Shown piece after piece: positions 1 through 64,000 of a stretch of DNA of 64,000 nt. Numbering within the stretch: position 1 is the first letter of the stretch; every line of letters begins with the position of its first letter. A program made the translations under genes and the position numbers. The stretch is from Bacilli bacterium. Its GTDB lineage: Bacteria > Bacillota_I > Bacilli_A > RF39 > UBA660. Location: contig JAGHHZ010000031.1 in the NCBI GenBank assembly GCA_017887425.1, positions 16,019-80,018 of the forward strand. Reading direction: 5' to 3'. The notes below the pieces were generated by a model, which saw nothing but the letters and a program-made list of their open reading frames with translations, had not been told where the DNA came from and searched no databases.

Positions 1-1
1 A

Positions 2-520
2 GGTAATTTTGCAAGTACTAAAGTCGAAGTTAATTATATTGACTTAACAGGTATATCTTCATTTGAACAAGCTAGTATTAATAACGAACTTAGTTTTGAA
101 GATAGTATTTTACCAGATTATAAAATAAATATTACAGCTTATGATATTCAAAGTGAATATAAATTAGAATACAATTTTTGCGTAAAAAACGAGTGTTATG
201 AATCATATGAATATTTAAAACCAGAAGTAACTTCTAATTATGATAAAGCACTTCTAAAAATTAGAGGGACATTAACTAAAGAAACAAGTTTATCAGGAAT
301 ATATGATTTATATGACTTTATTGAAAAATTTGGTACTTTATCATATACCATTGACGGTGAAGAAAAATATCAATCTGTTCAATTTAAAGAAGTTGTTAGT
401 AAAAAATTAAGAGAAACAGACACTTACTATTTAGAAGTACTAGAAGAAGTAAAAGATGCTTCTAATATTTCGTTTATTTTTACAATAAGAAATAAAAATT
501 ATGAATATATTATAAAATAG
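2..520 (+). CDS. hypothetical protein, C-terminal part (ORF enters from upstream of window)
   Basis: The frame starting at position 2 is open to the TAG at 518-520, and the ORF runs in from upstream of the window. Same strand as the operon that follows. Confidence 0.4.
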   Translation, partial: GNFASTKVEVNYIDLTGISSFEQASINNELSFEDSILPDYKINITAYDIQSEYKLEYNFCVKNECYESYEYLKPEVTSNYDKALLKIRGTLTKETSLSGIYDLYDFIEKFGTLSYTIDGEEKYQSVQFKEVVSKKLRETDTYYLEVLEEVKDASNISFIFTIRNKNYEYIIK

Positions 521-570
521 TGTTTAAAAAACAATTACAATATGTTATAATTAAATAATGGAGGAGTAAA

Positions 571-1221
571 ATGAGAAAAATAATTATTGTGTTTATCTTG
601 CTATTACTTGTTCCAATTACGAAAGTTGAGGGTGCCAGGTGCAGTTATAGCGAAATGGCACGTCTTAAAAAAATTGCTGCCAATGTAAATATCAGCTATG
701 ATTATACCGTAAGAAATTCTTCTGCTATATTTACTATAAATTTAATTAACTTGAATGAAGAAATGTTTTTCATTGATCAATCTAATTATCGGCAGTATGA
801 TTACACTACTAATGAATTAAACCTATCCAATTATCAAGGTGGACAAACTATTAGATATGTGTTCTATGCTACAAATCCAGATTGTCAAGAACAACCATTA
901 TATACAATTAGAGTAGTTTTACCTACTTATAATCAATATTATGGTGATGAGGTATGTATTGGCGCTGAAGATTATAGTCTATGCCAAAAGTGGTCGAGTC
1001 ACAATCTTAACTATGATGACTTTGTAGAAAAGGTAACTGAATATAAAAATAGTTTTATTGATCCAAATGACCCTGGTGGCGAAGCCAATCCAGATGGTGT
1101 ATCAATTATACAATTGATAGTTGATTTTCTACTAGACTACTATATATATATTATTGCTGTATTGTCTCTTGTTGTAATTTTATTTTTAGCAATCAGAAAA
1201 AGAGACGACATATATAGTTAA
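571..1221 (+). CDS. secreted, C-terminally membrane-anchored Cys-containing protein, function unknown
   Basis: GGAGGAG RBS upstream. Signal-peptide-like N-terminus MRKIIIVFILLLLVPITKVEG. C-terminal TM IYIIAVLSLVVILFLAI followed by RKRDD. Confidence 0.55.
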   Translation: MRKIIIVFILLLLVPITKVEGARCSYSEMARLKKIAANVNISYDYTVRNSSAIFTINLINLNEEMFFIDQSNYRQYDYTTNELNLSNYQGGQTIRYVFYATNPDCQEQPLYTIRVVLPTYNQYYGDEVCIGAEDYSLCQKWSSHNLNYDDFVEKVTEYKNSFIDPNDPGGEANPDGVSIIQLIVDFLLDYYIYIIAVLSLVVILFLAIRKRDDIYS

Positions 1222-1235
1222 GAGGAGGTAACGTC

Positions 1236-1643
1236 GTGAAAGAATCGTTTTGGGGAACCGCTATTGTTGCAATTGGTGTGCTCGCAATATTTTTTATCTT
1301 ATTTTTTCAATCAGTAACTAATACTGACGAGCATAATTACCACCTTTTGAAAGAAGCAACAGAAGGAGCAATGTTTGACGCTTTGGATTTAGCAGCATAT
1401 CGTGAATCTGGTGTAATTAGAATCGATCGCGAAAAATTCGTTGAGAATTTCTTGAGAAGATTTGCTGAAAGTGCTGTTTTATCAAGTACTTATAAAATTG
1501 AAATCTATGATGTCAATGAAGAGCCACCTAAGGTTAGCTTGATGGTTAGCACATCAGAATCAAATAGCTTAACTGGTGAGGTTATTGAATTTGACATTGT
1601 TAATAGATTGGATGCCATTTTGGAAACGCCATATAAAGAATAG
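1236..1643 (+). CDS. small N-terminally anchored protein (possible minor-pilin/TadE-like accessory; family not recognised)
   Basis: GTG start 7 nt after AGAGGAGG. Single N-terminal hydrophobic helix GTAIVAIGVLAIFFILFF followed by about 100 soluble residues. Sits at the head of the Tad-like genes. Confidence 0.4.
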   Translation: MKESFWGTAIVAIGVLAIFFILFFQSVTNTDEHNYHLLKEATEGAMFDALDLAAYRESGVIRIDREKFVENFLRRFAESAVLSSTYKIEIYDVNEEPPKVSLMVSTSESNSLTGEVIEFDIVNRLDAILETPYKE

Positions 1644-1659
1644 GAAGGAATGAAAATTT

Positions 1660-2499
1660 ATGAATAATATTATAGTATCGTTAAAGAAATTTATTACAAA
1701 CAAAAACACTGTTACAGTTATTGGTGTAATCGTTATTTTAGGATTACTTTATTGGGGGTATAATTCTACTATTGAATCACAAGTTCAACCAGTTAGAATA
1801 CCTGTCGCTACGCAAACAATTCAGCCAAGAACTTTAATAACTGATGATATGGTTACTTATATTGAAGTACCTTCAGTATCAGTTAGCTCTAATGTCTTAA
1901 GAACTTCAAATTTAATTGTTGGAAAATATACTGATATTAATACTGTTGTTCCTGATGGAAGTATGTTCTATAATGATGTTTTAATCGACGAAGAAGATTT
2001 GCCAGATTCTGCTTTTACAGCTGTTAAAGACGGTGAAAGACCATATAGTTTAGATGTTACAGTTGCTTCAACTTATGGAAACTCAATTTTTCCAGGTAAT
2101 AAAATCGATGTCTATATGAAAGCGGTTGATGAAAATGGTTTAGTTATGATCGGAAGATTATTAGCTAAAGTTGATGTTTTAGCAGTTAAAGATAGTAGTG
2201 GTAATAACGTTTTTGAAGATACTTCTACTGAACGTACACCTGCAACATTATTATTTGGTGTACCTGAAGATGTGTTTATCTTATTAAAGAAAACAGAATA
2301 TCTAGTTACTCAAGGAGTTGAATTATTCCCAGTTCCTTATGGTGGTACTGCTCCTGTTGAAGGTGATTTAACAGTAGACCGTGAAGAATTGGTTGACTTT
2401 ATCGAAAGTAATACTGTAACATTTAGCGATTCAACAGATGACCCAAGTGATATTGTTCCAGGACAACCAACTGAAGAAAATGAAACTGGAGTTGAATAG
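1660..2499 (+). CDS. CpaB/RcpC-like pilus assembly protein (N-terminal TM + SAF-like domain)
   Basis: N-terminal TM VTVIGVIVILGLLYWGY. The segment VRIPVATQTIQPRTLITDDMVTYIEVP resembles the start of the CpaB SAF domain. Only a 2-nt gap to the ATPase gene. Confidence 0.45.
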   Translation: MNNIIVSLKKFITNKNTVTVIGVIVILGLLYWGYNSTIESQVQPVRIPVATQTIQPRTLITDDMVTYIEVPSVSVSSNVLRTSNLIVGKYTDINTVVPDGSMFYNDVLIDEEDLPDSAFTAVKDGERPYSLDVTVASTYGNSIFPGNKIDVYMKAVDENGLVMIGRLLAKVDVLAVKDSSGNNVFEDTSTERTPATLLFGVPEDVFILLKKTEYLVTQGVELFPVPYGGTAPVEGDLTVDREELVDFIESNTVTFSDSTDDPSDIVPGQPTEENETGVE

Positions 2500-2501
2500 T
2501 C

Positions 2502-3653
2502 ATGAATGATAATTTATTTTCCCAAATAGATTTCGGACCACTTGTAGAATATTTAAACAATGATGATATTACCGATATCTCTTATGGTAATAAAGGACAA
2601 ATTCATTTAAAAACTCTGTCTCAAGGTATTTTTAGAATAGAAAACCCTAACATCAATGATGCTTTTATGGAAAAATTAGCTTTCCAATGCTCTAACGTTA
2701 TGGGAAAATCTTTTAACGCTGCTCACCCATTTCTCGACTCAGAAAGTGCCGAGTTACGTATGAATTTTATTCACGATTCAGTTGCTAGTAACGGAATTGC
2801 TTGTGTTATTCGTAAAACACCAGCTAAAATTAGATTAGAGAAGGATAAAATCATTGCTGATAAATATATTACTGTAGATGTCCATGATTTTCTTGTTCAA
2901 TGTGTTTTAGCCCACTGTAATATTATGGTATGCGGGGAAACTGGTTCTGGTAAAACAGAGTTTGTTAAATATTTAGCTTCTAAAACAAAAGCAGAAGAAA
3001 AAATAATAACAATTGAGGATACTTTGGAGTTGCACTTAGACCGAATTTTCCCACATCGTGATATTGTTGCTATGAAAACTAATAATGTTGCTTCATATAG
3101 TGATGTTTTAGTTGCTTGCATGCGTCAAAACCCTAAATGGATATTACTATCCGAGGTTCGTAGCGCTGAAGCTGTTATGGCTGTCCGTAACTCTATTTCA
3201 TCAGGACATTATATTTTATCAACTATCCATGCTGATAAAGCGGCATCTATTCCGAACCGTATGTACAGCTTACTAGAAACTAATCAAGAAATTGATCAGT
3301 TCTTAAAATCTATTTATCGTTATGTTCAATTAGGTGTTTTGATTAGAGGTCGTCAGGATCGTGAAACAAAGCGTTTTATTCGTGAAGTTGGTGAAGTAAC
3401 AGAATTTTATGTTACTGAAGATAATGAAGCCAAATACAACACTATCTATCGTAAAACACCAGAAGGACAAATCTATCGGAAAAATCCTAGTAAGTATTTA
3501 ATTGATTATATTGAAGGACAAGGTGTTAGTCTTCCAGAAGGATTTATTAATCCAGCCTTTGATGAGAAGCCGACAAATACACAATCTAATGTCCAACCTA
3601 CTGCCACAGTAAATCCTACTGTTCAACCAGTAGTTCAAACTGCTACAGCTTAA
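2502..3653 (+). CDS. secretion ATPase of the TadA/CpaF-VirB11 (T2SS-E) superfamily
   Basis: Walker A VCGETGSGKTEF. ITIEDTLEL and MRQNPKWILLSEVR motifs, plus the His-box-like ILSTIHA, all typical of this family. Confidence 0.85.
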   Translation: MNDNLFSQIDFGPLVEYLNNDDITDISYGNKGQIHLKTLSQGIFRIENPNINDAFMEKLAFQCSNVMGKSFNAAHPFLDSESAELRMNFIHDSVASNGIACVIRKTPAKIRLEKDKIIADKYITVDVHDFLVQCVLAHCNIMVCGETGSGKTEFVKYLASKTKAEEKIITIEDTLELHLDRIFPHRDIVAMKTNNVASYSDVLVACMRQNPKWILLSEVRSAEAVMAVRNSISSGHYILSTIHADKAASIPNRMYSLLETNQEIDQFLKSIYRYVQLGVLIRGRQDRETKRFIREVGEVTEFYVTEDNEAKYNTIYRKTPEGQIYRKNPSKYLIDYIEGQGVSLPEGFINPAFDEKPTNTQSNVQPTATVNPTVQPVVQTATA

Positions 3654-3679
3654 TTTTTTAGAATAGAAGGAGGTATAAT

Positions 3680-4582
3680 ATGTCTACCACGATTTTTGTC
3701 ATAATCGCAATCATTCTTTTGTTTATTTTCGTCTATCGTATTAATACTGGCGAAAATGTTTATAAATATATTACGAATCGTGTTTCGACAATTTATGAAC
3801 GATACGCACCTTATTCTTTTAAAATCGTTCGAGAAAAAGTTAAAGAATTAGGTCAAGAATATACTCCACGTCAATATGCTATTCAAATTTCAATATTTGC
3901 GGTTGCTTCCGCTGTTGTTTCTTATTTGTACTTTTATAATCTAGTTTGGTGTATTGTCTATATTTTAGCATCTGTCTTAATAATTCCTTATTTAGCTTAT
4001 TTAAGATGTAAACGTTTATATAGTGAGTTTATATTTGAACAAATTCAAGTTTACACGACTAATACTATTATGGAATTTGCTACAACTCAAAGTTTCGTTA
4101 AGTCTTTAGAAGGTGTTTATGAATCTGGAGTTTTAGAGGATCCTGTTAAAAGTGATGTTAAGACAATGATCGATATGGCGTATCGTAATGGTACAATTAA
4201 TGAATCAATCGATTTTATGAATGAAAAATATGATTATTATATTGTTCGAAATATGCATCAATTGTTTTTACAAATTACTAACGAAGGTGCTCGTGATGCA
4301 TCCGAGTCATTAGAAAATATGTCATTGGATATCGACATGCTTGTTGAAGGTGTATATCGTGACCGTATCGATCGTGCTACCTTCCATAAAAAATTTTTAC
4401 AATTTGGAATTGTCTTATATTTAATGGTTATGCTGGTTCAATTTTTGTTAGGAACTGAAACTTATATTGAAATGCTAAAAATATGGTATGTTCAAGTTTT
4501 ATTACATTTAATCGTTATTATTAACACATACTTCTTATTAGCAGGTGAAAAATTTTATAATGAGAATGTGGGGGCTGAATAA
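3680..4582 (+). CDS. TadB-like platform membrane protein (T2SS-F-like topology)
   Basis: 300 aa. N-terminal TM, a TM pair, a roughly 130-aa soluble segment, then C-terminal TMs. Lies immediately after the ATPase. Its stop overlaps the next start (ATAATG). Confidence 0.45.
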   Translation: MSTTIFVIIAIILLFIFVYRINTGENVYKYITNRVSTIYERYAPYSFKIVREKVKELGQEYTPRQYAIQISIFAVASAVVSYLYFYNLVWCIVYILASVLIIPYLAYLRCKRLYSEFIFEQIQVYTTNTIMEFATTQSFVKSLEGVYESGVLEDPVKSDVKTMIDMAYRNGTINESIDFMNEKYDYYIVRNMHQLFLQITNEGARDASESLENMSLDIDMLVEGVYRDRIDRATFHKKFLQFGIVLYLMVMLVQFLLGTETYIEMLKIWYVQVLLHLIVIINTYFLLAGEKFYNENVGAE

Positions 4583-5364
4583 TGATATTTTTAATTATTA
4601 CTGTTATCGTATTCTTTATTATAATTTATAATAAAATAATTGAACCAAACCAATTTATCAAAGATACTCAAGGTATATTTAAGTTTTTAATCGAATCAGA
4701 TTATGAGTTTTTATTAAAATTAAAATATGGTACTGATGTTGATGTCAGCAAGATGTTTGGACAAAGAGTTAGAAATGGATTAATTGCAATGGTGGCAATG
4801 TTCTTCTTATTTCTCTCACAAATGCAATTCGTTTATGTATTATTTTGTGTAATTATAGGATTTGTAGTTTTCAAACAACCTTATTCTTCTTTAAGATCTT
4901 ATTATAAAAGAAATTTACATCATATCAATTTAATGTTACCATATTATCTAAAAAGTTTAGAGATTTTAGTTCAACACTATACTGTTCCAGTTGCCTTGTC
5001 CCGTTCTATCGAACAAGCGCCTGAAATATTCAAACCGGGATTAAGAAGTTTAGTTTCTAAAATTGAAGCAGGTGATATGACTGTTGATCCATATATGGAT
5101 TTTGCTAAAGAATATCCTGTTCGTGATTCAATGCGTATGATGCGTTTATTGTATCGTTTGAGTTTAGGTAATCAAGACAAAAAGCAAGAACAATTATTGA
5201 TGTTCTCTAGAACTGTATCAAACTTACAAAATAAATCTCGTGAACAAAAATATGCTGAAAGATTATCCGCTATGGAACAAAGAACGATGGTTATGTTATT
5301 TGTTACTGGTGGTGGAATCATGTTATTAATGTTATTATCAATGATGATGATGATGAATTATTGA
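4582..5364 (+). CDS. TadC-like platform membrane protein (T2SS-F-like topology)
   Basis: 260 aa with similar TM-soluble-TM organisation. Translationally coupled to the preceding ORF. Confidence 0.45.
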   Translation: MIFLIITVIVFFIIIYNKIIEPNQFIKDTQGIFKFLIESDYEFLLKLKYGTDVDVSKMFGQRVRNGLIAMVAMFFLFLSQMQFVYVLFCVIIGFVVFKQPYSSLRSYYKRNLHHINLMLPYYLKSLEILVQHYTVPVALSRSIEQAPEIFKPGLRSLVSKIEAGDMTVDPYMDFAKEYPVRDSMRMMRLLYRLSLGNQDKKQEQLLMFSRTVSNLQNKSREQKYAERLSAMEQRTMVMLFVTGGGIMLLMLLSMMMMMNY

Positions 5365-5412
5365 TAAAATATAAGAAATGTGTTATACTAATGAAAGTAA
5401 GGTGGTGATAAG

Positions 5413-5673
5413 ATGAAAGAAGCTGCTGGAGAAGCAAATATGACAGTTATTACTATTATCCTAATTGGTATTATTGCTGCAATCGCTATTCCTCTTGTTA
5501 ATAATGCCATGAGTAGTTCCGCTAAACAAGGATGTTGTACTAACCTAGGATATCAATGGAATGGTGGAAAATGTTACCAAATTAATTCCGATGGTACAAG
5601 AGGTGGTGAAGTAGCAGAAGCTTCATATTGGAATGAAGCCAATAAAACTTGTACTAGTGATATAAGCGGTTAG
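5413..5673 (+). CDS. pilin-like small protein
   Basis: AAGGTGGTGA RBS. Short polar leader MKEAAG followed by the hydrophobic helix ITIILIGIIAAIAIPLV, which resembles the GILAAIAIP core of type IV pilins. The C-terminal part carries 4 Cys. Confidence 0.5.
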   Translation: MKEAAGEANMTVITIILIGIIAAIAIPLVNNAMSSSAKQGCCTNLGYQWNGGKCYQINSDGTRGGEVAEASYWNEANKTCTSDISG

Positions 5674-5701
5674 TTATGATTTGATTCGAGGTGATTTATA
5701 A

Positions 5702-6133
5702 ATGCGAACGCCAATAGCTTATACTTTTATTTTTAATTTAATGATTATTTTTATTTTAATAGTTTTTGCTTTTATGGCTGGAACAATGAGCTATTATAAA
5801 GCGTTTAAAGTAAATAATAGAATAGTTCATTCAATCGAAAAATTTGAGGGTTTTAACAGTGATTCTCAGTTGGAAATAGAAATATTTCTTGGAAGTATGA
5901 GTTATAAAAGTGGCGGCAAGAGATGCGCAGAAACATATAAAGGAATGACTTTAGTTCATGAAGGAGTTACTTATAGTTATTGCATTTATATTGATCCAGA
6001 GAATCCTAAATCAGGTGAGTATTATAATTATGGTGTCTTAACTTATATGTCTATTGATTTCCCTTTACTTAATGTGGTTAACTTTCCAGTATTTACAAGA
6101 ACAAATGAGATATATAAGTTTACAAACACTTAA
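5702..6133 (+). CDS. N-anchored small protein, paralogue of 6400-6831 (pseudopilin/TadE-like candidate)
   Basis: 143 aa, N-terminal TM. Shares blocks with 6400-6831: YYKAFKVNNRIVHSIEKFEG vs YSKGFKVRNRIIDIVEKHEG; YSYCIYI vs YDYCIYQ; GEYYNYGV vs GEYYGVTV. Confidence 0.4.
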   Translation: MRTPIAYTFIFNLMIIFILIVFAFMAGTMSYYKAFKVNNRIVHSIEKFEGFNSDSQLEIEIFLGSMSYKSGGKRCAETYKGMTLVHEGVTYSYCIYIDPENPKSGEYYNYGVLTYMSIDFPLLNVVNFPVFTRTNEIYKFTNT

Positions 6134-6187
6134 AAGTGATAGTGTTGGCAAAGCCAAAACTAGTCCTAAACGAGTATTTACATGGAT

Positions 6188-6209
6188 GGTCAAATCGAAA
6201 GATTTGACC
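6188..6209 (+). terminator. hairpin GGTCAAATC-GAAA-GATTTGACC (candidate terminator or processing site)
   Basis: Perfect 9-bp stem with a GAAA loop, 55 nt after the stop at 6133. The trailing T tract is weak (CTTCTTT). Confidence 0.35.
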
Positions 6210-6344
6210 CTTCTTTAATTATATTTATAAATATTCCGTATTCGAAAACAACAATAGTATTTTTACTTTCTTATCTATTATAGAATAAAAAATATTTAAG
6301 AAGCATTTTATTGCTTTTTATTTTTTAAACTTTACACTTTTTTC

Positions 6345-6373
6345 TTGTCGTATTTTTTAAAATATAGTATAAT
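6345..6373 (+). promoter_or_regulatory. sigma-A-type promoter TTGTCG-17-TATAAT
   Basis: -35 at 6345-6350 and -10 at 6368-6373, with a 17-nt spacer. Lies about 27 nt upstream of the GTG at 6400. Confidence 0.5.
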
Positions 6374-6399
6374 TAATATAGAGTAAGGAGGGACGAGTT

Positions 6400-6831
6400 G
6401 TGAGGGAAGCATTAGGAAGTTCAATGTTATTCAACATTATTATGGTTTTTACGGCAGTTTTTATCGCTCTTTTAATAGGTTCCTTGGCTTATTCAAAAGG
6501 TTTCAAAGTGCGTAATAGAATTATTGATATTGTTGAAAAACATGAAGGTTATACTCAAGAAGCTGTTGAAGAAATTAATGAGAATTTGGCTACAATCGGT
6601 TATAAGATTGTTGGTGATGACCAACGTTGCCGTCCTCACAATGGAATATCTGCCATGAATAATAATAGTCCTTATGACTATTGCATTTATCAATATACGA
6701 CTAGCAAAGGTGAATATTATGGTGTAACAGTTTATATTCACTTTGATATTCCTATTGTTGGCTATTTTTTAAATTTTCCTTTATATGGTGAGACTAGAAT
6801 TTTATTTGATAAAAATGAGGTGGAAGGATAA
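6400..6831 (+). CDS. N-anchored small protein, paralogue of 5702-6133
   Basis: GTG start after GGAGGG. Same length (143 aa) and same conserved blocks as 5702-6133. Confidence 0.4.
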   Translation: MREALGSSMLFNIIMVFTAVFIALLIGSLAYSKGFKVRNRIIDIVEKHEGYTQEAVEEINENLATIGYKIVGDDQRCRPHNGISAMNNNSPYDYCIYQYTTSKGEYYGVTVYIHFDIPIVGYFLNFPLYGETRILFDKNEVEG

Positions 6832-7820
6832 TGAATGTAATAATTGCAAATCAAAAAAAAGAATTATTGTCAACCTTGAATATTGATGTAATCAAGACCG
6901 TTGAAGGACAATATGAAGTTGATGAATTAGTTAACATGTTTAAAAATTTCTATTATCAGAGAATGATTTTAGATATTACAGCATTAAAAGATTATGGTGA
7001 CATAAAAACCTTACAAAAACTATCTATTTCGTTAGATATGGATAAATTAATCTTATTATTAGATGATAGCGAAGAATCATCAACGCCAGGATATCTTTCA
7101 AAATTAATTTCAATGGGTATTTATAACTTTACTCGTAATATTGAAGGAATTATGTATCTATATAATAATCCTAATAGTTATCGAGATGTTGCCCAATATC
7201 ATCAAATAGACAATCAAGGCAGTGAACAAATTATTTATCAAGGTGTCGAAGCTAATTATTGCCGAATAATTGGCGTTAAAAATGTTACTGAAGAATCAGG
7301 GGCAACAACTTTTTGCTACATGATGGTAAAACAATTAAAAAGAAATTACAATGTTATTGGTGTCGAGGTTGATTCTAGCGATTTTAATTATTTTAATGAT
7401 AAATCATTACATAGTGTTAATAGTCGTGATTTGGGACATTTTATCGAGAGAAACAACGATAAAGATGTTATTATAATTGATGTTAATAAAAGTCCGACAG
7501 CGATGGGGTTAGTTCAAGAAATTATTTATTTAGTTGAACCATCGGTTATCAAACTAAATAAATTAATGAATATTAAAAGAAACGCATTTAAAGAATTGGC
7601 AGGAAGAAAAGTTATTTTAAATCAAAGTCTCCTAAGTTCTAAGGATGTTTTAGAACTTCAATATGAAGCAAGAGCTAAATTTTTCTTTAATATGCCACCT
7701 CTTAATGAAAGAGATTCAAATATTATGATTATGGATACATTTTTAGCTAAAATGGGCTTCTTAAGACAGCAAAGTGAAGTAGAAGAAGAAAAAAGAAAGA
7801 AAATATTTGGATTATTTTAG
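6831..7820 (+). CDS. TadZ/CpaE-like protein (receiver-like N-domain + ParA/MinD-like domain with degenerate P-loop)
   Basis: The start overlaps the previous stop (TAATG). The N-terminal ~80 aa look receiver-like. IIGVKNVTEESGATTFCY occupies the position of KGGVGKTT, and DVIIIDV plays the Walker-B-like role. Confidence 0.45.
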   Translation: MNVIIANQKKELLSTLNIDVIKTVEGQYEVDELVNMFKNFYYQRMILDITALKDYGDIKTLQKLSISLDMDKLILLLDDSEESSTPGYLSKLISMGIYNFTRNIEGIMYLYNNPNSYRDVAQYHQIDNQGSEQIIYQGVEANYCRIIGVKNVTEESGATTFCYMMVKQLKRNYNVIGVEVDSSDFNYFNDKSLHSVNSRDLGHFIERNNDKDVIIIDVNKSPTAMGLVQEIIYLVEPSVIKLNKLMNIKRNAFKELAGRKVILNQSLLSSKDVLELQYEARAKFFFNMPPLNERDSNIMIMDTFLAKMGFLRQQSEVEEEKRKKIFGLF

Positions 7821-7829
7821 GTGAGTGCA

Positions 7830-8261
7830 ATGAAAAAGATATTAATTGTTTGCTTGTTATTCTTTGTGCTTTTTAATATAGATGTAGTCAATGCTGAAGA
7901 AGCTTTACTACAAGGAAGTAATACTTATGCTAAAATAGTTTGTGGTGATACAGATGTTCCTTATGTTGCTGCTCAAATTACCACTACTGTTATAAATATT
8001 TTAAAAATAGTAACGCCCATAATAATTATAATTTTTGGTATGATTGATTTAGTAAAAGCGGTAGTTGCTCAAAAAGAAGATGACATCAAGAAAGGAAGTA
8101 GTACGTTTCTTAAACGAGTATTACTCGGAGCATTTGTATTTTTAGTATTTGTTTTTGTTGAAGTTATTATTGGCTTAGTGGCCCCTAAAAACGAAAATAC
8201 TAATATGTGGAATTGTGTCGATTGCTTTGTCAATGGCAATTGTTCAAGTATTATGAAATAA
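7830..8261 (+). CDS. VirB2/TrbC-like small membrane protein with signal peptide and Cys-rich C-terminus
   Basis: ATG after TAGGTGAG (the GTG at 7821 lies inside the RBS). Signal peptide MKKILIVCLLFFVLFNIDVVNA. Two-helix hairpin core IVTPIIIIIFGMIDLVKAVVAQKEDDIKKG...LLGAFVFLVFVFVEVIIGLV. The tail is WNCVDCFVNGNC. Confidence 0.45.
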   Translation: MKKILIVCLLFFVLFNIDVVNAEEALLQGSNTYAKIVCGDTDVPYVAAQITTTVINILKIVTPIIIIIFGMIDLVKAVVAQKEDDIKKGSSTFLKRVLLGAFVFLVFVFVEVIIGLVAPKNENTNMWNCVDCFVNGNCSSIMK

Positions 8262-8290
8262 TTGACAAAATATTTAATTTGTAGTATTAT
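8262..8290 (+). promoter_or_regulatory. consensus sigma-A promoter TTGACA-17-TATTAT
   Basis: -35 at 8262-8267 and -10 at 8285-8290. Begins directly after the stop codon at 8259-8261. Confidence 0.55.
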
Positions 8291-8314
8291 TAATTTTAGG
8301 TGAGGAGGATTTAT

Positions 8315-8656
8315 ATGTTTATATTAGATGTCACTTGTGGTGGCGGAACATTAGTAATGGATGAGATGATACCAAGTTTAGTTTCAACAGCTATTGATCT
8401 TATTAAAATCGTTGTACCAATTTTATTAGTTGTTTTTGGTATGTTAGACTTAGGTAAAGCTGTAATGGCTCAAAAAGAAGATGAAATCAAAAAAGGACAA
8501 CAAACATTCGTTAAGAGATTAATTGCTGCTGTTATTGTATTCTTAGTAGTATTTGTTGTTGAAATAGCTATCGGTTTAGTAGCACCTAGAGATAGTAATG
8601 AAAATGTTTGGGGTTGCTTCAACTGTCTTGTTAATAATGAATGCGATCCAGCATAA
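8315..8656 (+). CDS. VirB2/TrbC-like small membrane protein, paralogue of 7830-8261, no obvious signal peptide
   Basis: ATG at 8315 after AGGTGAGGAGG (the track start at 8300 is a GTG inside the RBS). Core IVVPILLVVFGMLDLGKAVMAQKEDEIKKG...LIAAVIVFLVVFVVEIAIGLV. The tail is WGCFNCLVNNEC. Confidence 0.45.
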   Translation: MFILDVTCGGGTLVMDEMIPSLVSTAIDLIKIVVPILLVVFGMLDLGKAVMAQKEDEIKKGQQTFVKRLIAAVIVFLVVFVVEIAIGLVAPRDSNENVWGCFNCLVNNECDPA

Positions 8657-8670
8657 TTTAAAAATAAAAA

Positions 8671-8706
8671 AAGATAAGATAAATCTATTTATTATCTTTT
8701 TTTTTT
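8671..8706 (+). terminator. intrinsic terminator (AT-rich imperfect hairpin + T10)
   Basis: AAGATAAGATAAAT..ATTTATTATCTT pairs with one bulge and is followed by ten T residues. Confidence 0.5.
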
Positions 8707-8707
8707 A

Positions 8708-8716
8708 TGTTATAAT
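8708..8716 (+). promoter_or_regulatory. extended -10 element TGtTATAAT
   Basis: TG at 8708-8709 and TATAAT at 8711-8716, about 44 nt upstream of the ATG at 8760. No clear -35. Confidence 0.35.
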
Positions 8717-8759
8717 GTAGTATGAGAAATGATATTTAAAATGATGGGAGCAAAAGAAT

Positions 8760-10625
8760 ATGTGGGATTGGATTGTAAACCTTGTTAGACAGTTTTTCTT
8801 TATGCTGGATAGGGTTATCTATTCGTTTATTGTTACTGTTTATAATTTATTTGTTGATATAGCTGAAACTTCAATTTTTACAGAAGAAGTAATTGATTTA
8901 TTTGCTTCAAAGGTATATGCACTTTTGGGGATTTTTATGTTGTTTAAGGTTTCTTTTTCCATCCTTTCATATATTGTTAGTCCAGATGATTTTTTAGATA
9001 AAACTAAAGGATTTAGTAAAATGATTAGTAATATAATAATTACTTTAACTTTACTTATTGTAACTCCTTGGATTTTTACACAAGCTATGGATATTCAAAG
9101 AATTATACTAAGGGATAATATCATTGGTAAAATATTTTCTACTGCAGAAATAAACACAAATGCTATAACGGATCCGGGCAATACTATGGCCTATGAAACC
9201 TTTAAGGCGTTTTATCATTTAGATACGGATACTTATTCAGAATGTCAAGGGCTTGAACAAGCCACTGCAGAACAAATAACCGGAGGTTCTTTTGACTCTT
9301 GTAAGAGCGTTGGATTTAATAATGCTGATAATTTTGAGGCAATGGCTCAAAGTTTAAGATACGCTTATAATACAAACAGTATTTCTATTTATATGGATGG
9401 AGATTTATTAAATCAAAGAGCTAATGATGATGGTTATGTTATGAGTTATATGTATTTAATTTCAACTTTAGCCGGTGGTGCCGTATGTCTATTACTTATT
9501 GTATTTTGCTTTGATATAGCTGTTAGAAGCGTTAAGCTAGGATTTTTAAGAATGATTGCACCTATTCCGATTGTGTCAAGAGTTGATCCTAAAAAAGGTA
9601 AAGAAGTTTTTGATAAATGGGTTAAAGTTTGTATAAGTACCTATTTAGATTTATTTATTAGATTACTTGCTATATATTTTGCTATTTTTGTTATTACACA
9701 AATGATTGATTTACGTTTCGTCGACGCGGTTACAGGTTTAGAAACTGAAGTCAATGCTTTTGTTAAAGTATTTATTATATTAGGTGCATTGTTATTTGCT
9801 AAACAATTACCTAAATTAATTGAAGATTTAACTGGATTAAAGATGAGTGGCAAATTCACTTTGAATCCATTAAAAAAGTTAGGTGAAGTGCCTCTTGCTG
9901 GAGGAGCTTTAGCTGCGGGTGCTGTTATGGCTACTGGAGGAGCTTTAGCTCTTGGCCGTGGAGGAGCTAATTTAATTGGCGGCGGATTAAAGAAAGGTGC
10001 AGGAACTGCTCTTAACAAGATATCTGGTGGTAGAGTTGGCTCTGGACTTATGAACTCTGGTAATAGAACATTAGGCAATACTGTTTCAGCAATGCAAAGA
10101 CGTTGGAGCCGGTCTGGAGAAGAAGCAAGAGGTAGATTTTCCGCATCAGGATTTGCCGGAGGCGAGTTTAAGGGAGATACCGCTCATGCAATGTATAAAA
10201 AGGAGCGACAAGAAAGAGCTAAGAAAGAAAGACAAGCTGATATGGATATTACCGCTCAAAGAAATTTATGGGATTTAGGTGATCGATCTAATGCGGTTTC
10301 ACTTGGAGCTGGTAGCTCCGCAGCTGATTATAAAAGAGCAGGGTTTAAAAGTGATGAATTTATTAGATCTTTACAAACTATTGAGTCCAATAAAGCTGCT
10401 CTTGATACAGCTCGTGTAGCTTGGCGTCAAGCACAATATAATTTTGAGCATGGCGTGCCAGGTACCACTGCAGCAACTGTGGCTGCAGCAGAAAGCGCTT
10501 TCGAAAAAGCACAAAAAGCTGTTTCATCTGCTGAAGAAAATCATTCTAAATTCATAGCTCCAAGACATGCTCAAGATGCTGAATTAGAACGTGCAAGAAA
10601 AGTTGCAAAAGGTGCAAGACCATAA
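8760..10625 (+). CDS. VirB6/TrbL-like polytopic membrane protein with Gly/Ala-rich and coiled C-terminal extension
   Basis: Multiple TM helices in the first ~390 aa. Sits immediately upstream of VirB3-like and VirB4 genes, the same order as in the second element (57488-59090). The tail is GGALAAGAVMATGGALALGRGGANLIGGG. Confidence 0.55.
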   Translation: MWDWIVNLVRQFFFMLDRVIYSFIVTVYNLFVDIAETSIFTEEVIDLFASKVYALLGIFMLFKVSFSILSYIVSPDDFLDKTKGFSKMISNIIITLTLLIVTPWIFTQAMDIQRIILRDNIIGKIFSTAEINTNAITDPGNTMAYETFKAFYHLDTDTYSECQGLEQATAEQITGGSFDSCKSVGFNNADNFEAMAQSLRYAYNTNSISIYMDGDLLNQRANDDGYVMSYMYLISTLAGGAVCLLLIVFCFDIAVRSVKLGFLRMIAPIPIVSRVDPKKGKEVFDKWVKVCISTYLDLFIRLLAIYFAIFVITQMIDLRFVDAVTGLETEVNAFVKVFIILGALLFAKQLPKLIEDLTGLKMSGKFTLNPLKKLGEVPLAGGALAAGAVMATGGALALGRGGANLIGGGLKKGAGTALNKISGGRVGSGLMNSGNRTLGNTVSAMQRRWSRSGEEARGRFSASGFAGGEFKGDTAHAMYKKERQERAKKERQADMDITAQRNLWDLGDRSNAVSLGAGSSAADYKRAGFKSDEFIRSLQTIESNKAALDTARVAWRQAQYNFEHGVPGTTAATVAAAESAFEKAQKAVSSAEENHSKFIAPRHAQDAELERARKVAKGARP

Positions 10626-10645
10626 TAAAAAGGGTGTGATAATTT

Positions 10646-10963
10646 ATGAATAGTTTTTTAATACCAGCGAATGCAAAAAAATCTATGTTAATATTTGGTT
10701 TATTTACTAAATTTGATTTGATATTATTTTTAATAGGAATTGGGGCTTCTTTGTTAATGCTAGTCGTATTACCCGTTGAACAAATAGCAGTAGCAATAAT
10801 TGCTTTATTACCGGCATTAGTAACAGGGTTCTTGGTTATGCCAGTTCCTAATTACTATAATATGCGAACTTTACTTAGTTCGGCCATTCAATTTTTTATG
10901 AATCAAAGAAAATTCAAATGGAAAGGTTGGTGTGTTCCTCATGGCGAAAGCAAAAAAAGGTAG
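10646..10963 (+). CDS. PrgI/VirB3-like small membrane protein
   Basis: 105 aa. The N-terminus IPANAKKSMLIFGLFTKFDLILF followed by two TMs matches the PrgI-type pattern. Overlaps the start of VirB4. Confidence 0.5.
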   Translation: MNSFLIPANAKKSMLIFGLFTKFDLILFLIGIGASLLMLVVLPVEQIAVAIIALLPALVTGFLVMPVPNYYNMRTLLSSAIQFFMNQRKFKWKGWCVPHGESKKR

Positions 10964-11486
10964 ATATACAAATGATGATGTACCTGTAAAAGAAATAAAA
11001 AATGGTTATATCATATTGGATAACGGACTAAAAGTAACTGGAGTTAAAATAATGCCAAGAAATATTTTCATTCTAGATCAACAAACTCAAGATGCTATTA
11101 TTGCCAATTTAAGAACGGTTTATAATACAATCGATTATGAATTTTGGATTATTTGTGCTGATAGACCAGTTGATATCCATGTTTACTTATCACAACTAGA
11201 ACTTTTATACAATAATGTTGGTAATCCGATTAAAAGAAAATTAATCATGGAAGATATTAATAAAGGTAATATGTTTATGAATAATAATATTGTCGATACA
11301 GAATATTTTCTATTGTTTAAAGAGAAAAAAGATGACTTAATTCAAAAAAGAATTAGAAATTTAATTAATACTTTAGCTGGAGCAGGATTAGTTGCTTATC
11401 AAACAACTAATGATGATTTACGAATGATTTTGGATAATTTTTTAAATGGTGGAGTAACCACTACGTTTGGGACGGTGTTAGGATAA
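10932..11486 (+). CDS. VirB4-type ATPase, N-terminal domain encoded as a separate ORF
   Basis: DDVPVKEIKNGYIILDNGLKVTGVKIMPRNIFILDQQTQ aligns by eye with the N-terminus of the intact VirB4 at 61916+ (FIPFQEVWNNCVFLDNNRIVGGIKIGSINLSLLFDEEQK). Ends in a TAATG overlap with the next ORF. Confidence 0.6.
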   Translation: MFLMAKAKKGRYTNDDVPVKEIKNGYIILDNGLKVTGVKIMPRNIFILDQQTQDAIIANLRTVYNTIDYEFWIICADRPVDIHVYLSQLELLYNNVGNPIKRKLIMEDINKGNMFMNNNIVDTEYFLLFKEKKDDLIQKRIRNLINTLAGAGLVAYQTTNDDLRMILDNFLNGGVTTTFGTVLG

Positions 11487-13270
11487 TGGATATAAAAACA
11501 CAGATAGCTCCTAAAGGGCTAGAATTTAGATCAAGTGACTTTGTTATAAGTGATAAACATGCAACTATTTTAACAGTAATATCTTATCCAAAATTTATTT
11601 CTCCAGGATATTTAGCTAATTTAACTAGTATGTCTGGAGTTAAGGTAGTAATTAAACATATACCTTTACCATTCAGCGTTATTCAAAGAATGTTAAATAA
11701 AGAAATAGCTGACTTGAAAGCTCGTTATCAAGAAGAAAATGATAAGACCATTCAAGAAAGAATTAGACAAGACTATGAGTCATTAGAATATTTTATTTCT
11801 CAATTAGTTAGTACTCAATCTAAAATTTTTGACTTCCAAATGCATGTTATGGTGACTGCTGATTCAGAAGAAGAATTAATTAGTAAAAAATTACAAGTAA
11901 GAAGTTATTTAGAAGCAATGGAAATGAAGGCATTCCCATTAAGATTTGAACAAGAGAGAGTTTTAAAATCAATTATTCCAATTTATCCAAAACAGCCGAT
12001 AGAAGATAGAATTGGTACACCAATTCCCGCACCAACAATTGCAGCTATGTTTCCATTTATTTTTGATAGTATTAAAGACCCAGGCTTATCATGTTTATTA
12101 GGTGTTGATTTTTCAGGTGGTGTAATATTATTTAACCAATTCTTATATCAAATAAGAAAAGAACACAACCGTAATAATGCTAATGTCATTATTTTAGGTA
12201 CATCAGGTTCTGGTAAGTCAACAGCTGCTAAATTATTGATTAGAACCCATATTAGAAATGATATTCAATTAGTTATAATTGACCCTGAAGGGGAATTTGA
12301 AGATATGGCAAGATTATATGGTGGAGACTTTATCGACTTAGGTAAAGGTGGAGAATTTGGTATGGTTAACCCATTAGAAATCATTATGGATGCTGATGAA
12401 GAAGAAATAAAACAAGGATTAGGATATACCGTTTTAACTCGTACTTTGCAATCTATTAAAGCTTTCATAAAATACTATGACCCAAGTACTGAGGAGGATA
12501 CAATCAATATGTTTAGTGAAATTGTTCAAGACACTTATCGTAGATTTGGAATTGATTTCACTACTGATTTTTCTAAATTAACGTCACAAGACTATCCAAC
12601 TTTAAAAGACGTATATGCAACAATTAGAGGTAAATTATTATCTATACCTGAAAAGACTCATGAAAAAGATGTCTTAGAAAAACTTGAGTTAAAAATTCGT
12701 CCTTTAGTTAAAGAGCTAAGATACTATTTCGATGGTCATACAACAATTAAACATCAAAGTAATTTCATCGTATTTAACATTAAAGAGTTAATGAATAGTG
12801 ATAAAAATATTAGAAATGCTTTATTCTTTAATATTTTGAAATATGCTTGGAGTTTAACTTTAAACCCTAATGTTAATACTGTTTTAACAGTTGATGAAGC
12901 ACATGTTTTAATTTCTGGTAGCAATGTTTTAGGAGCTGACTTCTTGGGTCAAATTCAAAGACGTGCTCGTAAGTATAACACAGGAACAATTATTATAACG
13001 CAACAACCATCAGATTTTAGTGACCCTTCTGTTATTACACAAGGTAAAGCTATATTTGATAATGCTTCTTACTATTTAATTATGGGATTAAAAAAGCAAG
13101 CTGTTGAAGACTTATCTAAATTAATCGATTTAAATGATAATGAGAAAGAAAGTATCAAAAGATATAACCAAGGAGAAGCTTTATTCGTCTGTGGTAGTAG
13201 AAGAATGCGTATTAATGTAGTTGCAACTGAACAAGAATTAGACTCATTTGGTAGTGGTGGAGGATTATAA
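11486..13270 (+). CDS. VirB4-type conjugation ATPase, central and C-terminal (ATPase) part
   Basis: Walker A ILGTSGSGKST and Walker B LTVDEAHVL. IAPKGLEFRSSDFVISDKHATILTVISYP aligns with IAPTGLKISEKDLIFGDAYISVITLRSYP of the second VirB4. Confidence 0.85.
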   Translation: MDIKTQIAPKGLEFRSSDFVISDKHATILTVISYPKFISPGYLANLTSMSGVKVVIKHIPLPFSVIQRMLNKEIADLKARYQEENDKTIQERIRQDYESLEYFISQLVSTQSKIFDFQMHVMVTADSEEELISKKLQVRSYLEAMEMKAFPLRFEQERVLKSIIPIYPKQPIEDRIGTPIPAPTIAAMFPFIFDSIKDPGLSCLLGVDFSGGVILFNQFLYQIRKEHNRNNANVIILGTSGSGKSTAAKLLIRTHIRNDIQLVIIDPEGEFEDMARLYGGDFIDLGKGGEFGMVNPLEIIMDADEEEIKQGLGYTVLTRTLQSIKAFIKYYDPSTEEDTINMFSEIVQDTYRRFGIDFTTDFSKLTSQDYPTLKDVYATIRGKLLSIPEKTHEKDVLEKLELKIRPLVKELRYYFDGHTTIKHQSNFIVFNIKELMNSDKNIRNALFFNILKYAWSLTLNPNVNTVLTVDEAHVLISGSNVLGADFLGQIQRRARKYNTGTIIITQQPSDFSDPSVITQGKAIFDNASYYLIMGLKKQAVEDLSKLIDLNDNEKESIKRYNQGEALFVCGSRRMRINVVATEQELDSFGSGGGL

Positions 13271-13290
13271 AATAAGCGGTGGTGATGTAA

Positions 13291-15825
13291 ATGAACGACG
13301 AACTAAATAATGGTTATAACCCTCAAAATATTCAAAATAATCAAAAAAACGAAAAAATTCCTGAACAAGGGAATTTTTCAGCATCACCAAATAATGAAAT
13401 TACGACATCTAATGTTCCTCCAACACAAAATAGATTAAATTCTCAAGGTGGCCTCCCTCCTAAAGAAGGACTGGGACAACCTGACAAAGGATTGAATAAT
13501 CCTAACAATAACGCAAAAAATAGTGCTAATAATGGTTTTAATCCCAATAGCAACCAAGTTAATCGAGGAAATCAAATAAGAAACAATCAAAATTTAAATA
13601 GACAAAATAAAATAAATCAAGCAAAGCAAGAAGTTTTAAAGAAAGGGGCTAAAGCAGCGGCGAATGCTGTTGCCGGTCCAGCTGCTGGAGCTGCTGTTGA
13701 TGCTCTATCCAAAACTAAAGCCGGGCAAAAGGCTTTAGATACAGCTTCTAATGCTTTATCACCGAACAAATTTAGCCCATTTTCTTTTTTCGGAAAGAAA
13801 AAGAAGAAAAATGAAGATGAAGAAGAAGCTACAGGAGAAGCAACAGTCGACATAGCTAAAAAGGTCATAGGATTTGGTGCAGTTGGAACTTTTGGTTTAA
13901 GTGGTTGTCTAACAATTATTGCTGTTCTTATGATTATAGTAATAATTATTTCGCCTTTATTTTATATTAATGAATTGATAAATTCAGCAGGAGAAGCTTT
14001 ATCTGATTTTGGTGAAAAGTTAGGTAACTTTTTAACATTTCGTGGTTGGTGTAATGATGAAGAATGTCAAGAAGTCGAGCAAAATAATTTTTACGAGCAT
14101 ATCAATGAAGTATATGATGAATATTTAGAAGATAAAAATGTAAGATTAAATGCAACTCTTTTAACAGCAACTTTAACTTATGCTGAGCCATTTACAACTC
14201 TTGATGATGAAGAAATTACGAGCATTGAAGATTTAGCAGCTACAAATTATATCGATTTTAGGAAAAGTGATAAAAAAGTTGAAGAATTAGCAACAAGGAT
14301 GGTTAGTTATTGTTGTTATGAAAATGGTAGTGAGTATGCTGCACCGAATGGTAAACATATGTGTCAAATAAGCAATCATAAAGACTATGATGATATTGAC
14401 TATGAATGTCCGGAAGATGTTTATGAAACAATTAATGGAGAAGAAGTTTTAGTAATAGATTATTCTGAAAGATATAAATTGGATATTGAGCGATATGAAG
14501 AATATTTAAGAGATGAGTTTGTTAGAAAATTTTATTATGAAGGTAAAGAAAATGCCGATGTTGATAGTAAAGTTGATAATACCGTTGACGAAATATTTTT
14601 AAGAGTAGCTATGTATGACGATATGAGTGGACAAAAGGGATTTACCAAAGTATATGCTTATTGTTCGGGAGTTACAGTCTTAGATTCTGGTGGTAACATG
14701 ATTGGTACTTATAATCTAGAGGAGTATGTCGCTGGTGTTGTAAGTGGTGAAGCTTATCCAGGACAAGATATGGAAGCTTATAAAGCACAAGCGGTTGCCG
14801 CTAGAACTTATGTCCTGAATAGGACTAATAACTGTAGTGAACCGATTGTAAGCAGTCAAAGTGCACAAGTATTTGAAGAAAATATAGCTGATTACGCTAG
14901 AGAAGCGGCTCAAGCGACCGAAGGACAAGTTTTATTATATAATGATAAAATATTCTCATCTGAATATGATTCTTATTGTTATAATGATAGTAGCTGTTCA
15001 TATGGAACAGATAGTAATGGAAAATATGTTGTGTATACTAGATTGCCAAATGGTGAAACGCATAAAGTTTATTTGAGTGATGAATACTTTAATATGGTTA
15101 ATGGTGGTCATGGTCGTGGTATGAGCCAGGTAGTTTCTTATGAAATGGCTGATAATGGTTCGACATATGATGAAATATTAAAATATTTCTATTCACCAGG
15201 AGTTACAATTTCGCAAATGGTCACAATCATGAATGGTGAATATGTTAGTACTAGTGGTATACCAATGGGTGTCGATGAGGTTAGAGCTAGATCGGATTAT
15301 TATGAGGCAATGGGAACAGTTAGTATTGGTGGCGTTAGTATCGATTTATCTTGGATTTATTCAAAAACACAGGGGTTATTTGGTGAATGTGTTTGGTATG
15401 CGAAGTCAAGAGCTTTAGAGATAATTTATAATTCTACTATGGATGATTTAACTAAAGCTAAAGCTTATCAAGCGATAACCAATGTTTATCAGAATGGTGA
15501 AGGATGGTATCGAGCGGCAGAATTAGATATTTTTGCTAAAAGTACAGATTATACTAAACCAGCGCCAGGAGCAATTGTTTCATGGTCTAGTAGTGTAGCT
15601 AATGGTGCTAGTCATAATTATGGACACGTAGCAATAATCGAAAGTGTTGACTATGAAAATCAAACTGTTGTTATTTCCGATGGTTGGAATGTTAGTAATA
15701 ATAACACACTAAATTGGAATAATTTCCGTCAAGATGTCCGAACTGTAGCTTTTGAAGATATACCATATTATTCTAACGGATATACTTTTAATGGTTATGT
15801 TTATCTTTTAGGAATTGGTGAGTAA
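13291..15825 (+). CDS. T4SS-associated cell-wall hydrolase: Asn/Gln-rich N-terminus, TM, SpoIID/LytB-like domain, C-terminal CHAP/NlpC-type domain
   Basis: The SpoIID signature is EEYVAGVVSGEAYPGQDMEAYKAQAVAARTYVL. The CHAP-like Cys lies in GECVWYAKSRA and the His in HNYGHVAIIESV. One TM at FGLSGCLTIIAVLMIIVIIISPLF. Confidence 0.8.
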   Translation: MNDELNNGYNPQNIQNNQKNEKIPEQGNFSASPNNEITTSNVPPTQNRLNSQGGLPPKEGLGQPDKGLNNPNNNAKNSANNGFNPNSNQVNRGNQIRNNQNLNRQNKINQAKQEVLKKGAKAAANAVAGPAAGAAVDALSKTKAGQKALDTASNALSPNKFSPFSFFGKKKKKNEDEEEATGEATVDIAKKVIGFGAVGTFGLSGCLTIIAVLMIIVIIISPLFYINELINSAGEALSDFGEKLGNFLTFRGWCNDEECQEVEQNNFYEHINEVYDEYLEDKNVRLNATLLTATLTYAEPFTTLDDEEITSIEDLAATNYIDFRKSDKKVEELATRMVSYCCYENGSEYAAPNGKHMCQISNHKDYDDIDYECPEDVYETINGEEVLVIDYSERYKLDIERYEEYLRDEFVRKFYYEGKENADVDSKVDNTVDEIFLRVAMYDDMSGQKGFTKVYAYCSGVTVLDSGGNMIGTYNLEEYVAGVVSGEAYPGQDMEAYKAQAVAARTYVLNRTNNCSEPIVSSQSAQVFEENIADYAREAAQATEGQVLLYNDKIFSSEYDSYCYNDSSCSYGTDSNGKYVVYTRLPNGETHKVYLSDEYFNMVNGGHGRGMSQVVSYEMADNGSTYDEILKYFYSPGVTISQMVTIMNGEYVSTSGIPMGVDEVRARSDYYEAMGTVSIGGVSIDLSWIYSKTQGLFGECVWYAKSRALEIIYNSTMDDLTKAKAYQAITNVYQNGEGWYRAAELDIFAKSTDYTKPAPGAIVSWSSSVANGASHNYGHVAIIESVDYENQTVVISDGWNVSNNNTLNWNNFRQDVRTVAFEDIPYYSNGYTFNGYVYLLGIGE

Positions 15826-15827
15826 TT

Positions 15828-16502
15828 ATGAAAAAAATTATATTTTTAAGTCTATTATTACTTATAGTAACCGGTTGTGATGTCCAATACGAATTGGAAT
15901 TTAATGATGAGACTTTGAATGAAACTATTCAGGTAACATTGGATAATTCAATGGAAAGAGAAATCGAACAAATACAAAATCGTCAAGTATATGCGATATT
16001 TAATAATTATGATCAAAATCTTTATAATGTTGATTATAGTAAAGGTTTAACTAATTTTAAAGCCACTTATACATATACTTATGAAGCAAGCAATTTTAAT
16101 CAATCATTATTTAACAATAATTGTTTTGATGCTTTTAGCTTTGTAAAACAAGATAATAATTATATCTTATCAACAAGTGAAGGCTTTAAATGTATGACTG
16201 TGGAATATTTTCCCATTGAAAATTTAAATCTCACTTTAACAACTAACCATGAAGTTATTGAAACAAATGCCGATAAAATTGAAGGGAGAAAATACATATG
16301 GGAAATTAATAATAATAATGCCGACGAAAAAGAAATATATATAAAATTTGGCGAAGTAAGACAAAGAAATTTTTTCGAAAAAATAATTGATTATATCATC
16401 GAAAACAAATTTACTTTTATAGTTGCTGGAACAATCATTTTATTGTTAGGGGTTAGTGTGACAACTATTATAATTATTAGTAAAAAAAATAATGAAATTT
16501 AG
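15828..16502 (+). CDS. lipoprotein with additional C-terminal TM anchor (T4SS accessory, function unknown)
   Basis: Lipobox LLLLIVTGC near the N-terminus. C-terminal TM FIVAGTIILLLGVSVTTIIII followed by SKKNN. Confidence 0.55.
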   Translation: MKKIIFLSLLLLIVTGCDVQYELEFNDETLNETIQVTLDNSMEREIEQIQNRQVYAIFNNYDQNLYNVDYSKGLTNFKATYTYTYEASNFNQSLFNNNCFDAFSFVKQDNNYILSTSEGFKCMTVEYFPIENLNLTLTTNHEVIETNADKIEGRKYIWEINNNNADEKEIYIKFGEVRQRNFFEKIIDYIIENKFTFIVAGTIILLLGVSVTTIIIISKKNNEI

Positions 16503-16552
16503 TTAATTATGTGATATACTGTTATATAGGAATAATTAAGAGGTGAACCTAA

Positions 16553-18712
16553 ATGAAATTAAAATTTAAAGCGTCAGCTAAAGACTATTTAATTTTTGTT
16601 ATATTTGCAATTGTTTTATTATATTTTGTTGCTATCGCAGTATTAAATCTTTCAAGTTTTGCAACTGATGGCCGTTTTCATGGATTTAATCCTTTTCCAG
16701 CTTTTTCTTCACAATTTATAGTTCCAACTATTGTTGGCTATATCTTTGCTCTTATTTTTATAATTACTAGTGTTTCATCTTATTTCTTTGATCGTGATAA
16801 AGGATTTGGTTTTAGTACGGGAGCTAAAGAAGAAAAAGGTTATGCTAGATGGGCTGATGAAAAAGAATTTAAAAAACAGGATAAAATTTATAAAGTTATA
16901 CCTAGTCAAGAAACTTGTGAACATGCAGGAATTCCACTAATCAACAATGGTAAAGAAATTTGGGTTGATGGTGGCGAGTATCACAACCTTATATTGGGTT
17001 CGACTGGTGCTGGTAAAACTCAAACTATGGTTCAACCAATGGTTCGTATTTTAGCTAAAAAAGGTGAATCAATGATTATCACTGACCCTAAAGGTGAAAT
17101 ATACGAAAATAATGCTGAAATGTTAAGAGAAAAAGGTTATAATATTGTTTTACTTAACTTTCGTGATCCCCAAAAAGGAAGCGCTTGGAATCCTTTAGGT
17201 TTACCTTATCAATTATACAAATCAGGGAATAAAGATAAAGCTAATGAGTTATTAGATGACTTAGCAATGAATATCCTATATGATGATAAAGCGCAAAGCC
17301 AAGATCCATTCTGGGAAAAAACTTCTGCTGATTATTTTACTGGTTTAGCTTTAGCATTATTTGAAGATGCTAAAGAAGAGGAAATAAATTTAAATACAAT
17401 TAACTTAATGACAACTGTTGGTGAAGAAAAAATAGGTAATACAACTTATATTAAAGAATATTTTGGCTATAAAGATAAGGCTAGTCCTGCTTACATTAAT
17501 GTTTCTTCAACCATTATGGCTCCTAATGATACTAAAAGTAGTATCTTATCAGTATTTAAACAAAAAATTAAATTATTCTCATCAAGAGAAAACTTATCAG
17601 AAATGTTAAGTCATAGTGATTTTGATTTAAAAGATATCGGGCGTAAAAAAACAGCAGTATTCTTAGTAATTCAAGATGAAAAGAAGACATATCACTCTTT
17701 AGTTACAATATTTATTAAACAGTGTTATGAAACATTAATCGATGTTGCTCAAGAATCAGGTGGTAAATTACCTTTTAAAACAAACTTTATCCTAGATGAG
17801 TTTGCCAATATGCCACCATTAAAAGATGTTACGACAATGGTTACAGCAGCTCGTAGTAGAAATATTCGTTTTACCTTTATTATTCAGAACTTTGCTCAAT
17901 TATATCAAGTATATGGTAAAGAAAATGGAGAAACAATTAAAGGTAACTGTGGTAATATTATTTACTTAATCAGTAGCGAATTAGCTTCACTAGAAGAAAT
18001 TAGTAAATTATGCGGTGAGGTTAAATCAAAAGAAAAAGATAAAACAGCTAGTACACCTTTAGTAACTGTTAGTGATTTACAAAGATTACCAGAAAATACA
18101 ATTATAGTTTTAAGAATTAGATCTATGCCTTTTAAAACTAAAGTTGTTCCTGACTGGAAAATTCAAAAAGAAGGTGGCTGGGGAAAATCTTATCCTAAAG
18201 CTACTTATCCAACGAGAGAAAAACAAGAAATTAAATTATTTGATTTAAAAGCTTACGTTGATGCTAAAAGAGAAACAAAATTAAATGATATGATGTCTTC
18301 ATTTAATCGTCCTCCAGTTCCTCCTGTCGCACCTCGTGATTCTAGACCGACCGGTGGAAATCAAAATAAGCCAATAAATCAACCAGTTAAAGAAGATAAT
18401 TTTGATATTGATGCATTAGTAAAGCGTATTGATGCTAAAATAGCTGAATTAGAAGAACAAGAAAAACAAGAACAATTAGCTAAAGCTCAAGGCAAGGCTG
18501 ATATCAAAGAAAATAAAGCAGATTCTCAAGATTCAAACTCTCAAATTATTGAAGATTCAAAAACTTCTACTGATGTTCAATCAATTTCAACTTCAACGGA
18601 AAATAAAGTTGTTGAAGAACCAAAGATTGTATTAAAAGAAGAAGAAAACAAAGTAATCAATGGTGTTACTGATGACCAATTCTTTGATGATTTCTTTAAT
18701 GATGAGGATTAA
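16553..18712 (+). CDS. type IV coupling protein (VirD4/TraG family)
   Basis: Two N-terminal TMs. Walker A ILGSTGAGKTQ and Walker B NFILDEFANM. Long Pro-rich then acidic C-terminal tail. Confidence 0.85.
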   Translation: MKLKFKASAKDYLIFVIFAIVLLYFVAIAVLNLSSFATDGRFHGFNPFPAFSSQFIVPTIVGYIFALIFIITSVSSYFFDRDKGFGFSTGAKEEKGYARWADEKEFKKQDKIYKVIPSQETCEHAGIPLINNGKEIWVDGGEYHNLILGSTGAGKTQTMVQPMVRILAKKGESMIITDPKGEIYENNAEMLREKGYNIVLLNFRDPQKGSAWNPLGLPYQLYKSGNKDKANELLDDLAMNILYDDKAQSQDPFWEKTSADYFTGLALALFEDAKEEEINLNTINLMTTVGEEKIGNTTYIKEYFGYKDKASPAYINVSSTIMAPNDTKSSILSVFKQKIKLFSSRENLSEMLSHSDFDLKDIGRKKTAVFLVIQDEKKTYHSLVTIFIKQCYETLIDVAQESGGKLPFKTNFILDEFANMPPLKDVTTMVTAARSRNIRFTFIIQNFAQLYQVYGKENGETIKGNCGNIIYLISSELASLEEISKLCGEVKSKEKDKTASTPLVTVSDLQRLPENTIIVLRIRSMPFKTKVVPDWKIQKEGGWGKSYPKATYPTREKQEIKLFDLKAYVDAKRETKLNDMMSSFNRPPVPPVAPRDSRPTGGNQNKPINQPVKEDNFDIDALVKRIDAKIAELEEQEKQEQLAKAQGKADIKENKADSQDSNSQIIEDSKTSTDVQSISTSTENKVVEEPKIVLKEEENKVINGVTDDQFFDDFFNDED

Positions 18713-18713
18713 T

Positions 18714-28160: not shown

Positions 28161-28504
28161 GGGGCTGTCTAGTTTCGACGGAAATATTATTTTTAAAGGG
28201 CAAGTCGTCAAGGTATGACGTTATAATCCAAAATAAAAATATCTGGAAACAGAAACCAATTAGCTTTCGCTTAATAATTTAGAAGGCTGCTTCTTTATTT
28301 CTTTACTCACGGGAAGTAAAAGAGGCTCGATTAGTGAGTTATATCAACAATTTATTTTCTAGGATTGTTGATGAATTTAATAGAAATTACTAAGTAAAAT
28401 TTTGATAATTTATTATTACTTAGGACATCAACAAATTATCTAAACTTGTAGAACTTTAATCTTGGTATTTTCGGACAGGGGTGCGATTCCCCTCAGCTCC
28501 ACCA
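28161..28504 (+). ncRNA. ssrA: tmRNA (SsrA RNA)
   Basis: The 5-prime end GGGGCTGTCTAGTTTCGACGG pairs with the 3-prime end CAGCTCCACCA. The T-arm-like element is GGGGTGCGATTCCCC. The internal tag frame ends GNRNQLAFA followed by TAA TAA (28272-28277). Confidence 0.9.
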
Positions 28505-28655
28505 TTATGTTGATATACGCACACAAATTTAGGTGGCGTTTTTTTAAATAACAATATAAAATTTAATTTCTTAAAACATAATTATTTAAAACAATGAATA
28601 TATTAAGAATTTGATATAATTGATATATATAACTTAACTTTATAAAGGAGCAAAA

Positions 28656-29684
28656 ATGAAAGAAATCTATGATAAACTAAATTACTATTTAAATGAAATT
28701 TGTAAATATTTAGAAAAAGAAAATGCATTTTTATTAGAAAATATATATGCTATATCTAGATTAAATGATGAAGTTTTAAAACATATTGAAGATTATCGTT
28801 TGGACAATAAGACAAAACAAAATAAATTGACATTTGAAGATGTTTTTCTTCTTGCAAGAAAAATTATTGCAAGTATTGATAAAAGTTATTTAGAAAGTTT
28901 TGATAATTTAATTAAAAGTGGAGAACTAGATTTTAGTTTTGAAAGTGCTTACGAAGATTCAGTATGTATAAGCATGCATAGAAAAAATCAAGTAAAACAA
29001 ATTATAAATATTAATAGAGAGTTTAATTATAACGATGTAAGACTATTAGTTCATGAATTTATTCATTATACTAATGGAAAACATATTTCTCCAAATCGTC
29101 ATTATTTTACAGAATTTTTATCTATTTATTTTGAATTTTATACAATCGATTACCTTTTAAAAAAAGGAATAAATAAAGATGAAATAGATTATTTTTATAG
29201 AATAAAAAATATTAAAGGACATTCGACTGTTTTTTTTCAATATGAAATACCTTTATTAGCTTTTATAAAATTTGGTAATTTAGATGATAATACGATTTCC
29301 CTATTACAACAATATTTATTAAATATAAAAAAGGAAACATTTGAGAAAGAATGCTCTATTTTGTGTAAAAATTTATCTTTGGTAGAACAAAATAATAGAG
29401 AAAAAATTAAAGATAAGTCACTTGGATGTGTCTTAAGTGAAGAGTTTATAACTCAAAACTATCGATATATACTAGGAACAATTCTCGCTATTTATGCTCG
29501 GAAATATGCTAATTTTGACGATATTGTTCATTTAAATAATCATATTGGTGAATATGATAATAAAAGTGTTTACGATATTTGCCTTAGTATAGGTATTAAC
29601 ATAAAAGATGACCAATTTTTACAAAAGACATTTCAAGCACTTGATGAATATGTAGATAGTAAGCAAGATTGTAAAAAAATATGA
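28656..29684 (+). CDS. putative zinc metallopeptidase (HExxH ... E)
   Basis: LLVHEFIHY with a downstream FTEFLSIYFE, a gluzincin-like arrangement. No signal peptide. Family not identified. Confidence 0.5.
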   Translation: MKEIYDKLNYYLNEICKYLEKENAFLLENIYAISRLNDEVLKHIEDYRLDNKTKQNKLTFEDVFLLARKIIASIDKSYLESFDNLIKSGELDFSFESAYEDSVCISMHRKNQVKQIININREFNYNDVRLLVHEFIHYTNGKHISPNRHYFTEFLSIYFEFYTIDYLLKKGINKDEIDYFYRIKNIKGHSTVFFQYEIPLLAFIKFGNLDDNTISLLQQYLLNIKKETFEKECSILCKNLSLVEQNNREKIKDKSLGCVLSEEFITQNYRYILGTILAIYARKYANFDDIVHLNNHIGEYDNKSVYDICLSIGINIKDDQFLQKTFQALDEYVDSKQDCKKI

Positions 29685-29703
29685 AAAATTAAGAAGGGAT
29701 AAG

Positions 29704-30198
29704 ATGAAAGAAGAAAATACAAAATTATTTAATTTAGTAAATATGGATGATGCTGATATATCAACCGAAGCAAAACCAATTATTGGGACTCAGGCTTTAG
29801 CTACTTGTTTTGGAATACTTTTATATGAAAGAAAAAAGAAACAAGCTTTAGTAGCTCATGTATCTACTACTTATCTACCAGCGGTTATGAAATTATTTGA
29901 ATTAATAGATTTAAATAGTGACAATACATTTGAATATCTAATTATTCCTGGATATTATTCAGCGCAAGAAGATCACTATGATATTCAAAGACAACTATTA
30001 AAAATATTTAATAAAGGAGAAATTTTAAATACAAAATTTATTCCTTTTACAGAACAAAAGAAATTCGAAGATATTGTTCAATTAGATAAAAAAACATTAT
30101 CTTATGAATTTGCTTTTGATTCACGAACTGGTAAATTTGTAAATAACGATGTTTATTTTGGAATAGAATATTTAGAATATAAAGAAAAAGCTAAATAA
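29704..30198 (+). CDS. hypothetical protein (weak CheD-like deamidase resemblance)
   Basis: IIGTQALATCFGILLYERKKKQALVAHVS loosely resembles the CheD core pattern (LGSC..v.l.D....ggmaH). This is speculative. Confidence 0.35.
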   Translation: MKEENTKLFNLVNMDDADISTEAKPIIGTQALATCFGILLYERKKKQALVAHVSTTYLPAVMKLFELIDLNSDNTFEYLIIPGYYSAQEDHYDIQRQLLKIFNKGEILNTKFIPFTEQKKFEDIVQLDKKTLSYEFAFDSRTGKFVNNDVYFGIEYLEYKEKAK

Positions 30199-30276
30199 TA
30201 AATCAATTATAATTTTTTAAAATTAGTAATTATTGTTTAACTATGATATAATAAAGGTGTTTTAGGGGGAATAAAA

Positions 30277-30840
30277 ATGATAAATATTAATAGTATCAAT
30301 CCAAATTTAAGACGTTTTATTTTTCATTCACAAACTATGGTTTTAAAAAATGCTTTTAATGGCTATAGTTATCGCTGTTATACGAAAAGTTGTAGTGAAA
30401 CAATATATCAATATCTTACTATGATACCTAATAGTAGTTATGGTAATAAGCCAGTTGATTTTTTAACTAGTTTTGATGGTAAAGATAAAAAATCTTATAT
30501 TTTAGTTGGACATCTATTAGAAAATATTCCTTACAATGAATTTGAAGCATTATATAAAAAAATAGAACAGTTAGTTGAAATTGAAGGTCATATAGATATT
30601 CCTTCTGAAAAATTAGATGTAATATTAAAATATTACAAAACTAAATTTTTTAGTGATCAAGTAATTGAAGAAATGATAAAACTTCATGAGAGTTTTTATA
30701 AACATCTAGATAATTCAGCTTTATCTAAGTTCACACATCACTATTATGAATATTATCAAGCAATTGAAAAAGCTCGATTAGAGCGTCTTAATTCAGCTTT
30801 GCTATCTGATGAGGTACAAAAGACTTATCAAATGATATAA
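30277..30840 (+). CDS. hypothetical protein
   Basis: 187-aa ORF after a GGGGGA RBS. No recognisable motif. Confidence 0.4.
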   Translation: MININSINPNLRRFIFHSQTMVLKNAFNGYSYRCYTKSCSETIYQYLTMIPNSSYGNKPVDFLTSFDGKDKKSYILVGHLLENIPYNEFEALYKKIEQLVEIEGHIDIPSEKLDVILKYYKTKFFSDQVIEEMIKLHESFYKHLDNSALSKFTHHYYEYYQAIEKARLERLNSALLSDEVQKTYQMI

Positions 30841-30847
30841 TTGATTT

Positions 30848-30876
30848 TTGACAAATATAATCTTAAATGTTATAAT
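30848..30876 (+). promoter_or_regulatory. consensus sigma-A promoter TTGACA-17-TATAAT
   Basis: -35 at 30848-30853, -10 at 30871-30876, preceded by TGt. Lies upstream of the engB GTG at 30902. Confidence 0.6.
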
Positions 30877-30901
30877 TAAAGAGTTTAAAGGGGAGATTAT
30901 C

Positions 30902-31483
30902 GTGAAAATAAGTTCCGTCAATTTAGAAATTAGTGCAGTTAGACGTAGCCAATATCCAACGGATAATAAACCAGAATTTTTATTAGTTGGTAGATCTAAT
31001 GTTGGCAAAAGTAGTTTTATAAACACATTAATCAATCGTAAGAATTATGCTAGAACTTCAGCTACGCCAGGAAAAACACAGACAATTAATTTTTATTTAG
31101 TAAATGACCAATTTTATTTAGTTGATGCTCCTGGGTATGGATATGCTCAAGTAAATAAGAAAAAGCAAAAGAAATTTGGCTTAATGATGGAAGATTATTT
31201 AACTAGCCGTAAAAATTTAAAACAAGTTTTTATGTTAGTTGACTTTAGACACAAACTATCTAATGATGATATAATGATGTATAATTTTTTGAAATATTAT
31301 AAATTACCAGTTACTATTGTTGCTACTAAAGTTGATAAAATCCCAATTACTAAACAACAACAACAAAGAAATGTTATTTTAGAAGATTTGGATTTAGTAA
31401 TCGGCGACGAATTTATTATGTTTAGTAATGTCACTAAAATTGGTAAAGATGAGATCCATCAAAAAATTGAAAGAACAATTTAG
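30902..31483 (+). CDS. engB: ribosome biogenesis GTPase EngB/YsxC
   Basis: GTG after GGGGAG. G1 GRSNVGKSSFIN, G3 DAPGYGYA, G4 ATKVDK. The track start at 30848 lies inside the promoter. Confidence 0.85.
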   Translation: MKISSVNLEISAVRRSQYPTDNKPEFLLVGRSNVGKSSFINTLINRKNYARTSATPGKTQTINFYLVNDQFYLVDAPGYGYAQVNKKKQKKFGLMMEDYLTSRKNLKQVFMLVDFRHKLSNDDIMMYNFLKYYKLPVTIVATKVDKIPITKQQQQRNVILEDLDLVIGDEFIMFSNVTKIGKDEIHQKIERTI

Positions 31484-31531
31484 CTTATTGCAATTTTAAA
31501 ACAAATTCATAATATATCAGTAGGTGATATC

Positions 31532-32002
31532 ATGAAATTTGTTATCGACAATAATAAATTTATTGTTTTTTTAAATAAAAAATTTGATTTAGATGATAAG
31601 CTAAAACTAGAAAAATACTTTAAAGATTTATTTTATAACTTAAAAAATAAATATAATATGGAAGTTAATGGTTATTATAATATCAATGTTTATGCCGATA
31701 AATATTATGGAACTATCATTGAAATGGAAAATGAAGACTTAGAATATTATACTTATTTTAATCAAATTGATATGGAAATAAATGTTTTTAAAAGCAGTTT
31801 TTATTATAAAGTGGACTATAGTTTTTTAGATCAAGATATTTTAAATAAATGTTTTTGCTATAAATATGATGATCAAATATATTTAAAAATTAAAGATAGT
31901 ATTGATAAAATAACTTTATCTAAATTATTAGAAATAAGCAATGTTTCATATGGTGAAGAAGCTGAAATGATTGCTAAATATGGTAAGAAGGTGAAAATAT
32001 GA
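31532..32002 (+). CDS. hypothetical protein
   Basis: 156-aa ORF whose end overlaps the der start (ATGA). No motif recognised. Confidence 0.45.
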   Translation: MKFVIDNNKFIVFLNKKFDLDDKLKLEKYFKDLFYNLKNKYNMEVNGYYNINVYADKYYGTIIEMENEDLEYYTYFNQIDMEINVFKSSFYYKVDYSFLDQDILNKCFCYKYDDQIYLKIKDSIDKITLSKLLEISNVSYGEEAEMIAKYGKKVKI

Positions 32003-33315
32003 AAAAACCAGTTGTCGCTTTAGTTGGACGACCTAATGTCGGTAAAAGTACATTATTTAATCGTTTGGTAGGTACTAGAGTAGCTATTATCGAAGATATT
32101 CCTGGAATTACTAGAGATCGAATTTATGGTGACGTTAAATTTGGCGATTATTCCTTTCATTTGATCGATACTGGTGGAATTGACATAAGTAATGAAAAAT
32201 TTAACGACGAAATTAAAATTCAAGCTGAAATAGCGATTGAGGAAGCAGATGTCATAGTATTTGTTGTTGATGCCAAAGAAGGAATCACAACTAACGATTT
32301 AGTAGTAAGAGATATGCTATTAAAATCTAACAAAAAAATAATTGTTGCAATTAATAAAATCGATAGTAAATTAGCATCTAACAATATTTATGATTTTTAT
32401 GAATTAGGCTTTGATAATTACATAAATATTAGTTCTGAACAAAATGAAGGTATTTATGAATTGTTAACAGAAATTACTAGTGATTTTAAAGAAGTTACTG
32501 AAGAAGATAACGATGTCATTAAATTTAGTGTTATCGGACGACCTAACGTTGGTAAAAGTAGCTTAGTAAACGCCATTTTAAACGAAGAAAGAGTTATTGT
32601 TTCACCAATAGCTGGGACAACCCGTGATGCTATCGATACTCCTTTTACATATCACAATGAGAAATTTGTTGTTATTGATACAGCCGGAATGCGTAAAAAA
32701 GGAAAAGTTTATGAAACTGTTGAAAAATATAGCTTATTACGCAGTATGAAAGCAATAGATCGATCTGACGTGTGTTTATTAGTTATCGATGCTGAAAGTG
32801 GCATTATCGAACATGATAAACATATAGCAGGCTATGCAATTGAAGCTGGTAAACCAATAATTATCGTTGTTAATAAATGGGACGTTATTGAAGATAAAGA
32901 TGAACAAATGAAAAAATTTACAAAAGATATTCGTAATAATTTTCAGTTTATGCCTTATGCTCCAATTGTATACTTATCAGCTAAAACAAGAAAAAGGTTA
33001 CATACTTTAATGCCACAAGTTATTAAAGTATATCAAAATAGTACCAAATTTATTGCTACTAATTTAATTAATGATTGTATTAAAGATGCTTATAATCTTA
33101 ATTTACCTCCTTCATATAAAGGAAAGAGATTAAAAATATATTTTTGCAATCAAGCATCGATTAAACCACCAACATTTAATATTCAAGTTAATAGTAAAGG
33201 ATTAGTGCATTTTTCTTATCAAAGATATTTAGAAAATAAAATAAGAGAATCATTTGATTTTGAAGGAACACCAATTGTTATTCAATTTAAAAATAAAGGT
33301 GAGGAACAATTATAA
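31999..33315 (+). CDS. der: ribosome-associated GTPase Der/EngA
   Basis: Two tandem GTPase domains (GRPNVGKSTLFN and GRPNVGKSSLVN) plus a C-terminal KH-like domain. Confidence 0.92.
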   Translation: MKKPVVALVGRPNVGKSTLFNRLVGTRVAIIEDIPGITRDRIYGDVKFGDYSFHLIDTGGIDISNEKFNDEIKIQAEIAIEEADVIVFVVDAKEGITTNDLVVRDMLLKSNKKIIVAINKIDSKLASNNIYDFYELGFDNYINISSEQNEGIYELLTEITSDFKEVTEEDNDVIKFSVIGRPNVGKSSLVNAILNEERVIVSPIAGTTRDAIDTPFTYHNEKFVVIDTAGMRKKGKVYETVEKYSLLRSMKAIDRSDVCLLVIDAESGIIEHDKHIAGYAIEAGKPIIIVVNKWDVIEDKDEQMKKFTKDIRNNFQFMPYAPIVYLSAKTRKRLHTLMPQVIKVYQNSTKFIATNLINDCIKDAYNLNLPPSYKGKRLKIYFCNQASIKPPTFNIQVNSKGLVHFSYQRYLENKIRESFDFEGTPIVIQFKNKGEEQL

Positions 33316-33316
33316 A

Positions 33317-33345
33317 AAAGAATCTCATTAATTTTGAGATTCTTT
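33317..33345. terminator. bidirectional terminator between convergent der and rnhC
   Basis: AAAGAATCTCA-7 nt-TGAGATTCTTT, an 11-bp stem. Overlaps the last codons of rnhC. Confidence 0.6.
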
Positions 33346-34278
33346 TAATTGTTTGATTTTTTCTGTATTTTTAAAATTTAATTTAGCAATATCAGTTAAT
33401 TTATCAAAGCCAAATTTATTAACAATTCTTAATCCTAATTCATCTACTTTATCGCTAGCACCTTTAATTAAAAATACTCCTAATTTCTCACCCAATTTAT
33501 CGAATTCTTTTAAAAACACAAAACGGCTAATTAATGATGCACAAGCAACAGATAGACATTTATCTTCAGCTTTAGTAATAAATGTTATATTTCTAACATA
33601 ATTAGTTCCTTTTAAATAATTGTAATAAACATAAGGATTTGCAAATTGGTCAACGACAACATAATCAGCTTGATATTTATTTACCATTTTACTTAATACT
33701 TTATTGTGTAAAACTGCTTTTACTTTATTCATGTTCATATCAGCATTATAATTTTCATTATATTCTTTATTACTTAAAATGATACATTCATAAGGTATTT
33801 TTTTAATTATCTTAGGGACTATTTCTAATATTTTGTCATCGGTTAATTTTTTGGAGTCCTTAACACCTAATTCTTCTAAAAAAGGAATATCATCTTTAGT
33901 TACATAAGTAGCAGTTACAACAATTGGACCAAAGTAATCGCCGGTTCCAACTTCATCAGAGCCGATTGTATTAGCATAATAAATTTTAGGATCGACAAAT
34001 TCTTTAACTTTTTCTTTTTTCTTTTTATCTTCGCTATTTGTCATTTCAACTTTTTTAGTTGGATTCAAATGTCTTTCCATTTCTTTCCACATATTAGCAT
34101 CGATATCAGCACTTCGTCCTTGAAAAACAACTTTGCCAGAGTTATATAATGTAACAACTGTATCAGCTTCATCAGCTTGAAAGATTGCATAATCAGGAGT
34201 TTTTGGTCTTTTTTTATCTTCAAAATATTCGATCATTTTTTGTTTAGTATTTTCGCTAACTTTTAATGTAATTGTCAT
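33328..34278 (-). CDS. rnhC: ribonuclease HIII
   Basis: ATG at 34278 after AGGTGA. N-terminal TBP-like domain, then the RNase HII/HIII catalytic block IGSDEVGTGDYFGP. Confidence 0.8.
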   Translation of the reverse strand: MTITLKVSENTKQKMIEYFEDKKRPKTPDYAIFQADEADTVVTLYNSGKVVFQGRSADIDANMWKEMERHLNPTKKVEMTNSEDKKKKEKVKEFVDPKIYYANTIGSDEVGTGDYFGPIVVTATYVTKDDIPFLEELGVKDSKKLTDDKILEIVPKIIKKIPYECIILSNKEYNENYNADMNMNKVKAVLHNKVLSKMVNKYQADYVVVDQFANPYVYYNYLKGTNYVRNITFITKAEDKCLSVACASLISRFVFLKEFDKLGEKLGVFLIKGASDKVDELGLRIVNKFGFDKLTDIAKLNFKNTEKIKQLKESQN

Positions 34279-34321
34279 AAAAATCACCTAAATATATTTT
34301 ATCATATTTTAATTATAAATA

Positions 34322-35977
34322 CTAATATGTAGGGTTATTATTTATCATAAATAGTTCTAAAAAGGCTTCAAAATCAGTATTTTCTAATCTTTCTTGTAAA
34401 TTAGTTAAGATAGTCATAATATCATCTTCAGTTAATTGTTCTGAGGCAATACTATTATCTGGGTTTTTCACTGTAATATCTGCGTTGTAATAAATTGTGG
34501 CTTCATTTATAAACTCGATACTGTAAGGATTAGTTTCATTTCCAAAGTATAAAATAACATTCATATTTGATTTTGTTTCATTTTCATTAATTACTTCATT
34601 GTCTTGTTTAAAACTGATTCCAAAATAGTCTTTAGCATTTGGTGTATCAATATTAAATTCTAAACTATTTTCTGCAATTTTAAAGTTTATGTTTAAAATT
34701 TCTTCATTATTTTCTAAAAAAGTCACATCTACTATATCGTTAATGCATTCTCCTTTGATTGTATTTGTTTCATCTAAATAAACTTCAAAATTTTCAGTAT
34801 CGTTATAGTCGGTATAATTTATTAAAATATTTTCGTCTTCGGTTAATCTAAAACCGATAAATTCATCTTTATTATTAGTATATATAGTTATAGTGGCATT
34901 AAGTTGTTCTTCATTTTTGGTAGATAAGAAACTACCATCTTCTTGAAGGGTAAAAGTATAGCCGTTACTATTGATAATTAAACTTTCAACTTTATCGGTA
35001 TAAACTATTTCAACAATTTCTGCATTTCCTAAATTAACCATATATTCTACTTCTTCAGCAGTAACACCATCGGCACATATATCAATATAATCTTCAGCTA
35101 GTAAAGCTTTCATTGCCGAAGTCGCACAGTAATTATTAATGCTACTATAGATCAGTGATGCTTCTGATTTTCCGGCTGTTTCTGCGACACTTCCTGAACT
35201 TTGTTCTTCATTTAGCCCTTCAATTAATTCTTCTTTTGGCATTTCTAATAGATTAGACAAAACTTCAAGATAGCGATCGTCATTAAGTATTTTTTCTTTA
35301 AAAGTATCAGACATCGTTTGATAAGCTTCATCATCAATTAAATAGTTATTAGCAATAACATTTACCTCTTCATCACCAATTGTAATTGTATCATTATTTT
35401 GTGAGAATTTACTTTCCATTAAAGAATCATTAAAATATTCTAAAGTTTTATCAAATAGATAAAAATAGTCTTCATTTGAAACAGTAGTAGTTATTTCACT
35501 ATCTTCTGTTATATTGCCAATTTCGATTGGTTTATCAAATAAATCGGTAGATTCAAAATACATTATGTCATCGATCATATAAATCATCATATCGATAATT
35601 CTTTTATCACTATTTGAAAGTGAAGTTATTAAATTAAAATAATTGTTAGTTTGATCAATTTCAAAAGTTGCATCTAATTTATTATTGTTAAGCATACTTA
35701 ATTCTTCGATATCAGTATTAAATCTCATATGATTTTCAACTATCATTTTCTCACTTACAACATCTTCATTAAGTTGTGTATTAAAAGAATTAAGTTGTTC
35801 TCTTAAATTAGTAATACTGGCATTAAAAATCTCTTTTGGCGTAGATTTTTGATTAAATATAATAAGTAAAACAACAACAATAATTGCGACTAATACCAGC
35901 AAAGCAATAATAATATATTTTAGTGTTCCTCCTTTCGAATTTTCAGCTTTCTTTAAATTCATTTCATTTCCTTCCAT
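34322..35977 (-). CDS. membrane-anchored extracytoplasmic protein, function unknown
   Basis: ATG at 35977, 5 nt after AAGGAGG. Single TM YIIIALLVLVAIIVVVLLIIF, then about 500 acidic/Asn-rich residues. Confidence 0.5.
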   Translation of the reverse strand: MEGNEMNLKKAENSKGGTLKYIIIALLVLVAIIVVVLLIIFNQKSTPKEIFNASITNLREQLNSFNTQLNEDVVSEKMIVENHMRFNTDIEELSMLNNNKLDATFEIDQTNNYFNLITSLSNSDKRIIDMMIYMIDDIMYFESTDLFDKPIEIGNITEDSEITTTVSNEDYFYLFDKTLEYFNDSLMESKFSQNNDTITIGDEEVNVIANNYLIDDEAYQTMSDTFKEKILNDDRYLEVLSNLLEMPKEELIEGLNEEQSSGSVAETAGKSEASLIYSSINNYCATSAMKALLAEDYIDICADGVTAEEVEYMVNLGNAEIVEIVYTDKVESLIINSNGYTFTLQEDGSFLSTKNEEQLNATITIYTNNKDEFIGFRLTEDENILINYTDYNDTENFEVYLDETNTIKGECINDIVDVTFLENNEEILNINFKIAENSLEFNIDTPNAKDYFGISFKQDNEVINENETKSNMNVILYFGNETNPYSIEFINEATIYYNADITVKNPDNSIASEQLTEDDIMTILTNLQERLENTDFEAFLELFMINNNPTY

Positions 35978-36129
35978 AAAATCCTCCTTATTATTTAATA
36001 TCATAACACATCTTTTTATTAAAGTAAATCAGTTTTAATTATTATCGTTATAACATATTATATTTCTTTGATTAATGATTTTTGCTTGAAAAATAACGAT
36101 TTTTAAGATATAATGTTATAGGTGATAGT

Positions 36130-38031
36130 ATGGCTTACAATGAGAGCTCAATAAAAATATTAGAAGGATTAGAAGCAGTTAGAAAGCGTCCTGGTATGTA
36201 TATCGGTTCTACTGACAAAAGAGGATTACATCATCTAATATGGGAAATCGTCGATAATAGTATCGATGAAGTATTAAATGGATTTGGTAAAAAGATAAAA
36301 ATAACTTTACATGCAGATAATTCTGTTAGTGTTGAAGATGAAGGAAGAGGGGTTCCAGTTGGAATGCATTCATCAGGCATGAGTACCCCTGAAGTTATAT
36401 ATACAGTCTTACACGCTGGCGGTAAATTTGAAAATTCTGGTTATAAAGTATCTGGAGGACTACACGGAGTCGGTGCTTCGGTTGTCAATGCTTTAAGTAA
36501 ATGGATGGAAGTAACAATTAAAAGAGATGGTTATACTTACTATATTCGTTTTGAAAACGGTGGTAAGGTTAAAGTTCCTCTTCAAAAACTAGATAAGACA
36601 AGCAGAACGGGAACTAAAGTTAGATTTATGCCCGATGATACAATTTTTAGCACAACTAATTTTTCTTTTACAACTGTATGTGAAAGAATGCAAGAGTCAG
36701 CTTTTTTACTTAAAGGTTTAACTGTCGAAGTAATCGATGAACAAGATAATAAACAAGAAGTATTTTGCTATGAAAATGGTTTAAAATCATTTGTCGAATA
36801 TTTAAATGATGGTAAAAGTGAACTACATAAAGTTGTTCATTTTGATGGTACTAAAGATGGTATTAATGTTGAAGTGGCCTTTCAATATACTGATACTTAT
36901 TCAGAAAATATAATTAGTTTTACTAATAACGTTAAAACATCTGATGGTGGTACTCATGAAGTAGGTTTTAAAACAGCTTTAACTAAAGTATTTAATGATT
37001 ATGCCAAAGCAAATGGATATTTAAAAGCCAAAGATAAGAATTTAGAAGGAACAGACACAAGAGAGGGTTTAACTGCTATTATCAGTTTACAAATACCTGA
37101 AGCATTGTTACAATTTGAAGGACAAACTAAATCAAAATTGGGTACCCCTCAGGCTCGTCCGATTGTCGAAAGTATCGTAACTGAAAAATTACAATTTTTC
37201 CTAGAAGAAAATAAAGCAATTGCTACAGAAATCTTAAATAAAATGGTTAAAAGTAAAATGGTTAGAGAAGCGGCCCGTAAAGCAAGAGATGAAGCGAGAA
37301 ATGGCAAAGGTAAAAATAAAAAAGAACAAGCTTTATCAGGAAAATTAACTCCCGCTCAAACTAAAAACCCTAATAAAAATGAGTTATTTTTAGTCGAGGG
37401 AGATTCAGCTGGTGGTTCAGCAAAACAAGGAAGAGACCGTAAATTTCAAGCTATTTTACCATTAAGAGGTAAGGTCTTAAACTGTGAAAAGACAAAACTA
37501 GAAGAGATATTTAAAAATGAAGAAATAAATACTATAATTCATACTGTCGGTGCTGGTGTGGGCAGCGATTTTGATGTTAAAGATTGTAATTATGACAAAA
37601 TCATTATCATGACCGATGCCGATGATGATGGGGCTCATATCCAAATATTATTATTAACTTTCTTCTATCGGTATATGAAACCATTAATTGAAAATGGTAA
37701 ATTATATATTGCTATGCCACCTTTATATAAATTATTTAATGGCAAAACAGTTTATTATGCATGGACTGATGAAGAAAGAAAAGAAATATTAGAAAAAAGT
37801 AAAGTAAAGTTAGAAACACAACGTTATAAAGGATTAGGAGAAATGAATGCTGACCAGTTATGGGAAACAACGATGAATCCTGAAACGAGAAGTTTGGTTA
37901 AAGTTGATATCAATGATGTTGCTTTGGCGGAAAAGCGAGTCAGTATTTTAATGGGTGATAAAGTTGAACCAAGAAAAGAATGGATTGAAGAAAATGTTAA
38001 CTTTACTTTACAAGATGATTATCGTAAGTAA
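36130..38031 (+). CDS. parE: DNA topoisomerase IV subunit B
   Basis: GHKL ATPase and Toprim motifs (LEGLEAVRKRPGMYIGS, EGDSAGG, MTDADDDGAHI). Paired with a ParC-type A subunit. Confidence 0.85.
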   Translation: MAYNESSIKILEGLEAVRKRPGMYIGSTDKRGLHHLIWEIVDNSIDEVLNGFGKKIKITLHADNSVSVEDEGRGVPVGMHSSGMSTPEVIYTVLHAGGKFENSGYKVSGGLHGVGASVVNALSKWMEVTIKRDGYTYYIRFENGGKVKVPLQKLDKTSRTGTKVRFMPDDTIFSTTNFSFTTVCERMQESAFLLKGLTVEVIDEQDNKQEVFCYENGLKSFVEYLNDGKSELHKVVHFDGTKDGINVEVAFQYTDTYSENIISFTNNVKTSDGGTHEVGFKTALTKVFNDYAKANGYLKAKDKNLEGTDTREGLTAIISLQIPEALLQFEGQTKSKLGTPQARPIVESIVTEKLQFFLEENKAIATEILNKMVKSKMVREAARKARDEARNGKGKNKKEQALSGKLTPAQTKNPNKNELFLVEGDSAGGSAKQGRDRKFQAILPLRGKVLNCEKTKLEEIFKNEEINTIIHTVGAGVGSDFDVKDCNYDKIIIMTDADDDGAHIQILLLTFFYRYMKPLIENGKLYIAMPPLYKLFNGKTVYYAWTDEERKEILEKSKVKLETQRYKGLGEMNADQLWETTMNPETRSLVKVDINDVALAEKRVSILMGDKVEPRKEWIEENVNFTLQDDYRK

Positions 38032-38043
38032 ACGAGGTGAATT

Positions 38044-40548
38044 ATGCAAGATGTTTTAAAAAGAATATATGATTATTCATTAGAAGATATTATGGGTGAA
38101 AGATTTGCAAGATATGCTAAAACAATCATTCAAGATCGAGCTTTACCCGATGTTCGCGATGGTTTAAAACCTGTTCAAAGAAGAATTTTATACACCATGT
38201 ATCAAGGTAAGAATACCTATGACAAACCATATCGTAAGTCAGCTAAAACAGTTGGTGATGTTATGGGACAATATCACCCACATGGCGATTCAAGCATTTA
38301 TGAAGCAATGGTTAGAATGAGTCAATGGTGGAAACAAAACACTCCTTATATTGATATGCACGGAAATAACGGTTCAATGGATGGTGATACTCCGGCAGCT
38401 TATCGTTATACTGAGGCAAGACTATCCAAAATAAGCAATGAATTATTGAAAGATATTAATAAAGATACCGTTGTTATGACTTACAATTATGACGATACTT
38501 TATTTGAACCAACTGTTTTACCAGCTAAATTTCCTAATCTTTTAGTTAATGGTTCAAATGGTATAAGTGCAGGATATGCAACTAATATTCCTCCTCATAA
38601 TTTAGGAGAAATTATCGATGCTACAATCAAAAGAATCGATAGTCCTAACTGTTATTTAGATACAATTTTAGATATCGTTAAAGGACCAGACTTTCCAACT
38701 GGTGGTATTGCTTGTGGTAGACAAGGAATTATCGATGCCTTTACAACCGGTCGTGGTAAAGTTATTGTTAAGTCAAAATATGAAATAGTTAAAACTAAAG
38801 GAAAAGACCAAATAGTTATTACGGAGATACCATTTGATGTCAATAAAGCATCTTTAGTTAAAAAAATCGATGAAATTAGAATTGATAAAAAAGTAGAAGG
38901 AATTCAAGAAGTAAGAGATGAATCGGATTTAGAAAATCCCGAGACAATTGTTATTGATTTAAAAAAAGATGCTAATAGTGATTTAATTATTAATTATTTG
39001 CTTAAAAATACTGATTTACAAATTTCTTTTAATTATAATATGGTAGCGATAGTTAATAATCGTCCAATGACTTTGGGAATATTACAAATATTAGATGCTT
39101 ATATTGCTCATCAAAAGGAGATAATTTTAAAAAGAACGAAATTTGATTTAGATCATGCCTTAGCTGAAATGCATATAGTTGAAGGTTTAATTAAAGCTCT
39201 ATCAATTTTAGATGAAGTTATTAAGACTATTAGAAGTTCTAAAAATAAAAGTGATGCAAAAGACAATTTAGTTAAAGAATATCAATTTACTGAAAAACAA
39301 GCAGAAGCTATTGTTATGTTGCAATTATATAAGTTAACTAATACCGATGTTACTGAATTATTAGAACGCAAAGATAATTTAAAACTAATGATTGAGTTTT
39401 TACAAAGTATTTTAAACGACGAAAATAAATTAAAAAACGTTATGAAAGATGAATTAAGAAATATCAAAAAAGAATATGCTACACCTCGTAAAACTACAAT
39501 CGAAGATGAGGTAAGTGAAATAAAAATTGATACTACTTCGATGATTCCTAAAGAAGATTGCATTGTCGTGGTAACTAAACAAGGCTATGTTAAAAGAGTA
39601 TCACTTAGAAGTTATAATGCTAATGATGAAGAAACTTTAGTTAAAGAAAATGATTATGTTATCGGTCTATATCAAATGAATACTTTAGACACATTATTGC
39701 TATTCACTGATTTAGGTAACTATTTATATGTACCAGTTTATGAAATTCCTGATTTGAAATGGAAAGAATTAGGTAAACACATTAGCAATATTATTAAAAT
39801 AAGTAGTGATGAAAATATAGTTCAAAGTATTCCAGTTTATGACTTTAATAAAGATAAATATATTACTTTATTTAGTAAAGATGGACTAGTTAAGAGAACT
39901 AAATTGAATGAATTTAAAGTAACAAGATATTCTAAACCAATGAGTTGTATGAAATTAAAAGATAAAGATAAAGTAGTTAGTGTAACTGAAAGTAATGGTA
40001 GTGAAGTTTTCATTACAACTAAAAATGGATATGGCTTAAGATATAAAACCGATGAAATATCTATAGTTGGCATAAAAGCTAGTGGCGTTAAAGCAATTAA
40101 TTTAAAAAATGATGAAGTAGTTAATGGTATTTTATTTGATAATACTGATTATATAACTATTATTACAGCAAATGGAACTGGTAAACGAGTTAAAATGACT
40201 GAATTTGAACTATCAACTCGTGCAAGACGCGGTGTCTTATTAGTAAGAGATGTTAAAACTAATCCTTACCACATATTAAAGACATTTATCAATGTTAAAA
40301 AAATAGGTATTTTAACTACTGATATAAACTATATGAAAGTAACTGAATTACCAATCGTTGATCGTTATTCAACTGGAACAGTTATTAATAAAAAAGGTAT
40401 TGTTGATTGTTTTGAAGAAGTTACTTTAACTAAAGAAGAAAAAGAAAACCCAAATATTATCGAAGAAGAAATTATTGAAATATCTTTAGATGATGTCGAT
40501 GAAAAAATATTAACTATCGATGACTTTCTTGATGATTTTAAAATATAA
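38044..40548 (+). CDS. parC: DNA topoisomerase IV subunit A
   Basis: [19 protein letters not shown] (QRR rather than the HRR of GyrA). Active-site [10 protein letters not shown]. No GyrA-box QRRGGKG seen. Confidence 0.85.
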
Positions 40549-40562
40549 GAAGGAAGGTTTAA

Positions 40563-41045
40563 ATGAAAAAAGAAACAATAATTGAAATAAGTTTTGATGA
40601 AAAAGATGATTATATTAGTCAATTTAATAATACAAAATTATCAAATAAATTAAGTAATTATATTTTAGAGGAATGTCGTGGTAAATCATTATCTAATTGT
40701 ATTACTTTAAATGTTAAACCAAATTTTAAAATTAATGCTAATGAAAAAGAAGAATTTATCAAAATGGTTCATGAAAACTATAAAACGGATTTACAAGAGC
40801 ATACTTTAATTTTAAGACATTCAAATTTAAAAAAATTGATTATTTTCTTTATTGGCATTGTACTAATATATATGTCTTATTTTAGAGGTATAAGTGAAAA
40901 TGAAGTTATATCAGAAGTTATTTTAATAATTGGTTGGGTTGCAATATGGGAAGCAGCTTATACTTGGTTTTTTGAAACTGACAAAAATCGAATTAAAGCT
41001 AAAAGATTGAAACAATTAGCTAAATGTCGAATAAATTTTATATAA
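40563..41045 (+). CDS. hypothetical membrane protein
   Basis: 160-aa ORF after a GAAGGAAGG RBS. Two C-terminal TMs. Confidence 0.45.
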   Translation: MKKETIIEISFDEKDDYISQFNNTKLSNKLSNYILEECRGKSLSNCITLNVKPNFKINANEKEEFIKMVHENYKTDLQEHTLILRHSNLKKLIIFFIGIVLIYMSYFRGISENEVISEVILIIGWVAIWEAAYTWFFETDKNRIKAKRLKQLAKCRINFI

Positions 41046-41060
41046 AATTTAAAAAAAGTA

Positions 41061-41089
41061 TTGTCAAACAAAGAATAATGTTGTATAAT
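41061..41089 (+). promoter_or_regulatory. sigma-A promoter TTGTCA-17-TATAAT for tRNA-Leu
   Basis: -35 at 41061-41066 and -10 at 41084-41089. A 10-bp inverted repeat (41091-41115) follows. Confidence 0.55.
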
Positions 41090-41117
41090 TAATCTTGTCA
41101 GCAGATGACAAGATTAT

Positions 41118-41206
41118 GCCTGAGTGGCGAAATTGGTAGACGCACAGGACTTAAAATCCTGCGGAAGTCAAATTCCGTGCCGGTTCAAGTCCGGCCTTAG
41201 GCACCA
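41118..41206 (+). tRNA. tRNA-Leu (anticodon UAA), CCA encoded
   Basis: Acceptor stem GCCTGAG/CTTAGGC, anticodon loop CTTAAAA, long variable arm, T-arm GGTTCAAGTCC. Confidence 0.9.
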
Positions 41207-41216
41207 CTTAAAAATT

Positions 41217-41249
41217 AACAAATCAAATATATTTGGTTTGTTTTTTTTG
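41217..41249 (+). terminator. intrinsic terminator after tRNA-Leu
   Basis: AACAAATCAAAT..ATTTGGTTTGTT followed by a T run. Confidence 0.55.
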
Positions 41250-41402
41250 TAAAAAGATGATTATGAAAAGAAAGTAATTTTTATCATTAATATATATGAT
41301 TGTAAAAAAAATTTAAATTTTTGTGAAAATTAATAAAGGATAAACTCAATTTATTTACAACTAATTTAATCCATAGTATAATTAATAAATAAGGTGATGT
41401 AA

Positions 41403-42086
41403 GTGAATCAAGAAAAAATTGGACAAGTAATTAAAGAAATAAGAACGAAAAACAATTTAAGTCAACAAGCTTTTGCGGAAAAGTTTGGAGTCACTTATCA
41501 AGCTGTATCAAAATGGGAAAATGGTAAAAATATTCCCGACATTGCTACCTTAAAAGAAATTTGTAAAGAGTATAATTTAAAATTAGAAGATTTATTAGAT
41601 GCTAAAATATCGAGTAAACAAAAAAATAATTTATTAAAATGGTTTCTTTTAGTTATTATATTATTAATTATTATTTTGATTATTGTTTTAATTTCTAAAA
41701 ATAACGATTTTGAATTTAAAACATTATCAACAAGCTGTAATGATTTTACCGTAAATGGCAGTATTGCTTATAACGATACAAAATCATCTATTTATATTTC
41801 ACATATAACTTATTGTGGTGAAGTAGATAGTAATAAATATAAAAAAATACAGTGTGTTTTATATGAGTCTAATGATAAAATTAAAACAGAAATCGGAAGA
41901 TATAATTATGAAGAAGAGAGTGGTATAACACTAGAAGAGTTTTTAAAAGAAGTAAATTTTAATGTGGAAACATGCAAATTATATTCTGAAGATAGCCTAC
42001 ATTTAGAAATAGATGCGACGACAGTTGAAGGTAAAGATATATTTCACAAAGTTCCTTTAAAACTAGTTGATAATTGTATTGATTAG
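41403..42086 (+). CDS. XRE-family HTH protein with TM segment and extracytoplasmic C-domain
   Basis: GTG after AAGGTGA. HTH IKEIRTKNNLSQQAFAEKFGVTYQAVSKWENG. TM LLKWFLLVIILLIIILIIVLI. Confidence 0.6.
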   Translation: MNQEKIGQVIKEIRTKNNLSQQAFAEKFGVTYQAVSKWENGKNIPDIATLKEICKEYNLKLEDLLDAKISSKQKNNLLKWFLLVIILLIIILIIVLISKNNDFEFKTLSTSCNDFTVNGSIAYNDTKSSIYISHITYCGEVDSNKYKKIQCVLYESNDKIKTEIGRYNYEEESGITLEEFLKEVNFNVETCKLYSEDSLHLEIDATTVEGKDIFHKVPLKLVDNCID

Positions 42087-42113
42087 GACTCAACCTTAAG
42101 TTGAGTCTTTTTT
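42087..42113 (+). terminator. intrinsic terminator GACTCAAC-CTTAA-GTTGAGTC + T6
   Basis: Perfect 8-bp stem directly after the stop codon, followed by TTTTTT. Confidence 0.7.
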
Positions 42114-42175
42114 CAACCTATAATTTATTGCTTTTTAGATAAAATAGTTTTAAAATTAAACATGAGGAGGTATTT

Positions 42176-44134
42176 ATGAAAAATAAAAAAATGTGGGTTT
42201 GGATTATTTTAGTGGTTGTTATATTAGCTATTATTTTATTTATTTTACTTAATAATAACAATCAAAATGTTGATGAAGTTGCTATTAGTGAAAGTTTAAT
42301 AACCGGTCAATATAACAAAGAAAAGGATTTTAAAACAGAAGGTTATACTATTGATAACCCAAATGTTATCTTAAACCCTTATGGTAATTCACCTTTGACT
42401 GCTTTGATATTGTTTGAAACAACCGAAGAAGTAAGTCCAACAGTAACAATTGTTGGTAAAGACGAAAATACTACTTTTACACATACTTTTAATGCTAGTC
42501 AAGAACATTTGTTATCAATCTATGGTTTATATGCAGATTATAATAATGAAGTTATAATCGAATATGAAGTTGATGGTGAAACTATTAGTAAAACTGTCAA
42601 TATTCAAACAGAGGAATTACCAGATGATTTTATTTTACCAACGAGGGTTGAAGCTGATAAAGAAAACTTAGATAATCAACTTTATTTCTTCACACCATCA
42701 AGTAGTGGTTATACTTGTGCTTATGATGTTAATGGTGATGTTAGGTGGTATTTAACCAATTATGCTTTATGGAAAATTGATCGTTTAGAAAATGGACATT
42801 TATTAGTTAGTACAGAAAGATTAGTTAATCCACCATATTATATGACAGGTTTATATGAGATGGATTTATTAGGTAAAATCTATGTTGAATATAGTCTTCC
42901 TGGAGGATATCATCATGATTATTATGAAATGGAAAATGGTAACCTATTAATAGCTAGTGATGATTTTAATAATGCTAAAGGAACTGTCGAAGATTATATT
43001 GTTGAATTAGATCGTGAAACAGGTGAAATTGTTAAAACATTTGACTTGAAAAATGTTTTAAACATGAGTGATGGTAAAAGTGAAAATTGGACTGATTATG
43101 ATTGGTTCCACAATAATTCAGTATGGTATGATGAAAATACTAATTCGATAACTTTATCTGGTCGTCATCAAGATGCGGTTATTAATATCGATTATGAAAC
43201 AGGCGAATTAAATTGGATAATTGGTGATCCAACAAACTGGAGCGAAGAATATCAAAAATATTTCTTTACCCCAATTGGTGACGATTTTGAATGGCAATGG
43301 AGTCAACACGCAGCCATGATTACACCAGAAGGTTATGTCTTTATTTTAGATAATGGTAATAATAAATCAAAAATAAAAGAAGAATATGTTCCGGCTAGTG
43401 AAAGTTACACTAGAGGTGTTATGTATAAAATTGATACTGACAATATGACGATTGAACAAATATGGCAATACGGTAAAGAAAGAGGAAGTGATTATTATTC
43501 ACCTTACATTTCTGATGTTGATTATTTAGATGCTAATCACTATATTGTTCATTCAGGAGGAATTGCTTATAAAGATGGTGAAGTATTAAATCAACCTGCA
43601 GGATTAGCTGGTGCTGATGAATTAAAAAGTATTACGACCGAATTACTTAACGATGAAATTATTTTTGAAATCGAATTACCTACTAATAATTATCGTGTTG
43701 AAAAAATGGATTTATATGTCGATAATGAACAATTAGTATTAGGCCAAGCTAAAAAAATCGGTTCACTTGGCGAAACAGAAAGTAAGCAAAGTTTATCATT
43801 AATTTTAAATGCTAAAAATCCTGATGAAGAATATAATAATCACAATATTACATTTACTAAGGAAGATGATCGTTTAGTAATTAATGGAACATTTAAAAGA
43901 GGAACTGATGTTGAAATAATTTTAGCTAAAAATATGATGGTTAATACTTATGATTGGCGAATAAGTAAAAAACCATATACAGCTTTATGCGTCGATATAT
44001 TTACTGAAGAAGAAAATGAAAATGGACTTAATACTAATAAATATATTAATAGTGAAGGCTTAAGTGGTAAATATTCTATTTATGTTAAAATAGAGGGAAC
44101 ACTTTATAACACTTTAAAATCAGTTGAATTTTAA
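42176..44134 (+). CDS. aryl-sulfate sulfotransferase (ASST)-like beta-propeller protein, membrane-anchored or secreted
   Basis: N-terminal TM/signal sequence. WFHNNSVWYDENTNSITLSGRHQDAVINIDYETGELNWIIGDP resembles the ASST family core. Confidence 0.6.
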   Translation: MKNKKMWVWIILVVVILAIILFILLNNNNQNVDEVAISESLITGQYNKEKDFKTEGYTIDNPNVILNPYGNSPLTALILFETTEEVSPTVTIVGKDENTTFTHTFNASQEHLLSIYGLYADYNNEVIIEYEVDGETISKTVNIQTEELPDDFILPTRVEADKENLDNQLYFFTPSSSGYTCAYDVNGDVRWYLTNYALWKIDRLENGHLLVSTERLVNPPYYMTGLYEMDLLGKIYVEYSLPGGYHHDYYEMENGNLLIASDDFNNAKGTVEDYIVELDRETGEIVKTFDLKNVLNMSDGKSENWTDYDWFHNNSVWYDENTNSITLSGRHQDAVINIDYETGELNWIIGDPTNWSEEYQKYFFTPIGDDFEWQWSQHAAMITPEGYVFILDNGNNKSKIKEEYVPASESYTRGVMYKIDTDNMTIEQIWQYGKERGSDYYSPYISDVDYLDANHYIVHSGGIAYKDGEVLNQPAGLAGADELKSITTELLNDEIIFEIELPTNNYRVEKMDLYVDNEQLVLGQAKKIGSLGETESKQSLSLILNAKNPDEEYNNHNITFTKEDDRLVINGTFKRGTDVEIILAKNMMVNTYDWRISKKPYTALCVDIFTEEENENGLNTNKYINSEGLSGKYSIYVKIEGTLYNTLKSVEF

Positions 44135-44139
44135 TTGAT

Positions 44140-44166
44140 AACTCGGACTATTTTTAGTCCGGGTTA
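44140..44166 (+). terminator. intrinsic terminator
   Basis: AACTCGGACT-ATTTTT-AGTCCGGGTT with one mismatch, followed by an AT-rich tail. Confidence 0.5.
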
Positions 44167-44227
44167 TTATTATATTTCATATCTTAAATTTATTCGACAT
44201 ATAATAGAATAAATTGTAATTTAAGGG

Positions 44228-44257
44228 TTGACTTTTGAATTTGTTTTATGATATAAT
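44228..44257 (+). promoter_or_regulatory. sigma-A promoter TTGACT-18-TGaTATAAT for the tRNA operon
   Basis: -35 at 44228-44233 and extended -10 at 44249-44257. Confidence 0.6.
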
Positions 44258-44281
44258 CTACATGTTCGTTACAAAAACTGT

Positions 44282-44372
44282 GGAGAAATACCCAAGTCTG
44301 GTTGAAGGGACCGGTCTTGAAAACCGGGAGGTCGGAAACGGCGCGGGGGTTCGAATCCCTCTTTCTCCGCCA
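44282..44372 (+). tRNA. tRNA-Ser (anticodon UGA)
   Basis: Acceptor stem GGAGAAA/TTTCTCC, anticodon loop CTTGAAA, long variable arm, CCA encoded. Confidence 0.9.
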
Positions 44373-44384
44373 TTTTGTTTATAT

Positions 44385-44461
<77 letters not shown>

Positions 44462-44462
44462 T

Positions 44463-44538
44463 GGTTCCGTAGTGTAGTGGTTATCACGTCTGCCTGTCAC
44501 GCAGAAGATCGCGGGTTCAAGTCCCGTCGGAACCGCCA
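44463..44538 (+). tRNA. tRNA-Asp (anticodon GUC)
   Basis: Acceptor stem GGTTCCG/CGGAACC, anticodon loop CTGTCAC. Confidence 0.9.
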
Positions 44539-44541
44539 TTT

Positions 44542-44617
44542 GGCTTCATAGCTCAGTCGGTAGAGCAAAGGACTGAAAATCCTTGTGTCGGTGGTTCGAT
44601 TCCACCTGAAGCCACCA
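44542..44617 (+). tRNA. tRNA-Phe (anticodon GAA)
   Basis: GGCTTCATAGCTCAGTCGGTAGAGC..., anticodon loop CTGAAAA. Confidence 0.9.
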
Positions 44618-44646
44618 TTTTATTAGATTGAACTCCAAGTGGTTTT

Positions 44647-44723
44647 GCGCCCGTAGCTCAGTTGGATAGAGTGTTTGGCTACGAACCAAAAGGTCAGGGG
44701 TTCGAATCCCTTCGAGCGCACCA
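44647..44723 (+). tRNA. tRNA-Arg (anticodon ACG)
   Basis: GCGCCCGTAGCTCAGTTGGATAGAG..., anticodon loop CTACGAA. One C-A mismatch in the acceptor stem. Confidence 0.85.
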
Positions 44724-44729
44724 TCTAAT

Positions 44730-44806
44730 CGGGAAATGGCTCAACTTGGTAGAGCACCTGGTTTGGGACCAGGGGGTTGCAGGTTCAAATCCTGTTTTCC
44801 CGACCA
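44730..44806 (+). tRNA. tRNA-Pro (anticodon UGG)
   Basis: Acceptor stem CGGGAAA/TTTCCCG, anticodon loop TTTGGGA. Confidence 0.9.
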
Positions 44807-44816
44807 TTTAAAATTT

Positions 44817-44841
44817 AAACCCTTAATAGGGTTTTTATTTT
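44817..44841 (+). terminator. intrinsic terminator AAACCCT-TAAT-AGGGTTT + T-rich tail
   Basis: Perfect 7-bp stem after the last tRNA. Confidence 0.65.
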
Positions 44842-44860
44842 TGGATAAAAGGTGATTAAA

Positions 44861-45925
44861 ATGATTTACAGAAATACATATGTCGAAATTAATTTAAAAA
44901 ATATCAAAGAAAATGTAAAAACAATAATTAATAATTATCCTGGATATAAATATTATTTTGGTGTTGTAAAAGCCGATTGTTATGGCCATTTCAGTAATAA
45001 AGTAGTTAAATCTATAATAGATGGTGGTTGTAATTATTTAGCCGTATCTAGTTTAGAAGAAGCTCTATCAATAAGAAAAAGTATTAAAAATATTCCTATC
45101 TTATGTTTAGGAATAATTTCATCTAAATATTTAGATATTTGTGTAAACAATGATATTGCGATAACTATTCCTAGTTTAGAATATTATAATGAACTAGAAA
45201 AAAACAATATTTCTAATTTAAAAGTTCATTTAAAAGTTGATACTGGAATGAAACGGCTTGGGATCGATAATAAAAAAGATTTAGAAAAAGTATATAATAA
45301 AATAAGGAATAATAAAAATATTTTTCTTGAAGGAATATATACCCATATTTATAAAGCAAATGATAAAGAAATAACTGAAAGACAGTTTGAACAATTTAAA
45401 CAATTAACAGAAAACATTGATTTAAAAACTATTCCTATCGTTCATATTACTGCTAGTGAAGCAACTGTTTTATATCCCAAATTACCTTTTGTTAATGGTT
45501 GTAGATTAGGTATTATTATGTATGGCCTTACTTCTAAATCTTTGCCACTTAAGTCAACATTTAAATTAATTAGTGAAGTTATTTTAATTAAGAATTTAAA
45601 TCCCGGAGATACAGTTGGTTACGATGGAACTTATCAAGCTAAAGAAAAAGAAAAAATAGCTATTGTTCCAATTGGCTATGGCGATGGGATTATAAGAGCA
45701 AATAAAGGAAGAAATGTTTATATTAATAATAAAGAATATGAAATTATAGGTAATGTTTGTATGGATATGTTATTTGTAAAAATAGATGATAATGTTAAAA
45801 TTGGCGATAAAGCAGAAGTGATTAAAGATATCGATCATATTAAAAAAATAGCTAAACATTTAAATACTATCGAATATGAAGTTATTTGCAATATAGGTAA
45901 AAGAATACCTAGAATATATAAATAA
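44861..45925 (+). CDS. alr: alanine racemase
   Basis: ATG at 44861, 5 nt after AAAGGTGA. PLP-lysine motif GVVKADCYGH. C-terminal GNVCMDM block. Confidence 0.85.
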   Translation: MIYRNTYVEINLKNIKENVKTIINNYPGYKYYFGVVKADCYGHFSNKVVKSIIDGGCNYLAVSSLEEALSIRKSIKNIPILCLGIISSKYLDICVNNDIAITIPSLEYYNELEKNNISNLKVHLKVDTGMKRLGIDNKKDLEKVYNKIRNNKNIFLEGIYTHIYKANDKEITERQFEQFKQLTENIDLKTIPIVHITASEATVLYPKLPFVNGCRLGIIMYGLTSKSLPLKSTFKLISEVILIKNLNPGDTVGYDGTYQAKEKEKIAIVPIGYGDGIIRANKGRNVYINNKEYEIIGNVCMDMLFVKIDDNVKIGDKAEVIKDIDHIKKIAKHLNTIEYEVICNIGKRIPRIYK

Positions 45926-45928
45926 TAT

Positions 45929-45957
45929 TTGACACACCTAAAATTTAATGATATAAT
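45929..45957 (+). promoter_or_regulatory. consensus sigma-A promoter TTGACA-17-TGaTATAAT
   Basis: -35 at 45929-45934 and -10 at 45952-45957. Starts 3 nt after the alr stop. Confidence 0.65.
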
Positions 45958-45980
45958 CAAGGCGTTAAGGAGAGATTATT

Positions 45981-46028
45981 ATGAAAAAATTAAATAGACA
46001 ACATCATCATAATAGTCGCACTTGTTAA
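45981..46028 (+). CDS. 15-aa leader peptide MKKLNRQHHHNSRTC with three consecutive His codons
   Basis: AAGGAGAG RBS 6 nt upstream. CAT CAT CAT at 46002-46010. Located in the hisS leader. Confidence 0.45.
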   Translation: MKKLNRQHHHNSRTC

Positions 46029-46115
46029 TACATAAAATTATGTAGGCGCAAGTGCTATTTGTGTTGCTTGTTGCCTGTAAATATAAAACTATACAGGCAA
46101 CTGTATAGTTTTTTT
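46018..46115 (+). promoter_or_regulatory. candidate transcription attenuator (four mutually exclusive stems ending in a terminator)
   Basis: Stem 1: 46018-24 with 46049-55. Stem 2: 46045-52 with 46067-75. Stem 3: 46071-79 with 46092-100. Stem 4 (terminator): CTATACAG-GCAA-CTGTATAG at 46089-46108, followed by T7 at 46109-46115. Confidence 0.5.
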
Positions 46116-46126
46116 AGGAGGAATTT

Positions 46127-47431
46127 ATGAAAAGAAAAATCGAATTAAAAAATGTCAAAGGAACTTATGATTATTTACCAGAACAACAAAAAATTAGAAA
46201 TTATATCAATGATACTTTAAAAGAAGTTTTTGAAAAATATGGTTATCAACCTTTAGAAACACCTATTTTATGTTATTACGACTTATTAGCTGGTAAATAT
46301 GATGAAAGTAATGATATATTAAATGAAATATACAAATTAACTGATCAAGGAAACAGAAATTTAGGATTAAGATATGATTTAACAGTACCTTTTGCTAAAT
46401 GTATCGCTATAACTAAAGATTTAAGATTACCATTCAAACGATATGAAATCGGTCGAGTATTTAGAGATGGACCAGTAAAAACAGGAAGAGATCGAGAATT
46501 TATTCAATGTGATGTCGATGTTGTCGGTATTTCTGGTCAAATGATCGAAGCTGAAATAATCTCATTATTTCTTGATGGATGTGACAAATTAGATATTGAT
46601 GTTTTAATTAAATATAACAGTCGTAATTTAATGTCAGGTCTTATTAAAGAACAAAATATCGCTGATGAATTAGTTTCTAGTGTTATTACAATTATTGATA
46701 AATTAGAAAAAATAAGTGAAGCTGAAATAATTGAAGAGTTCAATAAAATTGGTGTATTACAACAAACAGCATTAAATTTATTAAATATATTTAAATTAAA
46801 TATTAATGAATTAAATAAGTTATATGAAAATACTAATAATGAATTAATTAAAAAAGGCTTAGAAGAAATTAAAGAATTAGAATCATATATTGTTAAGTTA
46901 GGTATTCAAGACAAAACTAAATTTGTTGCTACTTTAGCTCGCGGTCAAGAATATTATACTGGTAATGTTTTTGAAGCATATTCTAAAGAATTAACTTGTA
47001 GCATTGGTGGCGGTGGTCGTTATGACAATATGATTACTGACTTTATCAATGATGGTAATGCGTATCCGGCTGTTGGAATCAGTTTCGGATTGTCCGCAAT
47101 CTATGAAATATTAAGAAAAAGAGAACAATTTAAAAATAAATCTTTAATTGATATTTATGTTATACCGATGAATACTAAAAAAGAAAGTTTAATTTTAGCT
47201 AACAACCTAAGAAAATTAGGTTATAAAGTCGATATTGAAATGAATGATCGAAAACTAAAGAAAAGTTTTGAATTTGCTAATCGAGAAAACATCCCTTATG
47301 TTATTGTTTTGGGTGAAGATGAAGTCAATAATAATTATTTCAATTTAAAAAATATGATTACTGGTGAACAAGAAAAAATAGATATCAATGATTTAGAACA
47401 AATTAAAAAAATTATAGAAAAAAATCTATAA
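46127..47431 (+). CDS. hisS: histidine--tRNA ligase
   Basis: Class II motifs: RYDLTVPFAK, FRDGPVKTGRDREFIQCDVD, GGGGRYDNM. Confidence 0.92.
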   Translation: MKRKIELKNVKGTYDYLPEQQKIRNYINDTLKEVFEKYGYQPLETPILCYYDLLAGKYDESNDILNEIYKLTDQGNRNLGLRYDLTVPFAKCIAITKDLRLPFKRYEIGRVFRDGPVKTGRDREFIQCDVDVVGISGQMIEAEIISLFLDGCDKLDIDVLIKYNSRNLMSGLIKEQNIADELVSSVITIIDKLEKISEAEIIEEFNKIGVLQQTALNLLNIFKLNINELNKLYENTNNELIKKGLEEIKELESYIVKLGIQDKTKFVATLARGQEYYTGNVFEAYSKELTCSIGGGGRYDNMITDFINDGNAYPAVGISFGLSAIYEILRKREQFKNKSLIDIYVIPMNTKKESLILANNLRKLGYKVDIEMNDRKLKKSFEFANRENIPYVIVLGEDEVNNNYFNLKNMITGEQEKIDINDLEQIKKIIEKNL

Positions 47432-47764
47432 TTTTTTTTGACTAAATGGAACAATATTAGATGGTTCAATATTTTTAACTTTAGTTTTTTCTTTAGGCAC
47501 AGTTATTTCACTTAATAGTTTAACTGTATTACGATAATTTTCGTCTTCTAATCTTTGAAAAATAGTAGCTTCATAGTAACTATAATTTTCTAATTGTTTT
47601 AAAACCATTTGATAACAATAATAAAGACTGATTGTGCCTATCCCTAAAGTCGCAGTAATCCCTTCAAGTTCTCTTAATTGATTTAAATAATCAGAATTTA
47701 CTTTCATTCTTCGATAAATATCGATATCTTTTTGTAAGACTCCGATCGGTATAATTGTATTCAT
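47426..47764 (-). CDS. hypothetical protein
   Basis: ATG at 47764, 6 nt after AAGGAG. 112 aa. Convergent with hisS, overlapping it by 6 nt. Confidence 0.45.
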   Translation of the reverse strand: MNTIIPIGVLQKDIDIYRRMKVNSDYLNQLRELEGITATLGIGTISLYYCYQMVLKQLENYSYYEATIFQRLEDENYRNTVKLLSEITVPKEKTKVKNIEPSNIVPFSQKKL

Positions 47765-47851
47765 AAGCGCTCCTTTGCTATATTGTATCACATTTATTTA
47801 AAACAATAACCTTTTTTTTTAATATTCATATAATATTTTGAGGTTGATAAT

Positions 47852-48097
47852 ATGTTTAATTTTTCAGATAACTTTTTTAAAAAAATCGAAAAGAAAACCA
47901 ATGTTGGTAAAGACACCATTTTAGGTTTGGCTAAGAAACTTCAAGAGGGTAATTTAAAAGATGAAAACACTTTAAGAGAAGTAATTCAAGAATTAAGTAA
48001 AATGACTGGTAAAGATATATCTAAAGAAAAAGAAAATAAAATAATTAATGCCGTTAAAAATGATAATGTTCCTAAAGATATCGATAAAATGTTTTAA
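47852..48097 (+). CDS. spoVIF: stage VI sporulation protein F-like
   Basis: 81 aa. FFKKIEKKTNV...LKDENTLREVIQELSKMTGKDISKEKENKIINAVKN...KMF matches my recollection of the SpoVIF family pattern. Confidence 0.6.
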   Translation: MFNFSDNFFKKIEKKTNVGKDTILGLAKKLQEGNLKDENTLREVIQELSKMTGKDISKEKENKIINAVKNDNVPKDIDKMF

Positions 48098-48163
48098 ATA
48101 ATAATGGTATAAAGTCAATTTAATCACATATATTTTACTAACGATATGGAAAGTAGGGAATAT

Positions 48164-48556
48164 ATGGAAAAAATAGATATTATAAAAAGTATTACTAGTA
48201 GGACAGGAGGAGAAATTTATTTAGGCGTAGTCGGAGCTGTTAGAACAGGTAAATCAACTTTTATTAAAAAAGTAATTGAAAATTTAGTTGTACCTAATAT
48301 TGAAGATGAATATGAAAGAAAAAGATGTCTAGATGAAATTCCTCAATCGGCTCAAGGTAAAACTATTATGACAACTGAGCCTAAATTTGTTCCAAGTAAT
48401 GCTGCTAAAATAAGAATAGAAGACTTTACAGCTAGTGTAAAGTTAATTGACTGTGTGGGATATGTCATACCAGAAGCTAAAGGTTATGAGGATGAAAATG
48501 GGCCAAGAAAAGTAAGAACACCGTGGGAAGAACCCCAAATAGTGATACCACTATAA
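48164..48556 (+). pseudogene. spoIVA: spoIVA 5-prime fragment (about 125 of ~490 codons), interrupted by an inserted element
   Basis: MEKIDIIKSITSRTGGEIYLGVVGAVRTGKSTFIKK...LPQSAQGKTIMTTEPKFVP...LIDCVGY...AKGYEDENGPRKVRTPWEEP follows Bacillus SpoIVA nearly residue for residue. It then diverges (QIVIPL, stop) instead of continuing IPFxEAAEIGT. Confidence 0.8.
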
Positions 48557-48645
48557 AAAGTGTGTAAAAGCCTTATTTTATAAGGAATTGCAATATTAAC
48601 TTGTTAGTCATTTTTATAAAATTTTGTAAAGAAAGTGAGATTTAT

Positions 48646-49617
48646 ATGAATGAACTAAACAATGTTATAAATGATGAACTAATTGATTTATTGATTAAAT
48701 ATCGCAACATAACTGGTTATTTGTTCCCTATTGGAAAAGTCAAATCTATAAATAATGAAGAGTTAATTAAGCGTATAAAAATATGTATATCAGAAAAAAA
48801 GAGATATGATTTAAAATTATTTAAATTAAATAATATACAAATTATGACGGATGATGTTTTTGAAAAAATAATTCCTTTAATAAAGCAAAATATGGAAGAA
48901 GTTAACTATGACTATATTAACAAATCAAAAGAAATTATAAATATAATCAATTTAAGGAAATGTGGGAAAAAATTTAGTTTTTCTGAACATTTAAGTGCAT
49001 TAATATTTACTTTACTTAATAATAATCGTTGGGGAGATACAAATATAAAAGAAAATAAAAGTAAAATTTATTCTATCTTTCATGACTTTGACAAAAATTA
49101 TTTAAAATTAGTTGACCCAAATGAATTAATAAATGAATTAAAAAAATTGCACTGTAGCAATCCAGCAATAAAGAAACAACTTTATGCTCTTTCTTACAAT
49201 ATAAATATATTAGAAAAAATAGAAGAAGAACATAACAGCTTGGATGAATTTATATTAAAAAATGATCCCAATGATATTGCGATATGTTTTAGTGAAGGAA
49301 AATATAAGTTGAAACAAGTTGGTAAAGCTATTACTTTTGATTATTTGAAAATGGTAGGTATTGATTGTTGTAAATATAGTATTCAAATCGGACGATTATT
49401 TGGGAAAAATAGATTAGCTATTGTATCTAATGAAATAGCTACATTTGAACAAATATTATCTATAATAAAGAAATTATCAAAAATCAATAAAATAAGCGAA
49501 ATAGAGATAGAATTGATTTTACAACAATTTTGTTTATCAAAATCTGCTAATATTTGTGGTGAATTTCCACAGTGTGAAAAATGTAGACTAAAAAGTATAT
49601 GTAATTATAACAAATAA
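48646..49617 (+). CDS. HhH-GPD/endonuclease III-like protein with a [4Fe-4S] cluster motif and an extra N-terminal domain
   Basis: C-terminal CGEFPQCEKCRLKSIC has the Cys-x6-Cys-x2-Cys-x5-Cys spacing of the EndoIII/MutY cluster loop. LKQVGKAITFDYLKMVG resembles a hairpin-helix-hairpin. The ATG at 48646 is preferred over the TTG at 48601. Confidence 0.55.
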   Translation: MNELNNVINDELIDLLIKYRNITGYLFPIGKVKSINNEELIKRIKICISEKKRYDLKLFKLNNIQIMTDDVFEKIIPLIKQNMEEVNYDYINKSKEIINIINLRKCGKKFSFSEHLSALIFTLLNNNRWGDTNIKENKSKIYSIFHDFDKNYLKLVDPNELINELKKLHCSNPAIKKQLYALSYNINILEKIEEEHNSLDEFILKNDPNDIAICFSEGKYKLKQVGKAITFDYLKMVGIDCCKYSIQIGRLFGKNRLAIVSNEIATFEQILSIIKKLSKINKISEIEIELILQQFCLSKSANICGEFPQCEKCRLKSICNYNK

Positions 49618-49635
49618 ACCTCAAAAATGAGGTTT
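49616..49635. terminator. bidirectional terminator AAACCTCA-AAAA-TGAGGTTT
   Basis: Perfect 8-bp stem between convergent genes (stops at 49617 and 49644). Confidence 0.65.
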
Positions 49636-49643
49636 ATTTGACT

Positions 49644-49880
49644 TTATTCTTCAAAAAATTTATCTATTCTAGTATCAAGAATAATTGATATTTTATATAA
49701 TGTTATAAGAGATATATTATTTCTATCATTAGGCGACTCAATTCTTTTTAAATGATTTACTGATACATCAAGCTTTTCGGCTAAATCCATTAATTTGACA
49801 TTTTTTTCTTTTCTATATTTTTTGACATTTTTGCAAATAATTGCTTTTATATTAGCATTATAGTTTGGATATTCATTCAT
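49644..49880 (-). CDS. XRE-family HTH transcriptional regulator
   Basis: KNVKKYRKEKNVKLMDLAEKLDVSVNHLKRIES is an HTH_3-like pattern. Confidence 0.65.
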   Translation of the reverse strand: MNEYPNYNANIKAIICKNVKKYRKEKNVKLMDLAEKLDVSVNHLKRIESPNDRNNISLITLYKISIILDTRIDKFFEE

Positions 49881-50010
49881 ATAATAGCACCTTCTTTAAA
49901 AATATTATATGATTTTTTTGAGAATAAATAAGCAACCTTTCGTGCCTAAAAAATGTTGCAAAACTATTTTTATATGCTATAATAAAAATAGATATTAAAT
50001 CATATCTATG

Positions 50011-50268
50011 CTATTTTGTATTTACACGTTTAGGTAAAGGTGGAAGATTATCAGTAGGCATTAATAATTTATATGTTTCGATTTTTAAAACTTCAGCTAT
50101 TTTAGTTAATGTATCCAATTTCACGTTAGCACGACAAGTTTCAAGGTCACTAATATATCTATTGCTAAATCCACATTTCTCTGATAATTGTTCTTGCGAA
50201 TAATTTAATTTATAACGATAATACTTGATATTTTCTCCTAAATATTTACGAGTTTTAATATTATTCAT
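50011..50268 (-). CDS. XRE-family HTH transcriptional regulator (repressor-like)
   Basis: LGENIKYYRYKLNYSQEQLSEKCGFSNRYISDLETCRANVKLDTLTKIAEVL. Divergent from the rightward genes. Confidence 0.7.
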   Translation of the reverse strand: MNNIKTRKYLGENIKYYRYKLNYSQEQLSEKCGFSNRYISDLETCRANVKLDTLTKIAEVLKIETYKLLMPTDNLPPLPKRVNTK

Positions 50269-50358
50269 CTAACATCACCACTTCTAGTTTATCGTTTTTT
50301 TTAAAAAATAAACACGAACTAGTGTCCACAAAAAATAATATAATAGGAAAGTGATAAA

Positions 50359-50670
50359 ATGAAAGATTTTTTAGTAAAACCATTAATTAAAGAAACCGTT
50401 GCTTTTATGGAAAAAGATAATTTTTTAGATATTATAAATAAATATAAAAAACTTGAATATTACGTAGGCTTTGGTAAAGATTGCTTAATAATTAAGACAA
50501 GAAAGGAAAATTATTCGTTAGGAATTATAGAAGAAAATAAGATTTTGTATTGGCATCTAAAACCTTATAATAATTCTTATTTTGAGACAAAAGTAAATAT
50601 AGGAAAAGGTAATGTTGAAAAGCTTTTATTTGTTATTGAAGAAAATGAAAAATTATTTATAAATTCATGA
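50359..50670 (+). CDS. hypothetical protein
   Basis: 103-aa ORF after an AGGAAAGTGA RBS. First rightward gene after the divergent region. Confidence 0.4.
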   Translation: MKDFLVKPLIKETVAFMEKDNFLDIINKYKKLEYYVGFGKDCLIIKTRKENYSLGIIEENKILYWHLKPYNNSYFETKVNIGKGNVEKLLFVIEENEKLFINS

Positions 50671-50784
50671 ATTAAAATAAATAAGGTGTAAACAAAATGC
50701 GTAAATTCATTAAAATATATTTAAATAAATTTAATATTTATGTATAATATAAATATCTTGATAAATTTTTTTGGAGGTGGCAGT

Positions 50785-51105
50785 ATGAACTATTCAAACA
50801 ATTTGTCAGAGTTTTTAGAAAATATAAATGTTAATTCAAACATTAAAAAAGAATTCAAAGAATTTACTAATTTTACTGTAATAGCATATTATCAACAAAT
50901 AAATGCTGAAACATTAGAAAATGAAAAAGTACAATATGTAGTTGAACTTTTAATTGCTGGAAATAACGTAAATTTTAAAAAAGTAATTTATGATGGAACA
51001 GACAATAGCCATGCAATGAAAGAATATGAAAAGCTTGTTGATGACTTAAATAATAATGAAGAATATTTTTCTAAAATTTTGATGTACGAAAAAGAACAAA
51101 AATGA
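50785..51105 (+). CDS. hypothetical protein
   Basis: ATG at 50785 after GGAGGTGG (the track start at 50740 is probably too early). Confidence 0.4.
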   Translation: MNYSNNLSEFLENINVNSNIKKEFKEFTNFTVIAYYQQINAETLENEKVQYVVELLIAGNNVNFKKVIYDGTDNSHAMKEYEKLVDDLNNNEEYFSKILMYEKEQK

Positions 51106-51233
51106 ACGCAAAAAGTACGAAAATGTAATTGACTAGAAAAAATCAAGTGATATAATATGGTAAAATGCAATCAATTTAAAGAAGATGAGTTTACTCATTT
51201 TCTTTTTGCAAACGATTAATTTTAAAAAAAGCA

Positions 51234-51261
51234 TTGACATTAAGGAAAAATTTGGTAAAAT
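51234..51261 (+). promoter_or_regulatory. sigma-A promoter TTGACA-16-TGgTAAAAT
   Basis: -35 at 51234-51239 and extended -10 at 51253-51261. Confidence 0.45.
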
Positions 51262-51352
51262 AGTTAACAATTATTTATTAAAACGAGATGATGCTATGTA
51301 TAAAGGAAAGAATTACGGTTATATTGTTAATTATTTAAAGTATATAAAAATT

Positions 51353-51398
51353 AAAAATCATTTATAGGTTTTTTATCCCCTAAAAATGATTTTTTTTT
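51353..51398 (+). terminator. long imperfect hairpin + T run directly upstream of the RBS of 51417
   Basis: AAAAATCATTT-A-TAGG ... CCTA-A-AAATGATTTTT (about 15 bp), then TTTT. AAGGAGG follows at 51403. Confidence 0.55.
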
Positions 51399-51416
51399 GT
51401 ACAAGGAGGATATATC

Positions 51417-51881
51417 ATGAATGATGAATACGAAGTAAGTTTATTATCAACCAAGTTTATTAATAAGTACGATATGGATAAAACTATATGTCGGTTAATT
51501 AAATTTATGGAAGAATATAAAAAATTAGAATTTCAATCATCGAGCGAAACCTGTTTATTAACGGCTAAAGATTTCTCTCAAATTTTTGTTGATCGTAGTT
51601 TTAATAATGATACATATTTTAAACTTGATAAGAAAATAGATGCAGAAAAAGAATATAATGAAATTTCTTATAAAATATCAATTATAAACAAGAAAATGAC
51701 GGCTGAAGAAAAAGCATATTTTAGCATTGTTTTTCGTGATATGAAAACCGAATATGTAGCTAGTAATATAATTGGTAGATCTCGTAATGGATTAAAAATT
51801 ATTAGAAATAGTTGTGCTTTAAAAATAGCTATAGCATTTAATTTGGATGTTCTTAAATCCGAAACAATAATAGATGAATAA
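51417..51881 (+). CDS. putative transcriptional regulator (ArpU/sigma region-4-like guess)
   Basis: The C-terminal KAYFSIVFRDMKTEYVASNIIGRSRNGLKIIRNSCALKIA looks like a sigma region-4 HTH. Such genes are common in phage and ICE late-gene control. Confidence 0.35.
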   Translation: MNDEYEVSLLSTKFINKYDMDKTICRLIKFMEEYKKLEFQSSSETCLLTAKDFSQIFVDRSFNNDTYFKLDKKIDAEKEYNEISYKISIINKKMTAEEKAYFSIVFRDMKTEYVASNIIGRSRNGLKIIRNSCALKIAIAFNLDVLKSETIIDE

Positions 51882-52701
51882 TTTGAAAGGAGGTGATAAG
51901 ATAGAGTTATGTCCATTTTATTCGACAGATTTGGGTAAGTTATATAAAGGTGATTGTTTAGAAGTCATGGATTATTTAATAGAACAAAATGCAAAATTCG
52001 ATGCCATAATTACTGATCCACCTTATGCTATAACTAATTATAGTTGGGATCAGATTATACCTTTTAATGAAATGTGGAAACGACTATTAAAACTTATTAA
52101 AGATGATGGAGCAATTGTATTGTTTGGCAATGAACCATTTTCCAGTAGTTTAAGAAAAAGTAACGAAAAGTTTTATCGCTATGATTGGAAATGGTTAAAA
52201 ACACAAGTTACAGGATTTCAAAATTCCAAATGCCAACCACTTCGTTGTTATGAAGATATAATGGTATTTTCAAAAGCTGGAGCAGTAGCTAATGCCAAAA
52301 ACAAGATGTGTTATTATCCACAGGATTTAATAAAAGTAAATTTAGCTGTAAAACGTTCATCAGTTGATTATTTAAAGGAACAAAAAAATATAAATAAAAT
52401 TGAGGCAATTCAAGAATATTCTAACTATCCTAGAAATGTAATTCAGTTTGAAAGAGAGTCAACTATATTTCATCCGACTCAGAAACCGATGAATTTAATG
52501 GAATATTTAATATTAACTTATACTAAAGATGGCGAATTTGTTTTGGACTTTACATCAGGTAGTGGTACTACATTATTAAGTTGTGAACTTTTAAATCGAC
52601 ATTGGGTTGGTATTGAGATTAATGAAAAGTATTGTCAAGTAATTAAAAGAAGAATTAAAAATGGAATTCAACTAAAATTAAACTTTGAAAGAAAAGAATG
52701 A
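51874..52701 (+). CDS. DNA methyltransferase, beta-class N6-adenine/N4-cytosine, no adjacent endonuclease
   Basis: Motif IV IITDPPYA precedes motif I VLDFTSGSGTT. FHPTQKP block present. Confidence 0.85.
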   Translation: MNNLKGGDKIELCPFYSTDLGKLYKGDCLEVMDYLIEQNAKFDAIITDPPYAITNYSWDQIIPFNEMWKRLLKLIKDDGAIVLFGNEPFSSSLRKSNEKFYRYDWKWLKTQVTGFQNSKCQPLRCYEDIMVFSKAGAVANAKNKMCYYPQDLIKVNLAVKRSSVDYLKEQKNINKIEAIQEYSNYPRNVIQFERESTIFHPTQKPMNLMEYLILTYTKDGEFVLDFTSGSGTTLLSCELLNRHWVGIEINEKYCQVIKRRIKNGIQLKLNFERKE

Positions 52702-52964
52702 TAAAAAAAGAGGAGGATTGTTTTATTGAGATAATTTTAGAAAGTGTTTTAAAACTAATTAATGATGCAATGGGATATTTAAGACTGTTTGTCATAGGAG
52801 GAACAGCTTTTTTTGTGGCTAAAGATTATGCTTTAAAGATGGCTAGTTCAGATGATAATCAAAAAGCATCATATGATCGAAAAATTAAAACAACTATTAT
52901 TGCAGGTGTTTTGGCGTTAGTGACAACTGAATTTGTTAATTGGATATTGGGGTATTTTAAATAA
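52698..52964 (+). CDS. small two-TM protein (VirB2/TrbC-like candidate)
   Basis: LRLFVIGGTAFFVAKDYALKMASSDDNQK...TTIIAGVLALVTTEFVNWILGYF is a helix-loop-helix like the pair at 7830-8656. Confidence 0.35.
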   Translation: MIKKEEDCFIEIILESVLKLINDAMGYLRLFVIGGTAFFVAKDYALKMASSDDNQKASYDRKIKTTIIAGVLALVTTEFVNWILGYFK

Positions 52965-53356
52965 TGAAGCAAGAATTTATATCAAATATTCAAAATATTT
53001 TAGATGAAAAACAAATTGAGAATATTCCATTAACAAGAGTCGATTTGTTAAAAGATGTGCTAAACGATAAAGAATTATTTGAAATGTTTTATAGTAATTT
53101 TTCAAAATATTTTAACGAAAATTTTTCGATAGAAGATTTGTTAATGAAGACTGAAGATTTTCTTTATCGGTTACATTATGTAATAGATAAATGGCTGATT
53201 CCCATTCATCATAAAGAAACTAAAAATGAAATCATTGAGTTTTTTAAAAATCTAAAGAATATTGATTTATATAGTGGTGTATCTTATGATGATTCTGATA
53301 AAGAAATTTTAGAAGAACTAGAAGAAACTTTTCATGGAAAGGAATATAAAATATAA
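52964..53356 (+). CDS. hypothetical protein
   Basis: 130-aa ORF, start overlapping the previous stop (TAATG). Confidence 0.4.
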   Translation: MKQEFISNIQNILDEKQIENIPLTRVDLLKDVLNDKELFEMFYSNFSKYFNENFSIEDLLMKTEDFLYRLHYVIDKWLIPIHHKETKNEIIEFFKNLKNIDLYSGVSYDDSDKEILEELEETFHGKEYKI

Positions 53357-53628
53357 TGCAAAATAATTATATAAATTTCATTAAAAGTCATAATTTAGTT
53401 AATCGAATATATGATATGCTTTTTTATTTTGGAACGTTAAAAGATGAAAAAAATGAAAAGACTGTAAAAAAGTTTTTTGTTAAAAAGTTAGATGATATCG
53501 AATATGTTGAAACATTAGCTAAGTACTTTGAAAGAAAATTAAAGCAGTATAAAGATAAAGTAGAAATAAAATGTAATTTATTAGATTTAATTAATGATTT
53601 AAATTATTTAAAACAATATCTATTATAA
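53356..53628 (+). CDS. hypothetical protein
   Basis: 90-aa ORF, TAATG-coupled to the previous ORF. Confidence 0.4.
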   Translation: MQNNYINFIKSHNLVNRIYDMLFYFGTLKDEKNEKTVKKFFVKKLDDIEYVETLAKYFERKLKQYKDKVEIKCNLLDLINDLNYLKQYLL

Positions 53629-53678
53629 AATTTGTAAAAAATTAAAATATATTGTACAATGGCAATAGGAGTGATACT

Positions 53679-54383
53679 ATGAAAAATAAGAAAAAAATTG
53701 TTGTTATATTGTTAGTCATTGTACTTGTTTTTTCAATTGCCATTTTTACTTTAAATATTAATAATAAAAGAACTAAAAATTCTAATGACAACATAAATAA
53801 TAAATTAGATTCATCTGATTTAGATAATAATGAAATTAAAGATAATCTTGATAATGATATGAACAAAAGTATTTTAGAAGATTCTAAAAGTCCAAACAAT
53901 GAAAACAAAGAAACTTATGATAGCCAAAATGTAAATATTAATCCAATAATTGAAGACGAAATTAAAAATAATGAATCAATTACTAGTGATGATAAAGTTT
54001 CAAATGATGATAATAAAAATAGTATTAATGAATTTGAAGAAGAAAAGGAAGAAGTTAATAAAAATACTAATGATGATGAAGAAGTAAATGAAATCATTGA
54101 AACTAATGAAGAGGAAGAAGAGGAATCAACCAAACCGATTGATGAGAATATAATAGATACTAATCATTTTATGTATTCTATTCATCAAGGAAGAATTGAT
54201 TGTGATACTAAAGAACAGTGTTTAGCAATTGGAACTGAAATAGCTTTTATTGATACTGTTGATATTCGTTACTTTAATTGTATAGAAGTAAAATCCACGA
54301 CAAATAAAACGCTTGGATATTATTTAGACATTGTTTGCTATTCAGGAAATTGTGAAAGGTATAAAAGTGAAAATGTTAATTAA
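53679..54383 (+). CDS. secreted or anchored acidic low-complexity protein with Cys-containing C-terminal domain
   Basis: ATG at 53679 after TAGGAGTGA. Signal/TM KKKIVVILLVIVLVFSIAIF. Asn/Asp/Glu-rich middle region. The C-terminal ~70 aa contain 6 Cys. Confidence 0.5.
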   Translation: MKNKKKIVVILLVIVLVFSIAIFTLNINNKRTKNSNDNINNKLDSSDLDNNEIKDNLDNDMNKSILEDSKSPNNENKETYDSQNVNINPIIEDEIKNNESITSDDKVSNDDNKNSINEFEEEKEEVNKNTNDDEEVNEIIETNEEEEEESTKPIDENIIDTNHFMYSIHQGRIDCDTKEQCLAIGTEIAFIDTVDIRYFNCIEVKSTTNKTLGYYLDIVCYSGNCERYKSENVN

Positions 54384-54417
54384 TTTTAACATTTTTTTTG
54401 TTAAAGGAGGAATTTAA

Positions 54418-56880
54418 TTGAAGAAAAAGAATTACAAATTGCTATTAATTGGAATAGCAATTCTATTTATGTCTATTTTTGGAATAAAAGGCATATATGC
54501 TTTGTCAAAAAATGGAATTTTGACCAGAAAATATGTTGATGATATGTACTATGAAAGAACAAAAACGGACTATTATCATTCTCATCAATATTCAACATTT
54601 GATGTAAGTGGTAAGGTCGCATATTGTATTGAACCAGTAACTAATATAACTGAATATGAATACGTTGGTAGTGATGATTTAATTGAGGCATCAGGTTTAT
54701 CTGATGAAGAAATAAGAAAAATACTTTTATATGCTTATTATGGATATGAATATCCAAACCATGGAACTATGGAATATAGAGCTGCCACACAAACACTAAT
54801 TTGGGAAGAAGTAAGTGATTTTAAGTATGAATATCATACCAAATTAAATGGCAAAGGTGATTATATTGACTTAAGTGATGAGATTAAAGAAATAGAAAAT
54901 TTAATAAAAAACCACGATAAAAAACCATCATTTAATGGAATCACTATTGATGCAGTTGTTGGTGAAACAGTAACTTTGACTGATGAAAATAATGTTTTAT
55001 CCAATTATGAAGTCTATGGTAATAATATTGCAAATGTAAAAATTAGTGGTAATAAATTATCATTCAAAGTAGAAAAACTAGGCGAAATAGATTTGCGTTT
55101 TGTAAAGAAACAATATTTAGATGAAGTAGCACTAGTATACACGAGTGGCGATAGTCAAAAACTACTAACATCAGGAGCTTTAGATCCTGTGTATTTTAGT
55201 TTTAAAGTAAATACACTATTAGGGAAAGTATCATTAAAAAAAATAGACGCAGATACTGGAATTGGTATTCCTCAAGGTGATGCTTCATTAAGTTGTGCTA
55301 TTTATGGAATTTATAAAATTGATGGGACTCGTGTCGGTGAATTAAAGACTAGCGAGAACGAATATGTTGTAAGTGATGTTTGGTTAAAAATAGGTGATTA
55401 TTATTTATTGGAAGAACAATCTTCAATTGGATATGAGTTAGATAATACCAAATATTATTTTGAAATAACTAAAGATAATTTATATCCTCAAATCGAAGTG
55501 GTAGAGAAAGTTATTGAGAAAGAGCTAAAAATATTTAAAGTGTTTGCTAGTGACCAAACTGGATTTTTGATTGGAGAACCTAATGTAACATTTGATATTT
55601 ATTTAAAGTCAAATGGACAAAAAGTTACTAGCATTACTACTGATGACCAAGGTTTTGCAAGTACCAAATTGCAATATGGCATATATGTAATAAAGCAAAA
55701 AACAGGGACACAGGATCATGAATTTGTAAAAGATTTTGAAGTTGTTATTGATGAAAATGTTGAAAATTCAATTTATAAATTGCTTTCAAATGCTGAAATT
55801 AAAGCAAGGCTTAAAGTAGTAAAAGTTGATAAAGAAACTGGTAATGTTATTGCACGAGGTGGAATAAAATTTAAAATCTTTGATGTGAATAATAATGAAT
55901 ATGTTTGTCAAACGACTAATAAAGTTCAATGTGTTTTTGAGACTAATGAAGATGGAATTTTACTCACACCATTGCCTTTAAATTCTAGCACATATCGACT
56001 TGAAGAGGTAGAACAAGATATAGATGGATATTTATGGAATAGTCAATCTAAAGAGTTTACTATTGGCGAAAATACTGAACTAATTACTGATTCTACTTAT
56101 GGAATAATTTTTGAAATGCAGTTTGAAAATCAACCAGTAAAAGGTAATGTTGAAATATATAAAACTGGTGAGAAAATTGTTTTTGAAGATGGAACTTATT
56201 ATTATGAAAAAATAAATTTAGATGGAGTAGTATTTGAACTAATAGCTAATGAAGATATTATTTTTGGAGGGAAAAAATATTATTCTAAAGGTGAACTAGT
56301 AGCTACTTTAATTACCGATGAAAATGGCTATGCATCATTAAGAGATTCACTAATTCCTTTAGGAAAATATCAATTAAGGGAAATTAAATCTAATCATAAT
56401 AATCTTATTAATCCAACTGTTTATGAATTTGAATTAAGCTATAAAGATCAATATACCGAAGTTATTTATGAAACTTTTTATTTAAATAATGAATTACCTA
56501 AAGGTGAGTTAGAATTCACTAAGACTGATTTTATAAATGATAAAGCTTTACCTAATACTAAAATTGAAATTTATACTGAAAATAATGTTAAAATTTTTGA
56601 AGGTTATACTAATGAAAATGGGAAGATTATAATTCAAAATTTGCCGATTGGTAAATTTTATATTTTAGAATCAGAAGCACCAGAAGGATATATTTTAAAT
56701 GATGAAAAAATATGGTTTGAAATAAAAGAAAATGGCGAAATTGTTAAAGCTAATATGTTTAATGAGCAAGTGGATGTTCCTAATACATTAAAAAATTCAA
56801 ATAATATATTAGAGATAAATTCAGTATCATTTATTATAATTGGAGTTGGTTATATTATCTATGCGAGTAGAAAAAAGTAG
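54418..56880 (+). CDS. cell-wall-anchored thioester-domain adhesin with SpaA/CnaB-type repeats
   Basis: Signal peptide. Thioester motifs AYCIEP and AATQTLIWE (TQxA). Several prealbumin-like repeats (e.g. GELEFTKTD...NGKIIIQNLPIGKFYILESEAPEGY). C-terminal VPNTL + TM + SRKK. Confidence 0.8.
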   Translation: MKKKNYKLLLIGIAILFMSIFGIKGIYALSKNGILTRKYVDDMYYERTKTDYYHSHQYSTFDVSGKVAYCIEPVTNITEYEYVGSDDLIEASGLSDEEIRKILLYAYYGYEYPNHGTMEYRAATQTLIWEEVSDFKYEYHTKLNGKGDYIDLSDEIKEIENLIKNHDKKPSFNGITIDAVVGETVTLTDENNVLSNYEVYGNNIANVKISGNKLSFKVEKLGEIDLRFVKKQYLDEVALVYTSGDSQKLLTSGALDPVYFSFKVNTLLGKVSLKKIDADTGIGIPQGDASLSCAIYGIYKIDGTRVGELKTSENEYVVSDVWLKIGDYYLLEEQSSIGYELDNTKYYFEITKDNLYPQIEVVEKVIEKELKIFKVFASDQTGFLIGEPNVTFDIYLKSNGQKVTSITTDDQGFASTKLQYGIYVIKQKTGTQDHEFVKDFEVVIDENVENSIYKLLSNAEIKARLKVVKVDKETGNVIARGGIKFKIFDVNNNEYVCQTTNKVQCVFETNEDGILLTPLPLNSSTYRLEEVEQDIDGYLWNSQSKEFTIGENTELITDSTYGIIFEMQFENQPVKGNVEIYKTGEKIVFEDGTYYYEKINLDGVVFELIANEDIIFGGKKYYSKGELVATLITDENGYASLRDSLIPLGKYQLREIKSNHNNLINPTVYEFELSYKDQYTEVIYETFYLNNELPKGELEFTKTDFINDKALPNTKIEIYTENNVKIFEGYTNENGKIIIQNLPIGKFYILESEAPEGYILNDEKIWFEIKENGEIVKANMFNEQVDVPNTLKNSNNILEINSVSFIIIGVGYIIYASRKK

Positions 56881-57475
56881 AAAGTTATGGTTTATTATTA
56901 GTTTTTTGCTTATATTTATTGGTACATTTTTAATTTTTAATAAATACTATAGGTTTGCAAAGGAGGATAAAATAGAACGAAAAAAAATCCAAGAATTCTT
57001 TGAATTTACTGAAAATGAAATAAATATTGATAATATAGAGGTTGTCAATTCAAATGTTCAAGAAAATAATTATATCGCTGTTTTAGAGATACCTAAAATT
57101 AATTTAAAAAAAGGATTGTTACCGAAAGATAATGAACATAATAACGTCAACGAAAATGTGACTATTTTAAAAGAATCAGATATGCCAGATATAGAAAAAG
57201 GTAATTTTATTTTAGCCTCACATTCAGGAACTAGCAAACAAGCTTTTTTTAAAAATGTTTACAAGTTAGATATTGGCGATGAAATTTATGTTTACTATAA
57301 AAATAAAAAATATGTATATAAAATAGTTGATAAATATGAGCCTAAAAAAACAGGTAAGGTGAATATAAAAAGAGATATTAATAAAAGTACTCTAACATTG
57401 ATAACTTGTAAGGCTTTTACTGATAAACAAATCGTGATTATTTCACAACTTTTAAATTTTTATAGTATAAAATAG
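56861..57475 (+). CDS. sortase (dedicated to the adjacent adhesin)
   Basis: N-terminal TM. His in ILASHSG. Cys in LTLITC. Overlaps the adhesin stop. Confidence 0.75.
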   Translation: MRVEKSRKLWFIISFLLIFIGTFLIFNKYYRFAKEDKIERKKIQEFFEFTENEINIDNIEVVNSNVQENNYIAVLEIPKINLKKGLLPKDNEHNNVNENVTILKESDMPDIEKGNFILASHSGTSKQAFFKNVYKLDIGDEIYVYYKNKKYVYKIVDKYEPKKTGKVNIKRDINKSTLTLITCKAFTDKQIVIISQLLNFYSIK

Positions 57476-57487
57476 TATTGATTAAGT

Positions 57488-58819
57488 TTGGGAGGAATTA
57501 ATGTTTTAGATATAAGTCAGGTAGAACAACATTGGTATTCTGATATTTTTAGAAGTATCCTTTGGTCAATAGCTAAAGGAATACTAAATTTACTTGATGG
57601 CTTTTTTAATGTTATTAATAAGATATGGCAGTATGATTTTTTTAATAATGAATATGTTGATAAGATATTTAGTGGTGCGATTATAGTTGCATCAACTTGG
57701 CTAATTCTAAAAGTTGTCATTGAATTAGTTATGAATTACATTGTAAAAAATGAAGGAAGAGACACACCACTATCGGCTTATCGTGGCATATTGTTTGCAA
57801 TAATAATGATGTTTTTGATACCTTATCTTTTTCAGTTTGGTCATGCAATTTCAAGTGGTCTTACTAATTCCGTTTTAGCAGTTTCTAATATTGATGAAAG
57901 TACTAATGTTGAAAGTACCATTTCAAATTCATTAGTTGAATCGATGATATATAAAAATGAGACAAAAAGTGAACACGTCTCAGAATTGATTAGAAATTGG
58001 AAAACAATTGATATAAATGCTACTGAAGATGGTATTTTAGGATTTGGTGATGTTTATAAATATTCATTAAACTTTTTTATGTTAATTGTACTTTCTATTA
58101 TTACGATTTTTTTGTTATTTTTTGTAGCTATTCAAATGGCTAAACGAGTTTTGGAAATTGCTTTATATAAAATTATCGGACCTTTTTGTGCTACTTCTTT
58201 AACTAGTCAAAACAAAACTTTTGAACTTTGGTGTAAATCTACGATGGGAGCTTTTTTAGTAACGGTTGTTCAATTCATTGGGATTGGTTTACTTTTAACT
58301 TTATTTGGTAGTGCCTTTCAAGAAACAGGTACATTAACAGGTATTTTTCTAGTGATAGGAGCACTTTTATTTATTATTTCTACACCAACTCTTATTAATA
58401 GTCTTTTAAATCAGCAATCAGGAATGATGGCAGGTTTCGGTGATCTGCAATCAATAATAGCGATTGGTCATTTAACAGGTCAGGGAATAGGCTTGGCGAG
58501 TGCAGGTTTATCTAGTGCTTTATCGATTGGTTCAACAGTATTTAATTCTAGTTCTAAATTAATGAATGGGGGGATTTCGAGAATATCTAACATGATGAAT
58601 AATAATAAATTAAATCCTGAACAAATGAGCATTGTTAAAGATAGCATTTCAAGTAATAACTCTTATAAAGCTCAAAATCAAGTAAAAGAATTTCTAAATG
58701 AAAATAAAAAGACACCAACATTTAATAATAATCAATTTAATAATTTAAATCATTTATCTAATATGCACTATAATACTATGAAGGATAATTTTATTAGTAA
58801 AGATAAAGGAAAATTATAA
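57488..58819 (+). CDS. VirB6/TrbL-like polytopic membrane protein
   Basis: Multiple TMs. Lies directly upstream of a PrgI-like ORF, as at 8760-10963. The start codon is uncertain (TTG at 57488). Confidence 0.5.
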   Translation: MGGINVLDISQVEQHWYSDIFRSILWSIAKGILNLLDGFFNVINKIWQYDFFNNEYVDKIFSGAIIVASTWLILKVVIELVMNYIVKNEGRDTPLSAYRGILFAIIMMFLIPYLFQFGHAISSGLTNSVLAVSNIDESTNVESTISNSLVESMIYKNETKSEHVSELIRNWKTIDINATEDGILGFGDVYKYSLNFFMLIVLSIITIFLLFFVAIQMAKRVLEIALYKIIGPFCATSLTSQNKTFELWCKSTMGAFLVTVVQFIGIGLLLTLFGSAFQETGTLTGIFLVIGALLFIISTPTLINSLLNQQSGMMAGFGDLQSIIAIGHLTGQGIGLASAGLSSALSIGSTVFNSSSKLMNGGISRISNMMNNNKLNPEQMSIVKDSISSNNSYKAQNQVKEFLNENKKTPTFNNNQFNNLNHLSNMHYNTMKDNFISKDKGKL

Positions 58820-58820
58820 C

Positions 58821-59090
58821 ATGTATTTAATTCCTAAAAATATAAAAATAAAAAAAGAAATATTTAAAGGTTTTGGCATATTAGAAATAATGGCTATGGC
58901 AGTATCCTTTGGTATAGGATTTATATTACAATCGTTTATATCTAACTATAAAATTAAAGTAGTGCTTTTTATTATTGTCCCTATTACAACTTTTTTATTA
59001 TTACTTCCTCTACCTAATGGTAGTACATCATTAATTATTTTAAAAAAGTTTATAATTTATAAAAATAGACAAAAGAATTATAAATTATAA
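58821..59090 (+). CDS. PrgI/VirB3-like small membrane protein
   Basis: MYLIPKNIKIKKEIFKGFGILEIMAMAV, then two TMs. Same pattern as 10646-10963. Confidence 0.5.
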   Translation: MYLIPKNIKIKKEIFKGFGILEIMAMAVSFGIGFILQSFISNYKIKVVLFIIVPITTFLLLLPLPNGSTSLIILKKFIIYKNRQKNYKL

Positions 59091-59142
59091 ACATAAATTA
59101 TGTGGTATAATTAGTGTGATGAAAATGCAGGAGATGTGAAAT

Positions 59143-59553
59143 GTGGATAATAAAGAAATCGAAGAAGAAACTATTAAGTCAAAAGCGAAAATGTATTCAT
59201 TAATAGTATTTTCTATAATTGTAATAATAATAATTTTTATTTTGGTATTTATATTTAGTATAAAATCTGCATTTAATAGTTTTTCTCAAAAAACTTATTA
59301 TATATTAGATGTTACATCAGAAAACAAAAATAAAATTATTGAATTATTTGAAAAGGAAAAAGAAAATATATTCTATGATAAAAACTTTTGTGATTCAATT
59401 TATAGAATTGAATATTATCATACTTTCCCTGATGGAACAAGTTATACTATGTATTGCAAAGATGAAGATAATATCACTTTTAATATAGACAAAGCTGAAG
59501 AAGATACTTTAGCAAACTATATTTATAAAAACGGCTTTACTGAAAAAAGATAG
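59143..59553 (+). CDS. N-anchored hypothetical protein
   Basis: GTG start. TM YSLIVFSIIVIIIIFILVFIF, then about 95 soluble residues. Confidence 0.4.
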   Translation: MDNKEIEEETIKSKAKMYSLIVFSIIVIIIIFILVFIFSIKSAFNSFSQKTYYILDVTSENKNKIIELFEKEKENIFYDKNFCDSIYRIEYYHTFPDGTSYTMYCKDEDNITFNIDKAEEDTLANYIYKNGFTEKR

Positions 59554-60102
59554 ATGGAGGATGAGATGTCGATGATTGATACAAAAGATATAATAGTACA
59601 AGCAGAAAAATTTTATGAAACAGCAAAAGATTGTATAGGTATTGAATATAACAATGGTTGGTATGTAGGTGATAAAGAACTTTCTACTGAAGAATTGAAA
59701 AAATATCTCTTTCCCAAAAATGTTGTGACAGCAACAGTTAATCTCGCTTTTTGTTGTGAATTATTATTGAAATCTATGTTAAATAATGGTGCGAAAATAA
59801 AAGGACATAAATTAAGACCTTTATTTAACAAATTAGATGAGAAATGGAAGCAACTTATAATCCTAAAAATGGGGTATGAAAATAGCAATCAGATATTTTA
59901 TCATTTATTAGATGAAATATCTAATAGTTTTGAAAAGTGGAGATATATATATGAGTGTAAACTAGAAGATCGTAAAATTCAGTTTTCGTTTTTAAATAAT
60001 TTTAGTATAATTTTAATGTGCGTTGCTCATGCAAAATATTTTTATGAAAAGAAAGAATTTGATAAAATTGATTCTAAAGATTTGGAATTAATTCTAAAAT
60101 AA
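59554..60102 (+). CDS. hypothetical protein, HEPN-like helical pattern (weak)
   Basis: LAFCCELLLKSMLNNGAKIKGHKLRPLF ... FEKWRYIYE resembles the helix-2/3 (..LKa.l...g...HdL..L) and ..RY.. pattern of non-catalytic HEPN domains. Confidence 0.35.
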   Translation: MEDEMSMIDTKDIIVQAEKFYETAKDCIGIEYNNGWYVGDKELSTEELKKYLFPKNVVTATVNLAFCCELLLKSMLNNGAKIKGHKLRPLFNKLDEKWKQLIILKMGYENSNQIFYHLLDEISNSFEKWRYIYECKLEDRKIQFSFLNNFSIILMCVAHAKYFYEKKEFDKIDSKDLELILK

Positions 60103-60215
60103 AAATTTTTAATATTATTCATTTATTTTGATGTTTTAAAATTGTTGGTGAACTAATGGTATGTTTTATTTTTTATTGAAAGTAGTATAATTTTATATTA
60201 GAAAGAAGGGTTATT

Positions 60216-60893
60216 TTGGATCAAAGTAAAATAGGAAGATTTATTTCAGAATTAAGGAAAGAAAATAATTTGACGCAAGAACAATTAGCCAATAAACTAG
60301 GGATAACAAAGAATGCAATTAGTAAATGGGAAAGAGGAATTTGCTTAATGGATATTTCATTGTTGGAACCATTAAGTAAAATCCTTAATGTTTCGGTTTT
60401 GGAATTATTAAATGGTGAAAAAATAAACGATGTTGATTTAATAAAAAAGACTGAAGATAGTATAAGTATAGTATTAACTTTCTCTAAAGAAAAAATTAAT
60501 GAATATAGAAAAAAAGTAATTTTATCATTTTTATTTTTAATTAGTTTATCACCAATGCTTTTGAATCAGTATGGAGCATTAAAAGGTGTTCAGGAAATCA
60601 GTGGAATAATTAATTTAATCAATCCAATAGGCTTATTATCATTTATATCATATTTTTTAGGAGTTTGGATTAATTTTAAACATAAAAAATATAATAGAAT
60701 TTTAGGTTCGATTGGCGTGATTGGAATTATAATATCAGAAATTTATCAATTTTTAACTTGGCATAATATTGGTATGAGTTTTAAAATAGACTTTTTAAGT
60801 AGTATATCAAATGCTTTTCCAGAGTTTTATTTTGGACTATTTATTTCGATTATTATGTCAATAGTTTATTTTAGAATGAATAAAGAAAACTAA
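60216..60893 (+). CDS. XRE-family HTH protein fused to a polytopic membrane domain
   Basis: TTG after GAAGGG. HTH ISELRKENNLTQEQLANKLGITKNAISKWERG. At least 4 TMs follow. Confidence 0.6.
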   Translation: MDQSKIGRFISELRKENNLTQEQLANKLGITKNAISKWERGICLMDISLLEPLSKILNVSVLELLNGEKINDVDLIKKTEDSISIVLTFSKEKINEYRKKVILSFLFLISLSPMLLNQYGALKGVQEISGIINLINPIGLLSFISYFLGVWINFKHKKYNRILGSIGVIGIIISEIYQFLTWHNIGMSFKIDFLSSISNAFPEFYFGLFISIIMSIVYFRMNKEN

Positions 60894-60945
60894 TAATTTT
60901 AGAGGTGATTATATAAATAAAATAATAAATTTTAGTTATGGTAAA

Positions 60946-61314
60946 TTGCTACTAGAGGTGATGAGCTATTCGAATAACAAACGAATAGCTCTTTCTTCAT
61001 ATTTGATTGAAGAAGATGATCCTTATGGATTTATAACTATAAATTTGGATATACCAATTAGTGATATAGATGAAGGATTTATCGATTCTGATATAGAAAG
61101 TAGCAATTTAGTTCCAATTTTAAAAGAATTAGGAATTATAAAAGAATCATATGGCTTTATACCATATAACTATGGAACTTATGAATATGTAAAGTTCGAT
61201 TTAAATAAGCTTAAAGAATATGATAAAAAAGGAGTTGAAGAATATATAAAAATAGCAAATAAAAATAGTAAAAGTATTTTACTAGGAAATGAAAATTTTG
61301 ATTTAAAAATATGA
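60946..61314 (+). CDS. small ICE protein, DUF4313-like pattern (paralogue of the next ORF)
   Basis: YSNNKRIALSSYLIEEDDPYGFITINLDIPI...GFIDSD...YNYGTYEYVKFDLNKL. The start codon is uncertain. Confidence 0.4.
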   Translation: MLLEVMSYSNNKRIALSSYLIEEDDPYGFITINLDIPISDIDEGFIDSDIESSNLVPILKELGIIKESYGFIPYNYGTYEYVKFDLNKLKEYDKKGVEEYIKIANKNSKSILLGNENFDLKI

Positions 61315-61321
61315 AGGAGGA

Positions 61322-61693
61322 GTGATTATAAATCAAAAGAGAAAAATAAAATTAAATGGCAAATATTATAATATAAATGTTACTACATATAAAAATAATC
61401 GAATATGTTTAGAATTTATTAATAAAGAAGAAAAACACGAACTTACTATTAATTTAGAGGATGTTTATATAGATAATGGTCGTGTTTTTTTAAATCCTAT
61501 TGTTAAGAAAAATGGTTTATTAAAAGAATTAAAGAAGAAAAGAATTATTAAAGATATTTGTGGAAGTATAAATTATAATTATATTGATATTCCTATTGCA
61601 GTATTAAATATGGGAATTCTTCGTAAATTTGATAATTATGGTGTGAATAAATATTTGCAAAGAATAAATGGTTTAGAGGACTATTATGAATAG
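61322..61693 (+). CDS. small ICE protein, paralogue of 60946-61314
   Basis: YKNNRICLEFINKEEKHELTINLEDVYI...VFLNP...INYNYIDIPIAVLNMGIL parallels the preceding ORF. Confidence 0.4.
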   Translation: MIINQKRKIKLNGKYYNINVTTYKNNRICLEFINKEEKHELTINLEDVYIDNGRVFLNPIVKKNGLLKELKKKRIIKDICGSINYNYIDIPIAVLNMGILRKFDNYGVNKYLQRINGLEDYYE

Positions 61694-61919
61694 TCATTTA
61701 AAATTATATGATACACACATTACTATCCGTTTGAGCAAAAAAGAAAAGCAAATTTTTAAAAGAAATGCTTATCGAAAAAAGCTTACTATGTCTGATTATC
61801 TTCGAAGTCTTATTTTATTAGATAATCGATTAAATTCTATTTCTTCTAAATTAGATAAAATAAATAAAGAAATCAATGAAGTTGGTTTAGCAAGTACTTA
61901 TATTGGGAGGTATTTATAG
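61686..61919 (+). CDS. ribbon-helix-helix MobC-like relaxosome accessory protein
   Basis: ITIRLSKKEKQIFKRNAYRKKLTMSDYLRSLIL has the typical RHH/MobC layout. Confidence 0.45.
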   Translation: MNSHLKLYDTHITIRLSKKEKQIFKRNAYRKKLTMSDYLRSLILLDNRLNSISSKLDKINKEINEVGLASTYIGRYL

Positions 61920-64000
61920 TTAAAAGAATAAATATAAAGCAAAAAATTAATCGTAAAAAGGTTTCTAAGACAATATTAGATTTTATTCCGTTTCAAGAGG
62001 TGTGGAATAATTGTGTTTTTCTAGATAATAATCGAATTGTTGGTGGTATTAAAATAGGTTCAATAAATCTTTCTTTATTATTTGATGAAGAGCAAAAAAT
62101 AAAAGTTAGTCAACTAAAAAAAATTTTGAACTCCATTGACTATCCGATTAAAATTTTTAGCATTGATAAACCTATAAATTTAGATGATAATTTAAATACA
62201 CTAGGTTCTAAAATAAAAGTGGAAAAAAACAGGTTTAAACAACAATTATTGGAAGAGGATTATGATTATATTAGGTTTTTAAATAATCAAAAATCGGTTG
62301 TTAATCGAGAATTTTATATTATTGTTGAAGAAAGTTCTAATAATGAAAAATTGTTAAAACAAAAGATAAATGATTTAATTCAAGAGTTTATTTCAATCGG
62401 TCTTTCAGCTGAATTGGTCTTAAGTGAGGAGTGGCGAGAACTTTTATATATAATCTTAAATCCTGTAACTTCGTTAGATTCTTTTAAAAAAGATGCTACA
62501 GGTATAAATAGGTCTTTTAAAGAGAAAATTGCTCCTACAGGGCTTAAAATTAGCGAAAAAGACCTAATATTTGGAGATGCTTATATAAGTGTTATTACAC
62601 TTCGAAGTTATCCATCTATGGTTTCAGTTGGATGGTTAGGAGCTGTTGCAAATGTTGATCATACAAGAATGGTAGTTAGTATTAGTCCAATGAATACACA
62701 AGAGATTTCCACAACATTAAAAAAAAGTATTTCAGAAGTCAAATCAAAAATGATTAATATTAATGATTATAATGATCAAATAATTTTAAATAATCAAATG
62801 CAAGATTATGTAGAACTTGTTAATAGAATTGATCGTGAACATGAAAAATTTGCCCTTTTAACTGTTAACTTTATTTGCTATGCTGATACAAAGGAACAGC
62901 TAGAAAAAACAAAGAAAGAATTAAAGTCTACATTATCGGCATATGGACTTGGTGGAGCAGACTTAATGTTTGAACAAGAAAGAGCATTTAAAATGTGTTT
63001 GCCTACAATGTATAATGAACTTGAAAAACAATTTGGTTTACCTGTCCCTATGATGACAGTAGCATCTTCTTTTCCATTTATTTTTCAAAATTTACAAGAT
63101 GATGGTGATGCAATTATATTAGGTAATGATGCACTTGGTAGTTTAATTTTTTTTGATATGTGGAAAAGAACTAATAAAAGGAATAATTCTAATGCAGTCA
63201 TTGTTGGTAAGAGTGGTAGTGGTAAATCTACATTGATAAAAAAACTAGTTCGTGGTGCGTGGAGTCGAGGATCTAAAGTTATTATAATCGATCCTGAACG
63301 TGAATATCGTGATATATGCGAGTCGGTTGGAGGTTCTTGGATAGATGCAGGTACTGGTATTGCAGGAATTATTAATCCTTTAGAGGTTCGTCATGGAGCA
63401 GATGAATATGATGAAGAAACACCGGAAAATAAAACTAATGATTTATCACGACATTTTCAAACATTCAGAACATTTATTAAATATTATTTACAAGATTTAT
63501 CAGCTTATGAACTTACAAAAATTGAAGAAGTATTGATTGAAGTGTATAAAGATAAGGGCATTGATTTTGATACAGATTTGTCTAAACTAGCAAGTAAAGA
63601 TTATCCTATCATGGAAGATCTTTATAAAAAAATTTATGATAAATTGCAAACGGCAAAAGAAGAACATGATGCTAAAAACGTGATTGAATCGTTAGAAAAA
63701 ATAAGTTCAATGTTAAAACGGGCTACATTTGGAGCTGATGCTAAATTGTTTAATGGTGTTTCAACAATTAATGTAGATAAAAATACTGATTTTATTGTTT
63801 TGGATATCCACAGTTTAGTTGATAGTGATACAACAATTTTACGTACGCAATTTTTTAATATTTTATCTTGGTGTTGGAATGAGATTAGTCGTAATCGTGA
63901 TGAACAAGTAATTCTTGTATGTGATGAGTCACATTTACTTATTGATCCATCTAATCCTGATGGTGCTGATTTTCTTAAAAAATGTACTAAAAGATGTCGA
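61916..64000 (+). CDS. VirB4-type conjugation ATPase, intact N-terminus, 3-prime end beyond window
   Basis: The frame is open from 61880 to the window end. Walker A VIVGKSGSGKST and Walker B ILVCDESHLL. There is no ATG/GTG/TTG near the 5-prime end, and an ATA at 61916 sits 5 nt after GGGAGG. Confidence 0.8.
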   Translation, partial: MVKRINIKQKINRKKVSKTILDFIPFQEVWNNCVFLDNNRIVGGIKIGSINLSLLFDEEQKIKVSQLKKILNSIDYPIKIFSIDKPINLDDNLNTLGSKIKVEKNRFKQQLLEEDYDYIRFLNNQKSVVNREFYIIVEESSNNEKLLKQKINDLIQEFISIGLSAELVLSEEWRELLYIILNPVTSLDSFKKDATGINRSFKEKIAPTGLKISEKDLIFGDAYISVITLRSYPSMVSVGWLGAVANVDHTRMVVSISPMNTQEISTTLKKSISEVKSKMININDYNDQIILNNQMQDYVELVNRIDREHEKFALLTVNFICYADTKEQLEKTKKELKSTLSAYGLGGADLMFEQERAFKMCLPTMYNELEKQFGLPVPMMTVASSFPFIFQNLQDDGDAIILGNDALGSLIFFDMWKRTNKRNNSNAVIVGKSGSGKSTLIKKLVRGAWSRGSKVIIIDPEREYRDICESVGGSWIDAGTGIAGIINPLEVRHGADEYDEETPENKTNDLSRHFQTFRTFIKYYLQDLSAYELTKIEEVLIEVYKDKGIDFDTDLSKLASKDYPIMEDLYKKIYDKLQTAKEEHDAKNVIESLEKISSMLKRATFGADAKLFNGVSTINVDKNTDFIVLDIHSLVDSDTTILRTQFFNILSWCWNEISRNRDEQVILVCDESHLLIDPSNPDGADFLKKCTKRCR

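Follow-up and report, generated by a model that had tools for sequence, protein, structure and literature searches.

The hisS gene of the Bacilli genome studied here raises the question of how a histidyl-tRNA synthetase gene could be controlled in Bacillota when its leader carries no T-box. The gene lies in the window, the whole 64,000-nt stretch of contig JAGHHZ010000031.1 that was analysed; all coordinates are window positions, and all features described are on the plus strand. A preliminary description of the locus, made from the sequence alone, had proposed a leader peptide attenuator with His codons in place of a T-box. Our comparative and folding analyses suggest that hisS is very likely governed by a ribosome-mediated leader-peptide transcription attenuator, predicted to sense the supply of charged tRNA-His.

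The hisS gene (46116-47431, including the Shine-Dalgarno sequence AGGAGG at 46116-21; ATG at 46127) encodes a protein of 434 aa and was identified by profile scores. The product is above the cut-off of TIGR00442 (344.7 bits vs 286.75), its best model is NF009085/PRK12420 (500.9 bits), and the C-terminal anticodon-binding domain was found in it. The gene is present in a single copy and is the only HisRS gene of the genome (1.24 Mb, 26.6% G+C), which belongs to an uncultured gut bacterium of GTDB class Bacilli, in a genus that includes 'Candidatus Faecisoma merdavium'. The hisD gene was not found in the 88%-complete assembly by a search that finds hisD in 14 of 14 control genomes, suggesting that the organism is probably a histidine auxotroph.

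The consensus promoter of the preliminary description was confirmed by the promoter scan at 45929-45957. It is a sigma-70 promoter made up of TTGACA (45929-34), a 17-nt spacer and the extended -10 element TGaTATAAT, matches the consensus at 12 of 12 positions with the TG extension, and is the best-scoring site of the region and the sole 12/12 site in 4.5 kb. The same promoter is kept before orthologous hisS genes in the relatives, also in ones that have no attenuator. The upstream neighbour gene is alr, and the promoter is located between alr and an intrinsic terminator that directly adjoins the hisS Shine-Dalgarno sequence (gap 0 nt), with the T7 run ending 11 nt upstream of the hisS start. 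No promoter was found between the terminator and hisS, and there is no room for one, so that all hisS transcripts must cross the terminator. Between the promoter and the terminator, reading of the sequence bore out the reported 15-codon leader ORF (45981-46028; ATG at 45981, TAA at 46026-28), which encodes the peptide MKKLNRQHHHNSRTC, is preceded by a good Shine-Dalgarno sequence, AAGGAGAG (45967-45974), and is kept in relatives. The proposed sensor is the run of three consecutive His codons, CAT CAT CAT, at 46002-46010; HHH or HHHH runs are present at 36 orthologous loci.

We detected no T-box in this leader, in agreement with what had been claimed. The T-box model RF00230 gave no match in the window at the gathering score, a scan of 45850-46250 at E<=10 returned none either, and the leader had no relevant match at E<=10 to any Rfam family. 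The same RF00230 model detects about ten T-boxes elsewhere in the genome, five of them before aspS, argS, pheS, ileS, and serS. T-boxes bind tRNA directly, and translation is not needed for their function. The role of a T-box is the same as that proposed for the window leader, since antitermination in response to uncharged tRNA (or to its consequence) increases transcription of the aaRS gene; in contrast to a T-box, a specifier loop, a T-box sequence and a CM match are all lacking for the hisS leader. A tRNA-His gene was not found in the adjacent tRNA cluster.

The four mutually exclusive stems described earlier were recovered in the folds, and both alternative folds carry compensatory changes. 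P1 (46018-46055), detected by folding and covariation, pairs arm A (46018-25) with arm B (46048-55); it encloses an inner hairpin, P1a (46029-34/46039-44), and the leader stop codon is inside the P1 internal loop. The anti-antiterminator P2 (46041-46079), detected by covariation and masked folding, pairs arm B (46041-52) with segment C (46067-79), with T46071 bulged. The helix previously given for P2 (46045-52/46067-75, one bulge) is present as described, but it is actually longer and comprises 12 pairs. The antiterminator P3 (46071-46100; folding and covariation) pairs segment C (46071-79) with segment D (46092-100), and segment D comprises the upper part of the 5' arm of the terminator together with the loop, 46092-46100 being common to P3 and P4. 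P4 (46085-46115; folding and covariation) is the intrinsic terminator AAAACTATACAG-GCAA-CTGTATAGTTTT, with the hairpin at 46085-46112 and T7 at 46109-15.

The helix free energies are -17.2 kcal/mol for P1 with P1a, -9.2 for P2, -11.1 for P3, and -14.0 for P4, and the whole leader has -44.1 kcal/mol (z = -4.4 against dinucleotide shuffles). Duplex z-scores against shuffled spacers are -3.2 for B:C and -4.8 for C:D in the window's own clade. P1 was chosen automatically as the hairpin of greatest stability close to the stop codon, and for the Clostridia clades this choice took P2 or P0-extended hairpins (P0 is described below), so that the B:X and X:D z-scores are meaningless there. A simple terminator scan did not flag P4 because the stem that it counted has fewer than three G-C pairs.

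Conservation of the mini-ORF and of the stems in relatives, which the preliminary description had named as a check of its proposal, was found in the DNA upstream of orthologous hisS genes, examined in relatives and in 80 named genome records. A Shine-Dalgarno-led HHH or HHHH mini-ORF followed by an intrinsic terminator is present at 36 of about 85 orthologous hisS loci, in RF39-type Bacilli, one Anaeroplasmataceae MAG and many Clostridia MAGs. The hisS proteins at the related loci are 48-98% identical to that of the window, i.e. the loci are not assembly duplicates, and the HHH mini-ORF, its Shine-Dalgarno sequence, the stop position relative to P1 and all four stems are kept down to 48-58% hisS protein identity. 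In 36 of 36 leaders we detected a Shine-Dalgarno-like motif 5-10 nt ahead of the start codon, the start codon itself, an intact frame and a stop codon at a fixed place relative to P1. The terminator before hisS, also part of the earlier proposal, is at the equivalent place in every family leader and covaries. Rfam scanning of three Clostridia family leaders at the gathering score returned nothing relevant, and the attenuator family has no Rfam 15 entry.

Within the His run CAT and CAC are exchanged synonymously, and the peptide differs outside HHH. The leader peptides of the genus are MKKLINHHHNSRTC, MTNLNRQHHHSNRTC, MKKLIRQHHHNNCTC, MKKLFSNMHHHCNSYLSF, and MINLFTKQHHHFNSHLSLQH, the first of which (L042) has a codon deletion and retains the frame, HHH and the stop. 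The Anaeroplasmataceae MAG encodes MNKLINLWQHHHSNLRLLIRH, the large Clostridia MAG clade encodes M..IFLNQLHHHRRSL, and the second Clostridia clade encodes ..ILNQLHHHHKQRL; in the Clostridia clades only 4-7 nt separate arm A from the last His codon. The 1.24-Mb genome of the window has only 201 (CAY)3 runs on both strands. Six of them are in short Shine-Dalgarno-led ORFs, five of which, those other than the hisS leader, are antisense in long ORFs, and the hisS leader is thus the sole intergenic HHH mini-ORF of the genome.

Covariation was detected for both folds in alignment A1 (12 sequences). State I (P1, P1a and P3) has 88.4% of cells paired and 10 double-change pairs, with slid controls at <=50%; state II (P2 and P4) has 92.7% of cells paired and 9 double-change pairs, with slid controls at <=46%; and 0 of 500 shuffles reached either state, counts that are not probabilities; the aligned sequences are related, but the signal is present in several independent clades. 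P1 has 95.8% of cells paired in A1, and 94.2% with 28 double-change cells in A2, which contains 28 sequences of all clades including published hisZ attenuators. P2 and P3 were counted on A1 alone and not on A2 or A3, because MAFFT misaligns segment C between clades: P2 has 90% of cells paired with double changes in 6 of 10 core pairs, and P3 has 82% with double changes in 4 of 7 pairs. P4 has 97.9% of cells paired in A1. Three-way covariation of B, C and D was found at 46047/46073/46098, where the window has C/G/C and L055 has T/A/T; the base equivalent to T46071, which is bulged in the P2 of the window, is paired with an inserted A in L055. The sequence features, their conservation and the covariation in support of two folds are thereby established for this leader.

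A further pairing, P0, involves the His codons. In the MFE structure of the free full-length RNA, the His-codon region (45994-46016, the P0 5' strand) pairs with 46057-46078, which extends P1 and sequesters segment C. P0 appears clear in the family (median z -3.2; 28 of 35 leaders below -2) and marginal in the window (-12.5 kcal/mol, z = -2.0), where it competes with a 5' hairpin of the start-codon region (45974-84/46007-17) that forms only in the five closest relatives. The partner of the HHHH codons in L107-L115 is 'AUGGUGGUG', a conserved segment. The large Clostridia clade has two such duplexes, one of the IFLN codons with GUUUAAAAAUAUU and one of CGUAGG with CCUACG, so that the apparent conservation of the peptide 'IFLNQL' in this clade is due to RNA pairing.

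P0 bears on whether the mini-ORF is translated at all. The leader could be riboswitch-like or bind a protein or tRNA, with the CAY repeats kept solely for pairing with the GU-rich 'anti-His' segment; the frequency of P0-type pairing in the family and the RNA-based explanation of 'IFLNQL' are consistent with this, as is the persistence of the scaffold without a His run in L055-L057. It does not account for the well-spaced Shine-Dalgarno sequence, start codon, intact frame and fixed stop of all 36 leaders, for the survival of the frame through codon indels such as that in L042, or for the synonymous CAT/CAC exchanges, and the Rfam searches, T-box included, gave no match. A run of cognate codons before the cognate synthetase gene is the signature of leader-peptide control, and a His-codon run stands here before hisS. 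We regard an untranslated leader as very unlikely. Translation of the ORF, the geometry of the stall and histidine-dependent read-through in vivo are inferred; the sequence signals, the conservation and the constrained folds fit a translated ORF whose ribosome would select between the folds.

How a translating ribosome would select between the folds was analysed by constrained folding. The mask assigned to the ribosome reached 12 nt beyond the initial base of the codon in the A site; we infer the position of the ribosome edge from this textbook footprint. In masked equilibrium folds of the full-length leader, the mean base-pair probability of P4 is 0.03 with the ribosome on the first His codon, 0.04 on the second, and 0.93 on the stop codon. 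With the first or second His codon masked, P1 is intact and the antiterminator is preferred; with the stop codon masked, arm A is covered and P2 forms. The logic of the preliminary description, in which stalling leads to stems 1 and 3 and arrival at the stop codon leads to stems 2 and 4, is thus reproduced, and the switch is thermodynamically plausible. In stepwise MFE folding, P1 and then P3 form with arm A free, until the 3' end passes 46108, and with arm A masked P2 forms once segment C emerges, with P2 and P4 present at the end. For RNA ending before the terminator 3' arm, the equilibrium fold contains P3 even with arm A masked, and arm B joins the adjacent GU-rich spacer in a local hairpin and not segment C. 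The switch therefore needs P2 to be kinetically trapped over a few tens of nucleotides.

With masked full-length equilibrium folds, a clean switch was obtained for the leaders of the window and of close relatives. Many other members of the family have terminators of such stability that the full-length fold does not switch at equilibrium, and full-length masked folding was dropped as a family-wide test, since the clades with very strong terminators do not switch; stepwise and shortened folds took its place. Such non-switching at full-length equilibrium is usual for attenuators, and thermodynamics alone proves nothing about switching.

We propose the following course of events for the leader-peptide attenuator. 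Transcription would begin at the consensus promoter, and the leader ORF would be translated as RNA polymerase advances. When His-tRNA(His) is scarce, the ribosome would wait with the first or second His codon in the A site and its 3' edge at about 46014-46017, short of arm A. P1 (A:B) would then hold arm B and leave segment C free to pair with segment D in P3 once D is made; with P3 formed the terminator hairpin could not nucleate, and the polymerase would continue into hisS. When His-tRNA(His) is ample, the ribosome would reach the TAA at 46026 and cover arm A to about 46038. B:C pairing (P2) would then leave D free for E in P4, and transcription would end at T7. Poor charging of tRNA-His would thus lead to more HisRS, and the loop would be homeostatic because the genome seems to have no histidine biosynthesis and has one hisS. 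If no ribosome is present, P0 may sequester segment C and cause termination in the absence of translation. Termination without translation is also a property of the trp and his operons.

The last His codon deserves separate consideration, since its position could suggest the opposite polarity, in which the stalled ribosome reaches arm A, B:C and the terminator form, and histidine starvation lowers hisS transcription while ample His-tRNA raises it. With the third His codon in the A site, the modelled edge of the ribosome is at 46020, three of the eight P1 pairs are lost and the P4 probability rises to 0.77, and the proximity of the last His codon to arm A in the Clostridia clades is consistent with such an effect. 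However, a starved ribosome halts first at the first His codon, where P1 is intact and P4 is improbable, and a ribosome at the stop codon fully masks arm A, so that both states would terminate and no regulation would result. All over the family the stop codon has kept its place at or within P1, which makes sense only if reaching this codon is the OFF signal. To our knowledge, all aaRS control described for T-boxes and pheST runs in the opposite direction, and the physiological logic of these systems also argues against inverted polarity, which we regard as very unlikely.

The remaining explanation, that the hairpin and T7 are merely the alr terminator and that the mini-ORF and stems arose by chance in DNA of about 27% G+C, has a negligible probability and is in practice already refuted by the comparative sequence data, because, although short ORFs and weak hairpins abound in AT-rich genomes and the terminator scan missed P4, the 12/12 promoter separates alr from the terminator with none between the terminator and hisS, conservation and covariation extend over many genera, no other intergenic HHH mini-ORF is present in the genome, and a CM of the family gives exactly one match per genome, always at hisS within the genus.

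The proposed attenuator follows a known principle. In enterobacterial hisL (RF00514), stalling on consecutive His codons likewise selects the antiterminator over the terminator; RF00514 gave no CM match to the window leader at E<=10, and the two show no sequence similarity. The hisL leader has seven His codons and six pairing segments, and its stalled ribosome masks the first segment. The window leader differs in having three His codons and hisS, not biosynthesis, as the target, and its switching segments (A to E) are odd in number. Arm A must therefore stay free when the ribosome stalls, and would be masked by the ribosome in the terminating state. Control of synthetase genes by a leader peptide is known for E. 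coli pheST, where the leader peptide pheM is rich in cognate codons; compared with the window leader, the pheST attenuator is from Proteobacteria, responds to another amino acid and is unrelated in sequence.

The closest known elements are in Bacillus. A His leader peptide replacing a T-box was predicted before the hisS paralog (hisS*) of the B. cereus group and before hisZ (Naville and Gautheret 2010, Genome Biol 11:R97, PMC2965389), a prediction made by computer only. Like the window leader, the Bacillus hisS*/hisZ leaders contain an ORF with three His codons, hairpins and an intrinsic terminator before a gene of the HisRS family. The Bacillus leaders (hisZ and hisS* of B. anthracis/B. cereus; Table S5, PMC2965389) align with the window family, with the common blocks CAACTnCATCATCAT, GTAGGTGCAAGgG, and TGTACCTAC; the common blocks are around the His codons, GTAGGTGCAAG and TGTACCTAC, and the A:B, B:C, C:D design is common to both. 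In the two Bacillus rows of the MAFFT alignment arm A is offset by 2 nt, and their P1 was checked by eye only. Judged from these aligned sequences, the window element is homologous to the Bacillus hisS*/hisZ leaders. The two differ in their target, which in Bacillus is an extra hisS copy, the main hisS having a T-box, and in the window is the only hisS of the genome. They also differ in the stop codon, which in Bacillus is one codon past HHH and before arm A, and in the window is five codons past HHH at the 3' end of arm A.

Candidate His attenuators of hisZ-first his operons were reported for the B. cereus group, Peptostreptococcaceae/Lutispora and Erysipelotrichales (Ashniev et al. 2022, BMC Genomics 23:558, PMC9413887). 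In these leaders, too, a leader peptide with 3-5 His codons is present, and an antiterminator and a terminator accompany an 'attenuator hairpin' (PMC9413887); the hisZ leaders of T. glycolicus and L. thermophila (Additional file 6, PMC9413887) fit P1 with compensatory changes, and the window element is homologous to the predicted his-operon leaders as well. The published elements control histidine biosynthesis operons, whereas the window element precedes a synthetase gene, and the search of its genome did not find hisD.

The mechanism is thus not new, and the window leader is a member of a known, computationally predicted kind. Modestly new is that the element would control the single hisS of a probable auxotroph, that it is widespread in uncultured gut Bacillota beyond the published range, that its gain, decay and loss are quick inside a single genus, and that there are hints of transfer of the module to other genes. 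Leader peptides read by the ribosome would be a real alternative to the T-box for synthetase control in Bacillota, beyond Proteobacteria. The family, so far predicted in a small number of cultured groups, is extended to gut lineages that are uncultured: RF39 with related Bacilli, one Anaeroplasmataceae MAG and many Clostridia MAGs, in which it would control the only HisRS gene.

Several states of the element were detected within the single genus. In L055 and L057 the stems are retained and the peptide ends in ...IHQ-stop, while L056 retains the stems with no His at all (...IYQ-stop); the scaffold can therefore outlast the sensor. In L043 the ORF was removed by a deletion. Several species of the genus have the same promoter followed by a short plain leader, and since many close relatives have the promoter but no attenuator, the element is dispensable. 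Some species have a different, standard-type hisS (~30% identical), and no T-box was found before that gene in these species. The element is thus found intact, with a decayed sensor, partly deleted, or absent behind the same promoter, which gives a compact view of how fast attenuators come and go.

Searches for further copies were made at three levels. In the genome of the window, nhmmer with the scaffold stripped of its His codons matched only the hisS leader, and no such scaffold was found before other synthetase genes. In the genus, 8 of 25 genomes, this one among them, gave one match each to the family CM, in every case at the hisS leader. In the class, it matched in at least 6 of 399 genomes, which is a floor and not a frequency because ten candidates were scored per genome. 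The alignments and the CM could be a starting point for an Rfam family, and many gut MAGs would be better annotated with them.

We put forward, as a tentative and rather doubtful idea, that the element is a portable three-state sensor of His-tRNA in RF39-type Bacilli and many Clostridia, which may have moved to other genes and formed a previously undescribed histidine-limitation regulon. Free RNA (P0, P1 and the terminator) would be OFF, RNA with a ribosome on the His codons (P1 and the antiterminator) would be ON, and RNA with a ribosome at the stop codon (P2 and the terminator) would be OFF, and the sensor would govern the sole HisRS in reduced genomes auxotrophic for histidine. Among the class-wide CM matches, two are before hisS and one is before a hisZ-like gene (L126, from another family of the class). 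In L124 the match is before a gene of the M20 ArgE/DapE-family of deacylases, and in L121 it is before a PRTase-domain ORF that is followed by a SLOG-cluster4 gene; in these sister genera the deacylase gene and the PRTase/SLOG-cluster4 pair would be the other targets of the sensor.

In the window leader, the start-codon region GAUUAUUAUGA (45974-45984) forms an 11-bp hairpin with 46007-46017, a segment that holds the final His codon and the nucleotides following it. The five closest relatives keep this hairpin whole, and all of the changes within it preserve pairing through G-U. It is a competitor of P0, the putative pairing of the His-codon region (45994-46016) with the spacer/C segment (46057-46078) in the ribosome-free RNA. 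Translation of the leader could be gated by the start-codon hairpin.

In the Clostridia MAG clade (loci L070 and L082-L103), the leader peptide, ..IFLNQLHHHRRSL, appears strongly conserved. The conserved codons pair with the downstream RNA, AAUAUUUUUAAAC with GUUUAAAAAUAUU, and a second pairing of the same kind joins CGUAGG and CCUACG. The constraint in this clade probably acts on the RNA and not on the peptide.

Within a single genus, that of the window organism, the hisS attenuator was detected at every stage of decay. The leader ORF was removed by a deletion in L043 (the same locus as L013). The stems are retained in L055-L057 (which also go under the handles L024 and L025), but of the His run only a single His, with a stop soon after it, remains in L055 and L057, and L056 has lost the run. 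Other species (L015, L018, L019, L020, and L023) have the promoter as in the window, followed by a short plain leader.

The same genus has two highly divergent hisS types, PRK12420-like (the window type) and standard, which are about 30% identical to each other (genomes G001 and G003, loci L031-L036); both types seem to be present in G001 and in G003. No T-box was found at either type in the loci scanned.

The His-leader scaffold seen at hisS was additionally detected upstream of other genes in two loci of sister genera that belong to the same family. In L124 (390-1591, minus strand), the leader MFRVIHRHNNLHLLIRH precedes a gene whose product, a deacylase of the M20 ArgE/DapE family, falls short of the equivalog cut-offs. 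The leader MFKLILKQFHHHNNLHLLIRH of L121 (1-1593, minus strand) is followed by an 86-aa ORF, a 225-aa ORF with a phosphoribosyltransferase domain, and a SLOG cluster4 gene. The scaffold upstream of these genes may hint at a histidine-limitation regulon.

Elsewhere in the window, the ORF at 48146-48556 covers no more of the SpoIVA ATPase domain than its first ~127 residues, and the next ORF (48601-49617) is without a family match. A 652-aa arylsulfotransferase (ASST; 42176-44134, PF05935 with an N-terminal Ig-like domain) is encoded a short way upstream of six clustered tRNA genes (Ser, Met, Asp, Phe, Arg, Pro) and of alr.

Follow-up and report, generated by a model that had tools for sequence, protein, structure and literature searches.

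An integrative conjugative element inserted at the Trp-121 codon of spoIVA and its possible excision in the mother cell

The sporulation genes known so far to be split by intervening DNA are sigK, spoVFB, spoVR, spsM, gerE and kamA, and the elements that split them are prophages, remnants and the small gin element. Suzuki et al. listed sigK, spoIVFB (as printed there), spoVR, spsM and gerE as targets and added kamA (PMC6957869), and elements of like architecture in genes of the mother cell excise there (PMC6957869, PMC5595907, PMC5025042). To obtain a conjugative example, Suzuki et al. had to equip ICEBs1 artificially with the SPbeta unit (PMC6957869). We found no report in the full-text literature of spoIVA as the target of an intervening element, as the target of a serine recombinase or as an attB, and none in the literature of a natural integrative conjugative element (ICE) as the intervening element of a sporulation gene.

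SpoIVA is essential for the assembly of both coat and cortex in B. subtilis. According to the B. subtilis and C. difficile literature, spoIVA is mother-cell specific and is among the sigma-E targets. The locus described here lies in a stretch of DNA of 64,000 nucleotides, referred to as the window, which has a GC content of about 25%. The features around the interrupted gene, with coordinates counted from the first letter of the window, are as follows.

48107-48134, + strand: putative spoIVA promoter, with -35-like GTATAAA (48107-48113) and -10-like CATATATT (48127-48134)
48146-48556, + strand: spoIVA-containing ORF, 136 aa
48164-48526, + strand: spoIVA 5' part, codons 1-121 (MEK...RTPW) with Walker A GAVRTGKS, from Pfam and collinearity with intact conspecific alleles
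48524-48526, + strand: TGG core, common to attL (window), attR (L022), attB (L019) and the inferred attP
48527-48550, + strand: P' arm of attL, GAAGAACCCCAAATAGTGATACCA, from dyad analysis of the inferred attP
48527-48556, + strand: element-encoded protein tail EEPQIVIPL and stop
48527-64000, + strand: left 15.5 kb of the ICE of about 31.8 kb, the remainder of which is seen in L010, L013 and L022
48571-48585, no strand: palindrome CCTTATTTTATAAGG with a 6-bp stem and a 3-nt loop, from reading of the sequence

An earlier reading of this DNA from its letters alone (the sequence-only reading) had noticed a truncated spoIVA and taken it to be split by a conjugative element, and both observations hold: the ORF matches Pfam SpoIVA_ATPase at model positions 1-127 of 237 with an E value of 8e-56, and the split is confirmed by intact conspecific alleles and by contigs carrying attR, as described below. 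An exact look-up of the 136-aa truncated product gave no match. The start codon of spoIVA is likely the ATG at 48164, which is used by all orthologues and is preceded by a conserved GAAAGTAGGG ribosome-binding stretch, and since the orthologues all begin at this codon, the native part of spoIVA in the ORF comprises 121 codons. Alignment to the alleles of L015, L016 and L019 places the break exactly 3' of 48526, at the end of the Trp-121 codon TGG (48524-48526), that is, ..ACACCGTGG|GAAGAACCCC; the alleles are the same through ..ACACCGTGG, after which the intact ones continue with TATGATGAAGAAATTCC (YDEEIP) and the window continues with GAAGAACCCCAAATAGTGATACC. The loss of homology reported earlier is thus real, but the interval then given for it, 48533-48552, lies 7 to 26 bases too far to the right, and the number of spoIVA codons absent 3' of the break is 370 instead of the earlier figure of about 365. 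The tail QIVIPL-stop was described correctly and is encoded by the element.

The contigs that proved informative were reached via the neighbour HisS and via cluster members of intact SpoIVA. The HisS of the window occurs as an identical protein on many public contigs, and of the six such contigs shown here, three (L015, L016 and L019) carry an uninterrupted 491-aa spoIVA and three (L014, L017 and L018) carry the same truncation as the window, so that the insertion is strain-variable and the empty attB is defined. A comparison with relatives having an uninterrupted gene had been proposed earlier as the way to attB, and it succeeded here with empty sites from the same species. The 90%-identity cluster of intact SpoIVA also contains a 300-aa C-terminal SpoIVA fragment (P0243), encoded on contigs L022-L029, where the order of genes is ABC ATPase, ArdC-N, three small ORFs, a 527-aa large serine recombinase (LSR), a spacer of 50 bp and the spoIVA 3' part. 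The right junction reads ..GGTATCACTTTAAAGGTTCTCCC TGG TAC GAT GAA GAA ATT CCT TTT ATT GAA GCT GCC GAA ATA GGA (W YDEEIPFIEAAEIG), and what had been expected at the far end, namely a recombinase and then the spoIVA 3' part starting near IPF.EAAEIGT, is therefore seen in contigs with the same ICE.

The window is connected to this right end by overlaps, as its positions 51686-64000 are 99.5% identical to L010, whose final 1.39 kb matches the beginning of L022 at 100% identity. One record contains both L013 and L022, which overlap in it, and another, of 63.6 kb, likewise contains L194 and L010; this second record holds attL and the ICE up to the stretch with which L022 begins. The composite element measures 31,792 bp. 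The window itself ends inside the ICE, and we infer its own right junction and the 3' half of its gene from the contigs with the 99.5% identical ICE. When the 5' part in the window and the 3' part in L022 are joined at the TGG, a 491-aa ORF results with one terminal stop and two substitutions relative to the intact allele, and joining the halves likewise restores the ORF in L005, which has a 4,280-bp element, and in L020, which has an 8,317-bp element at a second site (site 2).

The truncation is also found widely among relatives, since approximately 65 cluster representatives among the best 120 database matches to the N-terminal fragment diverge right after TPW and run on into sequence with GTGATACC about 15 nt in. 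Fragments of the V.LNK type were considered as a possible differently oriented element, and this was rejected, the same GTGATACC arm being present in them. Many of the N-terminal fragments are 126 aa long, lie at contig ends and resemble at first sight a family of short proteins, and the sequence-only reading had indeed allowed for a SpoIVA-like protein that naturally ends at this place in the lineage. The fragments, however, all leave SpoIVA at one codon and enter att-arm sequence with GTGATACC, matching 3' halves are found beside recombinases, empty sites exist within the species, and the identical junction is present in independent assemblies from different studies (L014, L017, L018 and L194). 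A lineage-specific short protein, or else a chimera of assembly, is refuted by these observations, and we give the two together next to no probability.

The TGG is the sole sequence common to attL, attR and attB, and the Trp codon at the insertion is also the same in L005 and L195. The crossover dinucleotide is TG or GG, both of which are non-palindromic, as is needed. The inferred attP is TGGTATCACTTTAAAGGTTCTCCC-TGG-GAAGAACCCCAAATAGTGATACCA, with its centre of symmetry at the first G of TGG, and it is palindromic (TGGTATCACT..TGG..AGTGATACCA): 16 of its 28 symmetric positions agree, among them those of a perfect 10-bp outer repeat, in which the outer 10 bases of the P' arm, AGTGATACCA (48541-48550), recur in inverted form and without mismatch as TGGTATCACT in the P arm from the other end of the element. 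The junction sequences are ..GGTTCTCCCTGGGAAGAACCCC.. for attP and ..ACACCGTGGTATGATGAAG.. for attB, and a sequence search of IMG/VR found the attP junction absent from it. The GTGATACC motif occurs at the same distance, about 15 nt in, in L005, L001, L191 and L195. Att sites of large serine recombinases are commonly arranged in this way. The 527-aa recombinase carries Resolvase (PF00239), Recombinase (PF07508) and Zn_ribbon_recom (PF13408) domains and the N-terminal motif YIRLSREDG..NQ, matches the integrase family phrog_95 with an E value of 7.5e-101, ends 50 bp before attR, and is less than 35% identical to any LSR of the phage collection searched. The 15-nt palindrome at 48571-48585, to which attention had been drawn earlier, does exist, but it was rejected as an att site because it lies outside the recombinase arm at 48527-48550 and is not conserved in L005 or L001; no T-tract follows it, and it was not called as a terminator. 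Taken together, these comparisons make it almost certain that an LSR integrated the ICE site-specifically into spoIVA and that the two halves of the gene can be rejoined.

The genes of the element within the window are the following.

48646-49617, + strand: first element gene, divergent, HhH-GPD (EndoIII/Ogg superfamily)-like, with an alternative start TTG at 48601
49611-49640, no strand: strong bidirectional terminator-like hairpin with a 13-bp stem, closing the unit of the spoIVA 5' part and the HhH-GPD-like gene
49644-49880 and 50011-50268, - strand: two XRE-type HTH regulators (Pfam HTH_3)
51874-52701, + strand: N6/N4 DNA methyltransferase (Pfam PF01555, E 5e-31)
54418-56880, + strand: thioester-domain/SpaA-repeat surface adhesin (Pfam)
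56840-57475, + strand: sortase (Pfam)
57488-58819, + strand: TrbL/VirB6-like T4SS membrane component (Pfam TrbL_4, E 5e-17)
58821-59090, + strand: PrgI-like T4SS membrane component (Pfam PrgI, E 8.5e-5, under the curated cut-off)
60216-60893, + strand: membrane-anchored XRE-type regulator (Pfam HTH_3)
61686-61919, + strand: NikA-like relaxosome accessory protein (Pfam PF21983), with an identical protein in L008-L013
62000-64000, + strand: 5' two-thirds of a VirB4/TraC-like T4SS ATPase gene, cut by the end of the window, from frame translation and from Pfam on the full gene in related loci

The genes that follow the break had been called foreign in the sequence-only reading, which named an EndoIII-like gene, XRE repressors and a T4SS, and the Pfam results agree with this. 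The two XRE regulators at 49644-50268 are likely the repressor module of the ICE. Downstream of the NikA-like gene, L008-L013 encode VirB4/TraC (767 aa), an M23 peptidase, a MobL relaxase and a T4SS-DNA_transf coupling protein, and the remainder of the ICE, as seen in L010, L013 and L022, consists of the M23 peptidase, the MobL relaxase, the T4 coupling protein, the ABC ATPase, ArdC-N, the small ORFs, the 527-aa LSR and attR. Judged by this gene content, the element is an ICE with a full set of conjugation genes, comprising a relaxase, a coupling protein, a VirB4-class ATPase and channel components.

Mobility of the ICE is indicated by L194 (record NODE_369), in which the chromosomal flank, taken between HisS and the spoIVA 5' part, shares only 84.4% identity with the window and the gene order farther upstream is no longer conserved, while over 10 kb the ICE shares 99.46% identity and is inserted at the same codon. 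A near-identical ICE at the same codon beside so divergent a host flank shows that the ICE is mobile and site-specific, having recently passed horizontally from one species to another and integrated there at the same site. With respect to the host, the nearest SpoIVA genes belong to metagenome-assembled genomes labelled uncultured Bacilli or Tenericutes, with Candidatus Faecisoma merdavium (94% identity) and Acholeplasma sp. CAG:878 (85% identity) among the relatives; Ca. Faecisoma is placed in Mycoplasmatota incertae sedis in the NCBI taxonomy. No cultured carrier was identified in the recombinase clade of about 117 clusters.

This clade, defined in the protein database at 90% identity, spans 53-100% identity and is followed by a gap down to 45%. 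In a metagenome scan, the spoIVA 3' part was found beside six of six LSR homologues of at least 59% identity with downstream DNA present and beside none at 44% identity or less, and the LSR relatives examined (55-67% identity) all adjoin spoIVA 3' halves, with unrelated element cargo, so far as these neighbourhoods tell us a clade dedicated to one codon of spoIVA. The cargo of elements at this site (site 1) is illustrated by L005, whose LSR is 62% identical to the window-type enzyme and whose 4,280-bp element, which is without transfer genes, also encodes two membrane proteins, an ABC ATPase and a small ORF; by L110, with a Mob_Pre relaxase, a RelA/SpoT protein and a YcaO cluster; and by L195, with a 2,609-aa ORF, a small ORF and an LSR of 55% identity. 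The second site in spoIVA, at about codon 405 (..APSIH|M..), is occupied in L020 by the 8,317-bp element with an unrelated LSR of 26% identity. In metagenomes, LSRs of about 38% identity adjoin a sigK 3' fragment, and LSRs of about 43% identity adjoin a LysM ORF whose best match, the SafA/ExsA domain, is slightly under the model cut-off.

These distributions bear on the possibility that the insertion is a plain inactivation of spoIVA, in which the conserved TPWYDE-coding stretch would be nothing but a reliable attB, as tRNA genes are elsewhere, and the carriers would be asporogenous or would sporulate only after rare vegetative excision, with no developmental timing. Loss of sporulation is common in gut Firmicutes, and an ICE needs vegetative excision anyway. 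Intact alleles dominate, in that spoIVA is uninterrupted in all of the best 80 species-representative genomes found with the full-length SpoIVA query, although these best 80 contig matches by score are all full-length and speak to taxonomy and not as a survey of split genes. In addition, the spoIVA 3' part in L113 is frameshifted and shortened, and therefore at least some insertions end in decay. Against inactivation, two unrelated LSR lineages use different sites in the same mother-cell gene and relatives adjoin sigK, a bias to mother-cell genes which is a hallmark of elements shown to excise in sporulation (PMC6957869). Both halves of the gene are intact and in register in the window together with L022 and in L005, L020 and L195, and the 3' halves in L111, L112, L114, L115 and L116 each align to SpoIVA in one unbroken stretch. 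Between the split allele and the intact ones there are 31-37 synonymous and 0-3 non-synonymous codon differences, and the divergence of the split allele is dominated by synonymous changes in the same way as that among the intact alleles. Furthermore, minimal elements such as that of L005 (4.3 kb, no transfer genes) persist, as one would expect of a recombination unit that is retained for the rebuilding of the gene. On these grounds inactivation is considered doubtful, but it is the reading that we take most seriously after developmental excision of the ICE.

The sequence-only reading had also raised an intact second copy of spoIVA elsewhere in the genome, which would make the insertion neutral, and the window spans just 64 kb of that genome. 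Within these 64 kb, however, tblastn with full-length SpoIVA as the query found no further SpoIVA-like sequence, in agreement with what had been stated earlier for all frames of the 15.4 kb after the break, and the repeated choice of spoIVA by two LSR lineages would be left unexplained by a paralogue, so such a copy appears very improbable as the explanation.

If the ICE does leave the gene during sporulation, a directionality factor would be involved, and there are two candidates for such a factor or an accessory protein, neither of which resembles a known directionality factor. The first is a small ORF of 38-67 aa (MY..EF(F/Y)..G..LKE.LKS.I..YY), located just upstream of, or overlapping, the LSR start in nine of nine site-1 elements examined (L022, L005, L111-L116 and L195). 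The second is the HhH-GPD-like protein encoded at the left end. Searches of Pfam, PHROGs and NCBIfam gave no match for either the HhH-GPD-like protein or the small ORFs. The former was placed by a profile of 55 homologues against the PDB, in which Ogg scored an E value of 6e-4 and EndoIII and MutY were weaker, and its AF2 model (pLDDT 92) gave Foldseek TM scores of 0.62-0.65 normalised to the target MjOgg. It has a C-terminal CX5CX2CX5C in which C304, C310, C313 and C319 are nearly invariant. The catalytic Asp of KPDxH is kept in the wider family, and K(Y/T/S)(S/T)xQ takes its place in the window protein and the relatives nearest to it; with this Asp lost, the protein was filed as glycosylase-like and is probably non-catalytic. 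Homologues of 40-52% identity are the first gene after the truncated spoIVA in L110, L191, L192 and L193, in which the other element genes differ, and L001 opens with a similar ORF start (MKNEQI..) after the truncated spoIVA before the contig ends. The minimal element of L005 is without this gene, which therefore cannot be a universal directionality factor.

The promoters of the locus were also compared. The -10-like element TCATATAtTT is conserved in sequence and position before spoIVA in L005, L020, L001 and L110, and the putative assignment of the spoIVA promoter to sigma-E rests on spoIVA of B. subtilis and C. difficile. As no terminator was predicted between the stop of the spoIVA 5' part and the HhH-GPD-like gene, the latter is probably transcribed from the spoIVA promoter together with the spoIVA 5' part, up to the hairpin at 49611-49640. 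Within the element, a -10-like (C/A)ATAnAAT is conserved upstream of the small ORF in most elements and fits a weak sigma-A -10 equally well; CATAnAAT was rejected as a sporulation promoter because L116 and L195 have AATAG.A. and because it overlaps a sigma-A-like TAnAAT. Upstream of the small ORF and the LSR, no promoter of the element could be assigned to sigma-E or sigma-K, a result which is to be counted in favor of inactivation.

The account that we prefer is that the LSR at the far end of the element integrates the ICE of about 31.8 kb into the Trp-121 codon (TGG) of spoIVA and that, after asymmetric division, recombination of attL with attR by the LSR and a directionality factor would be confined to the mother cell. 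This excision would rejoin spoIVA so that the coat-basement ATPase is made, and the forespore chromosome would keep the ICE. The mother-cell promoter of spoIVA could itself drive the HhH-GPD-like gene, and during vegetative growth this same unit of recombination would also release the ICE for conjugation. The step in the mother cell is suggested by analogy with skin/SpoIVCA, SPbeta/SprA-SprB, skinCd/CD1231-CD1234, gin and phi3T/kamA, and the developmental timing by the precedent of these elements of the same architecture along with the bias of the LSR group to mother-cell genes. We regard this account as a whole as probable, and for excision during sporulation taken by itself the analogy makes a reasonably good case. 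The time available for excision would be shorter than with the late genes sigK or spsM, since spoIVA is needed early under sigma-E. It also speaks against excision that neither a circular form, nor an attP junction, which was looked for in IMG/VR, nor a rejoined gene was seen for a strain with the element. A bolder version, in which the ICE uses the sigma-E promoter of its target as a developmental timer, with read-through into a dead HhH-GPD-like excision factor, exit only in the mother cell, reconstruction of spoIVA and conjugation of the ICE out of the terminal cell, is speculative and seems unlikely to us; if it were true, conjugation from a terminal cell would carry no germ-line cost, and sporulation would be coupled to conjugation.

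By analogy, spoIVA is probably one more of the few sporulation genes whose parts are brought together again when DNA is excised in the mother cell. The locus would add to this small set the early ATPase which underlies the whole coat and cortex as a target, a natural and recently transferred conjugative element as the intervening DNA, and a recombinase clade for one codon (about 117 clusters at 90% identity) in uncultured low-GC gut Bacilli or Mollicutes-like bacteria, along with an unrelated recombinase for a second site. If the excision is developmental, ICEs would use the split between mother cell and forespore for cost-free carriage as phages do, and an essential early morphogenetic gene would tolerate reconstitution on demand. 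The new pairs of LSR and att sites, with a defined attP of 50 bp and a conserved attB, are possible tools for genome engineering.

Compared with the known systems, the element shares most of its layout with skin/SpoIVCA, which splits sigK of B. subtilis and has Skr as directionality factor, and with skinCd/CD1231-CD1234 of C. difficile. All three have an LSR at one end and split a coding sequence of the mother cell, have a short att core with imperfect inverted repeats and restore the ORF by precise joining, and occur in species that have strains with and without the element. The differences are that the target of skin and skinCd is a late sigma factor, whereas here it is spoIVA, which encodes an early structural morphogenetic ATPase under sigma-E; that skin and skinCd are defective prophages, whereas the spoIVA element is a complete conjugative element, known here from its genes; and that, unlike in skin and skinCd, the recombinase of the ICE is co-oriented with, and directly beside, the 3' part of the gene. 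Developmental excision and a directionality factor are demonstrated for skin and skinCd, and for the ICE the former would follow by analogy and the latter is represented by candidates.

Tn5397 with TndX and Tn4451 with TnpX are conjugative elements of Firmicutes that integrate by means of an LSR. Elements of these types resemble the ICE in integration and excision by an LSR and in having VirB4, a coupling protein, a relaxase, a cell-wall hydrolase and a sortase-anchored adhesin, and we know of none among them that targets a sporulation gene with excision restoring the frame.

SPbeta/SprA-SprB in spsM and phi3T/phi12-5 in kamA are, like the ICE, active mobile elements and not remnants, and they too reside in a mother-cell gene (Abe 2014; Suzuki 2019, PMC6957869). 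In SPbeta and phi3T one unit (attL, rdf, int, attR) serves both transfer and reconstitution of the gene, as that of the ICE would do, and their directionality factors are small proteins, for which the counterpart in the ICE may be the conserved 38-67-aa ORF at the LSR start. SPbeta and phi3T/phi12-5 are phages, whereas the spoIVA element is a T4SS-bearing ICE, and spsM and kamA, unlike SpoIVA, are dispensable for viable spores. The gin element in gerE of Bacillus cereus ATCC 10987 resembles the ICE in being a non-phage element with a serine-type recombinase of its own and a regulator module, and it differs in having no conjugation machinery, three recombinase genes and another target and host lineage (PMC5595907). 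The kind of system to which the locus belongs is known; new are spoIVA as the target, an element that is conjugative, the lineage of the host and the conserved glycosylase-like gene at attL.

At the left junction of the integrative conjugative element (ICE) in spoIVA, at least four independent assemblies (L001-L004, related public contigs) were found to be interrupted no further than about 130 bp past attL, with the contigs stopping approximately 40 to 130 bp beyond the spoIVA junction. A sample containing the integrated form side by side with the empty or excised form would be expected to give such breaks, as would a repeated element.

The att site of the ICE corresponds to neither of the following two features of the window:

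28161-28504, tmRNA gene with the tag GNRNQLAFA
44282-44806, seven-gene tRNA cluster (Ser, Met, Asp, Phe, Arg, Pro)

Another conjugation-like gene cluster, which bears no relation to the spoIVA ICE, was observed at window positions 571-18712 and includes:

1660-2499, RcpC/CpaB-like
2502-3653, T2SSE-type ATPase
11486-13270, VirB4/TraG-P-loop ATPase
13291-15825, SpoIID+CHAP cell-wall hydrolase
16553-18712, type IV coupling protein

Separately, the lowest-GC part of the window (19-24% GC) holds a 1,531-aa ORF (23339-27934), for which a Pfam search at an E-value of 1e-5 returned no match.

In the locus L113 (2749-3186), which is interrupted at the same point of spoIVA (site 1, after codon 121), the spoIVA 3' part that adjoins the recombinase is in frameshifted pieces and stops at about residue 259, which looks like decay and not maintenance. 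The site-1 element of L195 (GCA_044432745.1) is about 10 kb long and carries as its sole large cargo one 2,609-aa ORF (1878-9707) without any Pfam match on record. Conspecific strains also differ directly 3' of spoIVA (L016 from 5258; L022 11216-20611; compare L019 5044-5316), where HU follows immediately in some strains and an intervening island of about 10 kb, encoding a Gp10_C protein, a 2,017-2,031-aa RHS/YD-repeat protein, a holin and a GH25 lysin, is found in others.

The spoIVA gene is also entered at a second point, site 2, at about codon 405 (..KAVAPSIH|MIRVD..) with the core CATAT, in L020 (10001-19793; ENA ERZ24773485 NODE_11) and L021. The 8,317-bp element at this site encodes a 546-aa large serine recombinase (LSR), in addition to a small resolvase and a 91-aa ORF. 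The ORF of this LSR crosses attR and continues into spoIVA sequence, and its product is just 26% identical to the site-1 enzyme.

Relatives of the site-1 LSR were found beside other genes as well. Those approximately 43% identical to it (L120 and L123) adjoin a LysM-repeat ORF whose top match is the SafA/ExsA domain, at 62.9 bits in comparison to a cut-off of 67.85. Those approximately 38% identical (L130 and L132, downstream of 11548) adjoin a sigK 3' fragment on the minus strand (NCBIfam SigK, E 5e-35), and because of this neighboring fragment they look skin-like.
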